This document shows, one piece after another, positions 1-64,000 of a stretch of DNA of 64,000 nucleotides. Source of the stretch: Opitutales bacterium (GTDB lineage: Bacteria > Verrucomicrobiota > Verrucomicrobiia > Opitutales > UBA9783); NCBI GenBank assembly GCA_024407725.1, contig JAKSVZ010000003.1:4732-68731 (forward strand). Direction: 5' to 3'. Position numbers and translations under genes: made by a program. The notes beneath the pieces were generated by a model that was not told where the DNA came from, did not search any database, and saw nothing but the letters and a program-made list of their open reading frames with translations. Each line of letters opens with the position of its first letter. Within the stretch, counting starts at the first letter, position 1.

Positions 1-1
1 C

Positions 2-319
2 GATTTGCAAAACGTTTTGGTGGTATGCGACGATATCAGTATTCCTTTAGGTAATTTTAAGGTGTCGATCAAACCCGGTAGTGCAGGCCATAATGGCATT
101 AAGCATATATTAGAATGCTGCGGCGCAGGGTTTGCACGTTATCGCGTAGGGGTTGGGGGAAAACCTCAAGAAATGCGTTTGGACGATTATGTACTTGCTA
201 AATTTTCCCCAGAAGAACAAGCAAAATTGCCGGAGGTTGCAGCTGCTTTTGAAAAGAATTTGGAAGTCTTTATTGACAAAGGGATTTTAAAGGGTCTGAA
301 TTTTATAGAACGATTATGA
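2..319 (+). CDS. pth: Peptidyl-tRNA hydrolase, C-terminal part (5' end lies outside the window)
   Basis: Translation VLVVCDDISIPLG..KPGSAGHNGIKHI..RYRVGVG matches conserved Pth core motifs. The ORF is open to the window edge. Its stop overlaps the next start (ATGA). Confidence 0.8.
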   Translation, partial: DLQNVLVVCDDISIPLGNFKVSIKPGSAGHNGIKHILECCGAGFARYRVGVGGKPQEMRLDDYVLAKFSPEEQAKLPEVAAAFEKNLEVFIDKGILKGLNFIERL

Positions 320-621
320 AGACGGCAAAGTCTATACGCAAGCAGTATAAAGCTACATTTATTTTAGATACGCATAAGTGGACTGAACCCATTGAGGCTC
401 TGATTGAGCAAATCAAGGGAACCATTGCTGAGATTGATGGCGAAGTGCTAGAAGTAAAGTCTTTGGGTATGAAACAGTTTGCACGTTGCCCGCGGAAAGA
501 TTTTATAGCGGCTCCTTACGTGTCTATTATTTGTTCTGCTGCACCCAATTTTAACAAGTTATTGAAAGAACGTATTGGATTGAATCCTAACGTGAATCGG
601 GTGATGGTGGAAACCAACTAA
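316..621 (+). CDS. rpsF: 30S ribosomal protein S6
   Basis: 101 aa. It shows the S6-like pattern (YKATFIL.., G.KQFA, C-terminal ..NRVMV) and sits directly upstream of ssb and rplI, as in the canonical rpsF cluster. Confidence 0.7.
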   Translation: MKTAKSIRKQYKATFILDTHKWTEPIEALIEQIKGTIAEIDGEVLEVKSLGMKQFARCPRKDFIAAPYVSIICSAAPNFNKLLKERIGLNPNVNRVMVETN

Positions 622-625
622 CATC

Positions 626-1102
626 ATGTCATCGTTCAATAAAGTATTGTTGATGGGAAATTTGGTGCGCGATCCAGAATTGCGTGCCACAACCAGTGGT
701 TTGTCAGTAGCAACCATCACTATTGCAGCTTCAAGAAGCGTACGTTCGGAAAAAGCCGAAGGGGGAATGCGGGAAGAAACCGTATTTGTCGATGTAGAGG
801 CGTTTGGGAAACAAGCCGAAACCATTGCGAAATTTTTTACCAAAGGACGTCCGATTTTTGTTGAATTACGGTTACGGTTGAACGAATGGACGAACCAAAA
901 CGGTGAAAAACGTAGCAAATTGTTGGTTGTTTTAGAGAATTTTGTTTTTGTGGGGTCTAATGATAAAGCCAAAGGAGCGGATGAGTTAACAACCATGGAG
1001 GCTGCTCCCAAGGTAGAGACAAGTGAGCCTCATAAGAAAGCTAAGAAAAGCAAAGATGCTCCAGCTCCAGAAGCTGAAGCAGATGAAGATGTTCCTTTTT
1101 AA
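626..1102 (+). CDS. ssb: Single-stranded DNA-binding protein
   Basis: N-terminal OB fold signature (FNKVLLMGNLVRDPELR), a low-complexity tail and the acidic C-terminal tip DEDVPF typical of bacterial SSB. Confidence 0.9.
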   Translation: MSSFNKVLLMGNLVRDPELRATTSGLSVATITIAASRSVRSEKAEGGMREETVFVDVEAFGKQAETIAKFFTKGRPIFVELRLRLNEWTNQNGEKRSKLLVVLENFVFVGSNDKAKGADELTTMEAAPKVETSEPHKKAKKSKDAPAPEAEADEDVPF

Positions 1103-1111
1103 GAGAAATTT

Positions 1112-1573
1112 ATGGCGCAGGTAAAAGTTTTATTGTTGAAGCCCCTAAAGCACCATGGGGATGAAGGAAGTATTATTTCGGTTAAAGCCGGTTTTGCGCG
1201 TAATCGTTTAATCCCAGGTGGGTTTGCCAAATTGGCTTCGGGAGCAAACGAAAAGCAAGTTCAAGCACTTTGCAGAATTCGTGCATTGCGTGAAGCAAAA
1301 GAGTTAGAAGCGGCTAAAGCTTTGGCTGAAAAAATTCAAGCTACCCAGCTAACGATTGCTGTAAAAACAGGCGATCAAGGGAAGTTGTTTGGCTCTGTTT
1401 GCGCTTCTGATTTAATGAAGCGTTACGAAGCAGAAGGAATCGTTTTTGATAAAGATTGTTTGCGTTTGGGTCAGCCTATCAAGCAGTTGGGAAAGCATGC
1501 CTTTCAGGTGCGTTTGCATAAGGATGTGGTGCTCGACTTAAGCGTTGAGGTGGTTTCTGAAAACCCACTATAA
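1112..1573 (+). CDS. rplI: 50S ribosomal protein L9
   Basis: MAQVKVLLLK..GDEGSIISVKAGFARNRLIP matches the L9 N-terminal domain. 153 aa, a typical size. Confidence 0.9.
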   Translation: MAQVKVLLLKPLKHHGDEGSIISVKAGFARNRLIPGGFAKLASGANEKQVQALCRIRALREAKELEAAKALAEKIQATQLTIAVKTGDQGKLFGSVCASDLMKRYEAEGIVFDKDCLRLGQPIKQLGKHAFQVRLHKDVVLDLSVEVVSENPL

Positions 1574-1632
1574 AAGCGTGAGAATGGGGCTTTTTTAAGT
1601 TCCCTTTTTCGAAGCGTGCAATTAGGTTTGCC

Positions 1633-3045
1633 ATGAGCATTAAAAAGCAGTCGGTTGGTTCTGTTCGAGAGCCTCCGTATAGCATGGCTTATGAACAGGC
1701 TTTGTTGGCAGCTTGCATGCTGGAAGGTGGGCAGGATAGCATTGCAAAATGCATTGATTTAAAACTGTCTGCCGATTCCTTTTACATTCCGGCTCATCAA
1801 AAAATTTTTGAAGCCTGTATTACGTTATTTAAGGCGGGATCTCCTGTTAATTTAGTAACCGTTGGCGAGCAACTTAAAGGCATGGGAGCTTTGGAGCGCA
1901 TCGGCGGTTTGGTTTATCTTAATGAATTAAGCGACCGCATTGAATCGCCGGCGGGGTTAGCGTTTTATGCCCAAAGCGTAAAAGATCTGGAGGTTGCGCG
2001 CAATTTAGTACGTTTTTTCTTAACGGGGCTGGAAGAAGCGTATCAGGTACGCGACGTGGATCAATTTATTGAGCACGTTGAAAGCCGTGTGTTCGAGATT
2101 AATCAGGGGCGTGTTGAAGAAACGGTACTGCCCTTTGAAGGTTCGGTGGATAAAGCTGTGAACCTCATGCAAAAATTATCGGAGGATCATGAGGTAGTAA
2201 ATGGGGTTGCCAGTGGATTCAAGGATTTGGATCAATTGACTACCGGATTTCATGGCGCCGAAATGATAGTTATTGCTGCGCGTCCATCTATGGGTAAAAC
2301 CGCTTTGGCTTTAAATATTGCCGAAGCTGCTTTGATGCGGGCAAATCCAGTTCCAACGTTGTTTTTTAGCCTTGAAATGAGTGCGGAACAGTTGGCAATG
2401 CGTATGATTGGTAGCTGTGGGCGTATTGACATGACTAAACTGCGTACGGGTTTTTTGAGCAAATCACGTCAGGCTTCTATTGGTCAGATAGGTGAGGCGC
2501 TTAAACACGTACCCCTATGGATTGATGAATCCAGCAACTTAACGATTTTGGAACTGCGTTCGAAGGCGCGTCGTTTGCATGCACAGCATCCATTGGGATT
2601 GATTATTATCGACTATTTACAGTTATTGGCAGGAACCGATGCTAAGGTGTCTCGAGAGCAGCAAATTGCAGAAATTTCGCGCGGTGTTAAAAGTATGGCG
2701 AAGGAATTGAATGTTCCGGTGATTGTGTTGAGTCAGCTCAACCGTGAAATGGAGCGCGAAAACCGTCAGCCACGCTTATCGGATTTGCGTGAATCAGGCT
2801 CCATTGAGCAAGATGCTGATTTGGTTTTGTTGTTAAGCAAAGCGGATAAGGAACCGTCGACTGCAGAAAAACCATCGCAAGCGTTGGAAGAGGTTGCGCC
2901 TCCTGCAAATGAACCGTTGACAGATGTCGTAAGACGCGATTTGATTTTAGCTAAGCAGCGTAATGGACCTATTGGGGTTGTACCCCTCGTTTTCTTTAGG
3001 GCTTATACGCGCTTTGAAAGTTTTGTATCGGATAAAAAAATATGA
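1633..3045 (+). CDS. dnaB: Replicative DNA helicase DnaB
   Basis: 470 aa. It has the DnaB N-terminal domain (PPYS..EQALLAACML), Walker A (AARPSMGKTA), IIIDYLQLL, SQLNRE and a C-terminal KQRNGPIG motif. Confidence 0.95.
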   Translation: MSIKKQSVGSVREPPYSMAYEQALLAACMLEGGQDSIAKCIDLKLSADSFYIPAHQKIFEACITLFKAGSPVNLVTVGEQLKGMGALERIGGLVYLNELSDRIESPAGLAFYAQSVKDLEVARNLVRFFLTGLEEAYQVRDVDQFIEHVESRVFEINQGRVEETVLPFEGSVDKAVNLMQKLSEDHEVVNGVASGFKDLDQLTTGFHGAEMIVIAARPSMGKTALALNIAEAALMRANPVPTLFFSLEMSAEQLAMRMIGSCGRIDMTKLRTGFLSKSRQASIGQIGEALKHVPLWIDESSNLTILELRSKARRLHAQHPLGLIIIDYLQLLAGTDAKVSREQQIAEISRGVKSMAKELNVPVIVLSQLNREMERENRQPRLSDLRESGSIEQDADLVLLLSKADKEPSTAEKPSQALEEVAPPANEPLTDVVRRDLILAKQRNGPIGVVPLVFFRAYTRFESFVSDKKI

Positions 3046-5471
3046 AGCAGTTGTTGATCGTCGGATTGATTGGATCGTTGTGTGTTATAGGGTATGGTGG
3101 AGCGAATCCAACGCATCCTGCAACGCAGGCCAAACAAAAGTCATCTAAGGCTCCTGCAAAAACGGCTCCGCTTGCATTGAACGATGGCTATATACCTTTA
3201 GCTGACGCAGAGCTAACGTTAACCCGAACAAACGCTTGGAAGGTTCGCCAATTACAGTTGAATTTAAGCCAAGAAATTAGCGTATCCAAGGCGTTTATTG
3301 CTTCGCATATTGGCTTTGTTGAAGGCGATGAAATTGATGAAACTGCGTTTCAGGTTGCTTCGAAGCAATTGTACGATACGGGGTGGATCGATACGCTGCG
3401 TTGGGAAGTGAAAAAAGTAGATGCTAATACGCTGGATTTGCGTTTAAGTTTGGTTATTTTCCCAAAAATTGCTGAATTCCGCTTTGAGGGAAACAACGAT
3501 TTTACGGGCAAAACCCTTGAGTATGAGATGAAAAGCCGCATTAATGAGGCCTGTAATCCTCATGGTTTGCAGGCGGATGTTGCACGTTTAAAAGCTTTTT
3601 ATACCTCCAAGGGGTATTTTAAGTCCGATGTCAGCATTACGCACGAGCCATTGCGTGATGGTTATGAAACCGTCATTGTAACAGTCAATGAGGATTTGGG
3701 ATATAAAATTAAACGCATTGATTTTCAAGGGGTTACAGCGTTTAAACCTGGAAAGTTGCGTGATTTATTGGTTACGCGCAAATGGTGGCCTTTCTCATTC
3801 TTTACCAAAACGGGACGTTTAGATGAGGATCGTTTGCAGCATGATATCGATACCTTGCGTAATCATTATCGCAATGCGGGTTATTTGGATGTCGAAATTA
3901 ACCGTAAAAACGTAGCGATTCAGAACAAAGGTAATCGTCTGCGTATTGTCTTTAAGATTCAGGAAGGAGAACGGTATTATATTGGAAACGTTTCGGTAAC
4001 TTCTGATGTTCCGGAAGATGAGGAAAAACTAACCACCTACCTTGGTTTCTTAAAGAAGGGAGCTCCTGCTTCAGCCGAGTTGATTGAACAAGGATGTGAG
4101 TTTTTGCGGGATTATTACGGAAAAGATGGCTATGTGGATGCACGGGTAGATGTAAAACGTACCTTTATCGACCATGAGGTGGATTTGGCCTTTTCCGTTG
4201 TTCGGGGGGCTCAATACCGCGTTCATTCGATTTATCTAACGGGTAATGTACATTCTCAATCCCGTTTGGTGGTGCGCGAAATGAATTTGGCTCCTGGGGA
4301 TTTGTTGAACCGCCGCCGGATGAAATTAGCCGAGTTGCGTTTGCAAAACACGGGATTGTTTAAGTCAGCGGTTATTGTTCCGGAAGATTCCTCTATGCCT
4401 TACGAAAAGGATGTTAAGGTGGTGGTTGAGGAGGATAAAACCGGTAGTATTTCATTGACCGGAGGTATTAGCTCGACGGAAAAAATTACGGTTGGATTGA
4501 CCTTAGGACAAAGCAATTTCGATTGGGGCAATGGAAAAGATTATCACCGTGGAGCCGGTCAAAAAGCACAAACGGGTATTACCGTTGGAAAGTATTCGCA
4601 ACAGATTGGCTTTAACTTCGAAGAACCTTGGTTGTTCGATCGAGAGCTGCGTTGGGGTTTTGGCCTTACGGGTTCCAGAAGTAATTTAAACCAAAAAGAT
4701 TACAAACAGCAGCGTGTGGGTGCTGACATTTATGTTGGAAAACGTTTGTTTGAATTGGTCGAAGGACGTTTGTACTACCATATAGAGCACTTCAAGTTAG
4801 TGGGAGTTGATGATAGCGTATCTCAAGCCGTTAAGGATGAAGAGGGTTCGCGGGTTATTTCAAAGATTGGGTTTGAATTATCTCGTGATACGCGCGATCA
4901 GTTTGTGCATCCAACCGAAGGAAATGTAGCCGTCTGGGATAATCAATTTGCTGGGGTTGGTGGAAAGACAAAGTATGTTCGGTCGAAAGCGGTTTTTGCC
5001 CAATGGTTCTTGGTGACCCCGAATTACGAACAGGTGTTAATGCTTAAATGTAAAGGTGCTGCTGTTCGTGGTTGGGGCGGCAAAGATGTTCCCTTGTTCG
5101 AACGTGAATACTTAGGAGGCGAATCAGACTTGCGTGGTTTCGATTATCAAGAAGCAGGTCCTCGTTCCAATGATTTCCATCAGGATCCGTTAGGAGGTAA
5201 GTATGCGATAGCGGGTATTTCGGAATACTCGATTGCTCTCCACCCTCGATTCCGTTTAATTTTCTACCTCGATGCCGGTAAGGTGGTAAAAATGAACGAT
5301 AAGTATTTGTGCCCAGGTACCGATACGATTTATGCGGATGCTGGAATTGGAACGGCTATCGATATCCTCAATGTGCCTTTGAAGTTATTTTTCTCCTATC
5401 CCTTCAAAGCGCATGAGAGTGATAGTAAAGAATTCCCGCATTTTTCCTATGCGTTTGGGGTAACTTTTTAA
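3042..5471 (+). CDS. bamA: Outer membrane protein assembly factor BamA (Omp85 family)
   Basis: 809 aa with a signal sequence, repeated POTRA-like segments and a C-terminal beta-barrel ending ..FSYAFGVTF (terminal Phe). It shows bamA-skp-lpxD synteny. Confidence 0.85.
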   Translation: MKQLLIVGLIGSLCVIGYGGANPTHPATQAKQKSSKAPAKTAPLALNDGYIPLADAELTLTRTNAWKVRQLQLNLSQEISVSKAFIASHIGFVEGDEIDETAFQVASKQLYDTGWIDTLRWEVKKVDANTLDLRLSLVIFPKIAEFRFEGNNDFTGKTLEYEMKSRINEACNPHGLQADVARLKAFYTSKGYFKSDVSITHEPLRDGYETVIVTVNEDLGYKIKRIDFQGVTAFKPGKLRDLLVTRKWWPFSFFTKTGRLDEDRLQHDIDTLRNHYRNAGYLDVEINRKNVAIQNKGNRLRIVFKIQEGERYYIGNVSVTSDVPEDEEKLTTYLGFLKKGAPASAELIEQGCEFLRDYYGKDGYVDARVDVKRTFIDHEVDLAFSVVRGAQYRVHSIYLTGNVHSQSRLVVREMNLAPGDLLNRRRMKLAELRLQNTGLFKSAVIVPEDSSMPYEKDVKVVVEEDKTGSISLTGGISSTEKITVGLTLGQSNFDWGNGKDYHRGAGQKAQTGITVGKYSQQIGFNFEEPWLFDRELRWGFGLTGSRSNLNQKDYKQQRVGADIYVGKRLFELVEGRLYYHIEHFKLVGVDDSVSQAVKDEEGSRVISKIGFELSRDTRDQFVHPTEGNVAVWDNQFAGVGGKTKYVRSKAVFAQWFLVTPNYEQVLMLKCKGAAVRGWGGKDVPLFEREYLGGESDLRGFDYQEAGPRSNDFHQDPLGGKYAIAGISEYSIALHPRFRLIFYLDAGKVVKMNDKYLCPGTDTIYADAGIGTAIDILNVPLKLFFSYPFKAHESDSKEFPHFSYAFGVTF

Positions 5472-5489
5472 ACAATTTTTTAAAACAAG

Positions 5490-6092
5490 ATGAAGATGAA
5501 TATATTAAAGCAATTAGGTTTTCAAGCTGCTATTCTTGGCTGCTGTTTGAGTGCTCAAGCAAAATTTGGTGTGGTTGATGAAGCAAAGGTGTATGATCAA
5601 TTTTATAAGAAGCAACCTGCTGAAGAGAAATTTCAAACGATCACCAATCAATTTCAAGCTGAGCATGATAAGATGATTGCAGAAGGCGATAAGTTGTTGG
5701 AAGAGCGTAAGGTCTTGGTTGAAAAATTAAAAGCTCCTGGGGTTGCTGAAAATGCCAAGAAGGGGCTAGAAAAGCAGATTACGGAATTAGATAAAAAGTT
5801 GGATGAAAAAGCCAATGCAATCAAAGCGTTCCGTCAAGAAAAGACCATGATGTTGCAAGAACAACGTCAGCAGATATTGCAGGAGCATTTTGCTGAAATC
5901 AAAGTAGCGATTGAGCAAGTAGCTAAAGCAAAAGGATGCGAAGTTGTTTTTGGAGCTGCTGCCATTGCTTATGCAGATAAATCGTTAGATTTAACGGATG
6001 CCGTCATTCAGGCTGCCAACAAGGGTCAAAGCGTAAGTAAAGAAGCCCCTAAGGCTCAAGCGAAACAACAAGCGGAAAAATCGAAGAAATAA
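5490..6092 (+). CDS. skp: OmpH/Skp-like periplasmic chaperone
   Basis: 200 aa with a signal peptide and a long K/E/Q-rich coiled-coil body. It lies between bamA and lpxD. Confidence 0.7.
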   Translation: MKMNILKQLGFQAAILGCCLSAQAKFGVVDEAKVYDQFYKKQPAEEKFQTITNQFQAEHDKMIAEGDKLLEERKVLVEKLKAPGVAENAKKGLEKQITELDKKLDEKANAIKAFRQEKTMMLQEQRQQILQEHFAEIKVAIEQVAKAKGCEVVFGAAAIAYADKSLDLTDAVIQAANKGQSVSKEAPKAQAKQQAEKSKK

Positions 6093-6118
6093 ACGCGATT
6101 CGACGAACGCGTGGAGGT

Positions 6119-6152
6119 GCTCTTATCTCCCAAAGGGATAAGGGCATTTTTT
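6119..6152 (+). terminator. Rho-independent terminator after skp
   Basis: An 11-bp stem (6119..6129 pairs with 6135..6145, including 2 G-U pairs), a 5-nt loop CCAAA, then A + TTTTTT (6147..6152). Confidence 0.6.
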
Positions 6153-6250
6153 GAGTGATTCGCTTGTCATTAGTTTAAGGGTGCGTTATCATTAAACTAC
6201 AATCAGTGGCTGTAGGAGCCATTGAAATTAACCCCTAAAACGATAGCACT

Positions 6251-7369
6251 ATGCAGAACATTTTTTATACCTTAGATGCGATTATTAACCTAGTAAAGCC
6301 CCTCAATGTAAAAGGGCATTTGACCCATACAACCTTGATGGGAATTGCTTCGTTGGATAAAGCGCTTCCGACGGATTTATCGTTTTTGGGTAATTTAAAA
6401 TATCGTCCGCAGGTGGATCAATCCAAAGCGGGTGTAATTTTGGTTCCTCCTTCTTATTTGGGGGAACCACACAAGGAACAGGTACTTTTGACGGTTAATG
6501 ATCCCTCGGAAGCGTTGAGTATTATCTGCCGCGATTTAATGCTGAAAAATGCCCCGAAGGTAAAGCCGGGGATTCATCCGACGGCTGTTGTAGATCCGAC
6601 GGCAAAAGTAGATCCAACAGCGGCCATTGGGCCTTTGTGTGTTGTAGGGGCTCATAGCGTGATTGGTGACCATGTGGTGTTGAGCGCGCATGTGTTTGTT
6701 GGAGAGCATGTTCAAATTCAATCAGGTGCTATTATACGCCCCAATTGTTCTCTGTTAGACGGAACCCAGGTTGGGAAACGATGCTTTATTGATGCAGGAG
6801 TTGTTTTAGGCTCGGAAGGGTATGGCTATACGACTGTCAATGGCGCTCATCAACGTTGTCCGCAAATAGGGTGTGTGGTTTTAGAAGATGATGTGGATAT
6901 AGGAGCCAATACCACCATTGATCGTGCCCGTTTTGAAGAGACCCGCATTGGTGAAGGAACCAAGATTGATAATTTAGTGCAGATTGCCCACAACGTGGTG
7001 ATTGGAAAACATTGCTTTATTGTGGCATTTGCTGGAATTGCCGGCAGTACCCATATCGGGGATTATACAACCATCGCAGGTCAAGTGGGATTGGCAGGCC
7101 ATATTAACATTGGAAGTCATGTGGTTGTAGGTGCGCAATCAGGCGTTAATCACGACTTGCCCGATCATAGTTTTGTTCGTGGAACACCGGTATTTCCTTT
7201 CATGTTGGCGCATCGTATTGATAACCTCAAGCGGCGATTACCGGACTTGTTTAAGCGGGTGGATAATTTGGAAAAAGTATTTTCGTACTTAACCGATGAT
7301 GCAGCCAAATCGTGCTTTTTAAAGCAGGGCGATGCTAAGCAGGAACCCGAAAGTGCTACCCAAGCTTAG
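6251..7369 (+). CDS. lpxD: UDP-3-O-acylglucosamine N-acyltransferase
   Basis: 372 aa with an LpxD N-terminal domain followed by extended hexapeptide (left-handed beta-helix) repeats. It lies downstream of bamA-skp. Confidence 0.9.
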
Positions 7370-7478
7370 CTTTTTGAATTGAACGTCCGTCAGGGGCTTG
7401 GCATCCTTAGAGAGAGGGTTATAGATCGTGGGTTGGTTGATAGCCTCGATTGAGATCCTAGGATGGCAGGGCTGAAGC

Positions 7479-8417
7479 ATGGATGATGGCGTTATAAAAA
7501 AAGTCCTTTTAATCGTTGGTTCGGGTTATACGCCTTTGGCAGACCGTATTGGCCAACAATTACAGCTTGCAGTTGCTCCCATACACCCAACTCAGTTTCC
7601 CAATGGGGAGCGATGGGTTCAATTGCCGCTGGAGGTTGAAGGTAAGGACGTTTGTTTGTTCCAAGACACAACGCAGGATCCGAACGACTCACTGTTTGAA
7701 TTGTTACAGATGGTAGATGCGGCAAAGCAGGGTAAAGCGCGCTCTATTTTAGTCATTTGCCCCAGTTATGCTTATGCCCGACAGGAACACCCTCTTCCGA
7801 GATGCGCCCCCACTCCTTTATTGTTTGCACGGTTACTATCAACCCTTGGGGCGGATCGTTTGTTAACGGTTGATTTGCACGCTCCCCATCAAAGCCATCA
7901 GTTTGCTATTCCTACGCAAGTTATCGGGGTTGAGGGGGTGTTTATTCCCTATTTGCGTTCGGTAATGGAGACAGGAAGTCTATTGTTTGGAGCAGATGGC
8001 AGCATGTACGAGCGCGTGAAAGCATGGGCTCAGGCGTTAGGATGTCCTTACGGTTGGGCTCATAAACAACGGGATGTGCAGGGTCGCTTAAGTTTGGTGG
8101 ATTGGCACGGGGATGTGCAAGGGCAATCAGTTTATTTAGTGGATGACCGAGTGGATACAGGAGGAACCATCGCATTGGTTGCAGCCCGTTTAAAGCAATT
8201 AGGAGCTAAAAAGATAACGGCTGTGGTTACGCATGGCATTACGGACGTGGCGGTTTGGAAACGCATTCAGGGCTGTGGGGTGGATGCGATTATCGAAAGT
8301 GATACGCGTTCTGTTTGTACTTTAGGAACATGCCAAACCGTGTTGTCGGTCAGTCCTTTAATAACCGATGCGATTCGAACAGCGCTTGGTTCGTTATCAA
8401 GGGTATTGGGTCGGTGA
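7479..8417 (+). CDS. prs: Ribose-phosphate pyrophosphokinase
   Basis: Motifs FPNGE..V, DLHA and the PRPP-binding loop LVDDRVDTGGT. 312 aa. Confidence 0.85.
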   Translation: MDDGVIKKVLLIVGSGYTPLADRIGQQLQLAVAPIHPTQFPNGERWVQLPLEVEGKDVCLFQDTTQDPNDSLFELLQMVDAAKQGKARSILVICPSYAYARQEHPLPRCAPTPLLFARLLSTLGADRLLTVDLHAPHQSHQFAIPTQVIGVEGVFIPYLRSVMETGSLLFGADGSMYERVKAWAQALGCPYGWAHKQRDVQGRLSLVDWHGDVQGQSVYLVDDRVDTGGTIALVAARLKQLGAKKITAVVTHGITDVAVWKRIQGCGVDAIIESDTRSVCTLGTCQTVLSVSPLITDAIRTALGSLSRVLGR

Positions 8418-8487
8418 GGAATGCGAGCGTGCCTACTTTGCGGTTGACTCAACGGGTGGAATAGAGTGGAACTATATAGATAAGAGA

Positions 8488-8563
8488 GCCGAGGTAGCTC
8501 AGTTGGTAGAGCAACGCACTCGTAACGCGTAGGTCGTGAGTTCGAACCTCATCTTCGGCTCCA
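8488..8563 (+). tRNA. tRNA-Thr (anticodon CGU), CCA encoded
   Basis: Hand-folded cloverleaf. Acceptor GCCGAGG/CTTCGGC (one G-U pair), D arm GCTC-AGTTGGTA-GAGC, anticodon loop CT-CGT-AA, T arm GTGAG-TTCGAAC-CTCAT, discriminator T then CCA. Confidence 0.9.
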
Positions 8564-8593
8564 TAATGAATTTTAGAAAGTAAAGGAAGCATT

Positions 8594-8752
8594 ATGTCAC
8601 AACATGCAAGTTTAAGGAAAAGCGCCAATAGTGCGGACGCTAGCCAAACCGTATTGAAACGTTATGAACGGGTTGCGTTATTGAAAAAACGCGGTCAGTG
8701 GAAAGAGGGACAAAGTGTATTAGGTTTGGTAAAAACTAAGCCAGAAGCGTAA
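8594..8752 (+). CDS. Small basic protein (52 aa), PVC-type
   Basis: This ORF is below the track's size cutoff. Translation: MSQHASLRKSANSADASQTVLKRYERVALLKKRGQWKEGQSVLGLVKTKPEA. It is preceded by the RBS AAAGGAAG 5 nt upstream. From memory it resembles the small basic protein family conserved in Chlamydiae/Verrucomicrobia (VLKR.ER...LKK.G.W....S..GL.K); this needs an HMM check. Confidence 0.55.
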   Translation: MSQHASLRKSANSADASQTVLKRYERVALLKKRGQWKEGQSVLGLVKTKPEA

Positions 8753-8754
8753 TT

Positions 8755-9327
8755 ATGTCGAATTTAGATAAGCGACCGGCCACCAGTATTCGTAAGAATA
8801 ATGTGGTTATGTATCAAAACGTACCGCATATTGTTACGGAGGTAGAACACCGTACGCAAGGTCGGCAAGCAGGATTTATTCAAGTCACCTTGCGCAACTT
8901 GACCACCGGTATTGCGACCCAGAATAAGTTTCATTCCAACGATACAGTTTACTTCTGTTATGTTGAATCGAAAGCATTAGAGTATTCCTTTGAGGATAAC
9001 GAAGGCTATCATTTTTTGCATACGGATACCTATGAAGATGAGGTTATTCCCAGCAAGTTATTGGAAGCCCAGAAAAATTATTTGATTCAGGGGGAATCCT
9101 ATTCGGTCTTGTTTGTCGATGATCGTCCGTTGCAAATTCAATTGCCTGCTGCCGTTGCCATGAAGGTTACAGAGGCATCCGAAGGAGTACGGGGTGATAC
9201 CGCAACCAATGCGCAAAAAACGGTGGTTGTCGAAACGGGGATGAAGGTACAAGTGCCTTTGTTTATTAAGACGGGTGAAACAATCCGTATTGATACCGAT
9301 ACGGGTGCCTATTTAGGGCGCGCTTAA
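8755..9327 (+). CDS. efp: Elongation factor P
   Basis: 190 aa. The N-terminal KOW-like domain (IRKNNVVMYQNVPHIVTEVEH..QGRQAGFIQVTLRNLTTG) and OB domains are typical of EF-P. Confidence 0.95.
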   Translation: MSNLDKRPATSIRKNNVVMYQNVPHIVTEVEHRTQGRQAGFIQVTLRNLTTGIATQNKFHSNDTVYFCYVESKALEYSFEDNEGYHFLHTDTYEDEVIPSKLLEAQKNYLIQGESYSVLFVDDRPLQIQLPAAVAMKVTEASEGVRGDTATNAQKTVVVETGMKVQVPLFIKTGETIRIDTDTGAYLGRA

Positions 9328-9339
9328 ACTTAACTTCGG

Positions 9340-10236
9340 ATGCAGCCGTACGTGCTAGTGCTGTCGGATGAGCAATCCGAATGTTTGTTGAATTATTTAA
9401 GGGATCATCAGTGGCATAAGGATGAGGTCCCTTATTCCTTGTATGCCTATCATAACCCTGACGTAAAAGTGGTGGTCTATCACAATCATAAGCTGGTTGT
9501 GCAAGGTAAGGGCGTTGAAGATTTCGTTCTTCATACCTTGGAAACGGAGATTACTCATAAACCGCTTTATGGCTATGATCGAGTCAATCATCCTGAATGG
9601 TTTGAAGCGCATGCAGGATTGGATGAAAGCGGAAAAGGCGATCTGTTTGGCCCTTTGGTAGCGGCTACCGTTATTGCGGATGGAGCAGCGGTTGATTTTT
9701 GGCTGTCTAAAGGGCTAAAAGAGAGTAAAGCCATTAAGTCCGATGAGCGTTTGTTCAAAATGGAAGCCTTGGTACGCGAGCCCAAAGGAGTGGTTATTGA
9801 AACGGCCTATGCCAATATGGAGCGATACAACGAATTGTATACGCAATTCGGCAATTTGAATCAATTGCTTGCGTGGATGCATGCGCGTGCCTTGGATAGT
9901 GCTTTGCAACAAAGTACGGTTCAAAAAGGTCTGTTGGATCAATTTGTTAAGGCGCATTTAGTCCAAAAATTTTTAAAGCGAAATGACTTTATGCTTCAAC
10001 AGCGGGTGCGTGCAGAAGAAGATCCGGTGGTAGCTGCCGCCTCGATTATTGCGCGGGCAGTCTATGTGCGGAAATTACGCGATTTAAGTAAGGAAGCGGG
10101 GATTAATCTACCAAAAGGTTGCGGAATTGATGCCCAAAAAGCATTAAAAACCTTAGGGGATACGGTAGGGAAAGATCAGCTCAAACGCTACGCCAAGATG
10201 CATTTTAAAACCATTGATGAAGTGTTAAAATCGTAA
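9340..10236 (+). CDS. rnhC: Ribonuclease HIII
   Basis: 298 aa with an N-terminal TBP-like domain and the RNase HII/HIII catalytic motif [17 protein letters not shown]. Confidence 0.85.
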
Positions 10237-10249
10237 GGGGGATAGGAAT

Positions 10250-11047
10250 ATGCAAATTTATTTGGATTTAGTTAAACGGGTGCTGGAAACGGGTGAAAAA
10301 CGCCAAGATCGTACAGGAACCGGTACCATTAGTTTGTTTGGAGCGCAGATGCGCATCGATATTTCGCACTTTTTCCCGCTATTAACCACGAAAAAAGTCC
10401 ATTTTAAATCGATTGCCTATGAATTGCTGTGGTTCTTGCACGGCGATACGAACATTAGGTATTTGCAAGACCATGGGGTGCGTATTTGGAACGAATGGGC
10501 GGATAAAGATGGCAATTTGGGTCCTGTTTATGGTGCTCAATGGCGGCATTGGCGGTGCGCTGATGGACGTGTTGTGGATCAAATTCAACAGGTTATTGAG
10601 GGTATTAAAAAAAATCCGTTCGGCCGACGTCATATTGTTTCAGCTTGGAATGTAGGCGAAATTGACCAAATGGCGCTGCCTCCCTGCCATTCATTTTTCC
10701 AGTTTTACGTTAGCACTTCAGGCACCTTAAGCTGTCAATTGTATCAGCGTAGTGGGGATTTATTTTTGGGCGTTCCGTTTAACATTGCTTCTTACTCCCT
10801 GTTAACCTACATCATGGCTCAGGTCTGCGGGTTGAAACCCGGTTGGTTTGTGCATACCTTGGGAGATGCCCATATTTATCAAACCCATTTAGAGCAGGTG
10901 AAAACGCAGTTAGCGCGCACCCCTAAGACTTTACCAACCCTTACGATTGACCCAAGTGTTAAGCGGATTGAGGATATAACCTTTGAGGCCATTCAGGTGC
11001 ATGATTATGACCCTTATCCGACCATTAAAGCTCAGGTAGCGGTGTAA
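10250..11047 (+). CDS. thyA: Thymidylate synthase (ThyA type)
   Basis: Motifs DRTGTGT, the PPCH active-site Cys region ([13 protein letters not shown]) and [15 protein letters not shown]. 265 aa. Confidence 0.95.
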
Positions 11048-11049
11048 AT

Positions 11050-11511
11050 ATGATCGATTTTAAAATCATTGCAGCGATGTCGCTGAACCGCGTAATCGGG
11101 TGCCGCCAGCGTTTGCCTTGGCATTTGCCGGAAGAATTACAGTGGTTTCGGCAGATGACCTTAAATCAAACGCTCTTGATGGGTCGCAAAACCTTTGAGT
11201 CGATGGGGAAACGCCCCTTGCCTCAACGAACGACCTATGTGCTTACCCATCACAAAACAGGATTGCAAGGCGTTCAAGAAATTACGTTGCTGGATGAATT
11301 GCCGGCGCAATTAAAAACGGTTTGGGTTTGCGGCGGCGCAAGCATTTATGAGCACCTGTTGCCAAAGGCTTCAGAACTTATTTTGTCCGTTATTCAGTGT
11401 ACGATCGATGGTGATGCATTTTTCCCTCCATTTGAGTCGCGTTTCCAACAGGTGGCTGTTTTGAAACGAACCGATGATTTTGAAGTTCAAAAATGGGTTG
11501 CGAAACCCTAG
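11050..11511 (+). CDS. folA: Dihydrofolate reductase
   Basis: 153 aa with IAAMSLNRVIG..LPWHLPEELQWFR and LMGRKTFES motifs. It lies directly after thyA. Confidence 0.85.
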   Translation: MIDFKIIAAMSLNRVIGCRQRLPWHLPEELQWFRQMTLNQTLLMGRKTFESMGKRPLPQRTTYVLTHHKTGLQGVQEITLLDELPAQLKTVWVCGGASIYEHLLPKASELILSVIQCTIDGDAFFPPFESRFQQVAVLKRTDDFEVQKWVAKP

Positions 11512-11550
11512 GGAATTTTTAAAATATTAATAGATATTTTTTATAAAATT

Positions 11551-12627
11551 ATGAAATCTTTGTGTATTAAGCTTTTGAAAAGCCCGTTGATTTTGGTAAT
11601 TTGCCTTGTTTTGCAAGGATGCGGAGGCGTTAAGTCAACCAATGAAAATGCAAGCGGCGTAGCAGCTACCGCCATGGTTGGTTCTTTAGAAGAAGAGGAG
11701 ATTCAACCGGTATCAGAACAACGCTTTGAGCCTCGTCGTCCGGAAGGCATGGGGGAAGATTATAATACCCTTCCAAACTTTGATGCTACCCAAATCCATG
11801 TTGTGTGCAAAGGTGAGACGTTGACGTCCATTGCGCGTCGTTATCAGGTGTCTGTGATTCAATTGATGCAGGAAAATCATTTGACGGATAAGAACCGCAT
11901 TTATGTAGGTCAACAGTTGGTGATTCCGGGAGGAGCAACAGCTTCTAGCGCGGTTAGCGGTGCGGATTATTGTGTACAGAAAGGCGATACCTTAAGCTCC
12001 ATTGCGCGTCGTTATCAGGTATCGGTGGCTCAATTGATGCAAGAAAATCATTTGACGGATAAGAACCGGATTTATGTCGGTCAGCGTTTAAAAGTGAATG
12101 GAGCATCGTCTGTTGTTGCCCCATCGGCAGGAAACGGTACCTATTGCGTACAGAAAGGCGATACATTAACGTCCATTGCAAAACGCTTTGGGATGAGCGT
12201 AAGCAGCTTGAAAGACCTCAACCATTTAACCAGCGATATGATTCGTATTGGACAGGTGTTAACGGTATCTGGGAATGGATCGGTTGCATCCGCTCCCGTT
12301 GCTTCGGTCGCTCCTAAGGCTACCAGTCCCATTCACGGCTCAAGCTATACGGTTCAAAGCGGAGATAGTTTGTGGAGCATTGCCCGTCGTAAAGGGATCA
12401 CCGTTCAGGAGCTATGCCGTATGAATAATTTAAGCGATTCTAGCGTACTCCAAGTGGGGCAAGAGCTAAAGTTGGAAGGCAGCGCTCCTCGGGATATTGT
12501 TAATGGAAGCGATTTGGATGTGTCGATGGATACCTCTTCTACATCGAGCGAATCTTCAATCAATGATTCCTTTTCGGATTTGTTAGATTCAACGCAGGAC
12601 GTTCCTACGGTACAGGTAGATAAGTAG
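11551..12627 (+). CDS. Lipoprotein with four LysM peptidoglycan-binding repeats
   Basis: A lipobox-like LVLQGCGG is followed by four LysM units (..GDTL.SIA.R..VS...L...N.L....I.VGQ.L..). Units 1 and 2 are near-identical at the DNA level (11827..11912 vs 11998..12083). The C-terminal tail is acidic and Ser-rich. Confidence 0.8.
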   Translation: MKSLCIKLLKSPLILVICLVLQGCGGVKSTNENASGVAATAMVGSLEEEEIQPVSEQRFEPRRPEGMGEDYNTLPNFDATQIHVVCKGETLTSIARRYQVSVIQLMQENHLTDKNRIYVGQQLVIPGGATASSAVSGADYCVQKGDTLSSIARRYQVSVAQLMQENHLTDKNRIYVGQRLKVNGASSVVAPSAGNGTYCVQKGDTLTSIAKRFGMSVSSLKDLNHLTSDMIRIGQVLTVSGNGSVASAPVASVAPKATSPIHGSSYTVQSGDSLWSIARRKGITVQELCRMNNLSDSSVLQVGQELKLEGSAPRDIVNGSDLDVSMDTSSTSSESSINDSFSDLLDSTQDVPTVQVDK

Positions 12628-12633
12628 GTTAGC

Positions 12634-13737
12634 ATGCACCGTGAGGGTTCAGGTTGTCGTTCCCTTTTGATTGCTTGCAGCTGCGTATTGGTTGCTTACG
12701 GTTTATTGATATTATATAGTGCGGCACAACCGATTGCATCCGCCCATCTGTTCGCCAAGCAATGCGCTTCGTTGGGGGTTGCATGCCTGTTCTTTTGGGT
12801 TTTCTCCAAACTTAACCTATTGCAGGTGCGTGCTATGGGCAAATGGCTTGGTGGGATAACGATAATACTGCTGTTATTGGTGTTTATCCCCGGTTTCGGT
12901 CGCATGGTGAATGGTTCGCGGCGTTGGGTCGGATTAGGCGCTTTAAGAATGCAGCCATCTGAGCTAGCAAAAATTGGTTTTGTGTTGTTCTTGTCGTATT
13001 GGATTACGAAAAACAAACAGCTTCGCCAAAACTTTATGGAGGGTTTTGTGCGCCCATTATCCATAGTAGGCTTTTTTTGCGTATTGTTATTGCTAGAACC
13101 TGATTTTGGGACAGCTCTTCTGTTTGGCGGCGTAGCCCTGTTAGCGTTAATTGTACGGGGAATGCCTTGGCGGTTTATTGTGCCAGCAGTAGCGCTAGCG
13201 ATTGGTTTGTTTGCGCTTTTGGTTTACTTGAATCCGGTGCGTTTTAGCCGTATTCTGTCCTTTTTGGATTTGGAAAACACCCGCATGGGTACAGGGTATC
13301 AATTGTGGCAAAGCTTGGTTGCGTTTTCATCCGGCAAATGGTTTGGGCGTGGATTGGGTTTGGGGCACCAACAGTTTTTCTTTTTGCCCGAAGTGCATAC
13401 AGACTTTATTGGGGCGGTTTTAGCGGAAGAATTAGGCATTGTTCATGTGTTCGTTGTACTGATCTGTTTTGCGATCATTGCCTTTTGTGGGCTAAAAATT
13501 ACCTGGCAACAAGACCATCCGTTTTTATTCTATACCGGCTTAACGTCTATCTGCTTTTTAACGCTTCAAGCCTTTATCAACCTAGGGGTTATTACGGGGC
13601 TGTTACCGACCAAGGGGATGGCGCTTCCCTTCCTCAGTTATGGGGGGTCGAATTTGGTCGCGAATTTTAGTTTAGTGGGGTTGTTGGTTAATTTATCCTA
13701 TAATCGATACCCGCCAATAGAAACTTGGGAGTCATGA
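12634..13737 (+). CDS. ftsW: SEDS family peptidoglycan glycosyltransferase FtsW/RodA
   Basis: 367 aa and polytopic. It carries SEDS motifs (RMQPSELAK, PEVHTDFI, LPTKGMALPFLSYGGS) and lies directly upstream of murG. Confidence 0.85.
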   Translation: MHREGSGCRSLLIACSCVLVAYGLLILYSAAQPIASAHLFAKQCASLGVACLFFWVFSKLNLLQVRAMGKWLGGITIILLLLVFIPGFGRMVNGSRRWVGLGALRMQPSELAKIGFVLFLSYWITKNKQLRQNFMEGFVRPLSIVGFFCVLLLLEPDFGTALLFGGVALLALIVRGMPWRFIVPAVALAIGLFALLVYLNPVRFSRILSFLDLENTRMGTGYQLWQSLVAFSSGKWFGRGLGLGHQQFFFLPEVHTDFIGAVLAEELGIVHVFVVLICFAIIAFCGLKITWQQDHPFLFYTGLTSICFLTLQAFINLGVITGLLPTKGMALPFLSYGGSNLVANFSLVGLLVNLSYNRYPPIETWES

Positions 13738-14789
13738 AAACAATAGCCATTGCTTGTGGAGGAACCGGAGGGCATTTATCGCCTGGGATTGCGGTTGCTC
13801 AACGGCTGATGGAGCGCAATTACCGTTGTATTTTGTTGATTTCTCAGAAGGCGGTTGATCGAACCTTAAGCGACCTTTATCCCCAATTATCCTTTGTTAG
13901 CATCCCCGGAATCGCTTTGTCCAAAAAGCCATTGGATGGGCTACGGTGCTTGTATTATGCTGCTAAAAACGTTTATTGTTCATGGCAATTGCTGCGGACG
14001 GAGCAGGTGGCGGCGGTAATAGGCTTTGGGGGATTTACCAATGTAGGTGCGATTTTGGCTGCCGCGTGCTTGCGAAAACCGTGTTTGTTGCATGAAGCGA
14101 ATCAGGTGGTAGGGCGCACTATTCGGTTATTCGGCCGATTGGCTACGAAGGTATATGTTCCTGAAGGAGTGGTGTATCAGGGGAACCAGCAGGTAAGTTT
14201 TTGCGGATTCCCCTTGAGGCGTGAATTGCAGCCGATGGATCCAAAGGCTGCCAAAGTGCAATTGGGCTTTGACCCTGATAAACCGCTTGTGTGCGTTGTT
14301 GGAGGAAGCCAAGGAGCGCATCCGTTAAACCGATGGGTTTTGGAGCATACGGAGCAATGGATTGCGCGCGGCATTCAGGTGTTGTGTATTACGGGTACGA
14401 ATAAAATGGTTCAGGCAGATAAAGCGCTTCCCTCCTCCATTGTTTTTAAGCCATTTTGTGCTCAAATGGCGTGTTTGTATTCGGCGGCGGATGGGGTTAT
14501 TGCACGAGCAGGAGCCGGTACAATTGCAGAATTGACGCATTTTGCTGTGCCTTCGATTTTAATCCCTTTCCCTCAATCAGCCGAAGGGCATCAATTGAAA
14601 AATGCGCGGGTGTTTGAGCAGCGGGGTGGATGTGTGGTGGTTGAGCAATCCGCTATGGATGGTTTATGGACCCAAGTGTTGGGCTTGTTGGAACGCAATC
14701 AGGAGATGAGAAGAGCGCTGAAGCAGCTAAAATCAATCGATTGGGCATCGTTTTTGGCCGATGAGCTGGAGGCGCAGATCAAGCGTTAA
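13734..14789 (+). CDS. murG: UDP-GlcNAc:undecaprenyl-PP-MurNAc-pentapeptide GlcNAc transferase
   Basis: MKTIAIACGGTGGHLSPGIAVA and a C-terminal RAGAGTIAEL..P.P......Q..NA motif. I chose the ATG at 13734, which forms an ATGA overlap with the ftsW stop, over the track's TTG at 13725. Confidence 0.9.
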   Translation: MKTIAIACGGTGGHLSPGIAVAQRLMERNYRCILLISQKAVDRTLSDLYPQLSFVSIPGIALSKKPLDGLRCLYYAAKNVYCSWQLLRTEQVAAVIGFGGFTNVGAILAAACLRKPCLLHEANQVVGRTIRLFGRLATKVYVPEGVVYQGNQQVSFCGFPLRRELQPMDPKAAKVQLGFDPDKPLVCVVGGSQGAHPLNRWVLEHTEQWIARGIQVLCITGTNKMVQADKALPSSIVFKPFCAQMACLYSAADGVIARAGAGTIAELTHFAVPSILIPFPQSAEGHQLKNARVFEQRGGCVVVEQSAMDGLWTQVLGLLERNQEMRRALKQLKSIDWASFLADELEAQIKR

Positions 14790-14793
14790 GGTT

Positions 14794-15930
14794 ATGTCTT
14801 TGAAGGTGTTTATTTGCCAGGTTGTGGATTCCGAAGGACGCAATCGATGGTTGTTCATGCGTTATGCATCTAAATGGGAATGTTTGCGTGCGTTATGGGC
14901 GCGTGGATTTTTGGTGCAACGGGTGTTGTATGGTAAGCGCTTTTGGAGTGCACATGCCGCTATTCAACTGTCCGAATGGGAGTCCTTTTGGGGGCAATTG
15001 CAATCGAGCTTGTCCGTTGGTAATCCGCTTACAACCGCATTGGAAACGATTCAGGTGCGTAATACGACCTTGAGAGGGTTTGTGAGTCAGGCTTTGAGTG
15101 AATTAAAACAAGGGCGGCTGTTTTCGAGCGTCTTGTTCCAACCGAAGTTCAAAGTACCGGTCGAATGGGTTTTAATATTACAACAGGCGGAGATGGGCGG
15201 ATTTTTACCCAAGGGCATTGCTTGTATTGAGCGCTTGGTACGCTTCCAAACGCGTTTAGTGTATGAAATCAAGCGTCAATTGATCTATCCCCTATTTGTC
15301 GCAGGCGTTGCGGTAGGGTTTATGGGAGGCGCTTATGGCCTGTTTTTGCCCAGAATTGCCGATTTTTACGCCCAACAGGGGCAAAGTGTTGATAAACTAA
15401 CCGCTTTTGTATTATCCATCCCCAGTTCATGGGTTTATCTATTGATTGCGACCTTCGGCATTTTGTTAACGGTTCTGTGGAGACATGCAGACCGTTTGGT
15501 TTTAGCCTTTCAAATGCGTTCTTCCTTGATTTACAGTTGGTTTGCAATGGTATTGGGTATGTTGCTCCAAAACGGCTTACCTTTGTTGGAGAGCGTACAG
15601 GTTGCTTGGGGCTGTTTGCTTAAGCGTTATTCGTTGCAAAAAGCTCAACAGTGCTTGCTTCAAGGCAATAGTTTGTCGGTTGTTTTAAGCGATTTCCCTA
15701 GCTTTTTTTGTCAATCGTTGCAAAAGGGAGAATCGTATGGACGATTAGCTCAAACCTTAATGGATTTGTCAGAACAGTACTACAATCAGTACGAAAAACG
15801 TTTGTTGCAGCAGACCAAATGGATTGAGCCCATTAGTATTGTTGCGCTATCGCTCGTTATTTTTGCCATCATTTGGCTCATTGGAAATCCGTTGTTCCAA
15901 TTGATCAAAACCATTGATTTATCCTTTTAA
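14794..15930 (+). CDS. GspF/PilC family (type II secretion / type IV pilus platform) inner-membrane protein
   Basis: About 378 aa. The N-terminus follows the F.Y.a.D..G pattern (FICQVVDSEGRNR), and there are two T2SSF-like halves (..LKQGRLFSSVL.. and ..LLQGNSLSVVL..FP..F...L..GE..G.L...L..L..Y) with 3 TM segments. I chose the ATG at 14794; the track's start at 14761 overlaps murG. Confidence 0.6.
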   Translation: MSLKVFICQVVDSEGRNRWLFMRYASKWECLRALWARGFLVQRVLYGKRFWSAHAAIQLSEWESFWGQLQSSLSVGNPLTTALETIQVRNTTLRGFVSQALSELKQGRLFSSVLFQPKFKVPVEWVLILQQAEMGGFLPKGIACIERLVRFQTRLVYEIKRQLIYPLFVAGVAVGFMGGAYGLFLPRIADFYAQQGQSVDKLTAFVLSIPSSWVYLLIATFGILLTVLWRHADRLVLAFQMRSSLIYSWFAMVLGMLLQNGLPLLESVQVAWGCLLKRYSLQKAQQCLLQGNSLSVVLSDFPSFFCQSLQKGESYGRLAQTLMDLSEQYYNQYEKRLLQQTKWIEPISIVALSLVIFAIIWLIGNPLFQLIKTIDLSF

Positions 15931-16229
15931 GGACGGGAAGTGTTACGCTCCTGACTGTTAGTGCGTTGGCGGTGAAAAAAGATACGCTGATTTCCGTTTT
16001 GAGCATAACGACGATGAGCCGTTCGCAAAGCATGCGGTGCTGTATCATCGCTAGGGGTTGCGGATGGCGTCCAACGTTTTAATGCAGGTTGTTTGTTGGC
16101 GTTAGGGATAATCCGATGCAATTGGGGTGCGCTTGAAACAAGGCGTTGGTTGGGATGAAATGGGATAGACGCAGCCGATAAGGAGGACAAGAGGAACAAG
16201 AGGTTGAGGCTGCTAATACAAAACCGCAT
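15927..16229 (-). CDS. Hypothetical small secreted basic protein (tentative)
   Basis: This ORF exactly fills an otherwise empty 280-nt gap between convergent genes. From the ATG at 16229 it gives a signal-peptide-like MRFCISSLNLLFLLSSLSAAS followed by a basic, low-complexity region. I recognise no homology. Confidence 0.3.
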   Translation of the reverse strand: MRFCISSLNLLFLLSSLSAASIPFHPNQRLVSSAPQLHRIIPNANKQPALKRWTPSATPSDDTAPHALRTAHRRYAQNGNQRIFFHRQRTNSQERNTSRP

Positions 16230-16836
16230 AGAGCATAGTACCAAGTTGGAGGAACCCCGCTATAATGCAGTTGATCCCAAGCGATAAGATTCGTTGTACC
16301 ATCGGTACGTTGATGGCGATCAATAAAATCCATATGCCAAATTGTTCGATAAACCGTAAAGTGCGCTCCGACAGACAGGGTGAGATTAAAGTAAATCCAT
16401 CCAATCCCGGCAAAGGCAACAGGTTAAAAACGATGAGGGTCGCATTGATTTGCAGCAAGGTATAGACAATGAGTGTAAAATGACTATCGAAGGTTAACAT
16501 CAGCACTCCTAATAGGCACAACAGGAGGTTGCATACGAATCCACCAAGGACGATCCATAGTAAACGGGGATAACGGTAGGATGCGGGCTGTAAGCGTTGA
16601 GGTTTACCCCAACCGAAGAGGCAGCTAAACCCCAACAGCATGCAGATAATGGGGAATACAATCGTACCGATTAAATCGATATGAGCCGCAGGATTGACCG
16701 TCAACCGACCGTCTTTGGATGGAGTGGGATCTCCGCATTGATTGGCGGCAAGTGCATGTCCATATTCGTGCAACGTAACGCTGATGATGAGTAAAATAAA
16801 ACTGATGAGTAGCTGAGAAAGCCGCAATATATCCAT
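16213..16836 (-). CDS. Site-2 protease family (peptidase M50) membrane metalloprotease
   Basis: 207 aa with the HEYGHALAA (HExxH) motif in TM1, GRLTVNPAAHID, and a second motif region NLLPLPGLDG. Confidence 0.8.
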   Translation of the reverse strand: MDILRLSQLLISFILLIISVTLHEYGHALAANQCGDPTPSKDGRLTVNPAAHIDLIGTIVFPIICMLLGFSCLFGWGKPQRLQPASYRYPRLLWIVLGGFVCNLLLCLLGVLMLTFDSHFTLIVYTLLQINATLIVFNLLPLPGLDGFTLISPCLSERTLRFIEQFGIWILLIAINVPMVQRILSLGINCIIAGFLQLGTMLYAVLY

Positions 16837-16899
16837 ACCAACACTTATTTCTTAACCATCATTGTCCCCACAGGTCAAGTTTGGATCCTGCGTCGGAGC

Positions 16900-17274
16900 T
16901 TACAAGAGCCCCAGTTCCATCTTCCCAGCTTCCGATATACGTTCTTTGGACCATGCAGGTTGCCATACCAGTTGAATATCGACATCAGCAATGCCAGGGA
17001 GGAAGCCAAGGACATCGTGGATGTTCGAAAAAATTTGTGGTGCCATGGGGCAGGTAGGTGAGGTTAAGGTCATCTCAATGGCTACTTTAAAATCGTTTGA
17101 TGCTTGGAGCGTTTGAGCGGGTTCTGAAATGGATGGCGGATTTGATGAAGGTACCGGTTGAAGTTGGATGTTATAAATAAGCCCTAAGTTAACAATATCG
17201 ATGCCCATTTCGGGATCGCGTACCAACCGGAGGCGTTCCCAAATAATGTTTAATAGCTGTTCCGAGGGGGTCAT
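16900..17274 (-). CDS. sufT: Fe-S assembly protein SufT (DUF59 / MIP18 family)
   Basis: 124 aa with VRDPEMGIDIVNLGLIY and TLTSPTCPM motifs. It is the last gene of the suf cluster. Confidence 0.75.
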   Translation of the reverse strand: MTPSEQLLNIIWERLRLVRDPEMGIDIVNLGLIYNIQLQPVPSSNPPSISEPAQTLQASNDFKVAIEMTLTSPTCPMAPQIFSNIHDVLGFLPGIADVDIQLVWQPAWSKERISEAGKMELGLL

Positions 17275-18068
17275 TCAGGCTTAGATGGGGTTAGTAACTC
17301 ATGAAATTCCGTTGAAAACACGGAATGCAAAAAGCCTTGTAGGTATAATTGCGTAGCTTCTGCATAAGGAATACCGCGGGATTGTAGATACCATAAGGCA
17401 TCAGCCGGTAGCGGTTGAGTGGCGGTTCCATGCGATGCAGTGATCGAACGGTTAAAGATATGCAATTGAGGATAAGCGCTTACCTGCCCATGAGGCCCTG
17501 TAATTAGGTTTAAATTGCGTTGCTCAACAGAAGCTTGGCGTGCGTTTGCTTGTACCGATAAATCGCAGCGTAGATCGAAGCGCCCATGGTCATCAACCAC
17601 CGAGTGCGTTTGACAATGCGTATGCGTGGAGGGAGCCTGATGGTCTACCAATAGGGTGGTTTGGTAGTGTTGGTTGCTGTTAACATGGACGCTTTCCTGC
17701 CAAATGAGTGATGCTTGAGGGGCTTGAAGGCGAACGGTACTGTGTACGGCGCAAGAGGTGGTTAATGCAATACCAGAGGCATGTACTAAGCGTCCTTGAT
17801 TATCAAAACTGAGGGTATAATCATGATCGCAGGTGTTAAAATGGAACAAAGTGGATCCCGCTTCTAAGATATAGTGTACCTGATGAAGTTGTTCAATGAG
17901 CCGTACGGACGTATTGCGTCCGATGCGAATACTCACAGGGATGTTTAGGGGTTCGAATTGGAGCCAATCGGTTAAGGACAAGCCTTCGTGAAAGCTAAAT
18001 GTAGCGCTTGCTGGTGACCAAGTGCCGAAGGGATTGTTGTGAAGCGATAGGAGCTTACCCAATGGCAT
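17271..18068 (-). CDS. sufD: Fe-S cluster assembly protein SufD (short form)
   Basis: It follows sufB with an overlap. The C-terminal SufB/D beta-helix motifs are present (..[23 protein letters not shown]). At 265 aa it is shorter than typical SufD. Confidence 0.7.
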
Positions 18069-19416
18069 TCTCTACCTCCATATCGATTAAGCGCTTTAGT
18101 TCCACGCTGTATTCTAAGGGAAAATGTTGAACCAAATCATTGACAAACCCATTGACGCTTAGGCTGACGGCTGCTGCACGATTCAACCCTCTTTGTTGCA
18201 AATAGAACAGTTGTTCTTCATCGAGCGATGAGATACTAGCTTCATGGCATACCGATTGGGAATCGCCGCTAATTTCTACGTAAGGTAGGGTGCCGGTTTG
18301 ACTCGAATCTCCCAAGAGCAGCGAATGGCATTCGGTGCTGTTTTTGCAATGGCTGCAGTTGGGTTGAACGTGAATTTTACCGCGATAACCTGCCCATCCT
18401 GAGCCTAATGAAATTGATTTTGAAACGACATTGGAGGTAGTTTCATCTGCTAAATGCAAAACACGTGCGCCGGTATCTTGCCATTGCCCACTATGGGCTA
18501 GAGCAATGCTAAATACCTCTCCATGAGCATGCCGGCCTTTTAAATAAACACCAGGGTATTTCATGGTAATTTTCGACCCTATGTTGCAATCAATCCATCG
18601 AACATCAGCGTTTTCTTCTGCCCAACCGCGTTTGGTTACCAAGTTAAGTACATTGGAAGACCAATTTTGAACGGTGATATACTGCAATTTAGCGTCTTTT
18701 TTTACCACCAGCTCCACAACGGCTGCATGGAGGTTTTGGGTGTCGTACATAGGGGCGGTACATCCCTCCATATAGGTTAACTCTGCGCCTTCATCAACGA
18801 TAATCAGGGTACGTTCAAATTGCCCCGAACGTTCCGCATTGATTCTGAAATACGCCTGCAGGGGTTGCTGAACCTTTAATCCTTTGGGTACGTAAATAAA
18901 ACTGCCTCCGCTAAATACAGCGCTGTTAAGGGCTGCAAAGGTATTGTCGTGCGGAGGAACGATTTTTGCAAAAAAAGGCTCGAAGAGTTCACGGTATGTC
19001 GAAAGTCCTTCGTTCGAATCGGTAAAAATAACCCCCTGTTCTTGTAACTGCTGCCGCATTTTGGCGTAAGCAAATTCACTATCGAATTGGGCTTCCACAC
19101 CCGCTAAAAACTTTTGTTCTTTTTCGGGCACCCCTAAGCGCTCAAAGGTGTTTTTAATGGCTGTAGGGACTTCATCCCAGCTCTTTTTTGGCTTTTGGGT
19201 ATTGGCTACATAATAGCGTAGCTTTTGGAAATCGATGGGCGGTAAAGCATTGGGAATCCACGCAGGGAGTTTGAGCCTCAAAAACGTTTTTAGGGCTTGT
19301 AAGCGAAAGGCAAGTAGCGCAGGACTTTCGCTTTTGACGGATGAAATGTAACGGATGGTATCCTGGTTCAGTCCAAATCCAGCATTTAAAGCAGTAGAAT
19401 CGGTTGCGGATGCCAT
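18055..19416 (-). CDS. sufB: Fe-S cluster assembly scaffold SufB
   Basis: 453 aa and highly conserved: [19 protein letters not shown], and [20 protein letters not shown]. Confidence 0.95.
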
Positions 19417-19425
19417 TGGATAACG

Positions 19426-20151
19426 CTATAAGCCTTTGATCAGGGATGCAACAGCGTCCAAATCAGAAGGATTTTTGGTCACTAAACTACCTTTTTGTAG
19501 AAGATATAGATGGGTTAAGGGGAGTTGATGAAGGAAGTCCATAGCGTGGGATACGATGATAAATCCGGTGTGCGGGTGTAGGGTACGAACTGTTTGTAAA
19601 ACGATTTCGCGTGCTTGTAGATCCAAACCGCTATCCAATTCATCTAAAAGTGCAAATTTGGGCTTAAAGAGCAATAATTGGAGTAATTCCAAGCGTTTTT
19701 GTTCGCCCCCTGAAAAATTGCAGTGTACCGATCGGCTGGTAAAATCTTTAGGAAGTCCTACCTGCTCCAACAGAGCGTATAGGTTTTGATAAAAGCGAGT
19801 TGCGTTAACAGTTTGTTCGGGATTGTGAAACCTTAAGGCGGTTCGCAAAAAATTAGCAACCGTTACCCCTTCAATAGCATTCGGGGATTGAAATGCCAAA
19901 AAGATGCCGTTTTGAGCCCGTTTGTCCGGTGCCCACTCATTGATGGGTTGCTGATTTAAATAAAATGTTCCGCTGGTTAATGCATAGGATGGATGCCCAG
20001 CAATGCTTTTGAGCAACGAGCTTTTGCCGGAACCATTGGGTCCGATGATCGCATGAACTTCACCCGTTTGAACTTGAAAATGAATATCCTTTAGGATGGA
20101 TTGAGTGCCTTTCGTGAGGGTGGCTCCTTCTACTGTGAGGACATCATGCAT
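19426..20151 (-). CDS. sufC: Fe-S cluster assembly ATPase SufC
   Basis: Walker A GPNGSGKSSL, signature FSGGEQKR, Walker B LLDELDSGLD. It is the first gene of the suf operon. Confidence 0.9.
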   Translation of the reverse strand: MHDVLTVEGATLTKGTQSILKDIHFQVQTGEVHAIIGPNGSGKSSLLKSIAGHPSYALTSGTFYLNQQPINEWAPDKRAQNGIFLAFQSPNAIEGVTVANFLRTALRFHNPEQTVNATRFYQNLYALLEQVGLPKDFTSRSVHCNFSGGEQKRLELLQLLLFKPKFALLDELDSGLDLQAREIVLQTVRTLHPHTGFIIVSHAMDFLHQLPLTHLYLLQKGSLVTKNPSDLDAVASLIKGL

Positions 20152-20230
20152 AGGGTTAACCTAGCAGGTTCCATCGAGTGGGACAAGCTTTTTACTCAAC
20201 GTCTGGCGTTGGGAGTAAATGGGTGTCCAG

Positions 20231-20265
20231 AAAATAATAAGGGCAGCACTTTTATAGGCTGCCCT
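20231..20265 (-). terminator. Rho-independent terminator after the OMP gene at 20312..20965
   Basis: An 8-bp GC-rich stem (20240..20247 pairs with 20258..20265) and a 10-nt loop, followed on the minus strand by TTATTATTTT (20231..20240). Confidence 0.55.
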
Positions 20266-20311
20266 GTTAATGAGGTATTAACCACCCGTTAAGGGGATTA
20301 AACCTGTATGA

Positions 20312-20965
20312 TTACATGCTGTAACGTAAACCCAAATCTACGCTGAACAAACGTCCTTTGGAGAACACATGCATATAGCGTAAACGAGCATTAACGTTGA
20401 AGTTTTCTGTGATGTTGAATGCAGCACCGAGCATAGCTTGTAAGCCCAAGCCGGTTTTGTCGTAATCACAAACCTTACCTTTATCGGTTTTCCCTTCTTC
20501 GGTTCCTTTAGCTTCGACGCTAGAAACGCTTAAGCCAGCACCGAGACCTGCAAAGACTTCGAAGTCGCTTTCGATTTCGTAGTCATAGTAGGCGTTCACC
20601 ATGAAGTTCATCATGTGACCTTTGAGTTCGATGTCCTTGTACTTTTTACTATCTTTTTCTATTTCACCCTTATCGCCTTTGCACTGGGTTAAGTTAAATT
20701 CGAATCCAAAGCGGAAATCGTCAAAAGCATGTACACCAGCTTCAATAGCCAAACCGGGTTTAAACTTTAGTCCTTCTCCGTCAGATTTTGGTTTACCCAT
20801 CAAGAAGCGTGCTTCACCGTAAGGACGAAGATCGTTAGTCCAATCAGAGGTTTGAATGACAGCATCCGATTCCTCTACAGAAGTAGCTTGTGCTTGATCA
20901 TCTCCGAATAATGGGCACGCTGCCAACAGACCCATAGGGAGTAATAATTTTAATTTATTCGTCAT
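20312..20965 (-). CDS. Outer-membrane beta-barrel protein (small porin/OmpW-like class)
   Basis: 217 aa with a signal peptide (MTNKLKLLLPMGLLAACPLFG) and alternating amphipathic beta-strand pattern with aromatic girdles (..GAAFNITENFNVNARLRYMHVF..). The family is not resolved. Confidence 0.6.
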   Translation of the reverse strand: MTNKLKLLLPMGLLAACPLFGDDQAQATSVEESDAVIQTSDWTNDLRPYGEARFLMGKPKSDGEGLKFKPGLAIEAGVHAFDDFRFGFEFNLTQCKGDKGEIEKDSKKYKDIELKGHMMNFMVNAYYDYEIESDFEVFAGLGAGLSVSSVEAKGTEEGKTDKGKVCDYDKTGLGLQAMLGAAFNITENFNVNARLRYMHVFSKGRLFSVDLGLRYSM

Positions 20966-21128
20966 TTTTTATTCCTTTGAATAATCAATTTAAAAAATAG
21001 TTAACACTCTGTCAAGAATTTTACTGTATCTTACACTGACCTTTTGGGGGAAAGCAAAGTCTTTATTTATATTGTTAATACGGTAATAATTTACTTTAAT
21101 TAATGAAAGTAAGAAAATTGGCAAGCAT

Positions 21129-21791
21129 ATGTTACAAAAACTTAAGGGTTGGTTTGCAGCTGGGGTATTGATGTTAATGCCCTTAGGGGTTACGTTTTTT
21201 GTTATTAAATTTCTGCTGGATAAGGTAGGGCAGCCGGCGAGTGCGTTGTTCTTTGGACGATGGACTCATGTGTTTGGGCAGCAATGGATGGGATGGGTTA
21301 TGGACATCCTAGCGTTTTTGATTGTGATGGCCATTATCACAGCTTTTGGATGGCTATCTAAATTTTTCTTTGGGCGTTTTTTGCTCTCGATTACCGAAAA
21401 GTGTATTAAAGCCATTCCGATTATCAATACCATCTATAAAACGGTGCAACAGATCGTTGAAACGATCGGGAAAAATAAAAAAGCGGTCTTTCAACAGGCG
21501 GTGTTGGTACCGTTCCCGAGTCAGGGTTTGTATTCCATTGGTTTTTTAACCAACCGCTCAACGGGCGAAACGCAAAGCAAAACTGCGGAGGAGGTATATA
21601 ATGTGTTTGTACCCACAACGCCGAATCCGACTTCTGGCTTTCTTATTATGGTGCCTGAAGCAAAAATGATTCGCTTGGATATGTCGGTTGGAGATGCCAT
21701 TAAATTGATCATTTCGGGCGGTACGGTATCGCCGGAAACCTTACAACAAAAGGTATCAAGCGAAATACATTTGGAAGTTAAGCAGAAATAA
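21129..21791 (+). CDS. DUF502 family membrane protein
   Basis: 220 aa with two N-terminal TM helices and the conserved FVPTTPNPTSGFL motif characteristic of DUF502. Confidence 0.7.
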   Translation: MLQKLKGWFAAGVLMLMPLGVTFFVIKFLLDKVGQPASALFFGRWTHVFGQQWMGWVMDILAFLIVMAIITAFGWLSKFFFGRFLLSITEKCIKAIPIINTIYKTVQQIVETIGKNKKAVFQQAVLVPFPSQGLYSIGFLTNRSTGETQSKTAEEVYNVFVPTTPNPTSGFLIMVPEAKMIRLDMSVGDAIKLIISGGTVSPETLQQKVSSEIHLEVKQK

Positions 21792-21794
21792 GCT

Positions 21795-22493
21795 ATGGTG
21801 CGTACGTTTTGGGTATCGGTTCTAGTGGTTGGTGGGTTGCAGTATGCCTTGATGGTCAAGGGGATGCCGTGGCTCAATAGTTGGATGGAGGTTAAAAGTC
21901 AACAGTTCCCCTTTTTGCGATCGTTCTATCCGCGCTTTAAAACAAGATTGTTGGTGCTCTGGGGGGTTATTATTGGTTTGATTTTGGCGCAAGCGCTTGC
22001 CTTTAATCCAGTAGCTACCCTTTGTAAATCCTTATCGAGCTTCCTGTTGTGTGTGGTGGTTGGCGATGTTGTGTCTCTGGTGGGTCTGGTAGGATTGGGC
22101 TATGCGCTTCAAAACGCAGAAGAAGTGTTTTATCTAGCGCATAAATGGATTAGTGTGTTGAGCATCGTGGTGGGATTATTGATGGCCATTAACAACCTAG
22201 GTTATTCCATTGCGGGCTTATTAACCGCTTTGGGGATTGGAGGTGCTGCGTTGATATTGGCGGCTCAAAAAACTTTGGCGGATCTATTGAGTGCCGTTTC
22301 GTTTGTATTAACCCGTCCGTTCCATGAGGGGGATTGGATTGTGGTGGGAACTAAGGCGGCTGGTCGCGTCGAATCGGTAGGTTTGCGTTTAACCCGAGTG
22401 CGTACGAAAGAAGGCACCATTGTTTACATTCCGAATCATTTAATTGCATCGGAATGCGTTGAAAACAAAGGGAATACGGTAGATCAAGCATGA
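21795..22493 (+). CDS. Small-conductance mechanosensitive channel (MscS family), short form
   Basis: TM3/beta-domain signature: GIGGAALILAAQKTLADLLS..TRPFHEGDWIVVG..GRVESVGLRLTRVRTKEGTIVYIPN. It ends soon after the beta domain (232 aa). Confidence 0.7.
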   Translation: MVRTFWVSVLVVGGLQYALMVKGMPWLNSWMEVKSQQFPFLRSFYPRFKTRLLVLWGVIIGLILAQALAFNPVATLCKSLSSFLLCVVVGDVVSLVGLVGLGYALQNAEEVFYLAHKWISVLSIVVGLLMAINNLGYSIAGLLTALGIGGAALILAAQKTLADLLSAVSFVLTRPFHEGDWIVVGTKAAGRVESVGLRLTRVRTKEGTIVYIPNHLIASECVENKGNTVDQA

Positions 22494-23467
22494 CGTTTTT
22501 AAGTCAATTACGTCAGCAGTTTACGGATAAAAAGCCCGTTTATATCGTTACGCATGAACGAGCGGATGGGGATGGCATTGGTAGTCAAATTGCCTTAACG
22601 CTTTACCTAAATCGTTTCGGGATTGAGGCTTATTGTTTACAATCGGAGCCCTTATCGGATGCCTATGCTTCGTTTTTAACTGGGGTTCCTGTGTGCGCCT
22701 TATCGGAGCACAAAGCGGATGCGTATTGGGTTGCTGTGGATTGTGGAAATCCGACGCGGGTAGCGCCCGAATTACGTTCGTTTACCTACATAGCGGTTAT
22801 AGATCATCATCCGATAGAGGAGCCTTGGGTCGAACGTTGCTGGATCCATCCGGAACGCTCTTCTAACTGTGAACTGTTGCTGGATTTGTTCTTGGAGGAT
22901 GGGTATCGTTTGGATCATCCGGCTATCAACCATGCATTGTACATGGGGATTTTAACGGATACGGGTAGTTTTTCTCATAATAATGTGACTGCGGATACGT
23001 TTGTTTGTGCGGAACGCTTAGTGCGCGCGGGGGTACAGCCTTATCGCATTATCCAAAAATTATTTCAAAACAAGACCTTAGACCAATTTCAACTGTATCG
23101 TTTGTACTTAAAACGTTTGCGTTTGTATGAATCGGGGACGATTGCAGTAGCGCGCTTAGATGCTTCGGATTATGTCAAAACCCATACGGAGCGCATGCAC
23201 ACAGAGGGGTTTGTCAATCAGCCGTTGGGGTTAAAGCAAACCAAGATTTCGATTTTTGTTGAAACGAATCCGACCTACGTAAAGGTGAGTTTGCGTTCGA
23301 TAGATCCGGTGTTTCCGGTTAATGCAGTGGCGAAATTATGGGGAGGTTTTGGCCATGTGTGCGCAGCGGGTTTTAAGTGCTCTCCTGCGCAATTTTCCTT
23401 AAGGCGTTTGGTTCGCGCGTGTGCCCGTTGTATTCAGGATGCGCATGAGGCTGACAATAACCTATGA
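22490..23467 (+). CDS. nrnA: DHH/DHHA1 phosphoesterase (NrnA-like oligoribonuclease / pAp phosphatase)
   Basis: Motifs HERADGDGIGS, VAVDCG, IDHH and GILTDTGSF, with a C-terminal GGGH-like GGFGHVCAAG. Confidence 0.75.
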   Translation: MTFLSQLRQQFTDKKPVYIVTHERADGDGIGSQIALTLYLNRFGIEAYCLQSEPLSDAYASFLTGVPVCALSEHKADAYWVAVDCGNPTRVAPELRSFTYIAVIDHHPIEEPWVERCWIHPERSSNCELLLDLFLEDGYRLDHPAINHALYMGILTDTGSFSHNNVTADTFVCAERLVRAGVQPYRIIQKLFQNKTLDQFQLYRLYLKRLRLYESGTIAVARLDASDYVKTHTERMHTEGFVNQPLGLKQTKISIFVETNPTYVKVSLRSIDPVFPVNAVAKLWGGFGHVCAAGFKCSPAQFSLRRLVRACARCIQDAHEADNNL

Positions 23468-24207
23468 TGTCCATTGATTCCCCCAAACCTATTTCTCGGG
23501 CTACTCCTTGTGTAGCGGATGGCATTCTGTTGATTGATAAGCCGTTGGGATGCACCTCGTTTGATGTGATTCGCAAATTGCGACGGGTGTGTGGGTTTAA
23601 GAAGATTGGGCATGCAGGGACTTTAGATCCATTGGCAACGGGTTTGTTGGTAATTTTGTTAGGGAAAGCCACGCGGTGTTCCCAAAGGTTAATGTGTGGA
23701 CGAAAAACCTATGAAGGAACCATCCGTTTGGGGGTTGAAACCAGTACGTACGACCGCGAAGGGGAGGTGGTGAGCACTATTTCCATTGATGGCTTGACCG
23801 ATGAGGCTATCCAAACGACCCTCCAAACGTTTTTGGGGGATCAGTATCAGTATCCGCCTATGTTTTCCGCCAAAAAAATCAATGGGGTGCCTTTGTATAA
23901 ATTGGCGCGTAAGGGTCAGACAGTTGAACGGGTGCCTAATTTTATCACCATTTTTCAATGTGAATTGTTGCGGTATGCAGCACCGGATGCGGTTGTTAAG
24001 GTTTGTTGTTCAAAAGGAACCTACATTCGGTCGTTAGCGCACGATTTAGGGAAAAAGCTTGGGGTTGGGGGGCATCTGTTGGAGTTAAGGCGCCTTCAAA
24101 GCGGTAGTTTTTCGGTAGATCAAGCGGTACCGTTGCAAGCTATTTTGGATGAACCTAATGGGTGGCGTTCGCACTTAATTCCTTATGATGCCTTATTAAC
24201 CCCTTAA
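23464..24207 (+). CDS. truB: tRNA pseudouridine(55) synthase
   Basis: GILLIDKP.G.TS, the catalytic-Asp motif GHAGTLDPLATGLL, and YSA.K..G..LY..AR.G. Confidence 0.9.
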   Translation: MMSIDSPKPISRATPCVADGILLIDKPLGCTSFDVIRKLRRVCGFKKIGHAGTLDPLATGLLVILLGKATRCSQRLMCGRKTYEGTIRLGVETSTYDREGEVVSTISIDGLTDEAIQTTLQTFLGDQYQYPPMFSAKKINGVPLYKLARKGQTVERVPNFITIFQCELLRYAAPDAVVKVCCSKGTYIRSLAHDLGKKLGVGGHLLELRRLQSGSFSVDQAVPLQAILDEPNGWRSHLIPYDALLTP

Positions 24208-24211
24208 ATTG

Positions 24212-25009
24212 ATGGAATTTACCCCTCCTATTCATTTGGTTATCGGAAACTTTGACGGGGTTCATGTGGGGCATCAGACCTTGATTCGCATGGCCTGCAA
24301 CCAAGCTCATGCGTTGGGGCAATCCGTGGTTGTGTATACCTTTAATCCTCATCCGCGCCAAATCATTCCAGAAGCCCCTAAGCTTCAACTGATTTATTCG
24401 GTGCAGGAGCGTTGTACCTTGTTGCGGCAATTGGGCTGCGATTCTATTTGGGTGCAGACGTTTACAAATCAGTTGCGCTTGCAAACCCCAGAACAGTTTT
24501 TGCAAGCCATCCAGCAGGTGTTTCCAACCTTAGCGGCTGTTTATGTTGGGGATCAGTTTCGTTTTGGTTATCGCCAACAGGGGGATGTACATACCTTACA
24601 GGATTTGTGTGAGCAAACGAAGAACGTTCGTTTGTGCGTTTGTCCTTCGGTATTTGATGCGGCAGGAAGGATTTGCAGTACGCGCATTCGGGCTGCATTG
24701 CAACAGGGGCAGCTGTCGGAAGCGAATCGTTTATTGGGTCAACCGTATCATCGGTATGGGAAGGTGGTGTCAGACGGCAGTAACGGCTATGCTTTTGTGC
24801 TTGGAAATCCGGAAGGCGAACCAACAGGAGAGGTTCCAACCAATGGTTGTTTGTTGAAAGCGGGGAGCTATGTCGGGCATTTTGATTGCCAACAACAGCA
24901 GATGCGGGTTAGGATTCAAGTGCACTCGGATCAACGGATTGGTTTGTTGGATTGCAATCCTGTGAACTTAAACTCGTTAGGGGTCTTGGTGTTTGATGAT
25001 TCACAGTAA
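24212..25009 (+). CDS. ribF: FAD synthetase / riboflavin kinase RibF (kinase half divergent)
   Basis: The N-terminal FMN adenylyltransferase motifs are present (IGNFDGVHVGHQ, F.PHP, S.T.IR). The C-terminal part begins LLGQPY..G.VV but lacks clear G(R)xLGFPTAN and PTF motifs. I chose the ATG at 24212 over the track's TTG at 24209. Confidence 0.75.
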   Translation: MEFTPPIHLVIGNFDGVHVGHQTLIRMACNQAHALGQSVVVYTFNPHPRQIIPEAPKLQLIYSVQERCTLLRQLGCDSIWVQTFTNQLRLQTPEQFLQAIQQVFPTLAAVYVGDQFRFGYRQQGDVHTLQDLCEQTKNVRLCVCPSVFDAAGRICSTRIRAALQQGQLSEANRLLGQPYHRYGKVVSDGSNGYAFVLGNPEGEPTGEVPTNGCLLKAGSYVGHFDCQQQQMRVRIQVHSDQRIGLLDCNPVNLNSLGVLVFDDSQ

Positions 25010-26451
25010 TGCGTTACCCGCTGGGCTATTTTGGCTTCGTATGCATCTTAACCTTAATAGGTGCCTGCGGGTGGTTGATGGCTATGCCTTGGAGCCATTG
25101 GCTCGTGTATGGGGTAGCCTGTGTCTTTTTTATTCTTTATACGCGCATCCGGATTTGTTCTTGGCGTTTTGTCATCAGTTTGGCCTTAAGCTTGATGGCG
25201 GCGTGCTACATGATTTATGAATGCCGTCATCCGCAGGGGAAAGCGCGTCATGTACAGGGAGTATTTCAATTCGAAAAGCAATTTCGTACGCGGGATACCC
25301 GCATCGGAGGATTTGGGCAATTAACGCTAGAAGATGGACAGAAACTGAGGCTTTATGTCCATGCTTCCAATCGCCGGAAAACCGTTATTAACGCTGACGA
25401 TTATTATCGTTTTTCAGGCTACATAAAGCCGTTGCTCAATCCCTTCAAAAGTTCGCAAAATTTTTCGTTTTATCTTTGGTCTCGTTTTATCCGTTGGCAC
25501 ACGTCTAAAGCACAATTTTATCCCCTAGAGGTTCAACCGCCAATGTCGTGGATCAATCGATGCCGCCAAACGTTCTTTAACGCTCTTACTACGCGTGATG
25601 TTACGTTATCCCATATCTACCGCGCGATTTTAATGGGGAAGAAAGAGGGAGTTTCTAAAGAGCAGTTAAATCACTTTTTCTATACGGGAACGATGCATTT
25701 ATTTGCCGTAAGCGGTTTGCATGTAGGGGTGGTGAGCGCATTTTTGTTTTTCGTGGGTCGCTTGTTCTTCTTGCCGTTCTGTATCCGTTGGTTGCTAACA
25801 AGCGGAGGGGTGTTGTTATATGGAACCATCGTGGGATGGAGCCCGTCTACGCTGCGTGCTACCTTGATGGTTGGTTTTGTCTTATTAGCCCAGTTGGTTT
25901 CACGACCTATTAAAGGCGTTAATACCTTCTTTAACACGATGGGATTAACGCTGCTGCTAAATCCATTTGAACTGTGGGATGTAGGTTTCCAACTCTCTTA
26001 TGGAACGGTTGCGAGCATCTTATGCATTGGGGTTCCGTTATCCAATTGGTATGCGCGTAAGCGTCATCATGCCTCCAATTGGCAACTGTCGTGCATTGTT
26101 TCTTTTTGCGCGAGTGCGATGAGCAGCTTATTTTCGATTTATTATTGGAATCTATTCAGTCCATGGGCGTTTGTGGCTAATTTGTTTTTGATTCCCTTAG
26201 CCAGCGTTATTGTTGTTACGGGAATGGTATCATGGGGACTGTATTGCATCCTGCCGATCAGTGTAACAGCGGTTGAGTGGATGGCCTATGGATGCTTATG
26301 GATTTTGCTGAAAAGCGTAGATTTTTTGGAACATTTGCCTTTTGCCATTTGTAAAATTTCCATGACACAGACCCTGTTTTGGACTGCTTTATTTTTATTT
26401 ATGTGCGTTACCGCAAAGCCTTTAAAGGAAAGCCCATTAAATCGTAGATAA
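25009..26451 (+). CDS. comEC: ComEC/Rec2 family competence-domain membrane protein (no beta-lactamase domain)
   Basis: 480 aa and polytopic, with the competence-domain signature GTMHLFAVSGLHVG and ..QLSYG. Its start overlaps the ribF stop (TAATG). Confidence 0.8.
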   Translation: MRYPLGYFGFVCILTLIGACGWLMAMPWSHWLVYGVACVFFILYTRIRICSWRFVISLALSLMAACYMIYECRHPQGKARHVQGVFQFEKQFRTRDTRIGGFGQLTLEDGQKLRLYVHASNRRKTVINADDYYRFSGYIKPLLNPFKSSQNFSFYLWSRFIRWHTSKAQFYPLEVQPPMSWINRCRQTFFNALTTRDVTLSHIYRAILMGKKEGVSKEQLNHFFYTGTMHLFAVSGLHVGVVSAFLFFVGRLFFLPFCIRWLLTSGGVLLYGTIVGWSPSTLRATLMVGFVLLAQLVSRPIKGVNTFFNTMGLTLLLNPFELWDVGFQLSYGTVASILCIGVPLSNWYARKRHHASNWQLSCIVSFCASAMSSLFSIYYWNLFSPWAFVANLFLIPLASVIVVTGMVSWGLYCILPISVTAVEWMAYGCLWILLKSVDFLEHLPFAICKISMTQTLFWTALFLFMCVTAKPLKESPLNRR

Positions 26452-26508
26452 TTTTTAAAAAATTTTGCTTTTTTGAAGTAAAAATTCATAGTATGATGAT
26501 GTAAATCA

Positions 26509-27675
26509 ATGTTTGACATTCGTATTGATAAAGTAACCCAACGCTTTGGAGATAGTGTGGCGTTGGATCAAGTATCGTTAGAGATTCGTTCGGGGGAGTT
26601 GTTCTTTTTGCTAGGAACCAGCGGTTGTGGCAAAACAACTTTGCTGCGTTTATTGGCAGGATTTTTGGCCCCGAAATCGGGGCATATTTATTTCAACGAC
26701 CGAGATGTGTCGAAAATGCCTCCGTATAAGCGTAAAATTGCCATGGTGTTTCAAAATTATGCGCTGTGGCCTCATATGACGGTATTTCAAAACATTGCCT
26801 TTGGGTTGCAGCAAAAGAAGTTACCGAAAGCCGAAATTAATGCGCGGGTACAAGAAATGTTGGAGATGGTGCACATGGAAGGATGTGTGTCGCGCAAACC
26901 CAACGAGCTTTCAGGAGGGCAACAGCAGCGAGTAGCGTTAGCAAGAGCCTTGGCTACGCGTCCACAATGTCTTTTGTTGGATGAACCTTTGTCTAATTTG
27001 GATGCAAAGTTGCGGATTGAAATGCGTTCGGAAATCCGTCGCATTTGTAAGGAGTCGCAAGTAACAGCGGTTTATGTAACGCATGATCAAGCGGAAGCCT
27101 TATCGATAGCCGATCGTATTGCGGTTTTGTCAAAAGGTAAGGTGGAGCAAATTGGTGTGCCGATTGATGTCTATAAGCATCCACGTAACCGATTTGTGGC
27201 GCATTTTTTGGGTGAAACTAATTTTGTTCCTGGAACGGTATTGAAAAACCAGTCGGGAGAACCGCTTCCTAGCATTGATCCGTTGACGAAAGATGCAAGC
27301 GATGACGTATCGGTTTTATCGGATGATAATCGACCGATAGGGTCGAAGCGTGAAGTTTTGATTCAAACCGCCATTGGGGTTTTCCGTGGCTTGTGGTATT
27401 TGGATCATCCGGTTCCGCAAGAGGGGGATCGGGTGTTGTTATCACTACGCCCAGAAGCGTTTAAATTAAAGACCTACCAATTGCCTGAAAATTCAATCGA
27501 TGGCGTTATCGGCGAAACGATCTATTATGGGGAGGTTGCCCATTATAATTTTATTAAAAATGGAGTTACGTTGCGTATTTCCGAATTGAATCCAAAACAT
27601 CTACAGCACGAACATCAAATGGGATTGTTCGCTAACATAAAAGTGGATGATGTGGTTGTTTTGCCCTTTGATTAA
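26509..27675 (+). CDS. ABC transporter ATP-binding protein (PotA/FbpC/MalK-like importer ATPase)
   Basis: Walker A GTSGCGKTT, Q-loop, signature LSGGQQQRVALARAL, Walker B LLLDEPLSNLD, H-loop VTHDQ, and a long C-terminal regulatory (TOBE-like) extension. Confidence 0.85.
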   Translation: MFDIRIDKVTQRFGDSVALDQVSLEIRSGELFFLLGTSGCGKTTLLRLLAGFLAPKSGHIYFNDRDVSKMPPYKRKIAMVFQNYALWPHMTVFQNIAFGLQQKKLPKAEINARVQEMLEMVHMEGCVSRKPNELSGGQQQRVALARALATRPQCLLLDEPLSNLDAKLRIEMRSEIRRICKESQVTAVYVTHDQAEALSIADRIAVLSKGKVEQIGVPIDVYKHPRNRFVAHFLGETNFVPGTVLKNQSGEPLPSIDPLTKDASDDVSVLSDDNRPIGSKREVLIQTAIGVFRGLWYLDHPVPQEGDRVLLSLRPEAFKLKTYQLPENSIDGVIGETIYYGEVAHYNFIKNGVTLRISELNPKHLQHEHQMGLFANIKVDDVVVLPFD

Positions 27676-29294
27676 TGAAAAAAGTTAGTATTTTTTTAAT
27701 CGCGATCGTTACGGTTGTTCTGCTGCCGTTCGTGTTTAAGCGAACCACGGTTGCGTTAAGTGCTCAAACGGATGATGTAGTGGTGGTAATTACCCCGCAC
27801 AATGAAGCCATTCGCTTGGAAATGGAGCTGGGGTTTCGAGAATGGTATTTAGAAAAAACAGGGCGTACGGTTAGTGTTGATTGGCGGGTTCCCGGCAGCT
27901 CTGGATTAATCATCCGTTATCTCCATTCAACCTATGAAAGCGCGTTTCAGATGTATTGGGAAAACACGCTCCATCGTAAGTGGAATGGGGTAGTACGTAG
28001 CGCTTTGGGAGATACGAATCCAACGGATGAATTAGCGAAGGAAGCGCGTGATATCTACCTTAAATCCAATGTGGGTTGTGGGGTAGACGTGATGTATGGC
28101 GGAGGCGTAGTAGAGTATAAAAAAGAAGCAGAATTAGGGAATGCGGTACCGTGTAATTTGCTGACTCGGCATCCTGAATGGTTTTCGGACGATTGCATCC
28201 CAGATATCGTTGATGGCGATCGGATGTATGAGGAACATGGGGCTTGGTTTGCAGCGGGATTATCGTCATTCGGTATTATGTATAATACCGATCGTATTCA
28301 TGATTTGAACCTTTCGGATCCTATTCATTGGAGCGACTTAGCAGAACCAGGACTTTATCGTCAAATAGCTATGGTTGACCCCGTACAAAGCAGTGTTGTC
28401 ATTAAATGTTTGGAAATGGTGATTCAGCAAAAAATGCGAGAGGCTTTCAGTGACTTACAGAGCAAGCAATCGGGTGAGTTAACCAAGGAACAAACGCGTG
28501 AAGCGCTCAATCGCGGTTGGATGGAAGGAATGCAGTTAATTCAACGGATAATGGCTAATTCGCGTTATTTTACGGGGAATTCGGTCACCACCATTTGGGA
28601 CGTAAGCCAAGGAAACTGCGCTGCTGGAGTGGTTGTGGACTTTTATGGGCGTCATCAACGAGCTGCGACAGCTGAGCGCGGCGGTAAAGATCGTATCCGC
28701 TTTGTGATGCCTAAAAAGGGAAGTTGCCTATCGTCGCAGCCCATTTGCTTGTTAAGGGGGGCAAAGAACCGAGACGTAGCGGAGGCATTCATCGAGTATG
28801 TTATGTCAAAAGAAGGACAGGCGAGGTTAATCCGAAAAGTGGGTGTTAAAGGAGGTCCAAGGTATCATGCCCTCCATGGGATTTCGGTTCGTAAAGATAG
28901 TTATACGCCGGAAACCATGGAATGGTTAACTGCCCCTGAATCGAATCCCTTTGCAGAAGCTAATGACTTTGTTTATAAGACGCAATGGACAGCGCCCGCA
29001 TTTGGGGCTATTCGCGAGTTGGTTAAGGTGTTGTTTATGCATTGCTATGATGACCTGTCTAAAGCTTGGGAAGCTATTTGTAAGGCGGAACAAGATGGGC
29101 TGCATGAGCAGGCTCAACGGGCGTTAGCGGTTATGAGTGATATGCATGGCATGACCTATGATTGGGTGTTCAGTACCCTAAGACCTTTGTTAGCGACCAA
29201 GGATTCCTTAAAGTTGATGCGGATGGAAACTGCCTTAACCCGTCGGTTTTGCGACCAATACCAACAGGCGTATTGGATTGCTTCTCAGCGTTAA
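27675..29294 (+). CDS. Putative ABC transporter substrate-binding protein (large, family-1 SBP-like)
   Basis: 539 aa with an N-terminal signal/anchor helix. It is translationally coupled to the ATPase (TAATG). The overall pattern resembles iron(III)/polyamine-type periplasmic binding proteins, but the assignment is weak. Confidence 0.5.
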   Translation: MKKVSIFLIAIVTVVLLPFVFKRTTVALSAQTDDVVVVITPHNEAIRLEMELGFREWYLEKTGRTVSVDWRVPGSSGLIIRYLHSTYESAFQMYWENTLHRKWNGVVRSALGDTNPTDELAKEARDIYLKSNVGCGVDVMYGGGVVEYKKEAELGNAVPCNLLTRHPEWFSDDCIPDIVDGDRMYEEHGAWFAAGLSSFGIMYNTDRIHDLNLSDPIHWSDLAEPGLYRQIAMVDPVQSSVVIKCLEMVIQQKMREAFSDLQSKQSGELTKEQTREALNRGWMEGMQLIQRIMANSRYFTGNSVTTIWDVSQGNCAAGVVVDFYGRHQRAATAERGGKDRIRFVMPKKGSCLSSQPICLLRGAKNRDVAEAFIEYVMSKEGQARLIRKVGVKGGPRYHALHGISVRKDSYTPETMEWLTAPESNPFAEANDFVYKTQWTAPAFGAIRELVKVLFMHCYDDLSKAWEAICKAEQDGLHEQAQRALAVMSDMHGMTYDWVFSTLRPLLATKDSLKLMRMETALTRRFCDQYQQAYWIASQR

Positions 29295-29373
29295 AACGAA
29301 GCAGGATGAGGGTTAATCGTTGGTTTGGAAGCCGAAAATCAATTGTTGGAATACGTTTAGTCAGGAATCGCTT

Positions 29374-29859
29374 ATGTTGCAGGTTATAAAGCAGCTAACG
29401 GTGGAGCAATTGACCGATGAGCGTCAAAAGTTGCGCCAAGCTCATAAGACCTTAGTGGTGACCAATGGCTGTTTTGATTTGTTGCACGCGGGTCATGTGT
29501 ACTCCTTAGAGCTTGCAGCACAACAGGGGGATGTGTTATGGGTGGGTGTTAACTCTGATAAGAGTGTACAAGCCCTCAAGGGAACCAAGCGCCCTATTTA
29601 TCCCCAAGCGCAACGTTTGTATTTAGTAGGAGCGTTGCAATGCGTTCAGGCGGTATTTTTGTTCGAAGGATCGACCTGTACCTCTGAACTTCAGCTGATT
29701 CAGCCGGATGTTTATGTAAAAAGCGGGGGATATACGCTAGAAACGCTTAACTCAGACGAACGGCGGGTGTTGGAAGCCGCACATACGCGTATTGTATTTT
29801 TACCTCCTGTGCTGGGGTTAAGCACAACTCATACGATTCAGGCAATCCGAGAGGGGTGA
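29374..29859 (+). CDS. hldC: D-glycero-beta-D-manno-heptose-1-phosphate adenylyltransferase (RfaE domain II type cytidylyltransferase fold)
   Basis: VVTNGCFDLLHAGHV..L..A...GD.L.VGVNSD.SV..LKG..RPI....R matches the RfaE-II/HldC pattern. I chose the ATG at 29374 (AGGAA RBS 6 nt upstream) over the track's TTG at 29320. Confidence 0.75.
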   Translation: MLQVIKQLTVEQLTDERQKLRQAHKTLVVTNGCFDLLHAGHVYSLELAAQQGDVLWVGVNSDKSVQALKGTKRPIYPQAQRLYLVGALQCVQAVFLFEGSTCTSELQLIQPDVYVKSGGYTLETLNSDERRVLEAAHTRIVFLPPVLGLSTTHTIQAIREG

Positions 29860-29878
29860 GCTAACCGAGAGTAGGTTT

Positions 29879-31048
29879 TTAAGCTTTAGGATTGGAATCC
29901 TTGAGCTCAGCATCGAGCGCCATTTTTTCTGTCGAGGTTAACAGAAGGGATTCGAGCCAATCCACAATGGTTTGCATGGAGCGGCTGGATAGGAGCTGTT
30001 TTAGGGTGTTGGCGTCTTCTAAAAAGCTTGTGCGGCTTTGCTCGGCTTTGGACAAAAACGATTCCATTTGATGAGCCACCGTAAGCGCTTGATTGGGGGT
30101 ATCCTGCAAAACTTCTGGATAGAGCGGCTTATTGAGGAGAATATTTGCCATGGATAAATAGCGTACCTTGGCGAGGCGTTTTCCGATAAAAAAGGTAATG
30201 GGATTGGCTCGGTAGGTAATTACTCCTGGAATACCCGCCAAGGCTACTTGTAGGGATGCCGTTCCTGAGGACATAATCGCGCTGCAAACACCGGTGTTGA
30301 ATTCTGCTAAGGGGCATAGGTCGATTCCAGCCAGTTCCTGAGTGCTCAAATACTGTTGAATTGCTTGATTGGGATAAGGAATGATGGCGCGCAGTTGGGG
30401 ATGGTGCTTCCTTAATTCACTCACAGCCGCTTTCAGAATGGGGGTTATCTGCTTAACGGCTCCTAAACGGCTTCCGGGGAGTAGCAACAGAGGGCCGTTT
30501 GGGTCGTATCTAAAGGGATTGGGTTGGTTCAACAGTGGATGTCCGACAAACCGTACGTCAAGCGAGGTATCGGCAAAACACGTTGGCTCAAAGGGGAAAA
30601 TGGTACCGAGGTGATTGAAATAACGTTCCATTTTAAAGCGCCGATGGGTATTCCAAGCCCAAATTTGAGGCGAAATATAGCCAAAAATGCGTGTGGTTCC
30701 ACCATGCGGGTAGGTTAACTTTTCTTGGCAAAGGAGCTTGGCTAATGTTAGATTAAAGCCAGGGAAATCGACCAAACAAATGATTTTCGGTTGATAAGCC
30801 CGCACCCATTCGACCGTCCAATGCATGAGGCGCATAAAGGATGAATAGCGGCGAATAACCTCGATTAGGCCGACAGCAGACCAATGGGTTAGGTCGAACA
30901 ATAGATGGGCGCCTGCTTGGCGTAACGCAGGGCCTCCAATTGCACAAATAGATAACTGGGGATGGCGCTTTTTGAGCATTTGAACCCATGAGGCGGCATG
31001 GTTATCGCCTGAATGTTCTCCTGCAATAATGAGTAGGTCGACTCCCAT
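29879..31048 (-). CDS. lpxB: Lipid-A-disaccharide synthase
   Basis: The N-terminal IIAGEHSGDNHAA motif and GT-B architecture. I chose the ATG at 31048; the track starts at the GTG at 31060. Confidence 0.9.
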   Translation of the reverse strand: MGVDLLIIAGEHSGDNHAASWVQMLKKRHPQLSICAIGGPALRQAGAHLLFDLTHWSAVGLIEVIRRYSSFMRLMHWTVEWVRAYQPKIICLVDFPGFNLTLAKLLCQEKLTYPHGGTTRIFGYISPQIWAWNTHRRFKMERYFNHLGTIFPFEPTCFADTSLDVRFVGHPLLNQPNPFRYDPNGPLLLLPGSRLGAVKQITPILKAAVSELRKHHPQLRAIIPYPNQAIQQYLSTQELAGIDLCPLAEFNTGVCSAIMSSGTASLQVALAGIPGVITYRANPITFFIGKRLAKVRYLSMANILLNKPLYPEVLQDTPNQALTVAHQMESFLSKAEQSRTSFLEDANTLKQLLSSRSMQTIVDWLESLLLTSTEKMALDAELKDSNPKA

Positions 31049-31052
31049 GGTA

Positions 31053-31985
31053 TTACGCACTTAAGGCGTTGTTGTGAATTTGATGCGTAATGCTTAACGC
31101 AACCTCCAATGCCGAACGCGCTAAGTACCCATCCACTGCCGGCTGATGAGCTTTTAGGATGCAATCGACAAACGAATTTAATTCAACCCGCAGGGGTTCC
31201 GCCTTATGAAAGGGAATTTCTTCGTTTAAAATTTGACCATTTTCCTTCCACATACGATGGCCGCGCTGTTCCATAAAATCCATCGATAGATAGCCTTCCG
31301 GTTGAAAAATGCGAATAGTACGTTCTTTCTTGGCGCTCACCCGAGAGGTATTGAAATTAGCAATGCATCCATTTTCAAAGCGAATGCGGGCGTTAGCGAT
31401 ATCTTCCACATTTTTCGACATCACATTAACCCCAATGGCCTCAATCGATTGAATGGGTGACTTGACCAGCTGGAGGACAATGCCTAAGTCGTGAATCATT
31501 AGATCTAAGGTTACGCCTACATCCGTATTGCGGTTGGGGAACGGTGCTAGGCGGTCAGCAACAATGTACTTTGGTTTTTGAATGTGAGTGGTTAGAAAAT
31601 TGTAAACAGGATTGTAATGCTCAACATGCCCTACCTGCAAATAGCACTGGTGTTTTTGAGCGGTTTGAATCATCTGTTCGGCTTCTTTAAGGTTCGTGCA
31701 CAGCGGTTTTTCGACCAACAGATGGCATCCCTGTTCTAACAGAGGAATGGCAACCGATGCGTGCGTAGAAGTTGGAGTAACCACGCTGAGTGCATCGCAC
31801 TGTTGAGCTAAGGCTTCTGCCGTTGGAAATACCGAACAATGATAGAGCTTGGCAATTTCTTCAGCGCGTTGAGGGTTGCTGTCGACAACGCCTACCAGCT
31901 GTACGGATTCTATTTCGGAATAAATGCGAGCGTGATGAGCTCCTAAATAGCCTACGCCTATGACGCCACAGTTAATTTTGTTCAT
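31053..31985 (-). CDS. Gfo/Idh/MocA family NAD(P)-dependent oxidoreductase
   Basis: An N-terminal Rossmann motif ([16 protein letters not shown]), an EKP motif (LLVEKPL) and a C-terminal alpha/beta domain. It lies between lolD and lpxB. The preferred start is MNKIN.. at 31985. Confidence 0.8.
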   Translation of the reverse strand: MNKINCGVIGVGYLGAHHARIYSEIESVQLVGVVDSNPQRAEEIAKLYHCSVFPTAEALAQQCDALSVVTPTSTHASVAIPLLEQGCHLLVEKPLCTNLKEAEQMIQTAQKHQCYLQVGHVEHYNPVYNFLTTHIQKPKYIVADRLAPFPNRNTDVGVTLDLMIHDLGIVLQLVKSPIQSIEAIGVNVMSKNVEDIANARIRFENGCIANFNTSRVSAKKERTIRIFQPEGYLSMDFMEQRGHRMWKENGQILNEEIPFHKAEPLRVELNSFVDCILKAHQPAVDGYLARSALEVALSITHQIHNNALSA

Positions 31986-32634
31986 ACAAGTGCCCATCTT
32001 TTAATTCAAATTGTCGGTTGGTTTGTTGTGCAAAGGTAGCATTATGAGTTACTAAGATTAAACCGGTTTTCACCGTAGCGCAAATCTGTAAAAGCAACGC
32101 CATTACCTGCGCGCCGGTAGCTTCGTCTAAACTTCCGGTAGGTTCGTCCGCCAACAACAGTTGGGGTTGCGTAATGAGTGCGCGCGCAATGGCAACCCGT
32201 TGCTGTTCCCCTCCCGATAAACGGCTAGGGGCAGCATTAAGTAGCGGTTGTAACCCTAGGGTTCCTAAAAGCGTTTCGGTATAGCTTGAGTCAGGTTTAG
32301 AGGCGCTTGGATTTAAACGCGTGGCGATAAAAATATTTTCAGCTACTGTTAATTCTTGAATAAGGTGATAATGCTGAAACACATAGCTAATGCTGGGAAT
32401 ATAACGATAGCGTCCTGCCACGATACGTTGCCCGTTGAATTCAATCGTACCGCTTTGGACAGGCTCCAGCCCCCCTAATGCAAACAACAGGGTGGATTTT
32501 CCGGAGCCCGATTGGCCGCAAATAGCAATACTTTCGTGAGCCGCTAACGAAAAACTCACTCCTTGCCACAGCATAGCGGGAGGCGTAAAGCTTTTCGACA
32601 GCTGATTTACCTGAAGGATGGGTTGAGCGACCAT
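31972..32634 (-). CDS. lolD: Lipoprotein-releasing system ATP-binding protein LolD-like
   Basis: Walker [11 protein letters not shown], signature [15 protein letters not shown], Walker [12 protein letters not shown]. It lies immediately downstream of a LolC/E-type permease gene. Confidence 0.8.
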
Positions 32635-32637
32635 AGA

Positions 32638-33870
32638 TTATTCTCCGCGTAGATGCTGCATGATGGGCAAGCGTTTTAGATGGATAATGGGGAAGAGACT
32701 CGCTCCAAAGGTTACCAGAAAGGCAAAAAAGGTGATAGCTGCAAAATCTTGTAGGGAGTAAGCAACCGGCAGGGTCTCGACCGAATAAAAATCCCATAAG
32801 GCATTTTCAGGCAAAAACCATCCGGTCAGTAAGTGCACAATGGTGTTACGATAGGACAGAACCCCATAAGCACATAAAAATCCCAAAACCGTGCCTAAGG
32901 CGCCCAACAGCATACTTTGAACGCTAAAGATGAGGGCAATATCCCATTGGGTGGCTCCTAGGGTTTGCAGCAGCGCAATTTCCCGTTGTTTACGGACAAC
33001 GGTGGTCATCAGTCCGCTGCTCATCGAAAACGCTGCTACAATAATGACGAACAGCAGGACAAAGAAGCACATCGCTTTTTCCATTCGCAAAATATACAGA
33101 AAATCTTTATTGAGCGTATGCCAGGTATAGGCGGTTAATGAGGGAGGTAAAATGGCATTAAGGGCAGTACAGGCTTCTGAGATATGCTTGCGGTCTACTT
33201 CAACGCTGTATCCATGGACTTGATTCCCTAAGCCATACAGCTCTTGAAGCAAGGGCAATGGGAGCAACAGCGTATCCCGATCGATATCCGCCCAACCGGT
33301 TTTGAAAATCCCCACAATAGGGACTTCTTGGGGCAAAATTAATTCTTCCTGCTTGATGGCTTCGAGCGACATGGGGGAATAGAGATCGACGGTATCGCCA
33401 ATGTGAAAATCAAATTCTTTCGCTAAAGCAGCGCTAACAAAGGCTCCTTTAGCTAGATCAGCCAAATTGCCTTGTTCTACAAATTTCTGGAGCGGCAATA
33501 CGTGCTGAACGCTTTGTGGATCAAATCCAATGCATTTTGGGAAAGCAATGCGATTAAAGTGCTGCAAGAGGGTTATACCCTGAGCAAAGGGGGTTACGGC
33601 TTTGACATAGGCTGCCTTTTTAAGACTTTCCTTAAAGCTATCGGAGTTGGGCATCAAAGCAGGCGATAGGATTTTGATAGGGCCGTTGATTTGAATGAGT
33701 TTTTGGGCGATGTTCTCATCGAACCCATTCATGATGCTGAGCACGACTGTTAAGAGGGTTACTCCTGCCAAAATACCCGCTGTGGATATCCAAGTAAAAA
33801 AGGTACCAAAGCGTTTTTGGGGGAACAGGTAACGAAATGCTAGGTATAAAATCCAAGTCCGTTTTTTCAT
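32638..33870 (-). CDS. lolC: LolC/LolE family lipoprotein-release permease (FtsX-like/MacB-type)
   Basis: 410 aa. TM1 is followed by a large periplasmic domain, then an FtsX-type C-terminal 3-TM bundle (..REIALLQTLGAT...I..IF..). Confidence 0.8.
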   Translation of the reverse strand: MKKRTWILYLAFRYLFPQKRFGTFFTWISTAGILAGVTLLTVVLSIMNGFDENIAQKLIQINGPIKILSPALMPNSDSFKESLKKAAYVKAVTPFAQGITLLQHFNRIAFPKCIGFDPQSVQHVLPLQKFVEQGNLADLAKGAFVSAALAKEFDFHIGDTVDLYSPMSLEAIKQEELILPQEVPIVGIFKTGWADIDRDTLLLPLPLLQELYGLGNQVHGYSVEVDRKHISEACTALNAILPPSLTAYTWHTLNKDFLYILRMEKAMCFFVLLFVIIVAAFSMSSGLMTTVVRKQREIALLQTLGATQWDIALIFSVQSMLLGALGTVLGFLCAYGVLSYRNTIVHLLTGWFLPENALWDFYSVETLPVAYSLQDFAAITFFAFLVTFGASLFPIIHLKRLPIMQHLRGE

Positions 33871-33931
33871 CGCTATCCCTTTAAGCCTGACTTAAAACCC
33901 CACCCCCATGGAGGTTTTTGGAACGCCCTTA

Positions 33932-35077
33932 TTATAAGCGTAAGGGCATGATCACGCCCAAAAAGTTATCGTTGGTTTTAATAACCCCAGGGCTTAAGGT
34001 GTCGCTAAATTCAAACACCACCTTGTCGTCTTGAATAGCCTTCAAAGGATCCATTAAAAACTTCGAATTAAACGAAATTGCCAATGGAGCATCTTTGTAA
34101 TCAATGGTCATGCTTTCGTGAGCTTCGCCCAAATCAGCACTTGAGGCCGATATTTCCAACGTATCTTCATTGAATTGCAGTTTGATGGTATTGCTTTCTA
34201 AGCTGGATACCAAAGCAGCGCGTTGAATACATTCCAATAATAAGGCGCGTTCTAATTGTACATGATGATTCGAGCTTTTCGGAATCACTTGTTGGTAATT
34301 GGGGAATTTGCCTTCGATGATTTTGGATACCAACAGGATGCTGTTGCCCAGTCCGTTTTCACGAGCGCTCTCTTCCAAAACCAATTCAAACGCTACTTGT
34401 TTGTCTTGATACGACACCTTGATGGATGACGGATGCTGAAGCAGGCGCTCCAATTCCGTTACGGTTTGGTAAGGTAAGATGAAACTTTTATCCGTCAACT
34501 CATTCGCTGCACTTGCTTCAATCGGGCATTGCATTAAGCTTAAACGGCGACTATCGGTCGCTACCAATTGCAACGCAGGACCTTCGGCTTCTTGAGAAAA
34601 GGTAAAGTAAACGCCGTTCAAAAAGTAACGATTTTGTTCAATGGATTGAGCATACGAAACGTGTCTCAATAAGGAACGCAATTTTTGTTGATGAATCGTG
34701 AACGTAGGTTGTTGGCCGCATTTAGGCAAATCGGGAAATGCTTTATCTTCCATTCCCATAATGCGGAAGCGGGAACGACCACAGGTGATTTTTGCCTGTT
34801 CGTTGGCACTATCCACTTCTACCATTCCCTCTGGCAAAGCTTTAACAATGGCTGCCAACTTACGGGCAGGTAACGTTAATGTGCCGGGGGTTTGTACCGT
34901 TGCGGTTACGGTACAGCGAATTCCAATATCTAGGTTTGTGGTGGTTAGCTCTAATGCATTATCTTGAGCTTTTATAAGCACATTGGACAAAACAGGAAGC
35001 GCTGCACGGGTTCCAACAATGTTCAGAACTTGCGTAAGTCCATTTACAAAAGCATTTTTTTCGATTTGGAATTTCAT
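33932..35077 (-). CDS. dnaN: DNA polymerase III beta sliding clamp
   Basis: 381 aa with three-domain clamp architecture: N-terminal MKFQIEKNAF...L..V, LP.RK, and C-terminal ..GVIMPLRL. I chose the ATG at 35077. No dnaA gene lies upstream. Confidence 0.9.
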   Translation of the reverse strand: MKFQIEKNAFVNGLTQVLNIVGTRAALPVLSNVLIKAQDNALELTTTNLDIGIRCTVTATVQTPGTLTLPARKLAAIVKALPEGMVEVDSANEQAKITCGRSRFRIMGMEDKAFPDLPKCGQQPTFTIHQQKLRSLLRHVSYAQSIEQNRYFLNGVYFTFSQEAEGPALQLVATDSRRLSLMQCPIEASAANELTDKSFILPYQTVTELERLLQHPSSIKVSYQDKQVAFELVLEESARENGLGNSILLVSKIIEGKFPNYQQVIPKSSNHHVQLERALLLECIQRAALVSSLESNTIKLQFNEDTLEISASSADLGEAHESMTIDYKDAPLAISFNSKFLMDPLKAIQDDKVVFEFSDTLSPGVIKTNDNFLGVIMPLRL

Positions 35078-35150
35078 CACTACAAAAATAACTTTTTACC
35101 CTCAAAATTGGCAAGATTTTTTGTTTTCAAAAAAAGACTGGTTTTTGTGG

Positions 35151-36182
35151 CTATTTGTGAGACAAAAAGCAGGTTTTTAGGCATTGATAAAAATACCTTA
35201 AGCCTTTGGTAGATGTATCGTTCAACGTAAAATCGTAATTAATGCAGGTGTTCATAACCGATGCCAATCCTGATTGTCGGCAAGCTTGACACGCCGGATG
35301 TTGGTCGCGCGCTTCGGTTAATGAACTAAGCGTATGGTCAAAGATAGACCCAACCGTTGTTCCGTTCATGCAACACAAGGAACATTTCCCCTGTACGTCC
35401 AAATACGTACGGTTGAGCATGGGGCAGCTTGTGCTGGGTTTGAAATAAGGGTCATAATAATCCATGAACAAATCATCCGCTGCTTGTTGGCGATAATCTG
35501 CTTCTAACGTTCCTTGGAAATAACGAGCTACCCTTGCGCCATCGTTGATGTAAGCATAGTAGGGATGAAACGCGATTCCAAGGGATTGCGCAAACGCTTG
35601 AGCAGGTGCGATTTCCTCTTGATTAAAACGGTACACATGAAAACGGATATCAAAAATGCCAAAAAACCCATGGCTTCGGAAATCCTGCACCAAGCGCTGA
35701 ATATTTGCCTTGATATGCTCGAAATCGAAGCGGTGGATCTTATCGTACGATGCTTGGCTAAACCCAGGCATGGAGATGTACACAACCGCGATATGGCTAG
35801 CGTCAAAGTTGTTAGGCAATTTAGGTAAGTAGTTAGCATTCGTGCTTAATCCCAACAAACACTGTTCTTGGGTGGCGATGCGAACGAGCGTTGCAAATTC
35901 AGGATGCAGGAGGGGTTCTCCCCAAGAATAAAGGTTGAGCAAGGTACCGGCGGTTAGAAAGCGCTGAGCTTTTAAATACTGGACGATGCGTGTAAATAAC
36001 TCAACCGATATAAACGGATTTTCTTTGCACCCTGAACCGTTGCGGTTATTGAATCCCGTTTGGCAATAAGCACACTGAGCGTTACAGATAGCACTGATTT
36101 CTAAAATAACGGAACGCCCCGTCTTGTGAGTTTGATAGGATAAAAAACGCTTAGCTGCTTTAAGGGCTTTTAAGCACTGCAT
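35151..36182 (-). CDS. Radical SAM enzyme with Cys-rich C-terminal (SPASM/twitch-like) domain, paralog 1 of 3
   Basis: 343 aa. CX3CX2C motif as ICNAQCAYC, then WGEPLLHP, STNAN, PGFSQASYDKIHRFDFEHIK. C-terminal Cys set: CPMLNRTYLDVQGKCSLCC ... CQAC ... LKTC. Confidence 0.8.
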   Translation of the reverse strand: MQCLKALKAAKRFLSYQTHKTGRSVILEISAICNAQCAYCQTGFNNRNGSGCKENPFISVELFTRIVQYLKAQRFLTAGTLLNLYSWGEPLLHPEFATLVRIATQEQCLLGLSTNANYLPKLPNNFDASHIAVVYISMPGFSQASYDKIHRFDFEHIKANIQRLVQDFRSHGFFGIFDIRFHVYRFNQEEIAPAQAFAQSLGIAFHPYYAYINDGARVARYFQGTLEADYRQQAADDLFMDYYDPYFKPSTSCPMLNRTYLDVQGKCSLCCMNGTTVGSIFDHTLSSLTEARDQHPACQACRQSGLASVMNTCINYDFTLNDTSTKGLRYFYQCLKTCFLSHK

Positions 36183-36209
36183 ACCGTTGGGTTTATGAAC
36201 ATTAAGGAT

Positions 36210-37268
36210 TTAAGGCTTTGCGTTTTCAGCTTTGGGCGATTGCAAACAGGTTTTGGCAAACGCTTTTAAATAGGTAAAGTTAATGCGTTTAAATTGTGCA
36301 AACCCTTGGAGTGGGAAATTTAAATCGTCCGCCAATTCCCAATTAGCCTTTCCTAACGCCATACATTCTTTACAAACCGGATGCTCTTGATGGATGCGAT
36401 CCCAGCGCTCGGGGGTCATTTCAAACACATTACCCAACAACGTGTCGTCATTACAACACATGCGGCAGTTGCCATCCACATCAACCGTTAGGTTTTTGGC
36501 AACGGGACAGAAGGTTGAAGGTTTTAAATTCTTCATATAGAACCCCATAAAAAGATCCTTAGAAACATTCATCAGATAATCATTGGGGAGCGTGCCTTTT
36601 AGATATTGCAAATGCCTTGGTCCATCGCAAATAAAGGCAAAATAAGGCCATAGATCAATGGCTAACGACCGCGCAAATGCTTTGGCAGCCTGAATCTCAT
36701 GCGTATTGAATTGGTATACGTGAAATGCAATAACAAAGCGCCCAAAACAGCCATGTTGGCGAAAGGTTTTTACAATTTGAGCAATGTTGCGCTTGATATG
36801 CTCGAAATCGAAGCGGTGGATTTTGTCGTATGATGCTTGGCTAAACCCAGGCATGGAAAAAATAGTCATGGCAATCGGGCTTGCATCAAAATCAGGTGAA
36901 ATTTTAGGCAAAACGTTAGCATTGGTGCTCAATTCAACGCAATAGCTAGCCTGTTGAGCGGCTTTAATAATGGCTGGAAAATCAGGATGCAATAACGGTT
37001 CGTGCCAATTGTGCAACGTTACTAAGGACCGCCCTTTTACAAAGGAACTTTTTTTGGCATACGCTAGAATCTGCTTAAAACGTTCAACCTCCATGAATGA
37101 GGTACCCGGATGGGTTATATGATTACGGTTTTCCCAGCCCGTTTGGCAATAGTAACATTGGGCGTTACAAACATTACTGATTTCAACCAAGATTGATTTA
37201 CGATGCCGATTTGCTTTGTAGGCAGCAAAACGGGTAAGGGCTTTCAGCGCTCGTAGAAATTGGGTCAT
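36210..37268 (-). CDS. Radical SAM enzyme with Cys-rich C-terminal (SPASM/twitch-like) domain, paralog 2 of 3
   Basis: 352 aa. VCNAQCYYC, WHEPLLHP, STNAN, and an identical PGFSQASYDKIHRFDFEHIK block. C-terminal CPVAKNLTVDVDGNCRMCC ... CKEC ... AKTC. Confidence 0.8.
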   Translation of the reverse strand: MTQFLRALKALTRFAAYKANRHRKSILVEISNVCNAQCYYCQTGWENRNHITHPGTSFMEVERFKQILAYAKKSSFVKGRSLVTLHNWHEPLLHPDFPAIIKAAQQASYCVELSTNANVLPKISPDFDASPIAMTIFSMPGFSQASYDKIHRFDFEHIKRNIAQIVKTFRQHGCFGRFVIAFHVYQFNTHEIQAAKAFARSLAIDLWPYFAFICDGPRHLQYLKGTLPNDYLMNVSKDLFMGFYMKNLKPSTFCPVAKNLTVDVDGNCRMCCNDDTLLGNVFEMTPERWDRIHQEHPVCKECMALGKANWELADDLNFPLQGFAQFKRINFTYLKAFAKTCLQSPKAENAKP

Positions 37269-37272
37269 AACG

Positions 37273-38307
37273 CTAACGTAAACATTGTTTTAATACTTCC
37301 AAAAACCATTGCCGTCGCCAATTGTAATGAGGAGGATAAAAATCACAGTAGGCATTATCGCGATTAGGCAACCCTAGCGCTAGGCATTCCTTACAAAAAT
37401 CGTAGCCTTCGTGCCATTTGCGTAATTTTTCTGGTGTTACTTCGAATACGGAGCCTAGGGAATCTGTTGTATTACAACAGGTAATAACGTTACCTTGGCT
37501 ATCGATAGCCAATCCGTTGTTATACCATGGACAGGTTGATTGTGGACCTTTGAGATTGAGCGTTAATCCCATGAATAAATCACGCGAGATGTTGGTTAAA
37601 AAATCCATGGGTAGCTCTTGTTTCAAGTATTTTGCAACATCCTTGAAGCTACATAAAGTGGCAAAATACGGTTGGCAATCGATATGAAGGGAGCGGGCAA
37701 ATTCGTAGGCTGCTGGCAGCTCATGAATATTCGATTGATAGACATGAAAAGCAATTTTGAAATGCCCAATGCATCCATGTTTGCGGAAAGTATGTACGAG
37801 GGTTGTAATATTGTGCTTAATGCGTTCAAAGTCAAATTTATGGATTTTGTCGTACGATGCTTGGCTGAATCCAGGCAAGGAAAACCAAACAATATAAATG
37901 CGGCTTGCATCAAAATCATTGGGGATTTTGGGGAGCACGTTTGCGTTGGTAGAGATATCTAGAGGACAATGAAATTGATTGGTAATGCGGATGATGGATG
38001 CAAATTCCGGATGTAACAGCGGTTCATGCCATACATAAGGTAGTAAACAGGTATGGGGTTGTAGCCACTGGGTGTCTTTCAAATGTTGAAGGATTTTTTG
38101 AAACAAATCAGTCGACATGAAGCTAGGAGCGCCTGATTGTCGGCAGCTAGGAGCACCCTTTCGATTGGCTAATCCAATGGGGCAATAATAGCACTGGGCG
38201 TTACAGACATTGCTAATATCGATTAAAATATCTTTGTTGGGAATCCGATGCTTTCGGTAATCAGCAAAGCGTCGAACGGATTGTAAGGTGCGTAGAAATT
38301 GAGTCAT
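37273..38307 (-). CDS. Radical SAM enzyme with Cys-rich C-terminal (SPASM/twitch-like) domain, paralog 3 of 3
   Basis: 344 aa. VCNAQCYYC, WHEPLLHP, STNAN, PGFSQASYDKIHKFDFERIK. C-terminal CPWYNNGLAIDSQGNVITCC ... CKEC ... LKQC. Only a 4-nt gap separates it from paralog 2. Confidence 0.8.
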   Translation of the reverse strand: MTQFLRTLQSVRRFADYRKHRIPNKDILIDISNVCNAQCYYCPIGLANRKGAPSCRQSGAPSFMSTDLFQKILQHLKDTQWLQPHTCLLPYVWHEPLLHPEFASIIRITNQFHCPLDISTNANVLPKIPNDFDASRIYIVWFSLPGFSQASYDKIHKFDFERIKHNITTLVHTFRKHGCIGHFKIAFHVYQSNIHELPAAYEFARSLHIDCQPYFATLCSFKDVAKYLKQELPMDFLTNISRDLFMGLTLNLKGPQSTCPWYNNGLAIDSQGNVITCCNTTDSLGSVFEVTPEKLRKWHEGYDFCKECLALGLPNRDNAYCDFYPPHYNWRRQWFLEVLKQCLR

Positions 38308-38403
38308 TTTGAATGAATTAACGGAAAATTATCAAAGATTAGGGTAAAGCGCGAGTTTTTTATCCTGAAGAAGTTATTGGAAGCATTTGCATGTTGAGGG
38401 GAT

Positions 38404-38694
38404 ATGGGATACAATAACTTTGTGGATCAGAATGCTATTGTTGATTTGTCGTCGAAAGCGATGAGCATTGTATTGTTGCTTTCTTTACCCTCTATTTTGT
38501 TGGCAACGTTTGTTGGGTTGGGTGTTAGTTTGCTCCAAGCGTTAACGCAGGTACAGGAACAAACGCTCAGTTTTGCGGTTCGTCTTATTTGCATTGCTTG
38601 CGTATTAGTATTGAGCGCCCATTGGATGGGAATTGAGATGGTTCGTTATTTGGAATCCATCTTTATGCTTATTAAGCAACCGTTTGGGCGATGA
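38404..38694 (+). CDS. sctS: Type III secretion export-apparatus protein SctS (YscS/FliQ family)
   Basis: 96 aa with two TM helices and the signature SLLQALTQVQEQTLSF. Confidence 0.8.
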   Translation: MGYNNFVDQNAIVDLSSKAMSIVLLLSLPSILLATFVGLGVSLLQALTQVQEQTLSFAVRLICIACVLVLSAHWMGIEMVRYLESIFMLIKQPFGR

Positions 38695-39488
38695 ACTTCG
38701 ATGCCCTAAAGCCATTGTTGGATTGGCTATTGATTTTAGGGATTAGTGGTAGCCGCATGTTCGGCTTTTGTTCGTTATCGGTGTTTTTCGCTTCGCAATA
38801 TTTATCAGGGACTGCACGGCGTGTGGTGACAGTAGCGTTTGCTATATTACTAATGCCTGCTGTGTATGTACAGGGATTAGCGGTGTTAAACGAAAGCCGT
38901 TGGTTGTTTATTTTAATTCTCTTCAAAGAAGCTTTGTTGGGAATGATTTTGGGGTGGTTGACCAATTTTTGGTTTTATGCGGCTCAAAGCGTCGGATTTA
39001 TTTTGGATACGCAACGCGGAGCATCCATGGCTAGTTTGTTTGACCCCTTATCCAATTCCCAAACCAGCCCCTTGGGTGACTTTTTGATCAAATTTACTAT
39101 GGTATTGGCGGTATGCTGTGGTGGGTTGTTTCTTATTTTGAAAGGCATTTATGTCACGTATGAATTATGCCCTATATTTACGTTCCCAACTGATTTAGGA
39201 AAGGCATGGATTCACTTCTTTAATCATGGAATGGGAACGGAATTGTTTAACCAAATTGCCTTATTGGGAGGTCCCGTTTTGTTCATTTTGTTCTTGGCGG
39301 AATTTGGATTGGGCTTGGTAACGCGCTTTGCCCCTCAGTTAAACGTGTTCTTTTTATCCATGCCGATTAAAAGTGAACTATCCATGTTCTTCTTTATCCT
39401 GTATTTATATTATTTAGCTCAATATTTTGCGGGGCGTTTTGATTGTCGTGCGGTCGTTTTACAATTTTTAAGGTTGTTGCATGAGTGA
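38691..39488 (+). CDS. sctT: Type III secretion export-apparatus protein SctT (YscT/FliR family)
   Basis: 265 aa and polytopic. It shows a family-typical pattern (R..G......P.F, ..E...G...G....) and position between sctS and sctU. There is an ATGA overlap with sctS. Confidence 0.8.
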   Translation: MNFDALKPLLDWLLILGISGSRMFGFCSLSVFFASQYLSGTARRVVTVAFAILLMPAVYVQGLAVLNESRWLFILILFKEALLGMILGWLTNFWFYAAQSVGFILDTQRGASMASLFDPLSNSQTSPLGDFLIKFTMVLAVCCGGLFLILKGIYVTYELCPIFTFPTDLGKAWIHFFNHGMGTELFNQIALLGGPVLFILFLAEFGLGLVTRFAPQLNVFFLSMPIKSELSMFFFILYLYYLAQYFAGRFDCRAVVLQFLRLLHE

Positions 39489-40554
39489 AAAAACAGAACA
39501 GCCAACCGCTAAAAAAATACGGGATGCCCGCAAAAAGGGGCAGGTTGCTAACAGTAAGGATGTCACCTCTACTGCGTTACTGATCATTATTTTTGCGTAT
39601 TTTGGGATACGTCGAGAAGCTGTTTTGCAAACGATAGGAGAATTAATAGAGCTTCCAGCTACCTTGTACAACGAACCGTTTATAGGAGCGTGTCAGCGAA
39701 TTATAGCTGATGGGCTTTCGGTGTTTGTTCAGGTGGTTTTGCCCCTCTTATTGTTGGTGGTCATTACCGGTTTGGCAGCTCATATGCTCCAGTTCGGATT
39801 GCTTTTGGCTTTTGAGTCGATTAAGCCGGATTTAAACAAACTCAATCCCATTTCTAAATTGAAGCAGATGTTTTCCATGAAAAACTTGGTGGAATTCCTA
39901 AAATCTGCGTTCAAAATTATATTTTTGGGGGTTTTGCTGTATTTTGTTATCCGCAATGCGCTCGATCCGCTATTAAAAACCCCGTTTATGAACTTGGAGG
40001 ATTTGATGGATGTTATGCCCAGCATCATGAAAACCTTCGTTTGTAATGTGATTTTTGCCTATGTCGTGGTGGCGTTTATCGATTTTGTTTTTCAGCGCAG
40101 AAATCACCTGAAGCAGCTGATGATGACCAAGGATGAGGTTAAGCGTGAATTTAAAGAACAAGAAGGGGACCCTACGATTAAGGGTAAGCGTAAGCAGATG
40201 CATCGGGAATTATTGCAAGGGGGGCCGGCGGTACGTACAAAGCGTGCTTCGGCTGTCATTGTGAATCCAACGCACTATGCGGTTGCTATTTACTATAACC
40301 GTCTGGTGACCAAATTGCCCTTAGTTTTGGCCAAAGGAATCGATTTTCAGGCGCAATTGATGAAGCAAATGGCTCGACAGTACGACATACCGATTTTGGA
40401 GGATGTTCCGTTGGCTCATGCGTTGTATGATTTGGTTGATGAGGGGGACTATATTCCGCATGAATTAATTGAGCCGATTGCGCACGTCATTCGTTGGTTG
40501 CAAGAGAACAAAAATAAGGTGGAAAAAGCACCGTATGTCCCCATGAAACGCTAA
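39481..40554 (+). CDS. sctU: Type III secretion substrate-specificity switch protein SctU (YscU/FlhB family)
   Basis: N-terminus SEKTEQPTAKKIRDARKKGQVANSKD, four TM helices, and the autocleavage motif NPTH at 40264..40275 (VIVNPTHYAVAI). Confidence 0.85.
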   Translation: MSEKTEQPTAKKIRDARKKGQVANSKDVTSTALLIIIFAYFGIRREAVLQTIGELIELPATLYNEPFIGACQRIIADGLSVFVQVVLPLLLLVVITGLAAHMLQFGLLLAFESIKPDLNKLNPISKLKQMFSMKNLVEFLKSAFKIIFLGVLLYFVIRNALDPLLKTPFMNLEDLMDVMPSIMKTFVCNVIFAYVVVAFIDFVFQRRNHLKQLMMTKDEVKREFKEQEGDPTIKGKRKQMHRELLQGGPAVRTKRASAVIVNPTHYAVAIYYNRLVTKLPLVLAKGIDFQAQLMKQMARQYDIPILEDVPLAHALYDLVDEGDYIPHELIEPIAHVIRWLQENKNKVEKAPYVPMKR

Positions 40555-40703
40555 GGTGCTTACAATGCTGTTAAAATGGCTATTGGACTGCGTTGATTGG
40601 CATCTGGACTGCATCAAAAATTATCAAAAAATTTTGCAAAAAACCACTTGCTTTATGACCCCCAAAAGTAATAATGAATTTAATCCTATAAAACCTTTTT
40701 ATT

Positions 40704-43094
40704 ATGCCTGAACTTTCTATTCGAAAACGTAATGGGTCTATCGTTCCGTTTGACTTGGAACGCATTTTTAGTGCGATCCATAGAGCTTTTTTAGCGGTAA
40801 GTCCCCAATGTGATGTCTCCTTGGTACAACGCTTAAGTGAGAAGGTGTTGTCTGAGCTAGAGCGTTATCCTGAGCATGCAATCCCATCAGTTGAAGAGGT
40901 TCAGGATTTGATAGAGCATTGCTTGATGCAAGAGCACTTTGAAAAAGTTGCTAAAGCGTTCATCTTGTATCGTGATCAACACCGCCAAATCCGCGAAGGT
41001 CAAGCGTTGGTGTTAGATATCGGGAAAACGATGGAAGATTACCTGCATCAAAGCGATTGGCGCGTGCATGAAAACAGCAGCATGCATTATTCGGTCGGTG
41101 GGCTTATTTTGCACAACGCAGGAGCGATTACTGCCAATTATTGGTTGAGCCGTATTTACGATGAAAAAATTGCTCAGGCTCATAAAAATGGGGATTTCCA
41201 TTTGCATGATTTATCCATGTTTTCTGGGTATTGTGCCGGTTGGAGCTTGCGTCAATTGTTAGAATTGGGCGTCAGTGGAGTTGAGGGTAAGGTTGGATCG
41301 AAGCCAGCCAAGCACTTTTCAACGGCTATTTGGCATATCATTAACTTTTTAGGGACGATGCAAAACGAATGGGCAGGTGCTCAGGCGCTTTCTAGTTTTG
41401 ATACCTATTTAGCTCCTTTTGTTAAACAGGATCACCTAACGTTTGAACAAGTGAAGCAGTGTATTCAAAGCTTTGTTTTTAGCATGAATACATCCTCGCG
41501 TTGGGGATCACAGCCTCCTTTTTCAAACATTACGTTAGATTGGGTATGTCCAAAAGATTTAGCGGATAAAAAGGTTATTGTTGGCGGTAAGGAATGCGAT
41601 TTCTGTTACAAGGATTGTCAGAAAGAGATTGATATGATCAACCGTGCCTTTTTAGAGGTGATGCTTGAAGGGGATGCGAATGGTCGTGGGTTTGCTTATC
41701 CTATCCCAACTTACAATATTACAAAGGATTTTAATTGGGAGGGTGAAAATGCAGACTTGTTGTTTACAATGGCTGCTAAATACGGAACCCCTTACTTCCA
41801 GAATTTTATTAATTCTGACCTAAATCCATCGGATGTACGGAGTATGTGCTGCCGTTTAAGTTTGGACAAACGAGAATTAAGGCGCCGTGGCGGTGGATTG
41901 TTCGGAGCCGATGAATTTACAGGATCCATTGGAGTGGTAACCATCAACATGCCGCGTTTGGGCTATTTAAGCACTTCTGAAGCTGAATTTTTCCAGCGCT
42001 TGGATACCTTGATGGATTTGGCAAAGGATTCATTGGAGTGTAAGCGTAAGGTGATTCAATCGTGGTTGGATCAAGGATTGTTCCCCTATACCAAGCGTTA
42101 TTTACATACATTTAATAACCATTTCTCCACGATTGGATTGGTGGGTATGCATGAATGTTGCTTGAATTTCTTGCATCAATCGATTGCAAGTGAGGCAGGA
42201 CATGCGTTTGTCCAACGGGTATTGTTGCATATGCGCGATCGGTTACGGGATTATCAGGAAAAAACTGGTAATTTGTACAATTTGGAAGCAACGCCCGCTG
42301 AAGGAACTTCGTATCGTTTAGCTAAAATCGATAAAAAGATGTTCCCAGAGATGATTCAATCAGGGAGCGAGGATCCTTATTATACCAATTCGTCTAACCT
42401 GCCTGTGGATTATACATCGAATGTATTTGAGGCGTTAGAGCATCAGGAGGAGATTCAAACAAAATATACAGGAGGTACCGTATTCCATGTGTTTTTGGGA
42501 GAAGCGTTACCGGATGCTCTGTCATGCCGTACGTTGGTGCGTAAGATTGTGAGCAATTATCGGGTGCCTTATGTGTCGATTTCACCGACGTTTTCGGTGT
42601 GCGGAACCCATGGCCGTTTTGAAGGTCAGGTGGAACATTGCCCGAAATGTGGAGCAGAAATGGAAATCTACAGCCGTATTACCGGTTATTACCGAGCGGT
42701 TAAGTTTTGGAACAAAGGTAAGAAGGAAGAATTTAAGCAGCGGTTAACGTATGACGCAGTGCATTCCCATTTGCCGTTTGGTAAGAACGATGCAACCGCA
42801 GGTATGGGTGAAGCGGAAGCTGCTGGTTGTGAAACGAAACAAGAGGAACCCATGCCGGCTGTTCAACAAGCGTTGTTTTTCCATAGCGATTCCTGTGTTA
42901 AATGCCGTGCCTTAAAGCCATTTTTAGCTGAAAAACATTTTAACGGAACGTATGTAAACACATCCGAAACTTCAGGATTGGAGCTTGCCAAACGTTATCA
43001 TATTCACAACTTGCCAGCCTTGGTGGTTCCGAACCGACCTGAAGTGGTATACGATTCAGAAGAAATTAAACGGTACGTAAGCGCTGGGTCTTAA
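40704..43094 (+). CDS. nrdD: Anaerobic ribonucleoside-triphosphate reductase (class III) with C-terminal thioredoxin-fold extension
   Basis: 796 aa with an N-terminal ATP-cone (IRKRNGSIVPFDLERI), the class III core (..CCRL.., NLEATPAEG) and the glycyl-radical motif SRITGYYRAV after CPKCG. About 112 extra residues follow, including a CVKC-containing Trx-like domain. Confidence 0.95.
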   Translation: MPELSIRKRNGSIVPFDLERIFSAIHRAFLAVSPQCDVSLVQRLSEKVLSELERYPEHAIPSVEEVQDLIEHCLMQEHFEKVAKAFILYRDQHRQIREGQALVLDIGKTMEDYLHQSDWRVHENSSMHYSVGGLILHNAGAITANYWLSRIYDEKIAQAHKNGDFHLHDLSMFSGYCAGWSLRQLLELGVSGVEGKVGSKPAKHFSTAIWHIINFLGTMQNEWAGAQALSSFDTYLAPFVKQDHLTFEQVKQCIQSFVFSMNTSSRWGSQPPFSNITLDWVCPKDLADKKVIVGGKECDFCYKDCQKEIDMINRAFLEVMLEGDANGRGFAYPIPTYNITKDFNWEGENADLLFTMAAKYGTPYFQNFINSDLNPSDVRSMCCRLSLDKRELRRRGGGLFGADEFTGSIGVVTINMPRLGYLSTSEAEFFQRLDTLMDLAKDSLECKRKVIQSWLDQGLFPYTKRYLHTFNNHFSTIGLVGMHECCLNFLHQSIASEAGHAFVQRVLLHMRDRLRDYQEKTGNLYNLEATPAEGTSYRLAKIDKKMFPEMIQSGSEDPYYTNSSNLPVDYTSNVFEALEHQEEIQTKYTGGTVFHVFLGEALPDALSCRTLVRKIVSNYRVPYVSISPTFSVCGTHGRFEGQVEHCPKCGAEMEIYSRITGYYRAVKFWNKGKKEEFKQRLTYDAVHSHLPFGKNDATAGMGEAEAAGCETKQEEPMPAVQQALFFHSDSCVKCRALKPFLAEKHFNGTYVNTSETSGLELAKRYHIHNLPALVVPNRPEVVYDSEEIKRYVSAGS

Positions 43095-43103
43095 AGGATA
43101 ACT

Positions 43104-43790
43104 ATGCCTAAGCGGTATGGTTTTTTAGCCCAATCGTTAAGCGATTATCCGGGTGAAGTATGTAGCGTAGTATTTATACCAGGGTGTAATTTTCATTGTC
43201 CCTATTGCCATAACAAAACCCTTGCGGACGATGTTCAGCGTGATGGGTTGGAATTACCTGCTATTGAAGCTTATCTGCAGAAAGCGCGTAAACTCATCAG
43301 CGGGGTGTGTATCAGCGGGGGAGAATCAACCTTGTATCCATCCGATTTAATGCTTTTGATCGAACGCTTTAAGCGCTTAGGGTTAAAAGTAAAGGTCGAT
43401 ACCAACGGAAGCCATCCGGAGGTGGTGCGGTTGATCAGCCCGTTAGTTGATTATATTGCAATGGATCTCAAAACGTCTCTAGAGCGTTATCCCCAGCTTG
43501 TTGAACCAGCTGAACAAAGCAAGTTAGTAGCTAATATAAAAGCATCGATTCAAGCACTGTTGCAGCGTGCGCCTAGTACCTATGAATTCCGTACTACGTT
43601 AGCGCGTGATTGGGTTGATGAAGCTGCCTTGCGGAACTTAGGCTCCCTAATTCATCCTTCAGCCTATTGGTATCTACAGCGTTGTTATAGTGCGCAGAAC
43701 AAACCTGAAACACCCCAAGATGGGGAAACGATTGAACGTTATTTGGCAATTGCTAAAAATTATTGTAATAACGTGTTTTTTCGCCCCTAA
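43104..43790 (+). CDS. nrdG: Anaerobic ribonucleotide reductase activating protein (radical SAM)
   Basis: CNFHCPYCHN cluster motif and ISGGESTL. It lies directly downstream of nrdD. Confidence 0.85.
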   Translation: MPKRYGFLAQSLSDYPGEVCSVVFIPGCNFHCPYCHNKTLADDVQRDGLELPAIEAYLQKARKLISGVCISGGESTLYPSDLMLLIERFKRLGLKVKVDTNGSHPEVVRLISPLVDYIAMDLKTSLERYPQLVEPAEQSKLVANIKASIQALLQRAPSTYEFRTTLARDWVDEAALRNLGSLIHPSAYWYLQRCYSAQNKPETPQDGETIERYLAIAKNYCNNVFFRP

Positions 43791-43815
43791 TTAGGGGAGT
43801 AAGGAGGTTTTTTTC

Positions 43816-44562
43816 GTGGACACTTCATCGGTATACCTGCATCAGCTGTTGGTGTTTAATTGGATGAGCATGGCGTTCGTGATGGTTCGGGTGTATTTCA
43901 TCGCCATCATTGTGCTTTCGGGTATCCTATTGGGTTCGCGCAAAACTTATCTGCATGTGTGGATGGTATATGCCGCTACCGTTGTCTTTGGTTCGTTATT
44001 AAAAGAGTGGTTTCAGATAGAGCTGTTTACGCCTTGGGGCTATGGCTATGGTTTTCCATCAACCCACATGCAAGCATTGACCGCTGCTTGGGGTTATTGG
44101 TTGTTACGGCAAAAAAAGCTTTGGTTGGTAGTGCTATGGTTGACTGTATTAGCCTTAACGGCACAGTCAATAGTCTACTTTAAATGTCATACTTGGATTT
44201 GCGTATGGGGAGGTATTGTATTTGGGATACTGGAATTACCTGCGCTAGGGTGGTTAGAAAAAAATAATTGCTTGGAACAAGGTCTATTCCTATGGGTCAT
44301 GGGTTGTACTATTCTATGGTTAATGTGTTCCAATACTCAAACGCACCTAATGCCTCCTTTGGCCTGTTTCATGGGTGTTTTTATAGGAATGAGAAGTACG
44401 TATGCTGTTAAACAATGGATTGGGATAGGTGCGATCCTTATCATTTGTACTTGGTTAAGTGAGGTAATCAAATCATCTATTGATTATTATCTGGGATTAG
44501 CCAGTATTGCTTTTATCCTTACCTGTTTACCCAATTTTAAATTCTTAAAGCATTACGAATGA
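43816..44562 (+). CDS. Polytopic membrane protein, divergent PAP2 (type 2 phosphatidic acid phosphatase)-like, paralog A
   Basis: 248 aa with about 7 TM helices. Degenerate PAP2 motifs: K-x6-..(LLKEWFQ), PSTH (canonical PSGH), and ..CHTWICVWGG (canonical H...D). The GTG start is preceded by a strong RBS, AAGGAGG. Confidence 0.45.
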   Translation: MDTSSVYLHQLLVFNWMSMAFVMVRVYFIAIIVLSGILLGSRKTYLHVWMVYAATVVFGSLLKEWFQIELFTPWGYGYGFPSTHMQALTAAWGYWLLRQKKLWLVVLWLTVLALTAQSIVYFKCHTWICVWGGIVFGILELPALGWLEKNNCLEQGLFLWVMGCTILWLMCSNTQTHLMPPLACFMGVFIGMRSTYAVKQWIGIGAILIICTWLSEVIKSSIDYYLGLASIAFILTCLPNFKFLKHYE

Positions 44563-45293
44563 GCCTATTCTTTACGCTTTGTTATGCGCTATCCAATTCC
44601 TTAATTATGGGAGGGCTGATTGCTATGGGTGTTTTGTTTGGATCCCGTCGTATGTTTATACGGGCTTTGTTATTGCTCTTGTTAGTGGGGACTTGGAATA
44701 GTGTATTGAAGCAATACTTTGCTTGGCCCTGGTTTACCCCTTATGGAGGTTATGGATTTCCGAGTGGGCATACCCATGCGTTAACGATTGTTTATGGGTA
44801 TCTATTATGGCGCACGAAACGATTTTGGGGATTAGGCATTGGGTTAGGTTTAATACTTTGCGCAGGAGCCGGTATGGTCTATTTTGAGGATCATCGGCCC
44901 TTAGAGGTGCTGGGTGGGTTTTTGTTTGGAGTCATGGAGCTACCGATGGTATTGTGGTTAGATCGTTATGATTATGCTGAATGGGTGCTGACGGCATTGG
45001 CTTGTTTGTTCGTTGGCTTATGGTTGAATGTGACAAGTCCTATCCATACCTGCATATGGGAGCCTTTTGTTTGTTTGATGGGAGTGATTACAGGGTTGGT
45101 GTTAAGTAAGGTTGCGGTTTGGATGCGTGTTTTGGGATTGGAATTGCTGTGTATAGCTCTGATTCCGCTGCAGCTCTTGGGTTATGATTGGCGATTACAA
45201 TTTCATACACCAAGTGACTACGTAGCCTTGTTTATTTTTGGATTTATCTTTACTTGCTTACCCTCTTTAAGGTGCGTCTTAAGCCGAAAATGA
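44559..45293 (+). CDS. Polytopic membrane protein, divergent PAP2-like, paralog B
   Basis: 244 aa. Paralogous to the preceding gene, with an ATGA overlap. Motifs LKQYFAWPW, PSGH and EDHRPLEVLGG are closer to the PAP2 consensus. Confidence 0.5.
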   Translation: MSLFFTLCYALSNSLIMGGLIAMGVLFGSRRMFIRALLLLLLVGTWNSVLKQYFAWPWFTPYGGYGFPSGHTHALTIVYGYLLWRTKRFWGLGIGLGLILCAGAGMVYFEDHRPLEVLGGFLFGVMELPMVLWLDRYDYAEWVLTALACLFVGLWLNVTSPIHTCIWEPFVCLMGVITGLVLSKVAVWMRVLGLELLCIALIPLQLLGYDWRLQFHTPSDYVALFIFGFIFTCLPSLRCVLSRK

Positions 45294-45301
45294 CCGGTTG
45301 C

Positions 45302-46408
45302 TTAGCGTAATAAAATTTCTACAGCCAAGCTATCAGCTAAGAGCATTCCGTGTTGAGTGCAGCGTAAGATAGAATGGTTCAAGGTCGTAAGTCCTTGAGC
45401 ACAAAAATGCTGCCAAAGCGATTGATAACGCTCCAAATTGACCGATGGGAATTGTTTTTGTAATTCGCGCAGGTTGATTCCTTCGCATAAACGTAAGCCG
45501 AAGATCAGGTGATCCTTGCAAAGCTCGTCTGGGGTAAGCGATGGAGTGGAGCTATGAGGACCTGAATTATAAGGCAAATGGGTGGGGTTTTGGAAGCGTT
45601 GATAATTCCATTGAGAAGCGGCGCTGGGGCCCCAACCCAACCATTCTTGCATGAGCCAAGTGTTTTTGTTGTGGCGGCATTCAAAGTTGGGTTTGGCAAA
45701 ATTAGACACTTCGTATTGCCGATATCCGTGTTCGTTTAAAAAGTCCCAAGTAAACAGGTAAAAGCTTGCTTCTTTATCGACATCGACCGTTTGGTGATGC
45801 TGAGGGGTAAAGGGGCCTGAGGTAGTTTCGTAGGTCAAACAGTAAGTGGATAAGTGCTCAGGGTTTAAGCTAATGGCTGTTTCTAGGTCTTTACGCCAAA
45901 GGGTTAAGTCAGAAAAATCCGGTGGAAAAATGAGATCCAAATTGATGTTGTTGAATCCCGCGGATCGTAAGGCATCGTAAGCCTTAAAAACGTCTGCTGG
46001 GGTTTGTCGGCGTCCCAGTTGATGTAAAATGGTAGGGTTGAAGCTTTGAACACCCATGGATAGGCGTGTTACGGGCAACGAACGCAAGGCTTGTAATTTA
46101 GCTTTATCGATGGCAGTGGGGGATACTTCCACGGACCATTCTTTTAGGTTTGCGGATGTGGGGCACAAATTTCCTAAGGCGATCAATTCATCAGGGGTTA
46201 AGCAGCTTGGATTGCCTCCTCCCCAAAAGATGGTTTCAAACGGGCGTTGTTCCCAAACAAACTGCCAATAATCCCGTTCCTGTTGGAGGTTCTGAAAAAA
46301 CTGTTGGATAGCAGACTGAGAGGGGGATTGTTTATAGAAATGGCAGTAATCGCACCGATTGGTGCAAAACGGAACATGGATATAAAGGCCTAATGCGGGG
46401 AGTTTCAA
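45302..46408 (-). CDS. hemW: Radical SAM heme chaperone HemW / oxygen-independent coproporphyrinogen oxidase-like protein
   Basis: LYIHVPFCTNRCDYCHFY, GGGNPS, and a HemN_C-like C-terminus. 368 aa with a TTG start. Confidence 0.85.
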   Translation of the reverse strand: MKLPALGLYIHVPFCTNRCDYCHFYKQSPSQSAIQQFFQNLQQERDYWQFVWEQRPFETIFWGGGNPSCLTPDELIALGNLCPTSANLKEWSVEVSPTAIDKAKLQALRSLPVTRLSMGVQSFNPTILHQLGRRQTPADVFKAYDALRSAGFNNINLDLIFPPDFSDLTLWRKDLETAISLNPEHLSTYCLTYETTSGPFTPQHHQTVDVDKEASFYLFTWDFLNEHGYRQYEVSNFAKPNFECRHNKNTWLMQEWLGWGPSAASQWNYQRFQNPTHLPYNSGPHSSTPSLTPDELCKDHLIFGLRLCEGINLRELQKQFPSVNLERYQSLWQHFCAQGLTTLNHSILRCTQHGMLLADSLAVEILLR

Positions 46409-46518
46409 TACCTTTTTATGGAATCATGAGTGAGGGTAAAATCAAGCGTTGGTTCAGTGGGATGCAAAATCAGTGATTGCTATTTGGACAAAGAATCCAT
46501 AAATTATAACTGTTTGTT

Positions 46519-47433
46519 ATGAGTATTCGTTGTTTTTTATTTAAATTACTATCGTTAACGGCCTTGTTGAGCCTGATGGGATTGTCCGGTTGTCGGGAAA
46601 AGTTAACAGATTTAACCGTTAATTGTCCGCGTAATCCCTCTAATTTATATCGTTTTACCGTTGGCAGTAAAATTTCTAAATCCAAAGCGATTGCGGGTAC
46701 CTTTGCGCCGATGTTAGTCATTGATGGCAAGAGAGTGCCTTTGGAAGCGGATGCTATTAAGCCAGATGTTTACTATGTAGATTATAACTTAGGAAATGAT
46801 CGAAAGAAGGCGAGGTATTACTTTGAGGTAAGTTATCAATCGATATCCAGTTCCAAATCTATCCGTACGTATACGTACACAACCCCGTTGACAGAATACG
46901 TTATTTCAGAGCATGGAGCTTCTATGTTGCAGTTTGAACGAGCCCCAGTAGGAGCGGAAGTGCGTATCATTGGGAGCGAATTTACAGCGAACGATCGCGT
47001 GGTGATTGGACAATGTGAAGTATGGACGACCTTTTACTCTGAAAACGCTATTTCATTTGTTGTGCCTCATTTAATGAGCGGCAAGGCTTATCCTGTATAT
47101 TGCATACGGGAACGCAAAACGGATTTCGTAGGTAATTTGTTGATCGATAGCAAGCAATTGATGGTTCAACCGTCTCAATTGGAGATTGGTCAAGGCGAAC
47201 AAGTGGCTTTAACAGTTAAGTTGGATAGTCCGGTTACGGATTCGTTGGCTGTTAATGTAACAACCAATATTCCCGATAGCGTTATCATGCCCGAAGTTAA
47301 AATTGCTGCGGGAGAAGATAGCGCGACCATAAGCCTTGAAGGCGGTGAACCAGGCGACGGAAAGCTTTATATTTCGGCCATGGGGTATGAAGAGGTAATC
47401 GTACCGATCAAGGTTTGTGCTCCGATACAATAA
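46519..47433 (+). CDS. Hypothetical lipoprotein with IPT/TIG-like and Ig-like domains
   Basis: Lipobox LMGLSGC. The middle segment VRIIGSEFTANDRVVIGQCEVWTTFYSENAISFVVP resembles IPT/TIG repeats, and the C-terminal beta-rich segment looks Ig-like. I recognise no specific family. Confidence 0.5.
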   Translation: MSIRCFLFKLLSLTALLSLMGLSGCREKLTDLTVNCPRNPSNLYRFTVGSKISKSKAIAGTFAPMLVIDGKRVPLEADAIKPDVYYVDYNLGNDRKKARYYFEVSYQSISSSKSIRTYTYTTPLTEYVISEHGASMLQFERAPVGAEVRIIGSEFTANDRVVIGQCEVWTTFYSENAISFVVPHLMSGKAYPVYCIRERKTDFVGNLLIDSKQLMVQPSQLEIGQGEQVALTVKLDSPVTDSLAVNVTTNIPDSVIMPEVKIAAGEDSATISLEGGEPGDGKLYISAMGYEEVIVPIKVCAPIQ

Positions 47434-47484
47434 GTTGGGCGGTTTAAGCTGAACGGTGGGCGATTCATAAGGCGGTTAGGTTGT

Positions 47485-48918
47485 TTAACCGCGTTGATTG
47501 AAAGCCCACTGATAGACTGATTCGTATTGTGTGCTAGAGTGTGCCCAAGAAAAATCGGCTTCCATAGCTGTTTTTTGCATCTTTTGAAACAAATGAGGCT
47601 TTTCGGTATAGATGCGGTAAGCCCAATGAACGGTATTGTAGATAGCGTCGTTGTGGAGATCGGAAAATACAAAACCGTAGCCTGTTTCGTCTGATTCGTT
47701 TAACGACTGAACGGTATCGGCTAAGCCGCCGGTTGCGCGTACAATGGGTAAAGTTCCGTAGCGCATAGCATAAAGCTGAGCTAAGCCGCAGGGTTCGTAA
47801 CGACTGGGGAGGATGAACAAATCGCATCCAGCTTGTAATCGATGGGCGAGTCCTGAGTCGTATTGGGTAATCATTCGGACTTGATTGGAGAATGGCTGTT
47901 CTAACGAGCGAAATTGGTTTTCTAGGTTCATATCACCCGTTCCCAAGATAACGACCTGCAGTTGAGTGTTGTTTAAGAGGTAGGGAAGTACATTAGCAAA
48001 GACATCCAATCCCTTTTGCCAACAGATGCGGCTGACCACTCCTAATAGGGGGGCTTGTGTGTGTGGCAAATGAAATTGGTCGCGAATGGACTTTTTACAT
48101 TCCTCTTTGGGACCTAAATTGTTTGAGGTGAAGTGGCTGGGAATCAGCGGGTCGGTTTCTGGATTCCACACATCGGTATCGATACCATTTAAAATTCCGA
48201 TGAGATCCCCTGCTTTAAAGCGAAGTACGGGGTCTAATCCGCAGCCAAATTCGGTAGTTTGAATTTCTTGTGCATAGCGAGGGCTAACGGTGGTTATTTT
48301 GGTGGAATGATAAAGGGCGCCTTTTAGGAAGTTTACCTGTCCTAATGCTTCTAGGCTGGTGGAATGAAATTCGGAAAAAGGGATGCCTGCGAAGGATAAA
48401 ATGGAGGGGGAAAATATGCCCTGATACTGAAGGTTATGGATGGTGAAAACGGTTGCGGCGGCGCTGATGGGATGGCAAGAACGTAAGGTGTTGCAGTAGA
48501 CGGGGATCAGCCCTGTGGCCCAATCATGGCAATGTATGACTTCTGGAGCCCATTGCAACGTACTACAGCTATCGAGTACCGCTCGGCAGAAGAAGGCAAA
48601 ACGTTCGCCGTTATAAGTCCCATCGACATAAATCGCGGCATCTTTAAAGTAATTAGGAGCGTCGATAAAGTAGAAGGTAATTCCATTTTGGACGACTTCA
48701 TATACTTGGCATTTTTCAATCTTTTGCCCCATGTACACTGAAATATCTCTATGGCAAAACCAATCGTTTTGTGGGTGGATAAATCCATAGAGGGGCAAGA
48801 ACAGCCGTACGTCATGATGGCGATTAGCTAAGGCTTTTGCGAGGCCGCTTACCATGTGACCGAGACCTCCTGTTTCCGCAAAGGGAGCGCATTCGGGGCT
48901 AGCCATTAAAATTCTCAT
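47485..48918 (-). CDS. glgA: Glycogen synthase (ADP-glucose type, GT5)
   Basis: MRILMASPECAPFAETGGLGHMVSGLAKALA (K-x-G-G-L type motif), and C-terminal PSRYEPCGL.Q...MRYGT.P.VR.TGGL.DTV. Confidence 0.9.
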   Translation of the reverse strand: MRILMASPECAPFAETGGLGHMVSGLAKALANRHHDVRLFLPLYGFIHPQNDWFCHRDISVYMGQKIEKCQVYEVVQNGITFYFIDAPNYFKDAAIYVDGTYNGERFAFFCRAVLDSCSTLQWAPEVIHCHDWATGLIPVYCNTLRSCHPISAAATVFTIHNLQYQGIFSPSILSFAGIPFSEFHSTSLEALGQVNFLKGALYHSTKITTVSPRYAQEIQTTEFGCGLDPVLRFKAGDLIGILNGIDTDVWNPETDPLIPSHFTSNNLGPKEECKKSIRDQFHLPHTQAPLLGVVSRICWQKGLDVFANVLPYLLNNTQLQVVILGTGDMNLENQFRSLEQPFSNQVRMITQYDSGLAHRLQAGCDLFILPSRYEPCGLAQLYAMRYGTLPIVRATGGLADTVQSLNESDETGYGFVFSDLHNDAIYNTVHWAYRIYTEKPHLFQKMQKTAMEADFSWAHSSTQYESVYQWAFNQRG

Positions 48919-48932
48919 CGTTGTATATTTTT

Positions 48933-48961
48933 AGTATAATGCTTTTGAATTCAAAACTCAA
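48933..48961 (-). promoter_or_regulatory. Candidate sigma70-like promoter for glgA
   Basis: On the minus strand: TTGAGT (48961..48956), a 17-nt spacer, TATACT (48938..48933), 14 nt before the glgA ATG. This is a pattern match only. Confidence 0.3.
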
Positions 48962-49018
48962 TTGAGGGATGCGGGAAAAAGTTGACCTTGGGGGTAATAA
49001 AGCGTAGGACTATGAATA

Positions 49019-49681
49019 ATGAATTCCCAAAAGCCATCCATCGTTAAATTTCCGGGGAACGCGGATGACCCATCCGTTAAGAGCGTAAAACCGGTATTCG
49101 ATTGGTATACTTTCAGCGCATGGTTACAGGCGCAAGCAGGACGCTTAAGAGCCATTGCTATTATTGCATTAACGATAGGGGCTGTTGTTGGGATTTTTAA
49201 AGGTTGGCAAGCGCACCGCATTAACCATTATGTGGCGGAGTATGCAAAGTGCCCAACCTTGGGAGATCAGGTGGCTTGGGCTAAATTAAGCGTACCTAGC
49301 CAATTGAGCAACCTACAGGCATTTGTGTTTTTACGCCAAGCACATGAGTACGAGCACAAAGGGGAATGGAGCGATGCATTGGAATGCTATCGGCAGGCAA
49401 AAACCTATGGAACCCTATCGCCTTTGAAAGAACAAGCGCGCATGGGATACGCATTTATCGCATTGCAATTGGATCAGTTGGATGCTGCCGAAGCGGAATT
49501 TAAAACCTTATATCAAGGCACGTTGAATTATTTAAAGGCGCAAGCGCTGTATGGTTTGTGTTTTATTGCTCACAAACGGAAAAATGGGGAGCAATTAAAG
49601 CGGTATCTACAACAGCTGCAAAGTTTGAAAGAAGGGGCGGCGTTTTTACGTCAGTGGGAATCGTTTCAGGTGAACGATTAA
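49019..49681 (+). CDS. Hypothetical membrane-anchored protein with TPR-like helical repeats
   Basis: 220 aa with one TM helix (AIAIIALTIGAVVGIF). The C-terminal helical repeat region contains A..Y..A-type spacing (EWSDALECYRQAKTYG..). I recognise no homology. Confidence 0.45.
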   Translation: MNSQKPSIVKFPGNADDPSVKSVKPVFDWYTFSAWLQAQAGRLRAIAIIALTIGAVVGIFKGWQAHRINHYVAEYAKCPTLGDQVAWAKLSVPSQLSNLQAFVFLRQAHEYEHKGEWSDALECYRQAKTYGTLSPLKEQARMGYAFIALQLDQLDAAEAEFKTLYQGTLNYLKAQALYGLCFIAHKRKNGEQLKRYLQQLQSLKEGAAFLRQWESFQVND

Positions 49682-50256
49682 CGCGCATTAGAGGCGTTTT
49701 TTACCTCTTTTTTAACCGCAGGTCTTTGTTCCTGTGAAGATGGTCTAATAAAGGCGCATGCGTATTCATCGAATTTTTCCTGTAAATTGCCGGTATACCC
49801 CAAAGAGAGTTGTCGGATTTCGTCAGGGGGAAGGTAGGAGATGGTATAGAGGAAGATGGCGCTGACAATGGACATTTGGATAGTGGGTTGGTTCGCTTGA
49901 GCTTCGCCTAAGAATGGAGTCAGTATTTTTTTGAGCTGCCCCTTTACGGTAATCGTGGTAGCTAGGATGGATTGAGAATTATTACGGGAAATGTTCGCTT
50001 CTAATTGTGAGATAAAATCTCTCCAATCTTCATCGCACGTAATGCATAGGTACTGCAATTGTTCATATAAGGTATGCAGTTCCATCGAATGCGATTGCGT
50101 AAGGATTGCGTTAACCAATGGAGCATCGGGAATATGATTATACGCTACTTGTTTGAACGTAGCATCGACCATAGAACCATCGTGAATAACAGGATAGGCG
50201 AAACAGTGAGTAGCAAATAACAAGGAACAACAAAGGCTACTGAAACCGAACCTCAT
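49678..50256 (-). CDS. Hypothetical secreted protein
   Basis: 192 aa with a signal peptide (MRFGFSSLCCSLLFATHCFA) and no recognisable motif. It converges on, and overlaps by 4 nt, the preceding gene. Confidence 0.45.
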   Translation of the reverse strand: MRFGFSSLCCSLLFATHCFAYPVIHDGSMVDATFKQVAYNHIPDAPLVNAILTQSHSMELHTLYEQLQYLCITCDEDWRDFISQLEANISRNNSQSILATTITVKGQLKKILTPFLGEAQANQPTIQMSIVSAIFLYTISYLPPDEIRQLSLGYTGNLQEKFDEYACAFIRPSSQEQRPAVKKEVKNASNAR

Positions 50257-50289
50257 ATTAATGATAATTCGGTTTAATTGGCAAAAAAT

Positions 50290-51168
50290 TTACCCGAAAA
50301 TCAGCGGATACCTACCCTGTTGCGTTTGGGACCTTAAATAATCCTGTATGGGATTTACATCGGCAGGATAGGTTATTTCTAAACACTTATCTTTTAGATT
50401 AGGAAGTAGATGAATAGGGCGCTGTTGTTGGGCTGCAATGGCTTGAATGGCGGTTGGCAAATAGAATTCTTCGATTTCCGGATGCGTCATGTGTTGGATA
50501 AACACCTGCCATTGTTCTTCTAAAGCAGAAAGGACGTTTTGTTGCAGTACCCAAAAGTTTACCGAAGTATAAGCATCGGGTGCAAGAAGAACGGTTTCTG
50601 TATCCTGATGATGGACAATACCGTTAGGGGTTTGTTCGATATGGGTATATTCTTGCAAACGCGTAATTTTGCCGTTTTGAACGCTGCAAATAGCTCTAGA
50701 AACGCTTCCGTTGGGAGATAAGACTGTTTTAAGCGGGTATCCAACCAACGCGCACTCTTGGTGATTAGAGGATAGGAATTGCATGGCTTGCGCATAGGCT
50801 TCGTACCCATACCAATTGTCGCCATTGTTAATGACGAAGGGGGTAGTAATTGCATGGCGAGCGGCATACAATGCGTGTCCGGTTCCAAAAGGTTTGGTTC
50901 GATGGATTCCTAGCTCAAGCGATGGATCTTCTTGCAAAACGCATTGCGAACGATTTTTGAGGCCAAATTGGTCAAAAATATGCTCAAAAAACGGCTGAGT
51001 TTCGGGGTTTACGATAGCGACAAAGTAATGAAATCCGGCCTGTAAGGCGTCCCATATTCCATAGCTTGCTAACGGAGCATGTTGAGGCTCAAAGGTATGT
51101 ATTTGCTTGGGGCCTCCGAAACGGCTTCCTTTCCCAGCAGCTAATAAAACCAGAGTGGCTTTAATCAT
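50290..51168 (-). CDS. Sugar-phosphate nucleotidyltransferase family protein
   Basis: N-terminal LLAAGKGSRFGGPKQ (NTP-transferase G-x-G-x-R motif) and ..PFGTGHAL. I chose the ATG at 51168, which overlaps the upstream GT2 stop. Confidence 0.7.
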   Translation of the reverse strand: MIKATLVLLAAGKGSRFGGPKQIHTFEPQHAPLASYGIWDALQAGFHYFVAIVNPETQPFFEHIFDQFGLKNRSQCVLQEDPSLELGIHRTKPFGTGHALYAARHAITTPFVINNGDNWYGYEAYAQAMQFLSSNHQECALVGYPLKTVLSPNGSVSRAICSVQNGKITRLQEYTHIEQTPNGIVHHQDTETVLLAPDAYTSVNFWVLQQNVLSALEEQWQVFIQHMTHPEIEEFYLPTAIQAIAAQQQRPIHLLPNLKDKCLEITYPADVNPIQDYLRSQTQQGRYPLIFG

Positions 51169-51910
51169 GGTTGTGCTTGAGTTCAATTGCGAACAGATAC
51201 TTAAAAAAGACGTAGATAGCGGATAGGCTTGCTACATAAAAGCCTGCAATGCCATTACGGTAGCACCGTTGCTGAAAATAGCTCTTAATAAAGGCGTGCC
51301 AAGGATACGTGAGGAGGTTAAACGCTAAACGTTTTTGGGAGTAGCGCTGAGCCAATTCGGTTGCTTTTAGCTGCGCATAATGGATGTTTTTTTGTAGGGT
51401 ATGAGCTACATCACGTTCGGTGTAATGGAACAAGGGGCCGAATAAAGTTTGTGCAGGGCCTGAGAAACATAGGCGTTCATGAACTACGCCTTCCCAATGA
51501 GCATGGTTTTTATCAAACAGAATCAGTTGATGGTCGTTCATCTTTAACCACTGACCTAAAAATCGATTGATACGGTAGCAATAACAGGCGCTGTAACGGG
51601 TATGGTTGGAATTGGCAAAAAACGCTTCAATAGCCGTGCGTAATTCAGGCGATACCACTTCGTCGGCATCGATACGGAAAATCCATTGGGTGTTGGCGTA
51701 TTGAGTTCCGATGTTGCGCTGCTGAGCGTATCCTTCCCATGCGTGTTCTACGATGCGTGCGTGAAAGCTTTCAGCAATGGCGCGTGTACGATCGGTGCAA
51801 TCATTGAGTACCACAACGATGTCTTGAACCCAGCCGCTTAGGGATTGCAAACAGGCAGTAATGCGATCTGCTTCATTCTTCGCAATAATCACAGCGGTTA
51901 AGGGTACCAT
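51161..51910 (-). CDS. Glycosyltransferase family 2
   Basis: TAVIIAKNEADRI....L.S, and a D.D-type motif (RIDADEVV). I chose the ATG at 51910 (MVPLTAVII..); the track starts at the GTG at 51928. Confidence 0.75.
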   Translation of the reverse strand: MVPLTAVIIAKNEADRITACLQSLSGWVQDIVVVLNDCTDRTRAIAESFHARIVEHAWEGYAQQRNIGTQYANTQWIFRIDADEVVSPELRTAIEAFFANSNHTRYSACYCYRINRFLGQWLKMNDHQLILFDKNHAHWEGVVHERLCFSGPAQTLFGPLFHYTERDVAHTLQKNIHYAQLKATELAQRYSQKRLAFNLLTYPWHAFIKSYFQQRCYRNGIAGFYVASLSAIYVFFKYLFAIELKHNHD

Positions 51911-51957
51911 ATGGGTATCATGGGGCACAGAGCAGCATTAAGTCAACTTCGAACGTA

Positions 51958-52368
51958 TTATACAAGCGGCAATACGCGTCTTTTATGCGTTTGGGCTGAA
52001 TCCTTCGATAAGGCGCGTATGGCTTGTTTCAGGGTGTCATAGATCGGGGCGATGGCCTGAAGTCCGCTTAAACCCCAGATGGTACGAATCAATTCGGTAG
52101 GGTTGGCGAGTGCCATAGACCGTTTGGTTGGCTTTACCCGTTGTATGAATTTTAAAAACACTCCTAATCCCGTAGGGGTTACGAACTGCCAATTGCTTCC
52201 GTCGATAATAATCGGAAGGTTGGCGCCTTGTGAAAGTTCTTTGAATGCGACTTCCAGTTTGGGTGTTAAATCTGCATCGAGATAATTTTGAATGCTGAGA
52301 ACAATAACTCCATCGACCTTTTTCCAATGAATGGCGCGGTCAAAGGTAGCGTATTCGTTAATAGACAT
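51958..52368 (-). CDS. STAS domain protein (RsbV/SpoIIAA-like anti-sigma factor antagonist)
   Basis: 136 aa. The pattern ..L.I.G.LD......L..... ..IIIDGSNWQFVTPTGLGVFL.. is typical of STAS domains with a phosphorylatable Ser/Thr before GLG. Confidence 0.65.
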   Translation of the reverse strand: MSINEYATFDRAIHWKKVDGVIVLSIQNYLDADLTPKLEVAFKELSQGANLPIIIDGSNWQFVTPTGLGVFLKFIQRVKPTKRSMALANPTELIRTIWGLSGLQAIAPIYDTLKQAIRALSKDSAQTHKRRVLPLV

Positions 52369-52415
52369 CTTGTTGGTTTATTATAACGGAAAAAATTGCT
52401 TTTTTTTTAGGAACA

Positions 52416-52946
52416 ATGGATGATTCAAGTATGCGGATACGTATCAGCGCACTTTTATTGCTCTTGTTGTTGAATGCGTGCCATTATCAGGCAGGGTATC
52501 CGGTGGCTCAATGTCCCCTGAAAACGATTTATGTTCAGCCCATCATTAAGGATGCCTTGGTGGCTAATATCTCCGGTGTATTGACTCGCCAATTGCGTGA
52601 AGAGTTGGTTCGTACTAGCATTTTGAAGGTAGTGACCAAGGAATCAGGTGCGGATGCTCGGTTGGAAACCCACTTAGTGCGTTATGATCCGAGTGTGAGT
52701 AGTGTAAGCACGGACGACGCATTAACTGCGCATTCTTTGTCCTTAAAAGCTACCGCCCGTTGCAGCCTGCAGGATACGAACACAGGGTATTATTACTTTA
52801 AGGATCGTGAATTTACAGTAGACGTGTCCATACGGAGTGCGACAGAAGGTCAAACGGCTGAGTACCAAGCAATTCCGTTGTTAGCGCGCGATTTAGCCAA
52901 GAAAATAATCGTAGCGATTGGCATGCAAAAAGGGTTGAAGGAATAA
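52416..52946 (+). CDS. lptE: Lipoprotein, possibly LPS-assembly lipoprotein LptE
   Basis: Lipobox LLLNAC, size about 175 aa, and LptE-like segments (C-x-Y/W-x.., LTRQLREEL, alternating beta strands). The assignment is tentative. Confidence 0.45.
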   Translation: MDDSSMRIRISALLLLLLLNACHYQAGYPVAQCPLKTIYVQPIIKDALVANISGVLTRQLREELVRTSILKVVTKESGADARLETHLVRYDPSVSSVSTDDALTAHSLSLKATARCSLQDTNTGYYYFKDREFTVDVSIRSATEGQTAEYQAIPLLARDLAKKIIVAIGMQKGLKE

Positions 52947-52949
52947 TCC

Positions 52950-53552
52950 ATGAGTGCTTTTGAATGGATTCCATCGCTATTTGCGGCGGATCCTTTGTGC
53001 TTTGGTGATGCTTTAAAGCGGGTCAGCGCAGATTATGCAAGCATTCATGTGGATATTATGGATGGACATTTTGTCCCCAATATCAGTTTCGGTTCTGCTA
53101 TGGTGGCTGCGGTTAAACGGATTGCGCCTCGTTTGTTGATCGAAGTTCATCTGATGGTTACCAATCCAGAGAATTTTATTCACCCCTGCATTCAAGCAGG
53201 AGCCCAGCGTATCTTTGTCCACGTTGAAGTTCCATCGGCTGCTGAAACGTGTAAAACCTTGCAAGCAAGCGGTATCCAATGGGGATTGGTCATCAATCCA
53301 GAAACGCCCTTGGAATGCCTTCCGAAAGCATTACTTCAGGAATCAGGCAATTGCTTAATCATGAGTGTCCATCCAGGGTTTTGTGGCCAAAGTTTTATCG
53401 AAGCCACCTATCAGCGCGTAGCAGCTATCCATCAAGCTTATCCGCAGCTAACGTTAACGGTTGATGGAGGTATTAATCCTGAAATTGCCGCCAAACTAGC
53501 GAACTTAGGGGTCGCCCATTGCGTTGCCGGTTCTTATTGCTTTAAACAATAA
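52950..53552 (+). CDS. rpe: Ribulose-phosphate 3-epimerase
   Basis: PSL.AAD, HVDIMDGHFVPNISFG, H.MV..P, MSV.PGF.GQ.F and VDGGI motifs. Confidence 0.9.
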   Translation: MSAFEWIPSLFAADPLCFGDALKRVSADYASIHVDIMDGHFVPNISFGSAMVAAVKRIAPRLLIEVHLMVTNPENFIHPCIQAGAQRIFVHVEVPSAAETCKTLQASGIQWGLVINPETPLECLPKALLQESGNCLIMSVHPGFCGQSFIEATYQRVAAIHQAYPQLTLTVDGGINPEIAAKLANLGVAHCVAGSYCFKQ

Positions 53553-53573
53553 TTTTTTGGAGCCTTACCGTGC

Positions 53574-54434
53574 TTAGAAGGTTCTTCCTACGCCCAAATA
53601 GATTTGATCGGAATGGAAATTAGCGAGCTTGGGGATTTCCAATCCATAACATTTAGCACCAAACATTTGATGCAGCCCGATATGGCGGTAACCGACTTCG
53701 AATAGCGTTTCAAATTTCTCTGCGCGTACAAACAGACTAAAATTGTACAGCAACGAACCGGAATGGACGTACTTACGGCGGCTGTCACCTAACCAAGTAC
53801 AAGTGACCAAATTATTAGGAGTCCATATTCGCCAAAAGTCTAATGTCGTAAATTTGGTGCAGATATAAGCACCACCGATACCCCCACCAATACCAGCGGA
53901 TAACCAATCTAAGATATAGTGTTCCCAATAGACATTGACTTGAGCTCCAGCAATGCGTTGGTTTTTAAGGTAAAACATTATATAATTCCTGTTCCATATC
54001 GGATGTCCAGCCTCATCTCGTAAATAGCTACATCTTATGGCATAGAAATCGGGGCGATAGGGAATGTTAACATCCCACCATTCATCATTGAAGGGTGCGC
54101 GTTTCTTTACGCTGACATAAGCTCCTAATATTTCTATTTCTAAGCCTAAAGATCCAATATTGAATACATCGAACCGTCCGCCTAAAGCAACTGATAAATT
54201 GCGGTGATTGCTGTATGGAATTTTACCCGATGTACAATCATTGTCTCGCGATATGCGATTATTTGTTACGCCAATGACATTTGGGTCTTCCAACTTTCCT
54301 TTAGAAAACTTTCCCCAATCGTCTCCCTTTAACTCCCCGAACCCCGAACGTACCATGACGTACAAACCATAACAGGGGGTGTGTATTCCTAAAGCAATGC
54401 TTAGAGCTAATAATAGGCTTATTCTTTTAGTCAT
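53574..54434 (-). CDS. Outer-membrane beta-barrel protein (family unresolved)
   Basis: 286 aa with a signal peptide (MTKRISLLLALSIALGIHTPCYG), Gly/aromatic-rich alternating strands and a C-terminal ..YLGVGRTF with terminal Phe, typical of BAM substrates. Confidence 0.55.
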   Translation of the reverse strand: MTKRISLLLALSIALGIHTPCYGLYVMVRSGFGELKGDDWGKFSKGKLEDPNVIGVTNNRISRDNDCTSGKIPYSNHRNLSVALGGRFDVFNIGSLGLEIEILGAYVSVKKRAPFNDEWWDVNIPYRPDFYAIRCSYLRDEAGHPIWNRNYIMFYLKNQRIAGAQVNVYWEHYILDWLSAGIGGGIGGAYICTKFTTLDFWRIWTPNNLVTCTWLGDSRRKYVHSGSLLYNFSLFVRAEKFETLFEVGYRHIGLHQMFGAKCYGLEIPKLANFHSDQIYLGVGRTF

Positions 54435-54490
54435 TTCCTTATAAGGCGTTTCCTTATAAGGCGTTTCCTTATAAGGCGTTTCCTTATAAG
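54435..54490. repeat. 15-bp tandem repeat (3.7 copies) carrying the perfect palindrome CCTTATAAGG four times
   Basis: Read directly from the sequence: TTCCTTATAAGGCGT x3 plus a partial fourth copy. It begins at the nucleotide adjacent to the ATG (54434..54432) of the minus-strand OMP gene. Confidence 0.95.
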
Positions 54491-54581
54491 ATTTTGGGCG
54501 TTTTCCGGAAATTGCAAGCTTTTTTATAGAGCACGAGAAGCTTTAATAAGGTGGCTGGCTCATTTAGTGACCCTGAAAAAC

Positions 54582-54614
54582 AAAAAAGCCAGGTAAAATT
54601 ACCTAGCTTTTTTA
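54582..54614. terminator. Bidirectional rho-independent terminator between tlc and the OMP gene region
   Basis: A-run (54582..54586), a 9-bp stem (54587..54595 pairs with 54600..54608, with one C-A mismatch), loop AAAT, then a T-run to 54613. It serves tlc on the minus strand, 17 nt after the stop. Confidence 0.55.
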
Positions 54615-54630
54615 TAACTGTTGTTAAAGC

Positions 54631-56163
54631 TTATTCAGCTTTTGCTTTATTGGCTGCTTCTACTTTTTTACCTAAGGATTTAACCGATAGGAGCCATAAA
54701 GTAACGATTACCAAGAAGATACCGAACAAGTAAGGTACGATTTGGAAGTAGGTTGCTTTGGTTCCCATGATAGATCCGACAACCGAGAACAGCAATACTT
54801 GGCAGAAAGCACCACCGGATTTTCCGAGACGTCCACCGACTACATCGACCACCGCTTTACCTTTAACCTTCATTTCTTCATCCAATGGGATGTAAGCCAT
54901 TTCCTTTGTTAGGTCAAACAAGGCATATTTGGTAGCTTTGGAGATGGTTACGATGATAGCTCCTAAGATAACTGCGACTGCAACTGGATTGGTTCCGATG
55001 TTGCTTAACATGCCTGCTAAATTGTCTTTAAAGATAATGAAGGAGAAGAATGATATACCTCCGACAATAAAGACGCAGGGGGTAATAGCGGCAGCGGTTG
55101 TCCAGCGGAACATACGTAATATATTACCACCAATAATCAGCATAATAATCGACATAATACCGGTCCACGTCGTTACATTACTCATGAAGGTATTGTAATC
55201 GTTTTCGTTGGTATAACGTACCTTGATTTGGCTCTTCCAAAGACCTTCGATAACGTTGACGCTAATTCCGTAGGAAATAACCAACATAGCGATTAATCCT
55301 AAGTAAGGTGAAGTAAAGATGGTCTTGAGGCTTTCGATCAAACCAGCTTTTGCTTTTTTCTTTTTGACGCCTGGTAATTCAGGTTTATCGTAGAAGCGTT
55401 TATCAGTTAATACATTTTTGTAGATCCAGCGATAAAGCACCATGGTGCAGATACCGCAAATAACGACAACGGTCATTAAGTAGTTAAGGGTGATTTGCCA
55501 AGGATCTTCTCCCGGTAAAACTTTAGAACGGATATCTGAAGACCATTTACCAACGGCTCCGGCGAATAACAGCGAAAATTGAGCCATTAATCCGAAGAAA
55601 GCGTACATACGTTTTGCTTCAGATGTTTTGGTAATTTGGTTCGCGAACTGCCAGAAGGATAGCGATAGAATGGCGCTTCCCCAAAGTTCGGCTAATACGT
55701 AGAACAAACCATAGCTCCAGACCCCTAATAAAGCGATCGGCCAGTGCAAAGACGGGAATTGTCCTTGTAGCGCTGTAATGGTGGCTACAGATGGGTGGAA
55801 GAATTCACGATGGGGATAAATGACAAAAGCAAATAACCCGAAGAAGATGATGAACGGGGATAAGGTAGCGTAGAACAGGTGTTCATTGCTAAGAATATCG
55901 CTTGCTTTAGCGTAAATCAGCATGAATAAGATGGCTGATGGGGTTACGCAAAACAACTTTAAGTACGAAAGTGCCTCAGCTCCTGTATTGGTAACTACCA
56001 AAGAATCCTTGATGTTACGAACGCAGGTGTAGTTGAACAGAATGAAGAAAAAAATGAAACCCATGGGGATTGCCTTCTTCAATTCATAAGAATGAATTGG
56101 GAAGAATATTTGCCGCAACTTCGAGAACTCGGGTTGTGGTTTTGATACATTAGGAATAGCCAT
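54631..56163 (-). CDS. tlc: ATP/ADP translocase (Tlc/Npt nucleotide transporter family)
   Basis: About 510 aa with 12 TM helices. The N-terminal F.KLRQIFFPIHSYELKK..PM.F.FF.ILFNYT..R..KD.L.VT closely parallels chlamydial/rickettsial Npt1/Tlc. I prefer the ATG at 56163 over the track's TTG at 56214. Confidence 0.9.
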   Translation of the reverse strand: MAIPNVSKPQPEFSKLRQIFFPIHSYELKKAIPMGFIFFFILFNYTCVRNIKDSLVVTNTGAEALSYLKLFCVTPSAILFMLIYAKASDILSNEHLFYATLSPFIIFFGLFAFVIYPHREFFHPSVATITALQGQFPSLHWPIALLGVWSYGLFYVLAELWGSAILSLSFWQFANQITKTSEAKRMYAFFGLMAQFSLLFAGAVGKWSSDIRSKVLPGEDPWQITLNYLMTVVVICGICTMVLYRWIYKNVLTDKRFYDKPELPGVKKKKAKAGLIESLKTIFTSPYLGLIAMLVISYGISVNVIEGLWKSQIKVRYTNENDYNTFMSNVTTWTGIMSIIMLIIGGNILRMFRWTTAAAITPCVFIVGGISFFSFIIFKDNLAGMLSNIGTNPVAVAVILGAIIVTISKATKYALFDLTKEMAYIPLDEEMKVKGKAVVDVVGGRLGKSGGAFCQVLLFSVVGSIMGTKATYFQIVPYLFGIFLVIVTLWLLSVKSLGKKVEAANKAKAE

Positions 56164-56258
56164 AACTAATCTTTTCTTTTTATATTTTAAAGGTAGCGTA
56201 AAATTTTTAAGCAAACCGTCAATTTATTTTTTGATAAATAGGATGGAAATTGAGCCTG

Positions 56259-56657
56259 TTATTGTGCTTTTAGGCGTTCAATGAAAAAGTGCGGCGGTTG
56301 GATCAACTTATGGTCTTTGTTTAAAAACACATGAACCGTAAACCCTTGAGTTAAGACGGTTGTGTCGCGCTTAATCAGGTAATTTAAGGTGAAACGTACG
56401 TGTCCCAAATCAGTAGGGGGGGTTAATTCAATCCGAAGCTCATCATCAAAAAACGCTGGGGATTTATAGGTTAAATCGGCTTGTACAACGGGTATGGAAA
56501 ATCCTTCGCGCTCCATGACCTTGTAGTCCAAATCGAGAGACCTTAGCCATTCAATACGAGCCATTTCCAGCCAAACGAAGTAGCGGCTATGATGAACAAT
56601 ACCCATGGCATCGGTTTCGGCGTAACGTACGCGTAGGGTTGTTTCAAAAGCCCTCAT
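56259..56657 (-). CDS. Acyl-CoA thioesterase, YbgC/FadM (4HBT hot-dog) family
   Basis: RVRYAETDAMGIVHHSRYFVWLEMARIEWLR matches the 4HBT catalytic-Asp region. I chose the ATG at 56657. Confidence 0.8.
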   Translation of the reverse strand: MRAFETTLRVRYAETDAMGIVHHSRYFVWLEMARIEWLRSLDLDYKVMEREGFSIPVVQADLTYKSPAFFDDELRIELTPPTDLGHVRFTLNYLIKRDTTVLTQGFTVHVFLNKDHKLIQPPHFFIERLKAQ

Positions 56658-56666
56658 CAACAACCT

Positions 56667-57083
56667 CTAATGTTTGATAGTTTTGGTTAATTTTTGCGCG
56701 ACTTGGAAACGCAAAATCTTATCTAAACGATCCAATTCTTCTTCATCCAACTGACGTTCAGTTTTTGCTTTTTCCAGCGCTTCTTTGGCCCGTTTAACCG
56801 CTTCGTCAATCGCCCCTTCATCCATGCTGTTTACATCAATAGCAGCTTCGGTTAAAACCACTAAGTCCGATCCCAGCAGTTTGAAAAAACCAGTGTCGAT
56901 AGCAATGGAGGTTGTGGATTGTGCGCTGCGATAGGTTAACGTTCCAGCCTCAATAATGCCGATAATCGGTAAGTGGCCATCTAAAATCTCAATTTCCCCC
57001 AAAGCGGTTGGCAACGTAACCGATGTCACTTGTACATCCATTACCAAACGCTCAGGAGTGATGATTTTTAGACTAAACGCCAT
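56667..57083 (-). CDS. atpC: F1 ATP synthase epsilon subunit
   Basis: 138 aa with an N-terminal beta-sandwich (LKIITPERLV...V.SV.LP...GE.EIL..H.P) and a C-terminal helical hairpin. It is the last gene of the atp operon. Confidence 0.85.
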   Translation of the reverse strand: MAFSLKIITPERLVMDVQVTSVTLPTALGEIEILDGHLPIIGIIEAGTLTYRSAQSTTSIAIDTGFFKLLGSDLVVLTEAAIDVNSMDEGAIDEAVKRAKEALEKAKTERQLDEEELDRLDKILRFQVAQKLTKTIKH

Positions 57084-57089
57084 AGGTTT

Positions 57090-59404
<2,315 letters not shown>

Positions 59405-59408
59405 ATGC

Positions 59409-60953
59409 TTAGGCCTGCTTTAAATTTTGGGCACCCCATTCTTTGAAAATACTTTCCATCTGTTGTTCTAAGGATTCCGATAAAACCTTTTCGCGCCGTA
59501 ATTGAGCCAAAAAGTCTTTCTTAAGATCCATGACATAATCGGTTAACGATTTTAGGATGGTAGGCATATCGGTTAAGGAAACGGCATCAAAAAATCCCTT
59601 TTGCATGCCCCACAAGAGCACTACCTGCAATTCTGCTGGTCGCGAAACATGGGCGCCTTGCTTGATGAGCTCCAAAATATGCTGTCCGCGCGTTAATTGT
59701 TGGCGGGTTTTTGCATCCATATCCGAACCGAACTGCGTAAAGGCTTGGAGTTCTTGATACTGTGCCATATCGAGTTTTAACTGACCCGCAACCTTCTTTA
59801 GGGCTTTAATTTGAGCAGCAGACCCTACGCGCGAAACGGAAATTCCGACCGAAATAGCTGGGCGTAAGCCTTGATTGAACAGATCGGTTTCCAGAAACAG
59901 CTGTCCGTCGGTGATGGAAATAACATTGGTTGGAATGTAAGCGGATACATCGCCTGCTTGGGTTTCAATGATAGGCAAAGCGGTTAAGGAACCACCGCCG
60001 TAATTGGAATTGAGGCGCGCTGAGCGTTCCAACAAGCGTGAATGAAGGTAGAATACATCTCCTGGGTACGCTTCACGACCCGAAGGACGCTTTAACACCA
60101 ATGAAATTTGTCGGTAGGCAGCTGCATGTTTCGATAGATCGTCGTAAACAATCAACGCATCCATGCCGTTTTGCATAAAATATTCGCCCATAGCTGTACC
60201 CGCATAAGGCGCAATGTACTGATTGGTTGCGTTTGCAGAGGCAGGAGCGGCTACCACAATCGTATATTCCAATGCACCCTGATCTTCTAAAAGCTTTAAG
60301 GTACGCGCTAAGGTTGCATTTTTCTGACCAATACACACGTAAATAGAGTAAACTGGGCGAAAATCAGGGTTGTTATCTGCAAGCCCTTGGCGGTTTAACT
60401 CTGCTTGGTGAAGAATGGCATCGAGCGCCAACGTAGTTTTACCGGTTGAGCGATCCCCAATGATCAACTCACGCTGTCCACGGCCGATAGGGAACATGGC
60501 GTCGACTGATAAAATACCCGTTTGTAAGGGTTGATCAACCGATTTACGGGTAATAATTCCAGGAGCAATTTTTTCAACGGGGTAATAGGTTTTAGTTGCT
60601 AAATCGCCTTTGCCGTCGATCGGATGACCTAACGCATCAACCACGCGCCCTAGTAATTCTTTACCTACTGGAACGGACAATAAGTGTCCGGTGGTTTTGC
60701 AGGAATCTCCTACCTTTAGTTGGCTATAATCACCAATTAAAATGGTTCGTACTTCATCTTCTTCCAAGTTCAAAGCAATGCCGTAAACGGAATTAGGAAA
60801 TTCCACCATTTCGTTGTACATGACATCGGATAGACCCGAGATCTTTGCAACTCCATCGGCTAACTCTTCAATCTTGCCGACGTTGGTGCGAATAGCCTTG
60901 GGTTGGAAAGAGCTGATCGCTGCTTTAATATCTGTATAAATGCTCGTTGTCAT
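59409..60953 (-). CDS. atpA: F1 ATP synthase alpha subunit
   Basis: Walker A GDRSTGKT, the conserved LLERSARL segment, and ..[18 protein letters not shown]. Confidence 0.97.
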
Positions 60954-61340
60954 CTAAGATAAATGTTGTTTGATGTTTTCTAATTGTCCTTTTAACGAGA
61001 CGTCCCAACGGTTATCGCCGATTTGGAAGCGAAAGCCCCCTAATAATTCAGGATTTTCTTCTGCTACCCATTGGGTGTTTTTGTCGCTGAGCGCTTGGGC
61101 TTTGATTTGTTCCAACAATTCGCTTTGTAATTGATGGGCATACTCCAAGACAGCATAGCGATTTTTGTATTCTTTCAGGAGACAAAAGCCATAGTATTCC
61201 AAAAAGCATTTAGCATCGCGCGGATAGCTATGAATGAGGAAGTCGACAACCTCTTTAATGCGTGCTTGCAAAGAGGATTCCTGCCCCTCAAAGGTGATAC
61301 GGGCAAGCGTTTGGATCAATGCTTTATGCTTGCGTTCCAT
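60954..61340 (-). CDS. atpH: F1 ATP synthase delta (OSCP) subunit, short form
   Basis: It lies between atpF and atpA. The C-terminal OSCP-like motif is LLGGFRFQIGDNRWDVSLKGQL. At 128 aa, the N-terminal domain appears reduced. Confidence 0.7.
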   Translation of the reverse strand: MERKHKALIQTLARITFEGQESSLQARIKEVVDFLIHSYPRDAKCFLEYYGFCLLKEYKNRYAVLEYAHQLQSELLEQIKAQALSDKNTQWVAEENPELLGGFRFQIGDNRWDVSLKGQLENIKQHLS

Positions 61341-61893
61341 GATCTTCCTTTTCCGCTAATAGCGTTGCTGCTTTTTGGTTAAGCTTTTGGCGCATATCAT
61401 CTGTTAGGATGGAACTCAAAAGCTTTTCGGTTGCCGCTACTGCTAGGCTGGCCGTTTCATGCCGTACCTCGGATAGTAATTGGGCACGTTCCGTAACCAA
61501 TGCGTTTTGGGATTGTTCTAACAACCGAGCCATCTTTGCTTCCGTTGCCTTCGTCTGTTCGCTCGTATACAGTTCACAATCAGCTTTGGTTTTGGCCAAT
61601 AGTGCTTGTGCTTCCTTTTGAGCTTTGGCTAACGTATTGAGGCGCTCTTGCTCCGCTGATGCCAATTGGGCTTTCATGTCCTCTGTGTACTTTAGCCCTT
61701 CGGCAATCTTGCTTTTGCGTTCCTCAACGGTTTTGAGAACAGGCTTGATAGCGAAGCGATAAAGGAGGTAGGAGACCAAACAAAAGTTGATCATCTGTGC
61801 CACCAACAATTCAGTTTGTACTCCAAACGAATTGGCAAGGCGCACAACCGCATTGTCAGGCGTTCCTGCTACGGCCAAAACTCCAAGAATCAT
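61324..61893 (-). CDS. atpF: Fo ATP synthase b subunit
   Basis: A single N-terminal TM helix (QMINFCLVSYLLYRF) followed by a long charged coiled coil. It lies between atpE and atpH. Confidence 0.8.
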   Translation of the reverse strand: MILGVLAVAGTPDNAVVRLANSFGVQTELLVAQMINFCLVSYLLYRFAIKPVLKTVEERKSKIAEGLKYTEDMKAQLASAEQERLNTLAKAQKEAQALLAKTKADCELYTSEQTKATEAKMARLLEQSQNALVTERAQLLSEVRHETASLAVAATEKLLSSILTDDMRQKLNQKAATLLAEKEDHGTQA

Positions 61894-61899
61894 AAAGTA

Positions 61900-62109
61900 T
61901 TACCCTTGGTATAAGAAGAGCGAATAAGACGCTACTGCTTGCGCGGAAGCCGTACCTGAATTGGCCTGGACCAAGATTATAGCAGAAGCGCTTGGGTTAC
62001 GACCTACCTTTTCGACTGCTTTCATTCCGATTAGGCTAACACCAATAGCTGCTGCTAAGCAACCCAATGAGGAGGTTAATCCTCGTGCGATATCTCCAAC
62101 AATATTCAT
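61900..62109 (-). CDS. atpE: Fo ATP synthase c subunit (atypical: Gln at the ion-binding carboxylate position)
   Basis: 69 aa helical hairpin with the polar loop R37-N-P, lying between atpB and atpF. Residue 57, which is 20 residues after the loop Arg, is Gln (CAA; plus strand TTG at 61939..61941). Confidence 0.8.
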   Translation of the reverse strand: MNIVGDIARGLTSSLGCLAAAIGVSLIGMKAVEKVGRNPSASAIILVQANSGTASAQAVASYSLFLYQG

Positions 62110-62155
62110 GTTTTTATCTTTTTTTAAATGTTTTGTACGACTTCAATGAACCTCA

Positions 62156-62998
62156 TTACTCATGAGCTTCTTCATGGTTGCATATGCTACCAATATAGAC
62201 TGCTACGAGTAAAGTAAAAACGAACGCTTGGACAGCGCCAATTAAAATTTCGAGGAAATAGAAGGGAATGGGCACTAGGAATTTTGCCCATGGAGCTAAA
62301 GCCATGATGTTGTTGATGAGGTTTTCGCCCCCAAACACATTACCGTACAAACGAAAGGATAAGGAAATCAAGCGGAACAGGATCGAAATACATTCGATAA
62401 ATCCAACTGCTAAGAAGATGAAGAATAAAAAGGTGTAAATACCAAAAGATAATTCTGATCGATCCGCCTTATTTCCAAAGATATGCAGGAGCGTTCCCTT
62501 AAGCCCTTCGTTTTTGATGACGAAGTATCCCCAAGCGAGCATGGAGATAGCCGCTAACGCCAAAGTTGCGTTAAGGTCGGCGTTGGATGGACGGAAAAAG
62601 TAAGTAAAATGATTTCCTTGATAGAAACCAATAGTACCCACTCCCGGCAACAAACTGCTCCAATTTTGTATTAAAATGTAGATGAAAAACCCAATTAACA
62701 AAGGAAATGCTTGCCCCATAACGCGCTTGCCAACAATGGGTTCTACCAGCGAATAAATGCTCTCAATAATGCCTTCAATCACCAATTGGCGTTTGTTGGG
62801 TACCATCTGCGGCTTTTTGATCAACAAGCGCATCAGGATAATGATGGCTGCTGAAATAATCCATGTGTACAGCATCCCATTGGTAATGGGAAAATGCCCA
62901 ATGTGATAAAGGACGTAGGGTTTGGGGCTTACTGCAACGCCTGCATACGCGTTACCGCTGAGTAAGCAAGCTAAAATGATAATTCCCCATTTGTACAT
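62156..62998 (-). CDS. atpB: Fo ATP synthase a subunit
   Basis: 280 aa and polytopic. The stator Arg motif ISLSFRLYGNVFGGE is present, as is the C-terminal helix ..QAFVFTLL...Y. Confidence 0.9.
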   Translation of the reverse strand: MYKWGIIILACLLSGNAYAGVAVSPKPYVLYHIGHFPITNGMLYTWIISAAIIILMRLLIKKPQMVPNKRQLVIEGIIESIYSLVEPIVGKRVMGQAFPLLIGFFIYILIQNWSSLLPGVGTIGFYQGNHFTYFFRPSNADLNATLALAAISMLAWGYFVIKNEGLKGTLLHIFGNKADRSELSFGIYTFLFFIFLAVGFIECISILFRLISLSFRLYGNVFGGENLINNIMALAPWAKFLVPIPFYFLEILIGAVQAFVFTLLVAVYIGSICNHEEAHE

Positions 62999-63032
62999 GT
63001 CCGCTTTATCTTATCGTTTTTTTAAACGTTTT

Positions 63033-63920
63033 TCAATAGGTAATTTTTGATGCCTTAATGAACCGTTTTTTAGCCCAAAGTGTCCACAGGTAGATCACCA
63101 GTAAAACGCATAGGACGAACCAAGAATGGGTTAAGCTTCCGTTGCCCCACCAAGAGGGTGGTTGGGGGAAAAAATAATACCATTGCCGCGATAATAAAAG
63201 GACAAACACAAGACCTTGGTGAAATCCGATGCTTGCCCATAGCGTTTGGCATTGGGTGCGTAAATTGATTAATAGGCCGCTCAAAAGGAATAGGCATAGG
63301 AAATAAGTCAGTTGAAAGCCATGCACAATGTTAACTAGGGAACTTTTGGCGCACAAAAAACTTTGAATCCACAAGGATGGATGTTCGCTGTCGGTGCACA
63401 TGGAAAAGTGCATCAAGGCAAACAGGAGCGATAAGAATAGGGTGCTTAAGCCTACGGAATAGCGTGTGCGTAACGCGTCCCATAAGAATCCACGGAACAT
63501 GATTTCTTCCAAGCATACTAAGAAGAAACTGCCGACAAAAGCCCCACCGAAGCGCAAATGTCCGTCGGGGTAATGGAATACAGGGGGAATAACGGCCATG
63601 ATGATGGCAAATAGCACGCACCAAAGCAAGCAGCCGGCAACAAAGGTGCTTAGGTAGTATTTAAAGGTGCTGCGTAAGTGCCAATTGCCCCAAAAATGGT
63701 TGGATTTGGATAGCCAGAGAACCGTTGCAAAGAAGCTGACCATGCGTATGCGATCGAGGTATTGCGATAAAGGTTTTGTGGCTAAATGATGGAGGGCTTT
63801 TAGCGAACACGCATGATCGATGAGCTGTACGCATTGATGAAGGAGGGGGGTTAAGATGGCTGCTCCCAAAAGGACGCACAGATATAATCCGATAAGCCAA
63901 ATTAAGCTGAATTTTCTCAT
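63033..63920 (-). CDS. CPBP family intramembrane glutamic endopeptidase (CAAX protease/Abi-like)
   Basis: 295 aa and polytopic, with motif 1 EEIMFRG and motif 2 FALMHF. Confidence 0.7.
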   Translation of the reverse strand: MRKFSLIWLIGLYLCVLLGAAILTPLLHQCVQLIDHACSLKALHHLATKPLSQYLDRIRMVSFFATVLWLSKSNHFWGNWHLRSTFKYYLSTFVAGCLLWCVLFAIIMAVIPPVFHYPDGHLRFGGAFVGSFFLVCLEEIMFRGFLWDALRTRYSVGLSTLFLSLLFALMHFSMCTDSEHPSLWIQSFLCAKSSLVNIVHGFQLTYFLCLFLLSGLLINLRTQCQTLWASIGFHQGLVFVLLLSRQWYYFFPQPPSWWGNGSLTHSWFVLCVLLVIYLWTLWAKKRFIKASKITY

Positions 63921-63927
63921 GAAAACA

Positions 63928-64000
63928 TGGTGGGAAGTACTGGATTCGAACCAGTGACCCCTAGCGTGTCATGCTAGTGCTCTAACCAACTGAGCTAACT
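63928..64000 (-). tRNA. tRNA-Val (anticodon GAC), 5' four nucleotides beyond the window end
   Basis: The reverse complement reads ..AGT-TA-GCTC-AGTTGGTTA-GAGC-A-CTAGC-AT-GAC-AC-GCTAG-GGGTC-ACTGG-TTCGAAT-CCAGT-ACTTCCC-A-CCA. Confidence 0.8.

Follow-up and report, generated by a model that had tools for sequence, protein, structure and literature searches.

Three tandem radical SAM/twitch paralogs of a rumen Opitutales bacterium belong to an uncharacterised family linked to surface-glycan loci

Radical SAM enzymes of the SPASM/twitch class have been mined almost wholly as RiPP maturases, and the characterised members that act on sugars belong to antibiotic pathways. What three such enzymes do when their genes lie in tandem beside dnaN is the question raised by a 64,000-nucleotide stretch of an Opitutales genome (the window). 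The original prediction listed three consecutive open reading frames (ORFs) of 344, 352 and 343 aa on one strand, separated by gaps of 4 and 27 nt, and the coordinates agree with this description:

37273..38307, minus strand: copy 1, ORF for a 344 aa radical SAM/twitch enzyme, WHEPLLHP variant
36210..37268, minus strand: copy 2, ORF for a 352 aa radical SAM/twitch enzyme, WHEPLLHP variant; the copy used for the AF2 model
35151..36182, minus strand: copy 3, ORF for a 343 aa radical SAM/twitch enzyme, canonical WGEPLLHP
35080..33932, minus strand: dnaN, downstream of copy 3
35081..35150, minus strand: gap between copy 3 and dnaN, 70 nt
38308..38403, no strand: 96 nt between the divergently transcribed copy 1 and sctS; presumed promoter region of the rSAM-dnaN gene string
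37146..37169, minus strand: codons C34-N-A-Q-C38-Y-Y-C41 of copy 2, radical SAM [4Fe-4S]/SAM-binding motif, with equivalents in copies 1 and 3
36363..36509, minus strand: codons C254...C271-C272...C299-x-x-C302 of copy 2, predicted twitch-type auxiliary-cluster region with an extra conserved Cys (C272)

Copy 1 is the first gene past the divergent sctS promoter region. The genes upstream were correctly taken for type III export genes; they encode injectisome-type SctS, SctT and SctU and exceed the NCBIfam cut-offs. Promoter-like matches in the 96-nt region (38335-38306 on the minus strand, 38386-38415 on the plus strand) are weak and not above chance. The gap to dnaN, given earlier as 73 nt, measures 70 nt, the larger figure being the same gap with the stop codon included. 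It contains no terminator-like site, and read-through into dnaN is therefore possible. The idea that the triplet sits where dnaA would often be found gained no support: the window has no DnaA motif, its GC skew does not change sign, and the arrangement sctS <-> rSAM -> dnaN is conserved in related MAGs.

The three proteins are indeed mutual paralogs. The other two copies are 50% and 43% identical to copy 1, pairwise identity among the three is 43-50% and mean column identity is 67%. All of the motifs that had been quoted were found (C-N-A-Q-C-x-Y-C, W(H/G)EPLLHP, STNAN, PGFSQASYDKIH(R/K)FDFE and C-P...CC...C-x-x-C), a sharing that is far beyond chance. None of the 123 family sequences departs from C34, C38 and C41 of the CX3CX2C motif or from the Glu of W(G/H)EP, while N35 is kept in 122 and A36 in 113. 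Against the Pfam radical SAM model PF04055 (gathering cut-off 29.5 bits), copies 2 and 3 score above the cut-off (33.9 and 35.8 bits) and copy 1 below it (22 bits); an HMM of the family itself gives 373 bits on copy 1. The AF2 model of copy 2 (pLDDT 90.7, pTM 0.90) is built of alternating beta/alpha elements and matches 84 radical SAM PDB chains at E ≤ 1e-3 in Foldseek, with BlsE, anSME, SuiB, CteB, DesII, viperin, BtrN and MoaA among the top matches (probability 1.0, TM ~0.5). By their motifs and by this predicted structure, the three proteins have the radical SAM fold.

As in the original prediction, the family could not be placed: searches of Pfam and NCBIfam gave no curated family that claims the three copies, and no entry defining this radical SAM family was found in Pfam, NCBIfam, the PDB or the literature. 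It comprises about 640 clusters at 50% identity spread over bacteria and archaea, and no characterised member was found in the literature or databases. A known cofactor or maturation family, that is a tungsten-cofactor oxidoreductase maturase, MoaA or an anaerobic sulfatase maturase (anSME), was considered, since TIGR04317 (W_rSAM_matur) is the best NCBIfam match, at 55.3, 62.7 and 56.1 bits, MoaA (GTP 3',8-cyclase) models score 20-41 bits and anSME is among the top structural matches. These scores lie far under the curated cut-offs (380 for TIGR04317, 231-325 for MoaA) and come from the N-terminal core only, the TIGR04317 matches spanning model positions ~2-177 of 349. No anSME model matched at E ≤ 1 in NCBIfam, and the similarity to the anSME structure 4K37 is generic (TM 0.53, 14% identity). 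Sulfatase, aldehyde oxidoreductase and molybdopterin genes are not among the recurrent neighbours of the family. Judged by membership scores, such an assignment is effectively refuted, and we regard it as highly improbable.

The C-terminal cysteines set these proteins further apart. Twitch domains are truncated SPASM domains in which a CX9-15GX4C beta-hairpin and a CX2C motif bind one fully Cys-ligated [4Fe-4S] cluster, and the auxiliary cluster of BtrN, a twitch sugar dehydrogenase, has four Cys ligands (PMC9012708). In copy 2 the pattern is C254-X16-C271, with Gly at -5, followed by C299-X2-C302, the sequence pattern of the BtrN-like subclass with one auxiliary cluster. In a profile alignment these four residues are in register with BtrN C169, C187, C232 and C235, and C272 lies opposite a BtrN Phe; this register comes from a weak second-domain alignment with an E-value of 7.7 by itself. 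The proposed partial SPASM/twitch Fe-S domain is thus supported, for all of the five conserved C-terminal Cys except C272 have a BtrN ligand as counterpart, and the window proteins are predicted to carry one BtrN-like auxiliary cluster. Loss of the C-terminal Cys among homologs had been named as the observation that would count against such a cluster; instead, each of the five is retained by 117-119 of the 123 family sequences. A terminal LK-x-C cysteine, also put forward as a shared feature, is present in only 14 of 123. With five conserved C-terminal Cys only, a full SPASM domain of the PF13186/TIGR04085 type (two auxiliary clusters on a seven-Cys pattern, CX2CX5CX3C plus a final Cys, as in anSME) was rejected; the SPASM model PF13186 matches copy 2 alone, at 12.5 bits against a cut-off of 21.5, and 5 of 117 family members. 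MoaA has a three-Cys open-site cluster (PMC9012708), whereas the pattern of the window proteins fits a four-Cys BtrN-like site.

Several of the nearest solved structures are of sugar-modifying enzymes. BtrN, the 2-deoxy-scyllo-inosamine dehydrogenase of the butirosin pathway (PDB 4M7S/4M7T), resembles the window proteins in having a short twitch domain after the radical SAM core, the four auxiliary Cys in register (CX(9-15)GX4C...CX2C; Foldseek probability 1.0) and a carbohydrate-type substrate setting, DegT-family aminotransferases being frequent beside the family. It differs in that identity is ~12% (TM 0.41/0.55) and the window family is ~80 residues longer, has an invariant block of its own (SMPGFSQxSYDxIHxFxF/HVYxFNxxE) and, adjoining the second auxiliary ligand, one more conserved Cys, and resides in surface-glycan loci rather than aminoglycoside clusters. 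The best match in both sequence (E 0.003) and structure (E 1.3e-9, TMq 0.53) is BlsE (PDB 7VOB), the cytosylglucuronate decarboxylase of blasticidin S, which uses radical SAM chemistry on a sugar-nucleoside; however, identity is 15%, the window proteins reach 20-29 bits with the NCBIfam BlsE model where the cut-off is 400, and the family offers no evidence for a uronic-acid substrate. The Foldseek matches DesII (8HZY, E 3e-8) and viperin (6Q2P, TMt 0.62) are radical SAM enzymes that act on NDP-sugars or nucleotides, nucleotide-linked substrates of the kind found in deoxysugar pathways. Neither DesII nor viperin is known to have an auxiliary cluster, and the NCBIfam viperin model gives 20-35 bits on the window proteins against a cut-off of 180.

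Since no family member has been characterised, function was transferred from gene context at 30-35% identity. Outside the Opitutales lineage, family genes occur in loci of the O-antigen, capsule or flagellin glycosylation type. At least 40 of 64 non-Opitutales loci carry one or more recurrent glycan gene families and 29 carry two or more; the recurrent neighbour families include DegT (18 loci), epimerase/dehydratase (18), TylC3-type C-methyltransferase (11), RmlC (11), CmcI (10), glycosyltransferase family GT2 (9), WbsX (7) and NeuB (6). Recurrent glycan clusters are absent at the other 24, many of which are short contigs; annotation covered the recurrent genes and left singletons aside. A Lachnospiraceae locus combines GT2, GT4, GT10, GT11, NeuB and Maf-like genes, a Desulfobacter locus GT1, GT2, DegT and NeuB, and a Clostridium botulinum locus NeuB, RmlC, C-methyltransferase and CmcI genes; in C. 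tertium the family gene lies between two flagellin genes of a flagellin glycosylation island. The radical SAM module is also fused to WbsX (P0145, P0245), to GT2 (P0165, P0217, P0229) and to GT-A-like and methyltransferase-like segments (P0175), and one accessory domain of the family matches PglD_N. The peptide or protein substrate that the original prediction implied is thus not supported, and where it saw no recognisable partner gene, the homologs readily show such partners, namely nucleotide-sugar and glycan-assembly genes and direct glycosyltransferase fusions. One subgroup, situated beside sugar ABC importers, is without auxiliary cysteines, so not all of the family is biosynthetic, nor do all members need the auxiliary cluster.

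The same loci bear on whether the copies are RiPP or protein maturases (sactisynthases, peptide epimerases or cross-linkers) of the SPASM/twitch class whose precursors are encoded elsewhere in the genome. Peptides are the substrates of most characterised enzymes of this class, SuiB, CteB and EpeE are among the structural matches, and weak NCBIfam peptide-maturase matches were obtained (E 1e-3 to 1e-4). The bit scores of RiPP maturase models are nevertheless only 13-30 against cut-offs of 300-720. As the original prediction had noted, no precursor, protease or exporter adjoins the triplet, and the 4-, 27-, 70- and 96-nt gaps contain no ORF of more than 12 aa and no usable small ORF. Neither an RRE domain nor an adjacent precursor, protease or exporter, by which RiPP maturases are recognised, is found: the proteins begin 25-33 residues ahead of CX3CX2C with a single helix in place of an N-terminal RRE-type domain. 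Across 78 loci no protease or exporter adjoins the family genes, which have glycan genes beside them instead, and the fusion partners are glycosyltransferases, none of them peptide-processing. We consider a role in peptide maturation improbable. Rather than a cryptic RiPP cluster, we see in the triplet three old paralogs of a glycan-linked family in a compact, host-dependent genome.

The window lineage, a rumen Opitutales close to MAG UBA3869, has genes for an injectisome and an ATP/ADP translocase. Here the family has grown to five or more paralogs, which lie scattered, each next to housekeeping genes. Throughout the clade the neighbours are not glycan genes but dnaN, topA, argS, mutY-like, truA and ychF. 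The clade may have acquired a new function on a nucleotide, a nucleic acid (DNA, tRNA or rRNA modification) or a small metabolite, with a basic N-terminal helix aiding binding. Most clade neighbours are nucleic-acid genes (dnaN, topA, argS, truA, ksgA and genes for an HhH-GPD glycosylase, a PD-(D/E)XK nuclease and a BFN nuclease), sctS <-> rSAM -> dnaN synteny is kept in at least five species, and the helix, with a net charge of +5 to +7, is confined to this clade of the family. So is the replacement of Gly in the GGE-like motif: the His noted earlier is indeed present in copies 1 and 2, but it is not peculiar to these genes, for Gly stands in 99 of 123 family members and His, Asn, Tyr or Phe in the Opitutales clade. 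Such neighbours are, however, expected by chance, because housekeeping genes make up most of a compact host-associated genome, and with at least five paralogs scattered in a host-associated lineage the local gene context is uninformative on function. The window copies keep all family-invariant residues, those of the active site included (Q144, Y147, D148, H151, H183, Y185, N188 and E191), and all five C-terminal Cys, evidence that neither the chemistry nor the class of substrate has changed; sugar-modifying enzymes (BlsE, DesII and BtrN) are among the nearest solved structures; and an amphipathic basic helix would equally fit membrane association for lipid-linked glycans. A new function in this clade thus appears unlikely, although less so than peptide maturation.

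We therefore lean, with modest confidence, towards radical oxidation or epimerisation of surface-glycan sugar residues. Sugars rather than peptides are most likely edited, because elsewhere the family is found within or fused to surface-sugar machinery. The CNAQCxYC motif would hold the SAM-cleaving [4Fe-4S] cluster, and C254, C271, C299 and C302 (copy 2 numbering) one BtrN-like auxiliary [4Fe-4S] cluster, with C272 as a fifth conserved Cys beside it. The 5'-deoxyadenosyl radical would remove the hydrogen of a sugar C-H bond, and the sugar radical might then lose one electron via the auxiliary cluster to give a keto-sugar, as in BtrN-type dehydrogenation. Alternatively, a spare Cys thiol, possibly that of C272, could quench it from the opposite face. 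The latter is the chemistry of NeoN and HygY, which epimerise sugars in aminoglycoside pathways by radical SAM chemistry: a hydrogen atom is taken from a sugar carbon and one is returned by a Cys thiol; going by the title of a study on HygY (cited in PMC10991966), loss of one Cys reportedly turns this twitch epimerase into a dehydrogenase. For a twitch enzyme that has a Cys to spare, NeoN and HygY may offer the closest chemistry in concept, a likeness of presumed mechanism only; neither appears in the PDB match lists. The substrate would be a surface-glycan carbohydrate: perhaps a nucleotide-sugar, but more probably a residue already attached to a lipid- or protein-linked glycan that is still growing.

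Among the glycan-terminating or tailoring domains of ABC-transporter-dependent O-antigen pathways, those of the WbdD type combine a methyltransferase/kinase with a coiled coil. In family members P0229, P0146, P0143 and P0175 the radical SAM module is joined to glycosyltransferases, methyltransferase-like segments and long coiled coils, and one family locus is of the Wzm/Wzt O-antigen type with a Wzt_C domain, so the setting may be analogous; the catalytic module differs in being a radical SAM enzyme. We know of no characterised radical SAM example in O-antigen termination. It is conceivable, if rather doubtful, that the family forms a new radical SAM class that edits sugars already incorporated in a surface glycan (O-antigen, capsule, flagellin or S-layer), through oxidation or epimerisation that needs no O2 and takes place at unactivated C-H bonds, and that the Opitutales paralogs, at least five in number in this symbiont with a T3SS and an ATP/ADP translocase, reflect a surface glycan which radical chemistry remodels extensively for host life. 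If the sugar chemistry proposed above is right, a coherent family of ~640 clusters with a consistent home in surface-glycan assembly, including the flagellin islands of cultivable Clostridium, would add radical C-H functionalisation to O-antigen, capsule and flagellin glycan diversification in anaerobes, would bear on serotyping, phage receptors and immune recognition, and would provide tractable model organisms in which the family's chemistry could be tested.

Since separate orthologs of all three copies exist elsewhere, the triplet is old and not a recent duplication. Copy 1 corresponds to P0008 (61% identity), whose position in its own, different host genome is likewise sctT-sctS <-> rSAM, and copy 2 to P0004 (64%), which is followed after 6 nt by another family ORF. 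In a neighbour-joining tree copy 3 groups with the dnaN-adjacent single-copy genes (type A) of loci L002, L013, L014 and L017; related species have a single family copy at the sctS/dnaN position. The pN/pS ratios against the UBA3869 orthologs (0.10, 0.04 and 0.06 for copies 1, 2 and 3) place all three under strong purifying selection. With separate orthologs and such constraint, the suggestion of three substrates or chemistries gains plausibility, and since the copies are old paralog lineages with orthologs of their own, each probably acts on a different sugar or position. In UBA3869, a dTDP-amino/C-methyl-deoxysugar operon lies near another paralog (locus L009).

Three consecutive minus-strand open reading frames encode the radical SAM (rSAM) paralogs of the window, here called copies 1 to 3 (residue numbers below are those of copy 2):

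38307..37273, minus strand, copy 1, ORF of 344 aa
37268..36210, minus strand, copy 2, ORF of 352 aa
36182..35151, minus strand, copy 3, ORF of 343 aa

Gaps of 4 and 27 nt lie between the copies, and a gap of 70 nt lies between copy 3 and dnaN. They are clear paralogs, the other two being 50% and 43% identical to copy 1, and all motifs quoted in the original prediction of a tandem paralog triplet were found, including the GGE-like motif, in which copies 1 and 2 have His instead of Gly. We compared them to the orthologous triplet (locus L008, 90–93% nucleotide identity, pS 0.27–0.35) of UBA3869, a rumen Opitutales MAG close to the source lineage of the window. The pN/pS values of 0.10, 0.04 and 0.06 for copies 1, 2 and 3 argue that these are real, functional genes. 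No ORF of more than 12 aa is present in the intergenic gaps of the triplet region. Promoter and terminator scans gave only matches at or below chance level, with no terminator-like site between copy 3 and dnaN, and thus say nothing for or against a joint transcript with dnaN.

Searches of curated families (Pfam and NCBIfam) yielded generic core matches and no family assignment. PF04055 was the only Pfam model found, with 22, 33.9 and 35.8 bits for copies 1, 2 and 3 against a cut-off of 29.5; a single SPASM match was sub-threshold (12.5 versus 21.5 bits). The top NCBIfam model, TIGR04317, scored 55–63 bits (cut-off 380) and covered the N-terminal core only. NCBIfam scores for MoaA, BlsE, viperin and peptide-maturase identities were far under the cut-offs, and the anSME model was absent from the matches of copies 1–3. 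As these score tests failed, membership in the tungsten-cofactor maturase, MoaA or anSME families is extremely improbable. The PDB, searched by sequence, returned BlsE alone (E = 0.003). Searching 5.8 billion proteins with a profile identified 394 relatives, whose naming never goes beyond “radical SAM protein”, and 639 were identified at E ≤ 1e-30 when 1.84 billion cluster representatives were searched exhaustively. Family members of cultivated organisms are likewise without a curated assignment, and our literature searches turned up no characterised member. Cultivable carriers of a family gene include C. tertium (L079), C. botulinum ATCC 25763 (L022) and Aeromonas enteropelogenes CECT 4487 (L074).

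Across 123 sequences the family signature consists of CNAxCxxC, WGEPxLxP, STN, SMPGFSQxSYDxIHxFxF and HVYxFNxxE, and an invariant polar and aromatic pocket includes Q144, Y147, D148, K149, H151, H183, Y185, N188 and E191. Replacement of Gly by His, Asn, Tyr or Phe in the GGE-like motif is limited to the ~20 closest homologs. The C-terminal cysteines C254, C271, C272, C299 and C302 are kept in 117–119 of the 123 sequences; the loss of conservation that would have spoken against the predicted partial SPASM/twitch domain does not occur, and the domain gains further support from the auxiliary cysteines, which align with those of BtrN in a PDB profile search. The terminal cysteine of LK-x-C, which the original prediction counted as conserved, is present in only 14 of the 123 sequences, and the family does not fit the pattern of a full seven-cysteine SPASM domain. 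In the profile search C254...G-x4-C271...C299-x2-C302 is in register with C169...G-x4-C187...C232-x2-C235 of BtrN, although the twitch-region alignment is weak alone; C272 falls on a BtrN phenylalanine. In BtrN, residues C169, C187, C232 and C235 are the ligands of the auxiliary cluster. The patterns show an architecture of a radical SAM core, a BtrN-like four-cysteine twitch site and one extra conserved cysteine.

A confident AlphaFold2 model of copy 2 (pLDDT 90.7, pTM 0.90, 117-sequence alignment) matched BlsE, anSME, SuiB, CteB, DesII, viperin, BtrN, MoaA and EpeE in a Foldseek search of the PDB, each with probability 1.0, with TM-scores of only ~0.5 and identities of 12–16%. By its modelled fold copy 2 belongs with the SPASM/twitch enzymes, and no solved structure is closely related. 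A Lachnospiraceae/Oscillospiraceae subgroup (L054, L062, L066, L070, L073 and L077, including Pseudoflavonifractor gallinarum) retains all core active-site residues and has lost all four auxiliary cysteines, so the auxiliary cluster appears dispensable. This subgroup adjoins a sugar ABC importer (SBP_bac_1 and two BPD_transp_1 permeases) and suggests a catabolic carbohydrate branch that works without the cluster.

The neighbourhoods of distant family members (30–35% identity) are consistently glycan-biosynthetic:

Lachnospiraceae locus: GT2, GT4, GT10, GT11, NeuB, a Maf-like protein and several methyltransferases
Desulfobacter locus: GT1, GT2, DegT and NeuB
O-antigen-type locus: Wzm/Wzt (Wzt_C), carbamoyltransferase, FdtA and DegT
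Clostridium tertium flagellin glycosylation island, in order: flagellin, GT2/TPR, GT2 + methyltransferase, rSAM, ATP-grasp, pyruvyl transferase, DegT, flagellin
C. botulinum ATCC 25763 locus: NeuB, nucleotidyltransferase, two TylC3-type C-methyltransferases, RmlC, epimerase, CmcI O-methyltransferase and GT1

Neighbour genes were clustered over 78 loci, which came from scanning species-representative genomes. Recurrent families are DegT aminotransferases and NAD epimerases/dehydratases (18 loci each), TylC3-type C-methyltransferases and RmlC (11 each), class I methyltransferases and CmcI O-methyltransferases (10 each), GT2 and B12-radical SAM proteins (9 each), WbsX (7), and NeuB and nucleotidyltransferases (6 each). 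At least one recurrent family occurs in at least 40 of the 64 non-Opitutales loci and two or more in 29 (a lower bound); recurrent glycan clusters are absent from 24 of the 64. These glycan-assembly partners at homolog loci speak against the earlier picture of an orphan without a recognisable partner. No precursor peptide, protease or exporter was found at the glycan-linked family loci examined. Six tandem rSAM/SPASM genes and a B12-rSAM gene lie upstream of the family member in a Desulfobacter MAG (OY762069.1, L004 1–7218), and Methanospirillum purgamenti (L049 9959–19852) carries four related rSAM genes interleaved with other genes; multiple radical SAM genes in a row seem to be a recurring feature of surface-glycan clusters.

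The strongest evidence for the glycan link is the fusion, in single polypeptides, of the rSAM domain to glycan-assembly domains:

rSAM + WbsX glycosyltransferase: P0145, P0245 (E 1e-97 to 1e-107 against a Pfam-annotated WbsX cluster)
rSAM + GT2 domain: P0165, P0217, P0229
rSAM + GT-A-like domain + methyltransferase-like segments: P0175
rSAM + coiled coils: P0229, P0146, P0143

P0229, P0146, P0143, P0175, P0145 and P0245 are giant metagenomic fusion proteins of 520–1275 aa with glycosyltransferases, methyltransferase-like segments and long coiled coils as partners of the rSAM domain. Such giants resemble the coiled-coil proteins that set chain length and end chain growth where O-antigen synthesis depends on an ABC transporter. 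Some members also carry a Rossmann-like C2185-like_N module (PF22674) of ~100 aa, either N-terminally (P0038) or C-terminally (P0030). In a Lachnospiraceae locus (L003 5881–13491) this module also stands by itself or is joined to Methyltransf_11/DUF268 and Methyltransf_21 enzymes. The module of one member matches PglD_N, and the module has no sequence match in the PDB; it may serve glycan-tailoring enzymes as a common module for docking or substrate binding. A peptide substrate had been expected for enzymes of this class, and the neighbourhoods and glycosyltransferase fusions point to glycans instead. With no RRE, no precursor, protease or exporter over the 78 loci, and glycosyltransferases as fusion partners, we regard a RiPP or protein maturase as very unlikely.

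The window matches “Verrucomicrobia bacterium UBA3869” (97% identity for the copy 2 protein), and MAGs of rumen Opitutales are its closest relatives. The family members of this clade (n = 33 sequences) form one monophyletic group, with several paralog lineages at different conserved positions:

Position A, sctU-sctT-sctS <-> rSAM -> dnaN: L002, L013, L014, L017 (single copy)
Position B, beside HhH-GPD glycosylase, PilT-like ATPase and YchF: L010, L011, L012, L016, L018
Position C, beside TopA: L001, and L015 in UBA3869
Position D, beside ArgRS: L009 in UBA3869
Position E, beside TruA: L019

From paralogs at these positions, UBA3869 holds at least five. In an approximate NJ tree copies 1–3 are not mutual sisters: copy 3 groups with position A genes, copy 1 with P0008 (61% identity) and position C, and copy 2 with P0004 (64% identity) and positions D and B. 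P0008, from another organism, lies at the equivalent position (sctT-sctS <-> rSAM), and the ORF 6 nt downstream of P0004 starts with MTQIKRFLSTCKRFLEYEKH, the family N-terminal signature. Together these observations argue for an old tandem array that is conserved beyond the species of the window. A recent tandem triplication was rejected, as each copy is closer to a relative in another genome or locus than to the remaining two copies. In UBA3869 a dTDP-sugar operon lies 1.5–7 kb upstream of the position D paralog on the opposite strand (L009 2522–7468, contig DGGR01000027.1). Its genes encode a nucleotidyltransferase (NTP_transferase), an epimerase/dehydratase, DegT, RmlC and a TylC3-type C-methyltransferase, a predicted pathway for a nucleotide-activated amino, C-methyl deoxysugar.

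In the window the triplet has sctS/T/U and nrdD/G at one flank and, at the other, dnaN, lolC/D-like, an oxidoreductase resembling UDP-GlcNAc 3-dehydrogenase, and lpxB; these neighbours are housekeeping genes and give no functional signal. The suggestion that the triplet sits in the position of dnaA found no support: GC skew stays above zero throughout the window (1–64000; 0.005–0.23), dipping at minus-strand gene stretches with no change of sign, and no DnaA motif was found. An N-terminal helix specific to the Opitutales clade is basic and amphipathic (net charge +5 to +7, hydrophobic moment 0.37–0.48) and would suit membrane association. This helix, the altered GGE motif and neighbours related to nucleic acids also favour a new, non-glycan function in the clade; since all invariant residues are kept and housekeeping neighbours are expected anyway in a compact genome, we think this unlikely. 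For the window, the C. tertium island and the neighbouring Bac_export genes raised a link to flagellin glycosylation; it was rejected as the export genes pass the injectisome SctS/T/U cut-offs and fall below the flagellar ones. A link to LPS/lipid A via lpxB and the GnnA-like dehydrogenase was also rejected, the synteny there being common to L002 only and not to L013, L014 and L017. The GFO/IDH/MocA oxidoreductase (31053–31997, minus strand) adjoins lpxB (29879–31060, minus strand); its best match, UDP-N-acetylglucosamine 3-dehydrogenase (226 bits, under the cut-off of 450), hints at lipid A of the GlcN3N type.

The fusions to glycosyltransferases and coiled coils, together with family genes next to Wzm/Wzt, make it more probable that the enzymes act on a glycan during or after its assembly than on a free NDP-sugar. 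The 5'-deoxyadenosyl radical would take a hydrogen from a sugar carbon. The sugar radical could then be oxidised via the auxiliary cluster, giving a keto-sugar in the manner of BtrN (PMC9012708). Alternatively, it could be quenched by the spare cysteine with inversion of stereochemistry, as in NeoN/HygY. Loss of a single cysteine is said, in the title of a HygY study, to unmask dehydrogenase activity. We infer the function of copies 1–3 from context across 30–35% identity, and they are three old paralogs of an uncharacterised, glycan-assembly-linked radical SAM family in a probably host-dependent rumen Opitutales bacterium. For enzyme discovery the whole family makes a good and tractable target; beyond the paralog expansion, the window itself gives no clue to mechanism.

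The host dependence of the lineage is suggested by the following genes:

54631–56214, minus strand, TLC-family ATP/ADP translocase (PF03219, 615.6 bits)
38404–40554 and 40704–43790, both plus strand, injectisome-type SctS/T/U and anaerobic NrdD/NrdG
L002, a MAG locus syntenic with the window, two DUF2608 genes

Together they suggest that the rumen “Opitutales” lineage (UBA3869, RGIG5041, RGIG10339 and Tb.RUG.38) depends on a host as an energy parasite, possibly an intracellular one, with rumen protists as potential hosts. The window further includes:

11551–12627, a four-LysM protein
12634–14789, FtsW and MurG
45302–46408, a HemN-like radical SAM gene
47485–48918, glycogen synthase

Follow-up and report, generated by a model that had tools for sequence, protein, structure and literature searches.

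The atpE gene considered here belongs to a horse-gut Opitutales bacterium and lies within a stretch of 64,000 nucleotides (hereafter the window), and its deposited form encodes a c subunit of the F-type ATP synthase with a Gln in place of the ion-binding Glu. This residue falls in an 82-nt tract of anomalous bases, which is very probably not the prevailing sequence of the organism, whose atpE would instead be an ordinary, canonical gene. A previous sequence-only reading of the window had noted the Gln at position 57 and the polar character of the second helix, and both observations are correct for the deposited bases, but most likely they correspond to no real feature of the bacterium. The true c subunit would be MNIVGDIARGLTSSLGCLAAAIGVSLIGMKAVEMVGRNPSASGKILVQAILGMALAEAVAFYSLFLYQG, with Glu57.

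As deposited, atpE (61900..62109, minus strand) is an open reading frame of 69 amino acids, in frame and with neither stops nor frameshifts, flanked by atpB (62156..62998) on one side and by atpF (61324..61893) on the other. Its loop, R37-N38-P39, follows the R-(Q/N)-P pattern of the polar loop and, together with the position in the operon, bears out the identification of this small gene as atpE. When a canonical sister protein was compared with solved c subunits by phmmer, its E57 aligned with the ion-binding Glu of 9itj and of yeast subunit 9, which confirms that residue 57 is the carboxylate site. At this codon (61939..61941, minus strand) the window carries CAA (Gln; TTG on the plus strand) where the relatives carry GAA (Glu), leaving Gln57 at the place, 20 residues after the loop Arg, where the helix-2 carboxylate is expected. 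D6 and E33 are the sole acidic residues of the deposited protein and helix 2 has no Asp or Glu at all, exactly as had been described, and a search by eye for another frame or register of atpE that would restore an acidic residue gave none. Two profile models place the deposited protein below their thresholds: Pfam ATP-synt_C (PF00137) scores 21.2 bits against a cutoff of 24 and aligns only residues 9-44 (helix 1 and the loop), and TIGR01260 scores 20.8 bits against a cutoff of 43.95. The canonical sister protein P0005 reaches 45.0 bits with the same Pfam model over residues 9-64. Helix 2 is indeed unusually polar, since by hydropathy calculation alone its best 19-mer has a KD value of 0.95 in the deposited protein versus 1.74 in the canonical one; helix 1 has a normal value of 1.78 by the same calculation. 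No second c gene was found in the 64-kb window by tblastn.

The change at codon 57 is not isolated, and the anomaly is the whole tract in which it lies (61928..62009, minus strand, codons 34-61), where 13 base changes private to this contig produce nine amino acid replacements (M34K, G43A, K44I, I50N, L51S, M53T, L55S, E57Q and F61S) plus three silent changes. Nearly all nine replacements exchange a hydrophobic residue for a polar one. The changed positions on the gene strand are 101, 128, 131, 141, 147, 149, 152, 158, 164, 165, 168, 169 and 182, and their density climbs toward the centre of the tract. If a private change in atpE is defined as a departure from the unanimous state of five relatives, the gene contains 14 of them, all within codons 34-61, and none in codons 1-33 or 62-69; the fourteenth, beyond the 13 of the tract, is the silent AAC of N38. 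In an alignment of 9.4 kb this is the densest cluster of private changes, with 12 per 60-nt sliding window versus a mean of 1.5, and the corresponding Poisson tail, by our own arithmetic, is ~1e-7 per window, so that the anomaly is far beyond chance. The suggestion that Gln57 might derive from a single-base error therefore holds in one part, as a sequence error is the favoured explanation, but not in the other, because what has to be explained is an 82-nt tract of 13 bases and not one G/C substitution.

The mutation spectrum of the tract is also unlike that of the genuine substitutions of the lineage, for which 224 private substitutions served as the comparison set. Transitions and transversions occur at a ratio of 6:7 in the tract versus 167:57 in the genuine substitutions (p=0.047), G<->C changes account for 3/13 versus 7/224 (p=0.012), AT>GC and GC>AT changes stand at 7:0 versus 111:95 (p=0.018), and changes to C on the gene strand make up 9/13 versus 65/224 (p=0.004). 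Nine of the 13 changes fall on a T of the gene strand (that is, on plus-strand adenines), and the other four elsewhere. The conversion of I, L, M and F into N, S and T follows from the fact that the codons of hydrophobic residues have a T at the second position, and T is the base being hit, and the pattern takes no account of what the protein does. The sequence around each changed base was inspected by hand for a methylation motif or a phasing signature, and showed neither a common motif nor a neighbour-base pattern. Secondary structure leading to poor sequencing was considered as well and rejected, as the DNA fold z-score (-0.61) is unremarkable.

The preference for plus-strand adenines, together with the break of the assembly graph at the tract, recalls a diversity-generating retroelement (DGR) or a similar hypermutation system, which would have diversified helix 2. 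The four changes off adenines speak against it, as does a search of the 64-kb window (blastn-short and tblastn) that gave neither a template repeat nor another copy of the tract. Moreover, the gene order is the same in the relatives, with no reverse transcriptase called within ~8 kb, and lineages with 10% DNA divergence have the same helix 2, so a DGR is an extremely improbable source of these changes.

On the other hand, the relatives of this gene offer a very uniform picture of what the c subunit of the lineage looks like. The exact deposited protein is known from one assembly only, GCA_024500545.1 (annotated as 'Opitutales bacterium'), and a protein word search for the variant gave no occurrence outside it. 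The sister clusters P0002 and P0003 share an identical canonical helix 2, RNPSASGKILVQAILGMALAEAVAFYSLFLYQG, with a GAA-encoded Glu57; their contigs are syntenic with the window and show 93.8% (P0002) and 89.8% (P0003) nucleotide identity to it over 9.4 kb. These sister proteins occur on dozens of contigs, with 56 blocks of the contig index listing P0002. A canonical atpE with Glu57 is also present in the GTDB species representative UBA3869 and in the JGI contig AUXO018567875, and the order of the genes around the atp operon is identical across the relatives. Two JGI contigs encoding P0005 (L015 and L016) were tried as representatives of the strain of the window and discarded, as they belong to the L001-type lineage. 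HMMER, run exhaustively against 1.84 billion cluster representatives, collected 98 relatives, in which the aligned sequences judged to be intact have Glu at position 57; the sequences with another residue there show scrambled C-terminal parts, which by eye look like frameshifts or truncations. The R, N and P of the loop are near-invariant across the 98 relatives, and the residues I50, L51, F/L55, E57 and F/I61, conserved family-wide, are all replaced in the deposited atpE. An exact scan of JGI metagenomes with a variant-specific 27-mer gave no match, and degenerate patterns designed to catch intermediates retrieved only canonical sequences from GTDB genomes and JGI metagenomes. Whether Gln had become fixed in the lineage was one of the checks that the sequence-only reading had proposed for itself, and the GAA found in the sister genomes is the very codon it had named as evidence to the contrary.

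These data also bear on the idea that the polar helix 2 forms an unconventional ion or water site in a c-ring that has acquired a new function and dispenses with the carboxylate. The one point in its favour is that Ser, Thr, Asn and Gln side chains could, in principle, act as ion ligands. By calculation only, the hydropathy of the helix is below the usual threshold for a membrane helix, and the polar form is found in no intact relative. The five conserved positions would have been lost all at once, no second example exists in the protein word search or among the 1.84 billion representatives, the a subunit is unchanged and the tract itself is unsupported. Such a site, one of the possibilities raised from the sequence, is scarcely credible.

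The most informative evidence comes from an independent assembly of what appears to be the same material. Logan contigs of the run SRR17543914 show 10 mismatches to the window over 16.6 kb. Two of these contigs reach into the anomaly from either side: L014 (window 64000..61962) covers the upstream part including atpB, and L013/L017 (window 61931..56667) covers atpF through atpC. Two others, L018 (window 55063..56686) and L019 (window 35921..43606), come from the same run. Under L013/L014, 119 of 125 window-private substitutions are reproduced, which identifies the Logan contigs as the same strain as the window. In agreement with this, the exact a, b, epsilon and thioesterase proteins of the window are otherwise found only on Logan contigs of SRR17543914, the atpB product being encoded on L014. 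The six unreproduced substitutions (62009, 61982, 61979, 61969, 61963 and 61928) are all in the atpE tract, and at these sites the Logan bases are ancestral, giving M34, G43, K44, GTT, GCT and F61. The silent marker at N38 (AAC and not AAT; 61996, minus strand), which is common to the window and L014, is a genuine strain marker and provides a positive control for the reproduction of real private changes by Logan. Thus, the tract fails to reappear when the same strain is assembled independently. A c-ring lacking its carboxylate at the level of the organism, as first proposed, finds no support, given the GAA of the sister genomes and the canonical Logan bases at six of the 12 companion changes.

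Both Logan contigs break inside atpE, L014 at 61962 and L013/L017 at 61931, and the 30 nt left between them (61932..61961, minus strand) contain seven of the 13 odd bases, one of them in codon 57. The contradiction of Gln57 is accordingly one of association and not a direct one, and the seven uncovered sites, codon 57 among them, would be canonical in most reads. Logan drops the 31-mers seen once per run and then applies a SPAdes-like graph simplification (PMC12424806). L014 passes five canonical sites without branching, which under this filter means that the variant path is absent from the raw reads or far weaker than the canonical one. The canonical path is also under two-fold k-mer support for about 60 k-mers. 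The ends of Logan contigs are not generally error-laden, as the junction at 56667/56686 has a 20-nt overlap with 0 mismatches.

Elsewhere in the operon, the MAG and the Logan contig differ at four silent third positions within 31 nt of atpD (codons 215, 216, 222 and 225; 57831..57861, minus strand). These differences, unlike the atpE tract, look like real microdiversity. At 57831 the MAG and the Logan contig each differ from all relatives, and the patch of four sites looks like a short recombination tract or a haplotype co-existing in the sample ECA202. In another part of the window, a LysM-repeat protein (11551..12627, plus strand) and a DHH phosphoesterase (22490..23467, plus strand) are two of three looked-up MAG proteins with no exact Logan counterpart, which could be due to ordinary breaks in 1-kb genes or to further disagreement between the MAG and the reads.

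Apart from atpE, the enzyme is intact, as had been stated from the sequence. The a subunit, encoded by atpB (62156..62998, minus strand), matches Pfam ATP-synt_A with 130.5 bits and keeps its stator Arg in LSFRLYGNVFGGE; atpF, atpH, atpA, atpG, atpD and atpC (56667..61893, minus strand) are likewise intact, each with a Pfam match to its family, and conserve the catalytic motifs GDRSTGKT (alpha) and GGAGVGKT (beta). From atpF to atpC the region is equal to Logan L017, except for the four silent sites in atpD. Some features of the operon deserve a separate comment. The product of atpB has 280 aa, with an N-terminal extension of ~40 residues which opens with a hydrophobic, signal-peptide-like segment, MYKWGIIILACLLSGNAYAG, and the Pfam match starts from residue 42. 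The delta subunit encoded by atpH (60954..61340, minus strand) has only 128 aa, the same length as in all relatives, and its gene shows a 17-nt overlap with atpF; only residues 63-127 of delta align with the OSCP profile, in its C-terminal third (105-172 of 172), and the N-terminal domain, which normally binds alpha, seems to be shortened or diverged. Directly upstream of atpB, a gene for an Rce1-like CAAX/CPBP intramembrane protease of 295 aa (63033..63920, minus strand) occupies the slot that atpI has in many bacteria, and it is kept there in all sister contigs.

The dN/dS values of the window branch, obtained from parsimony counts with L007 as outgroup, set atpE apart from its partners: 0.68 for atpE versus 0.05 for a, 0.00 for b, 0.03 for delta, 0.02 for alpha, 0.02 for gamma, 0.01 for beta and 0.00 for epsilon, so that the comparison of atpE with the other atp genes suggested in the sequence-only reading does yield a difference. 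Relaxed selection across atpE and its partner genes was not seen, as codons 1-33 are clean and the partners remain at 0.00-0.05. A relaxation of the whole gene would have hit helix 1 too, which is untouched, and a long-dead c-ring with nine replacements accumulated by drift would have freed the a subunit from selection, which at a dN/dS of 0.05 has not been freed. Whatever its cause, the origin of the tract is local and effectively instantaneous.

A small thioesterase gene separates the atp operon from a downstream gene for a TLC-family ATP/ADP (nucleotide) translocase (54631..56214, minus strand; Pfam TLC 615.6 bits), which has a dN/dS of 0.04 on the window branch, indicative of purifying selection, and the same position in all sister contigs. 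A look-up of its 510-aa product gave no record. This neighbour makes it conceivable that the deposited atpE is true and prevailing, and that the Fo is decaying or uncoupled in a cell that imports its ATP through the adjoining translocase, a scenario to which the lack of a respiratory chain in the UBA9783 family and the intact, in-frame reading frame of atpE would also conform. But the independent assembly of the same strain is canonical at six of 13 sites, all changes are confined to 82 nt with none in helix 1, unlike the pattern of a whole-gene relaxation, and relatives with the same TLC gene keep Glu57. Furthermore, the a subunit, whose sole job is against the carboxylate of the c-ring, remains at 0.05 and the F1 and stalk genes at 0.03 or less. 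The notion of a decaying or uncoupled Fo is thus contradicted by the strong purifying selection on the seven partner subunits (0.00-0.05), and a prevailing loss of the carboxylate is very unlikely.

A nucleotide importer in a respiration-less genome of ~1 Mb suggests dependence on a host or partner cell. The 2025 paper on UBA9783, which sees these bacteria as possible free-living scavengers, does not contain the word 'translocase'. Genes of the Bac_export_3, Bac_export_1 and Bac_export_2 families adjoin nrdD at ~38400..40554 (plus strand; L019 3053..5203) and correspond to a flagellar or type III secretion export gate. Flagellar machinery is missing according to the UBA9783 paper, and these export-gate genes may therefore be part of a type III secretion system. 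Taken with the TLC gene, they would resemble a host-associated toolkit.

With regard to the canonical c-ring, the residue after E57 is A58, and V24 occupies the position where Na+-type rings have a Gln, so the Na+ motif is presumably absent. With neither a Ser or Thr following E57 nor the helix-1 Gln, the ring would be a normal one of the H+ type. UBA9783 genomes contain no respiratory chain, and their only primary pump is a membrane pyrophosphatase (PMC12306168). Because of this lack of a respiratory chain, the enzyme probably hydrolyses ATP to energise the membrane, and a canonical c-ring in such a respiration-less fermenter, as predicted from the genomes, would most probably run on ATP hydrolysis.

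The way in which the MAG was obtained may explain how an anomalous tract could enter the deposited sequence. The contig is part of MAG372, a horse-gut Opitutales bin with a reduced genome (GTDB f__UBA9783, g__UBA3869; GCA_024500545.1). The run SRR17543914 comes from the study of horse faecal metagenomes by Mach et al. 2022 (PMC9529974), based on HiSeq3000 2x150 reads and the ATLAS pipeline. The reads underwent Q10 trimming, error correction and merging, and metaSPAdes 3.13.1 then assembled each sample with the minimum average coverage set to 1 (PMC9529974). MAG372 is the sole Opitutales bin of that study (771,894 bp in 24 contigs, 75.5% complete), with an abundance of 49,834 in sample ECA202 and of at most 610 in each of the other ten samples (PMC9529974). 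Sequence identity and this single-sample abundance point to SRR17543914 as the origin of the MAG. If the abundance counts are reads, its depth is ~9.7x. A simulation with 150-nt reads at 9-10x, retaining 31-mers present at least twice, gave a mean contig of 3-5 kb, which matches the 1.6-7.7 kb of the Logan contigs. At 10x and uniform coverage, a simulated canonical gap of 60 k-mers was rare (7.5 per Mb), which hints that the depth at the tract is either split or unusually low.

The once-seen rule of Logan and the depth of ~10x would leave the variant bases on one or very few low-quality reads. The tract most likely represents a poorly supported path in the metaSPAdes contig, at a point where too few reads were available to override it. 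The bridge over a local coverage trough would be one read of poor quality, or a merged pair with overlapping low-quality 3' ends, and the canonical dead-end tips would be clipped while the variant path was kept. The rise in the density of changes toward the centre would be expected from the overlapping low-quality 3' ends of a merged pair. If the tract is not the prevailing sequence, an error-laden read or read pair is its most likely source, the exact assembler mechanism being a deduction of ours. Some points count against an artefact. One is that only an unusually bad read would accumulate 13 substitution errors within 82 nt and still match cleanly on either side. Another concerns the bias toward G on the plus strand (9/13 changes): HiSeq3000 has four-colour chemistry, and the 'dark G' artefact belongs to two-colour instruments. 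A 'dark G' origin was consequently rejected for this run and cannot explain the bias.

Since there is real microdiversity in the sample, as illustrated by the four silent sites of atpD, the tract could also be a genuine minor haplotype, namely a real but rare atpE allele carried by a sub-population of ECA202 or by single molecules, which would have arisen in one clustered-mutation or gene-conversion event and would encode a dead, possibly dominant-negative c subunit. In atpD, too, the MAG picked a second haplotype, the strand bias of the tract (9/13 at gene-strand T) is like that of single-strand damage clusters, and a depth divided between two alleles explains the long k-mer gap better than a uniform 10x does. 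The other atp genes show no decay yet, which would fit a very recent single event. Nevertheless, the variant path is lost under the at-least-two-copies filter and the graph cleaning of Logan, whereas the canonical flanks survive, and there is no trace of the allele in any other assembly searched. A gene conversion would have required a donor, and the changes do not have the spectrum expected of a tract imported from a diverged, functional homologue, none of the 1.84 billion representatives has such a helix, and the window contains no second atpE copy. Overall, a rare allele of this kind is unlikely, and we likewise doubt the fuller version of it, in which the product of a clustered, strand-biased event in the outer helix, probably dominant-negative, would be tolerated in a sub-population by means of ATP import through the TLC translocase.

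Were the deposited sequence true, a single-hairpin c subunit with no carboxylate would challenge the universal mechanism of rotary ion translocation or, alternatively, it would show an energy parasite in the course of losing its ATP synthase. Given that the tract is in all probability a poorly supported assembly path, the lesson is a more practical one: calls of an 'essential site lost' in MAGs of ~10x need confirmation at the level of the reads or by a second assembly, for which the comparison of a MAG with the Logan contigs of the same run offers a quick route.

Among known systems, the gene has its place with the canonical bacterial F-type c subunits (PF00137; 9itj, yeast subunit 9 in 2wpd and Ilyobacter tartaricus 1yce), with which the deposited form shares the slot in the operon, helix 1 and the R-N-P loop, and the sister sequences align with those of canonical F-type rings over their full length, with Glu57 opposite the ion-binding Glu. 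In contrast to them, the deposited helix 2 carries nine replacements, E57Q among them, and falls below the Pfam threshold, a difference which, as the evidence indicates, is not biological. The E. coli mutants cD61N and cD61G of Fillingame and Hoppe are reportedly loss-of-function mutants, and they resemble the deposited protein in that the carboxylate of a single-hairpin c subunit gives way to an amide or another non-acidic residue. These are single-site laboratory mutants, whereas the deposited atpE has eight further changes in helix 2. In terms of function they would be the nearest analogue of the deposited protein, and if the allele were real, a loss of coupled ion translocation would be expected.

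To our knowledge, natural hairpins that lack the carboxylate exist only inside duplicated V-type or hybrid c subunits which keep another site. Duplicated subunits of this type, with one ion site lost, provide examples of such hairpins in working rings (PMC9171764). In Acetobacterium woodii, c1 (4bem chain J), which gives a weak sequence match, two hairpins retain one carboxylate and are mixed with normal c subunits. The deposited protein, in contrast, consists of one 69-aa hairpin, with no second c gene in the window. The tract also resembles the consensus errors of low-coverage MAGs that stem from single-read de Bruijn paths. The density of 13 changes in 82 nt is unusual for Illumina data and departs from the typical error of this class, and the mechanism proposed for it here is our own deduction. 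In any case, the two share a depth of ~10x and a metaSPAdes minimum coverage of 1, and an assembly that needs 31-mers seen at least twice disagrees with the MAG exactly at the tract.
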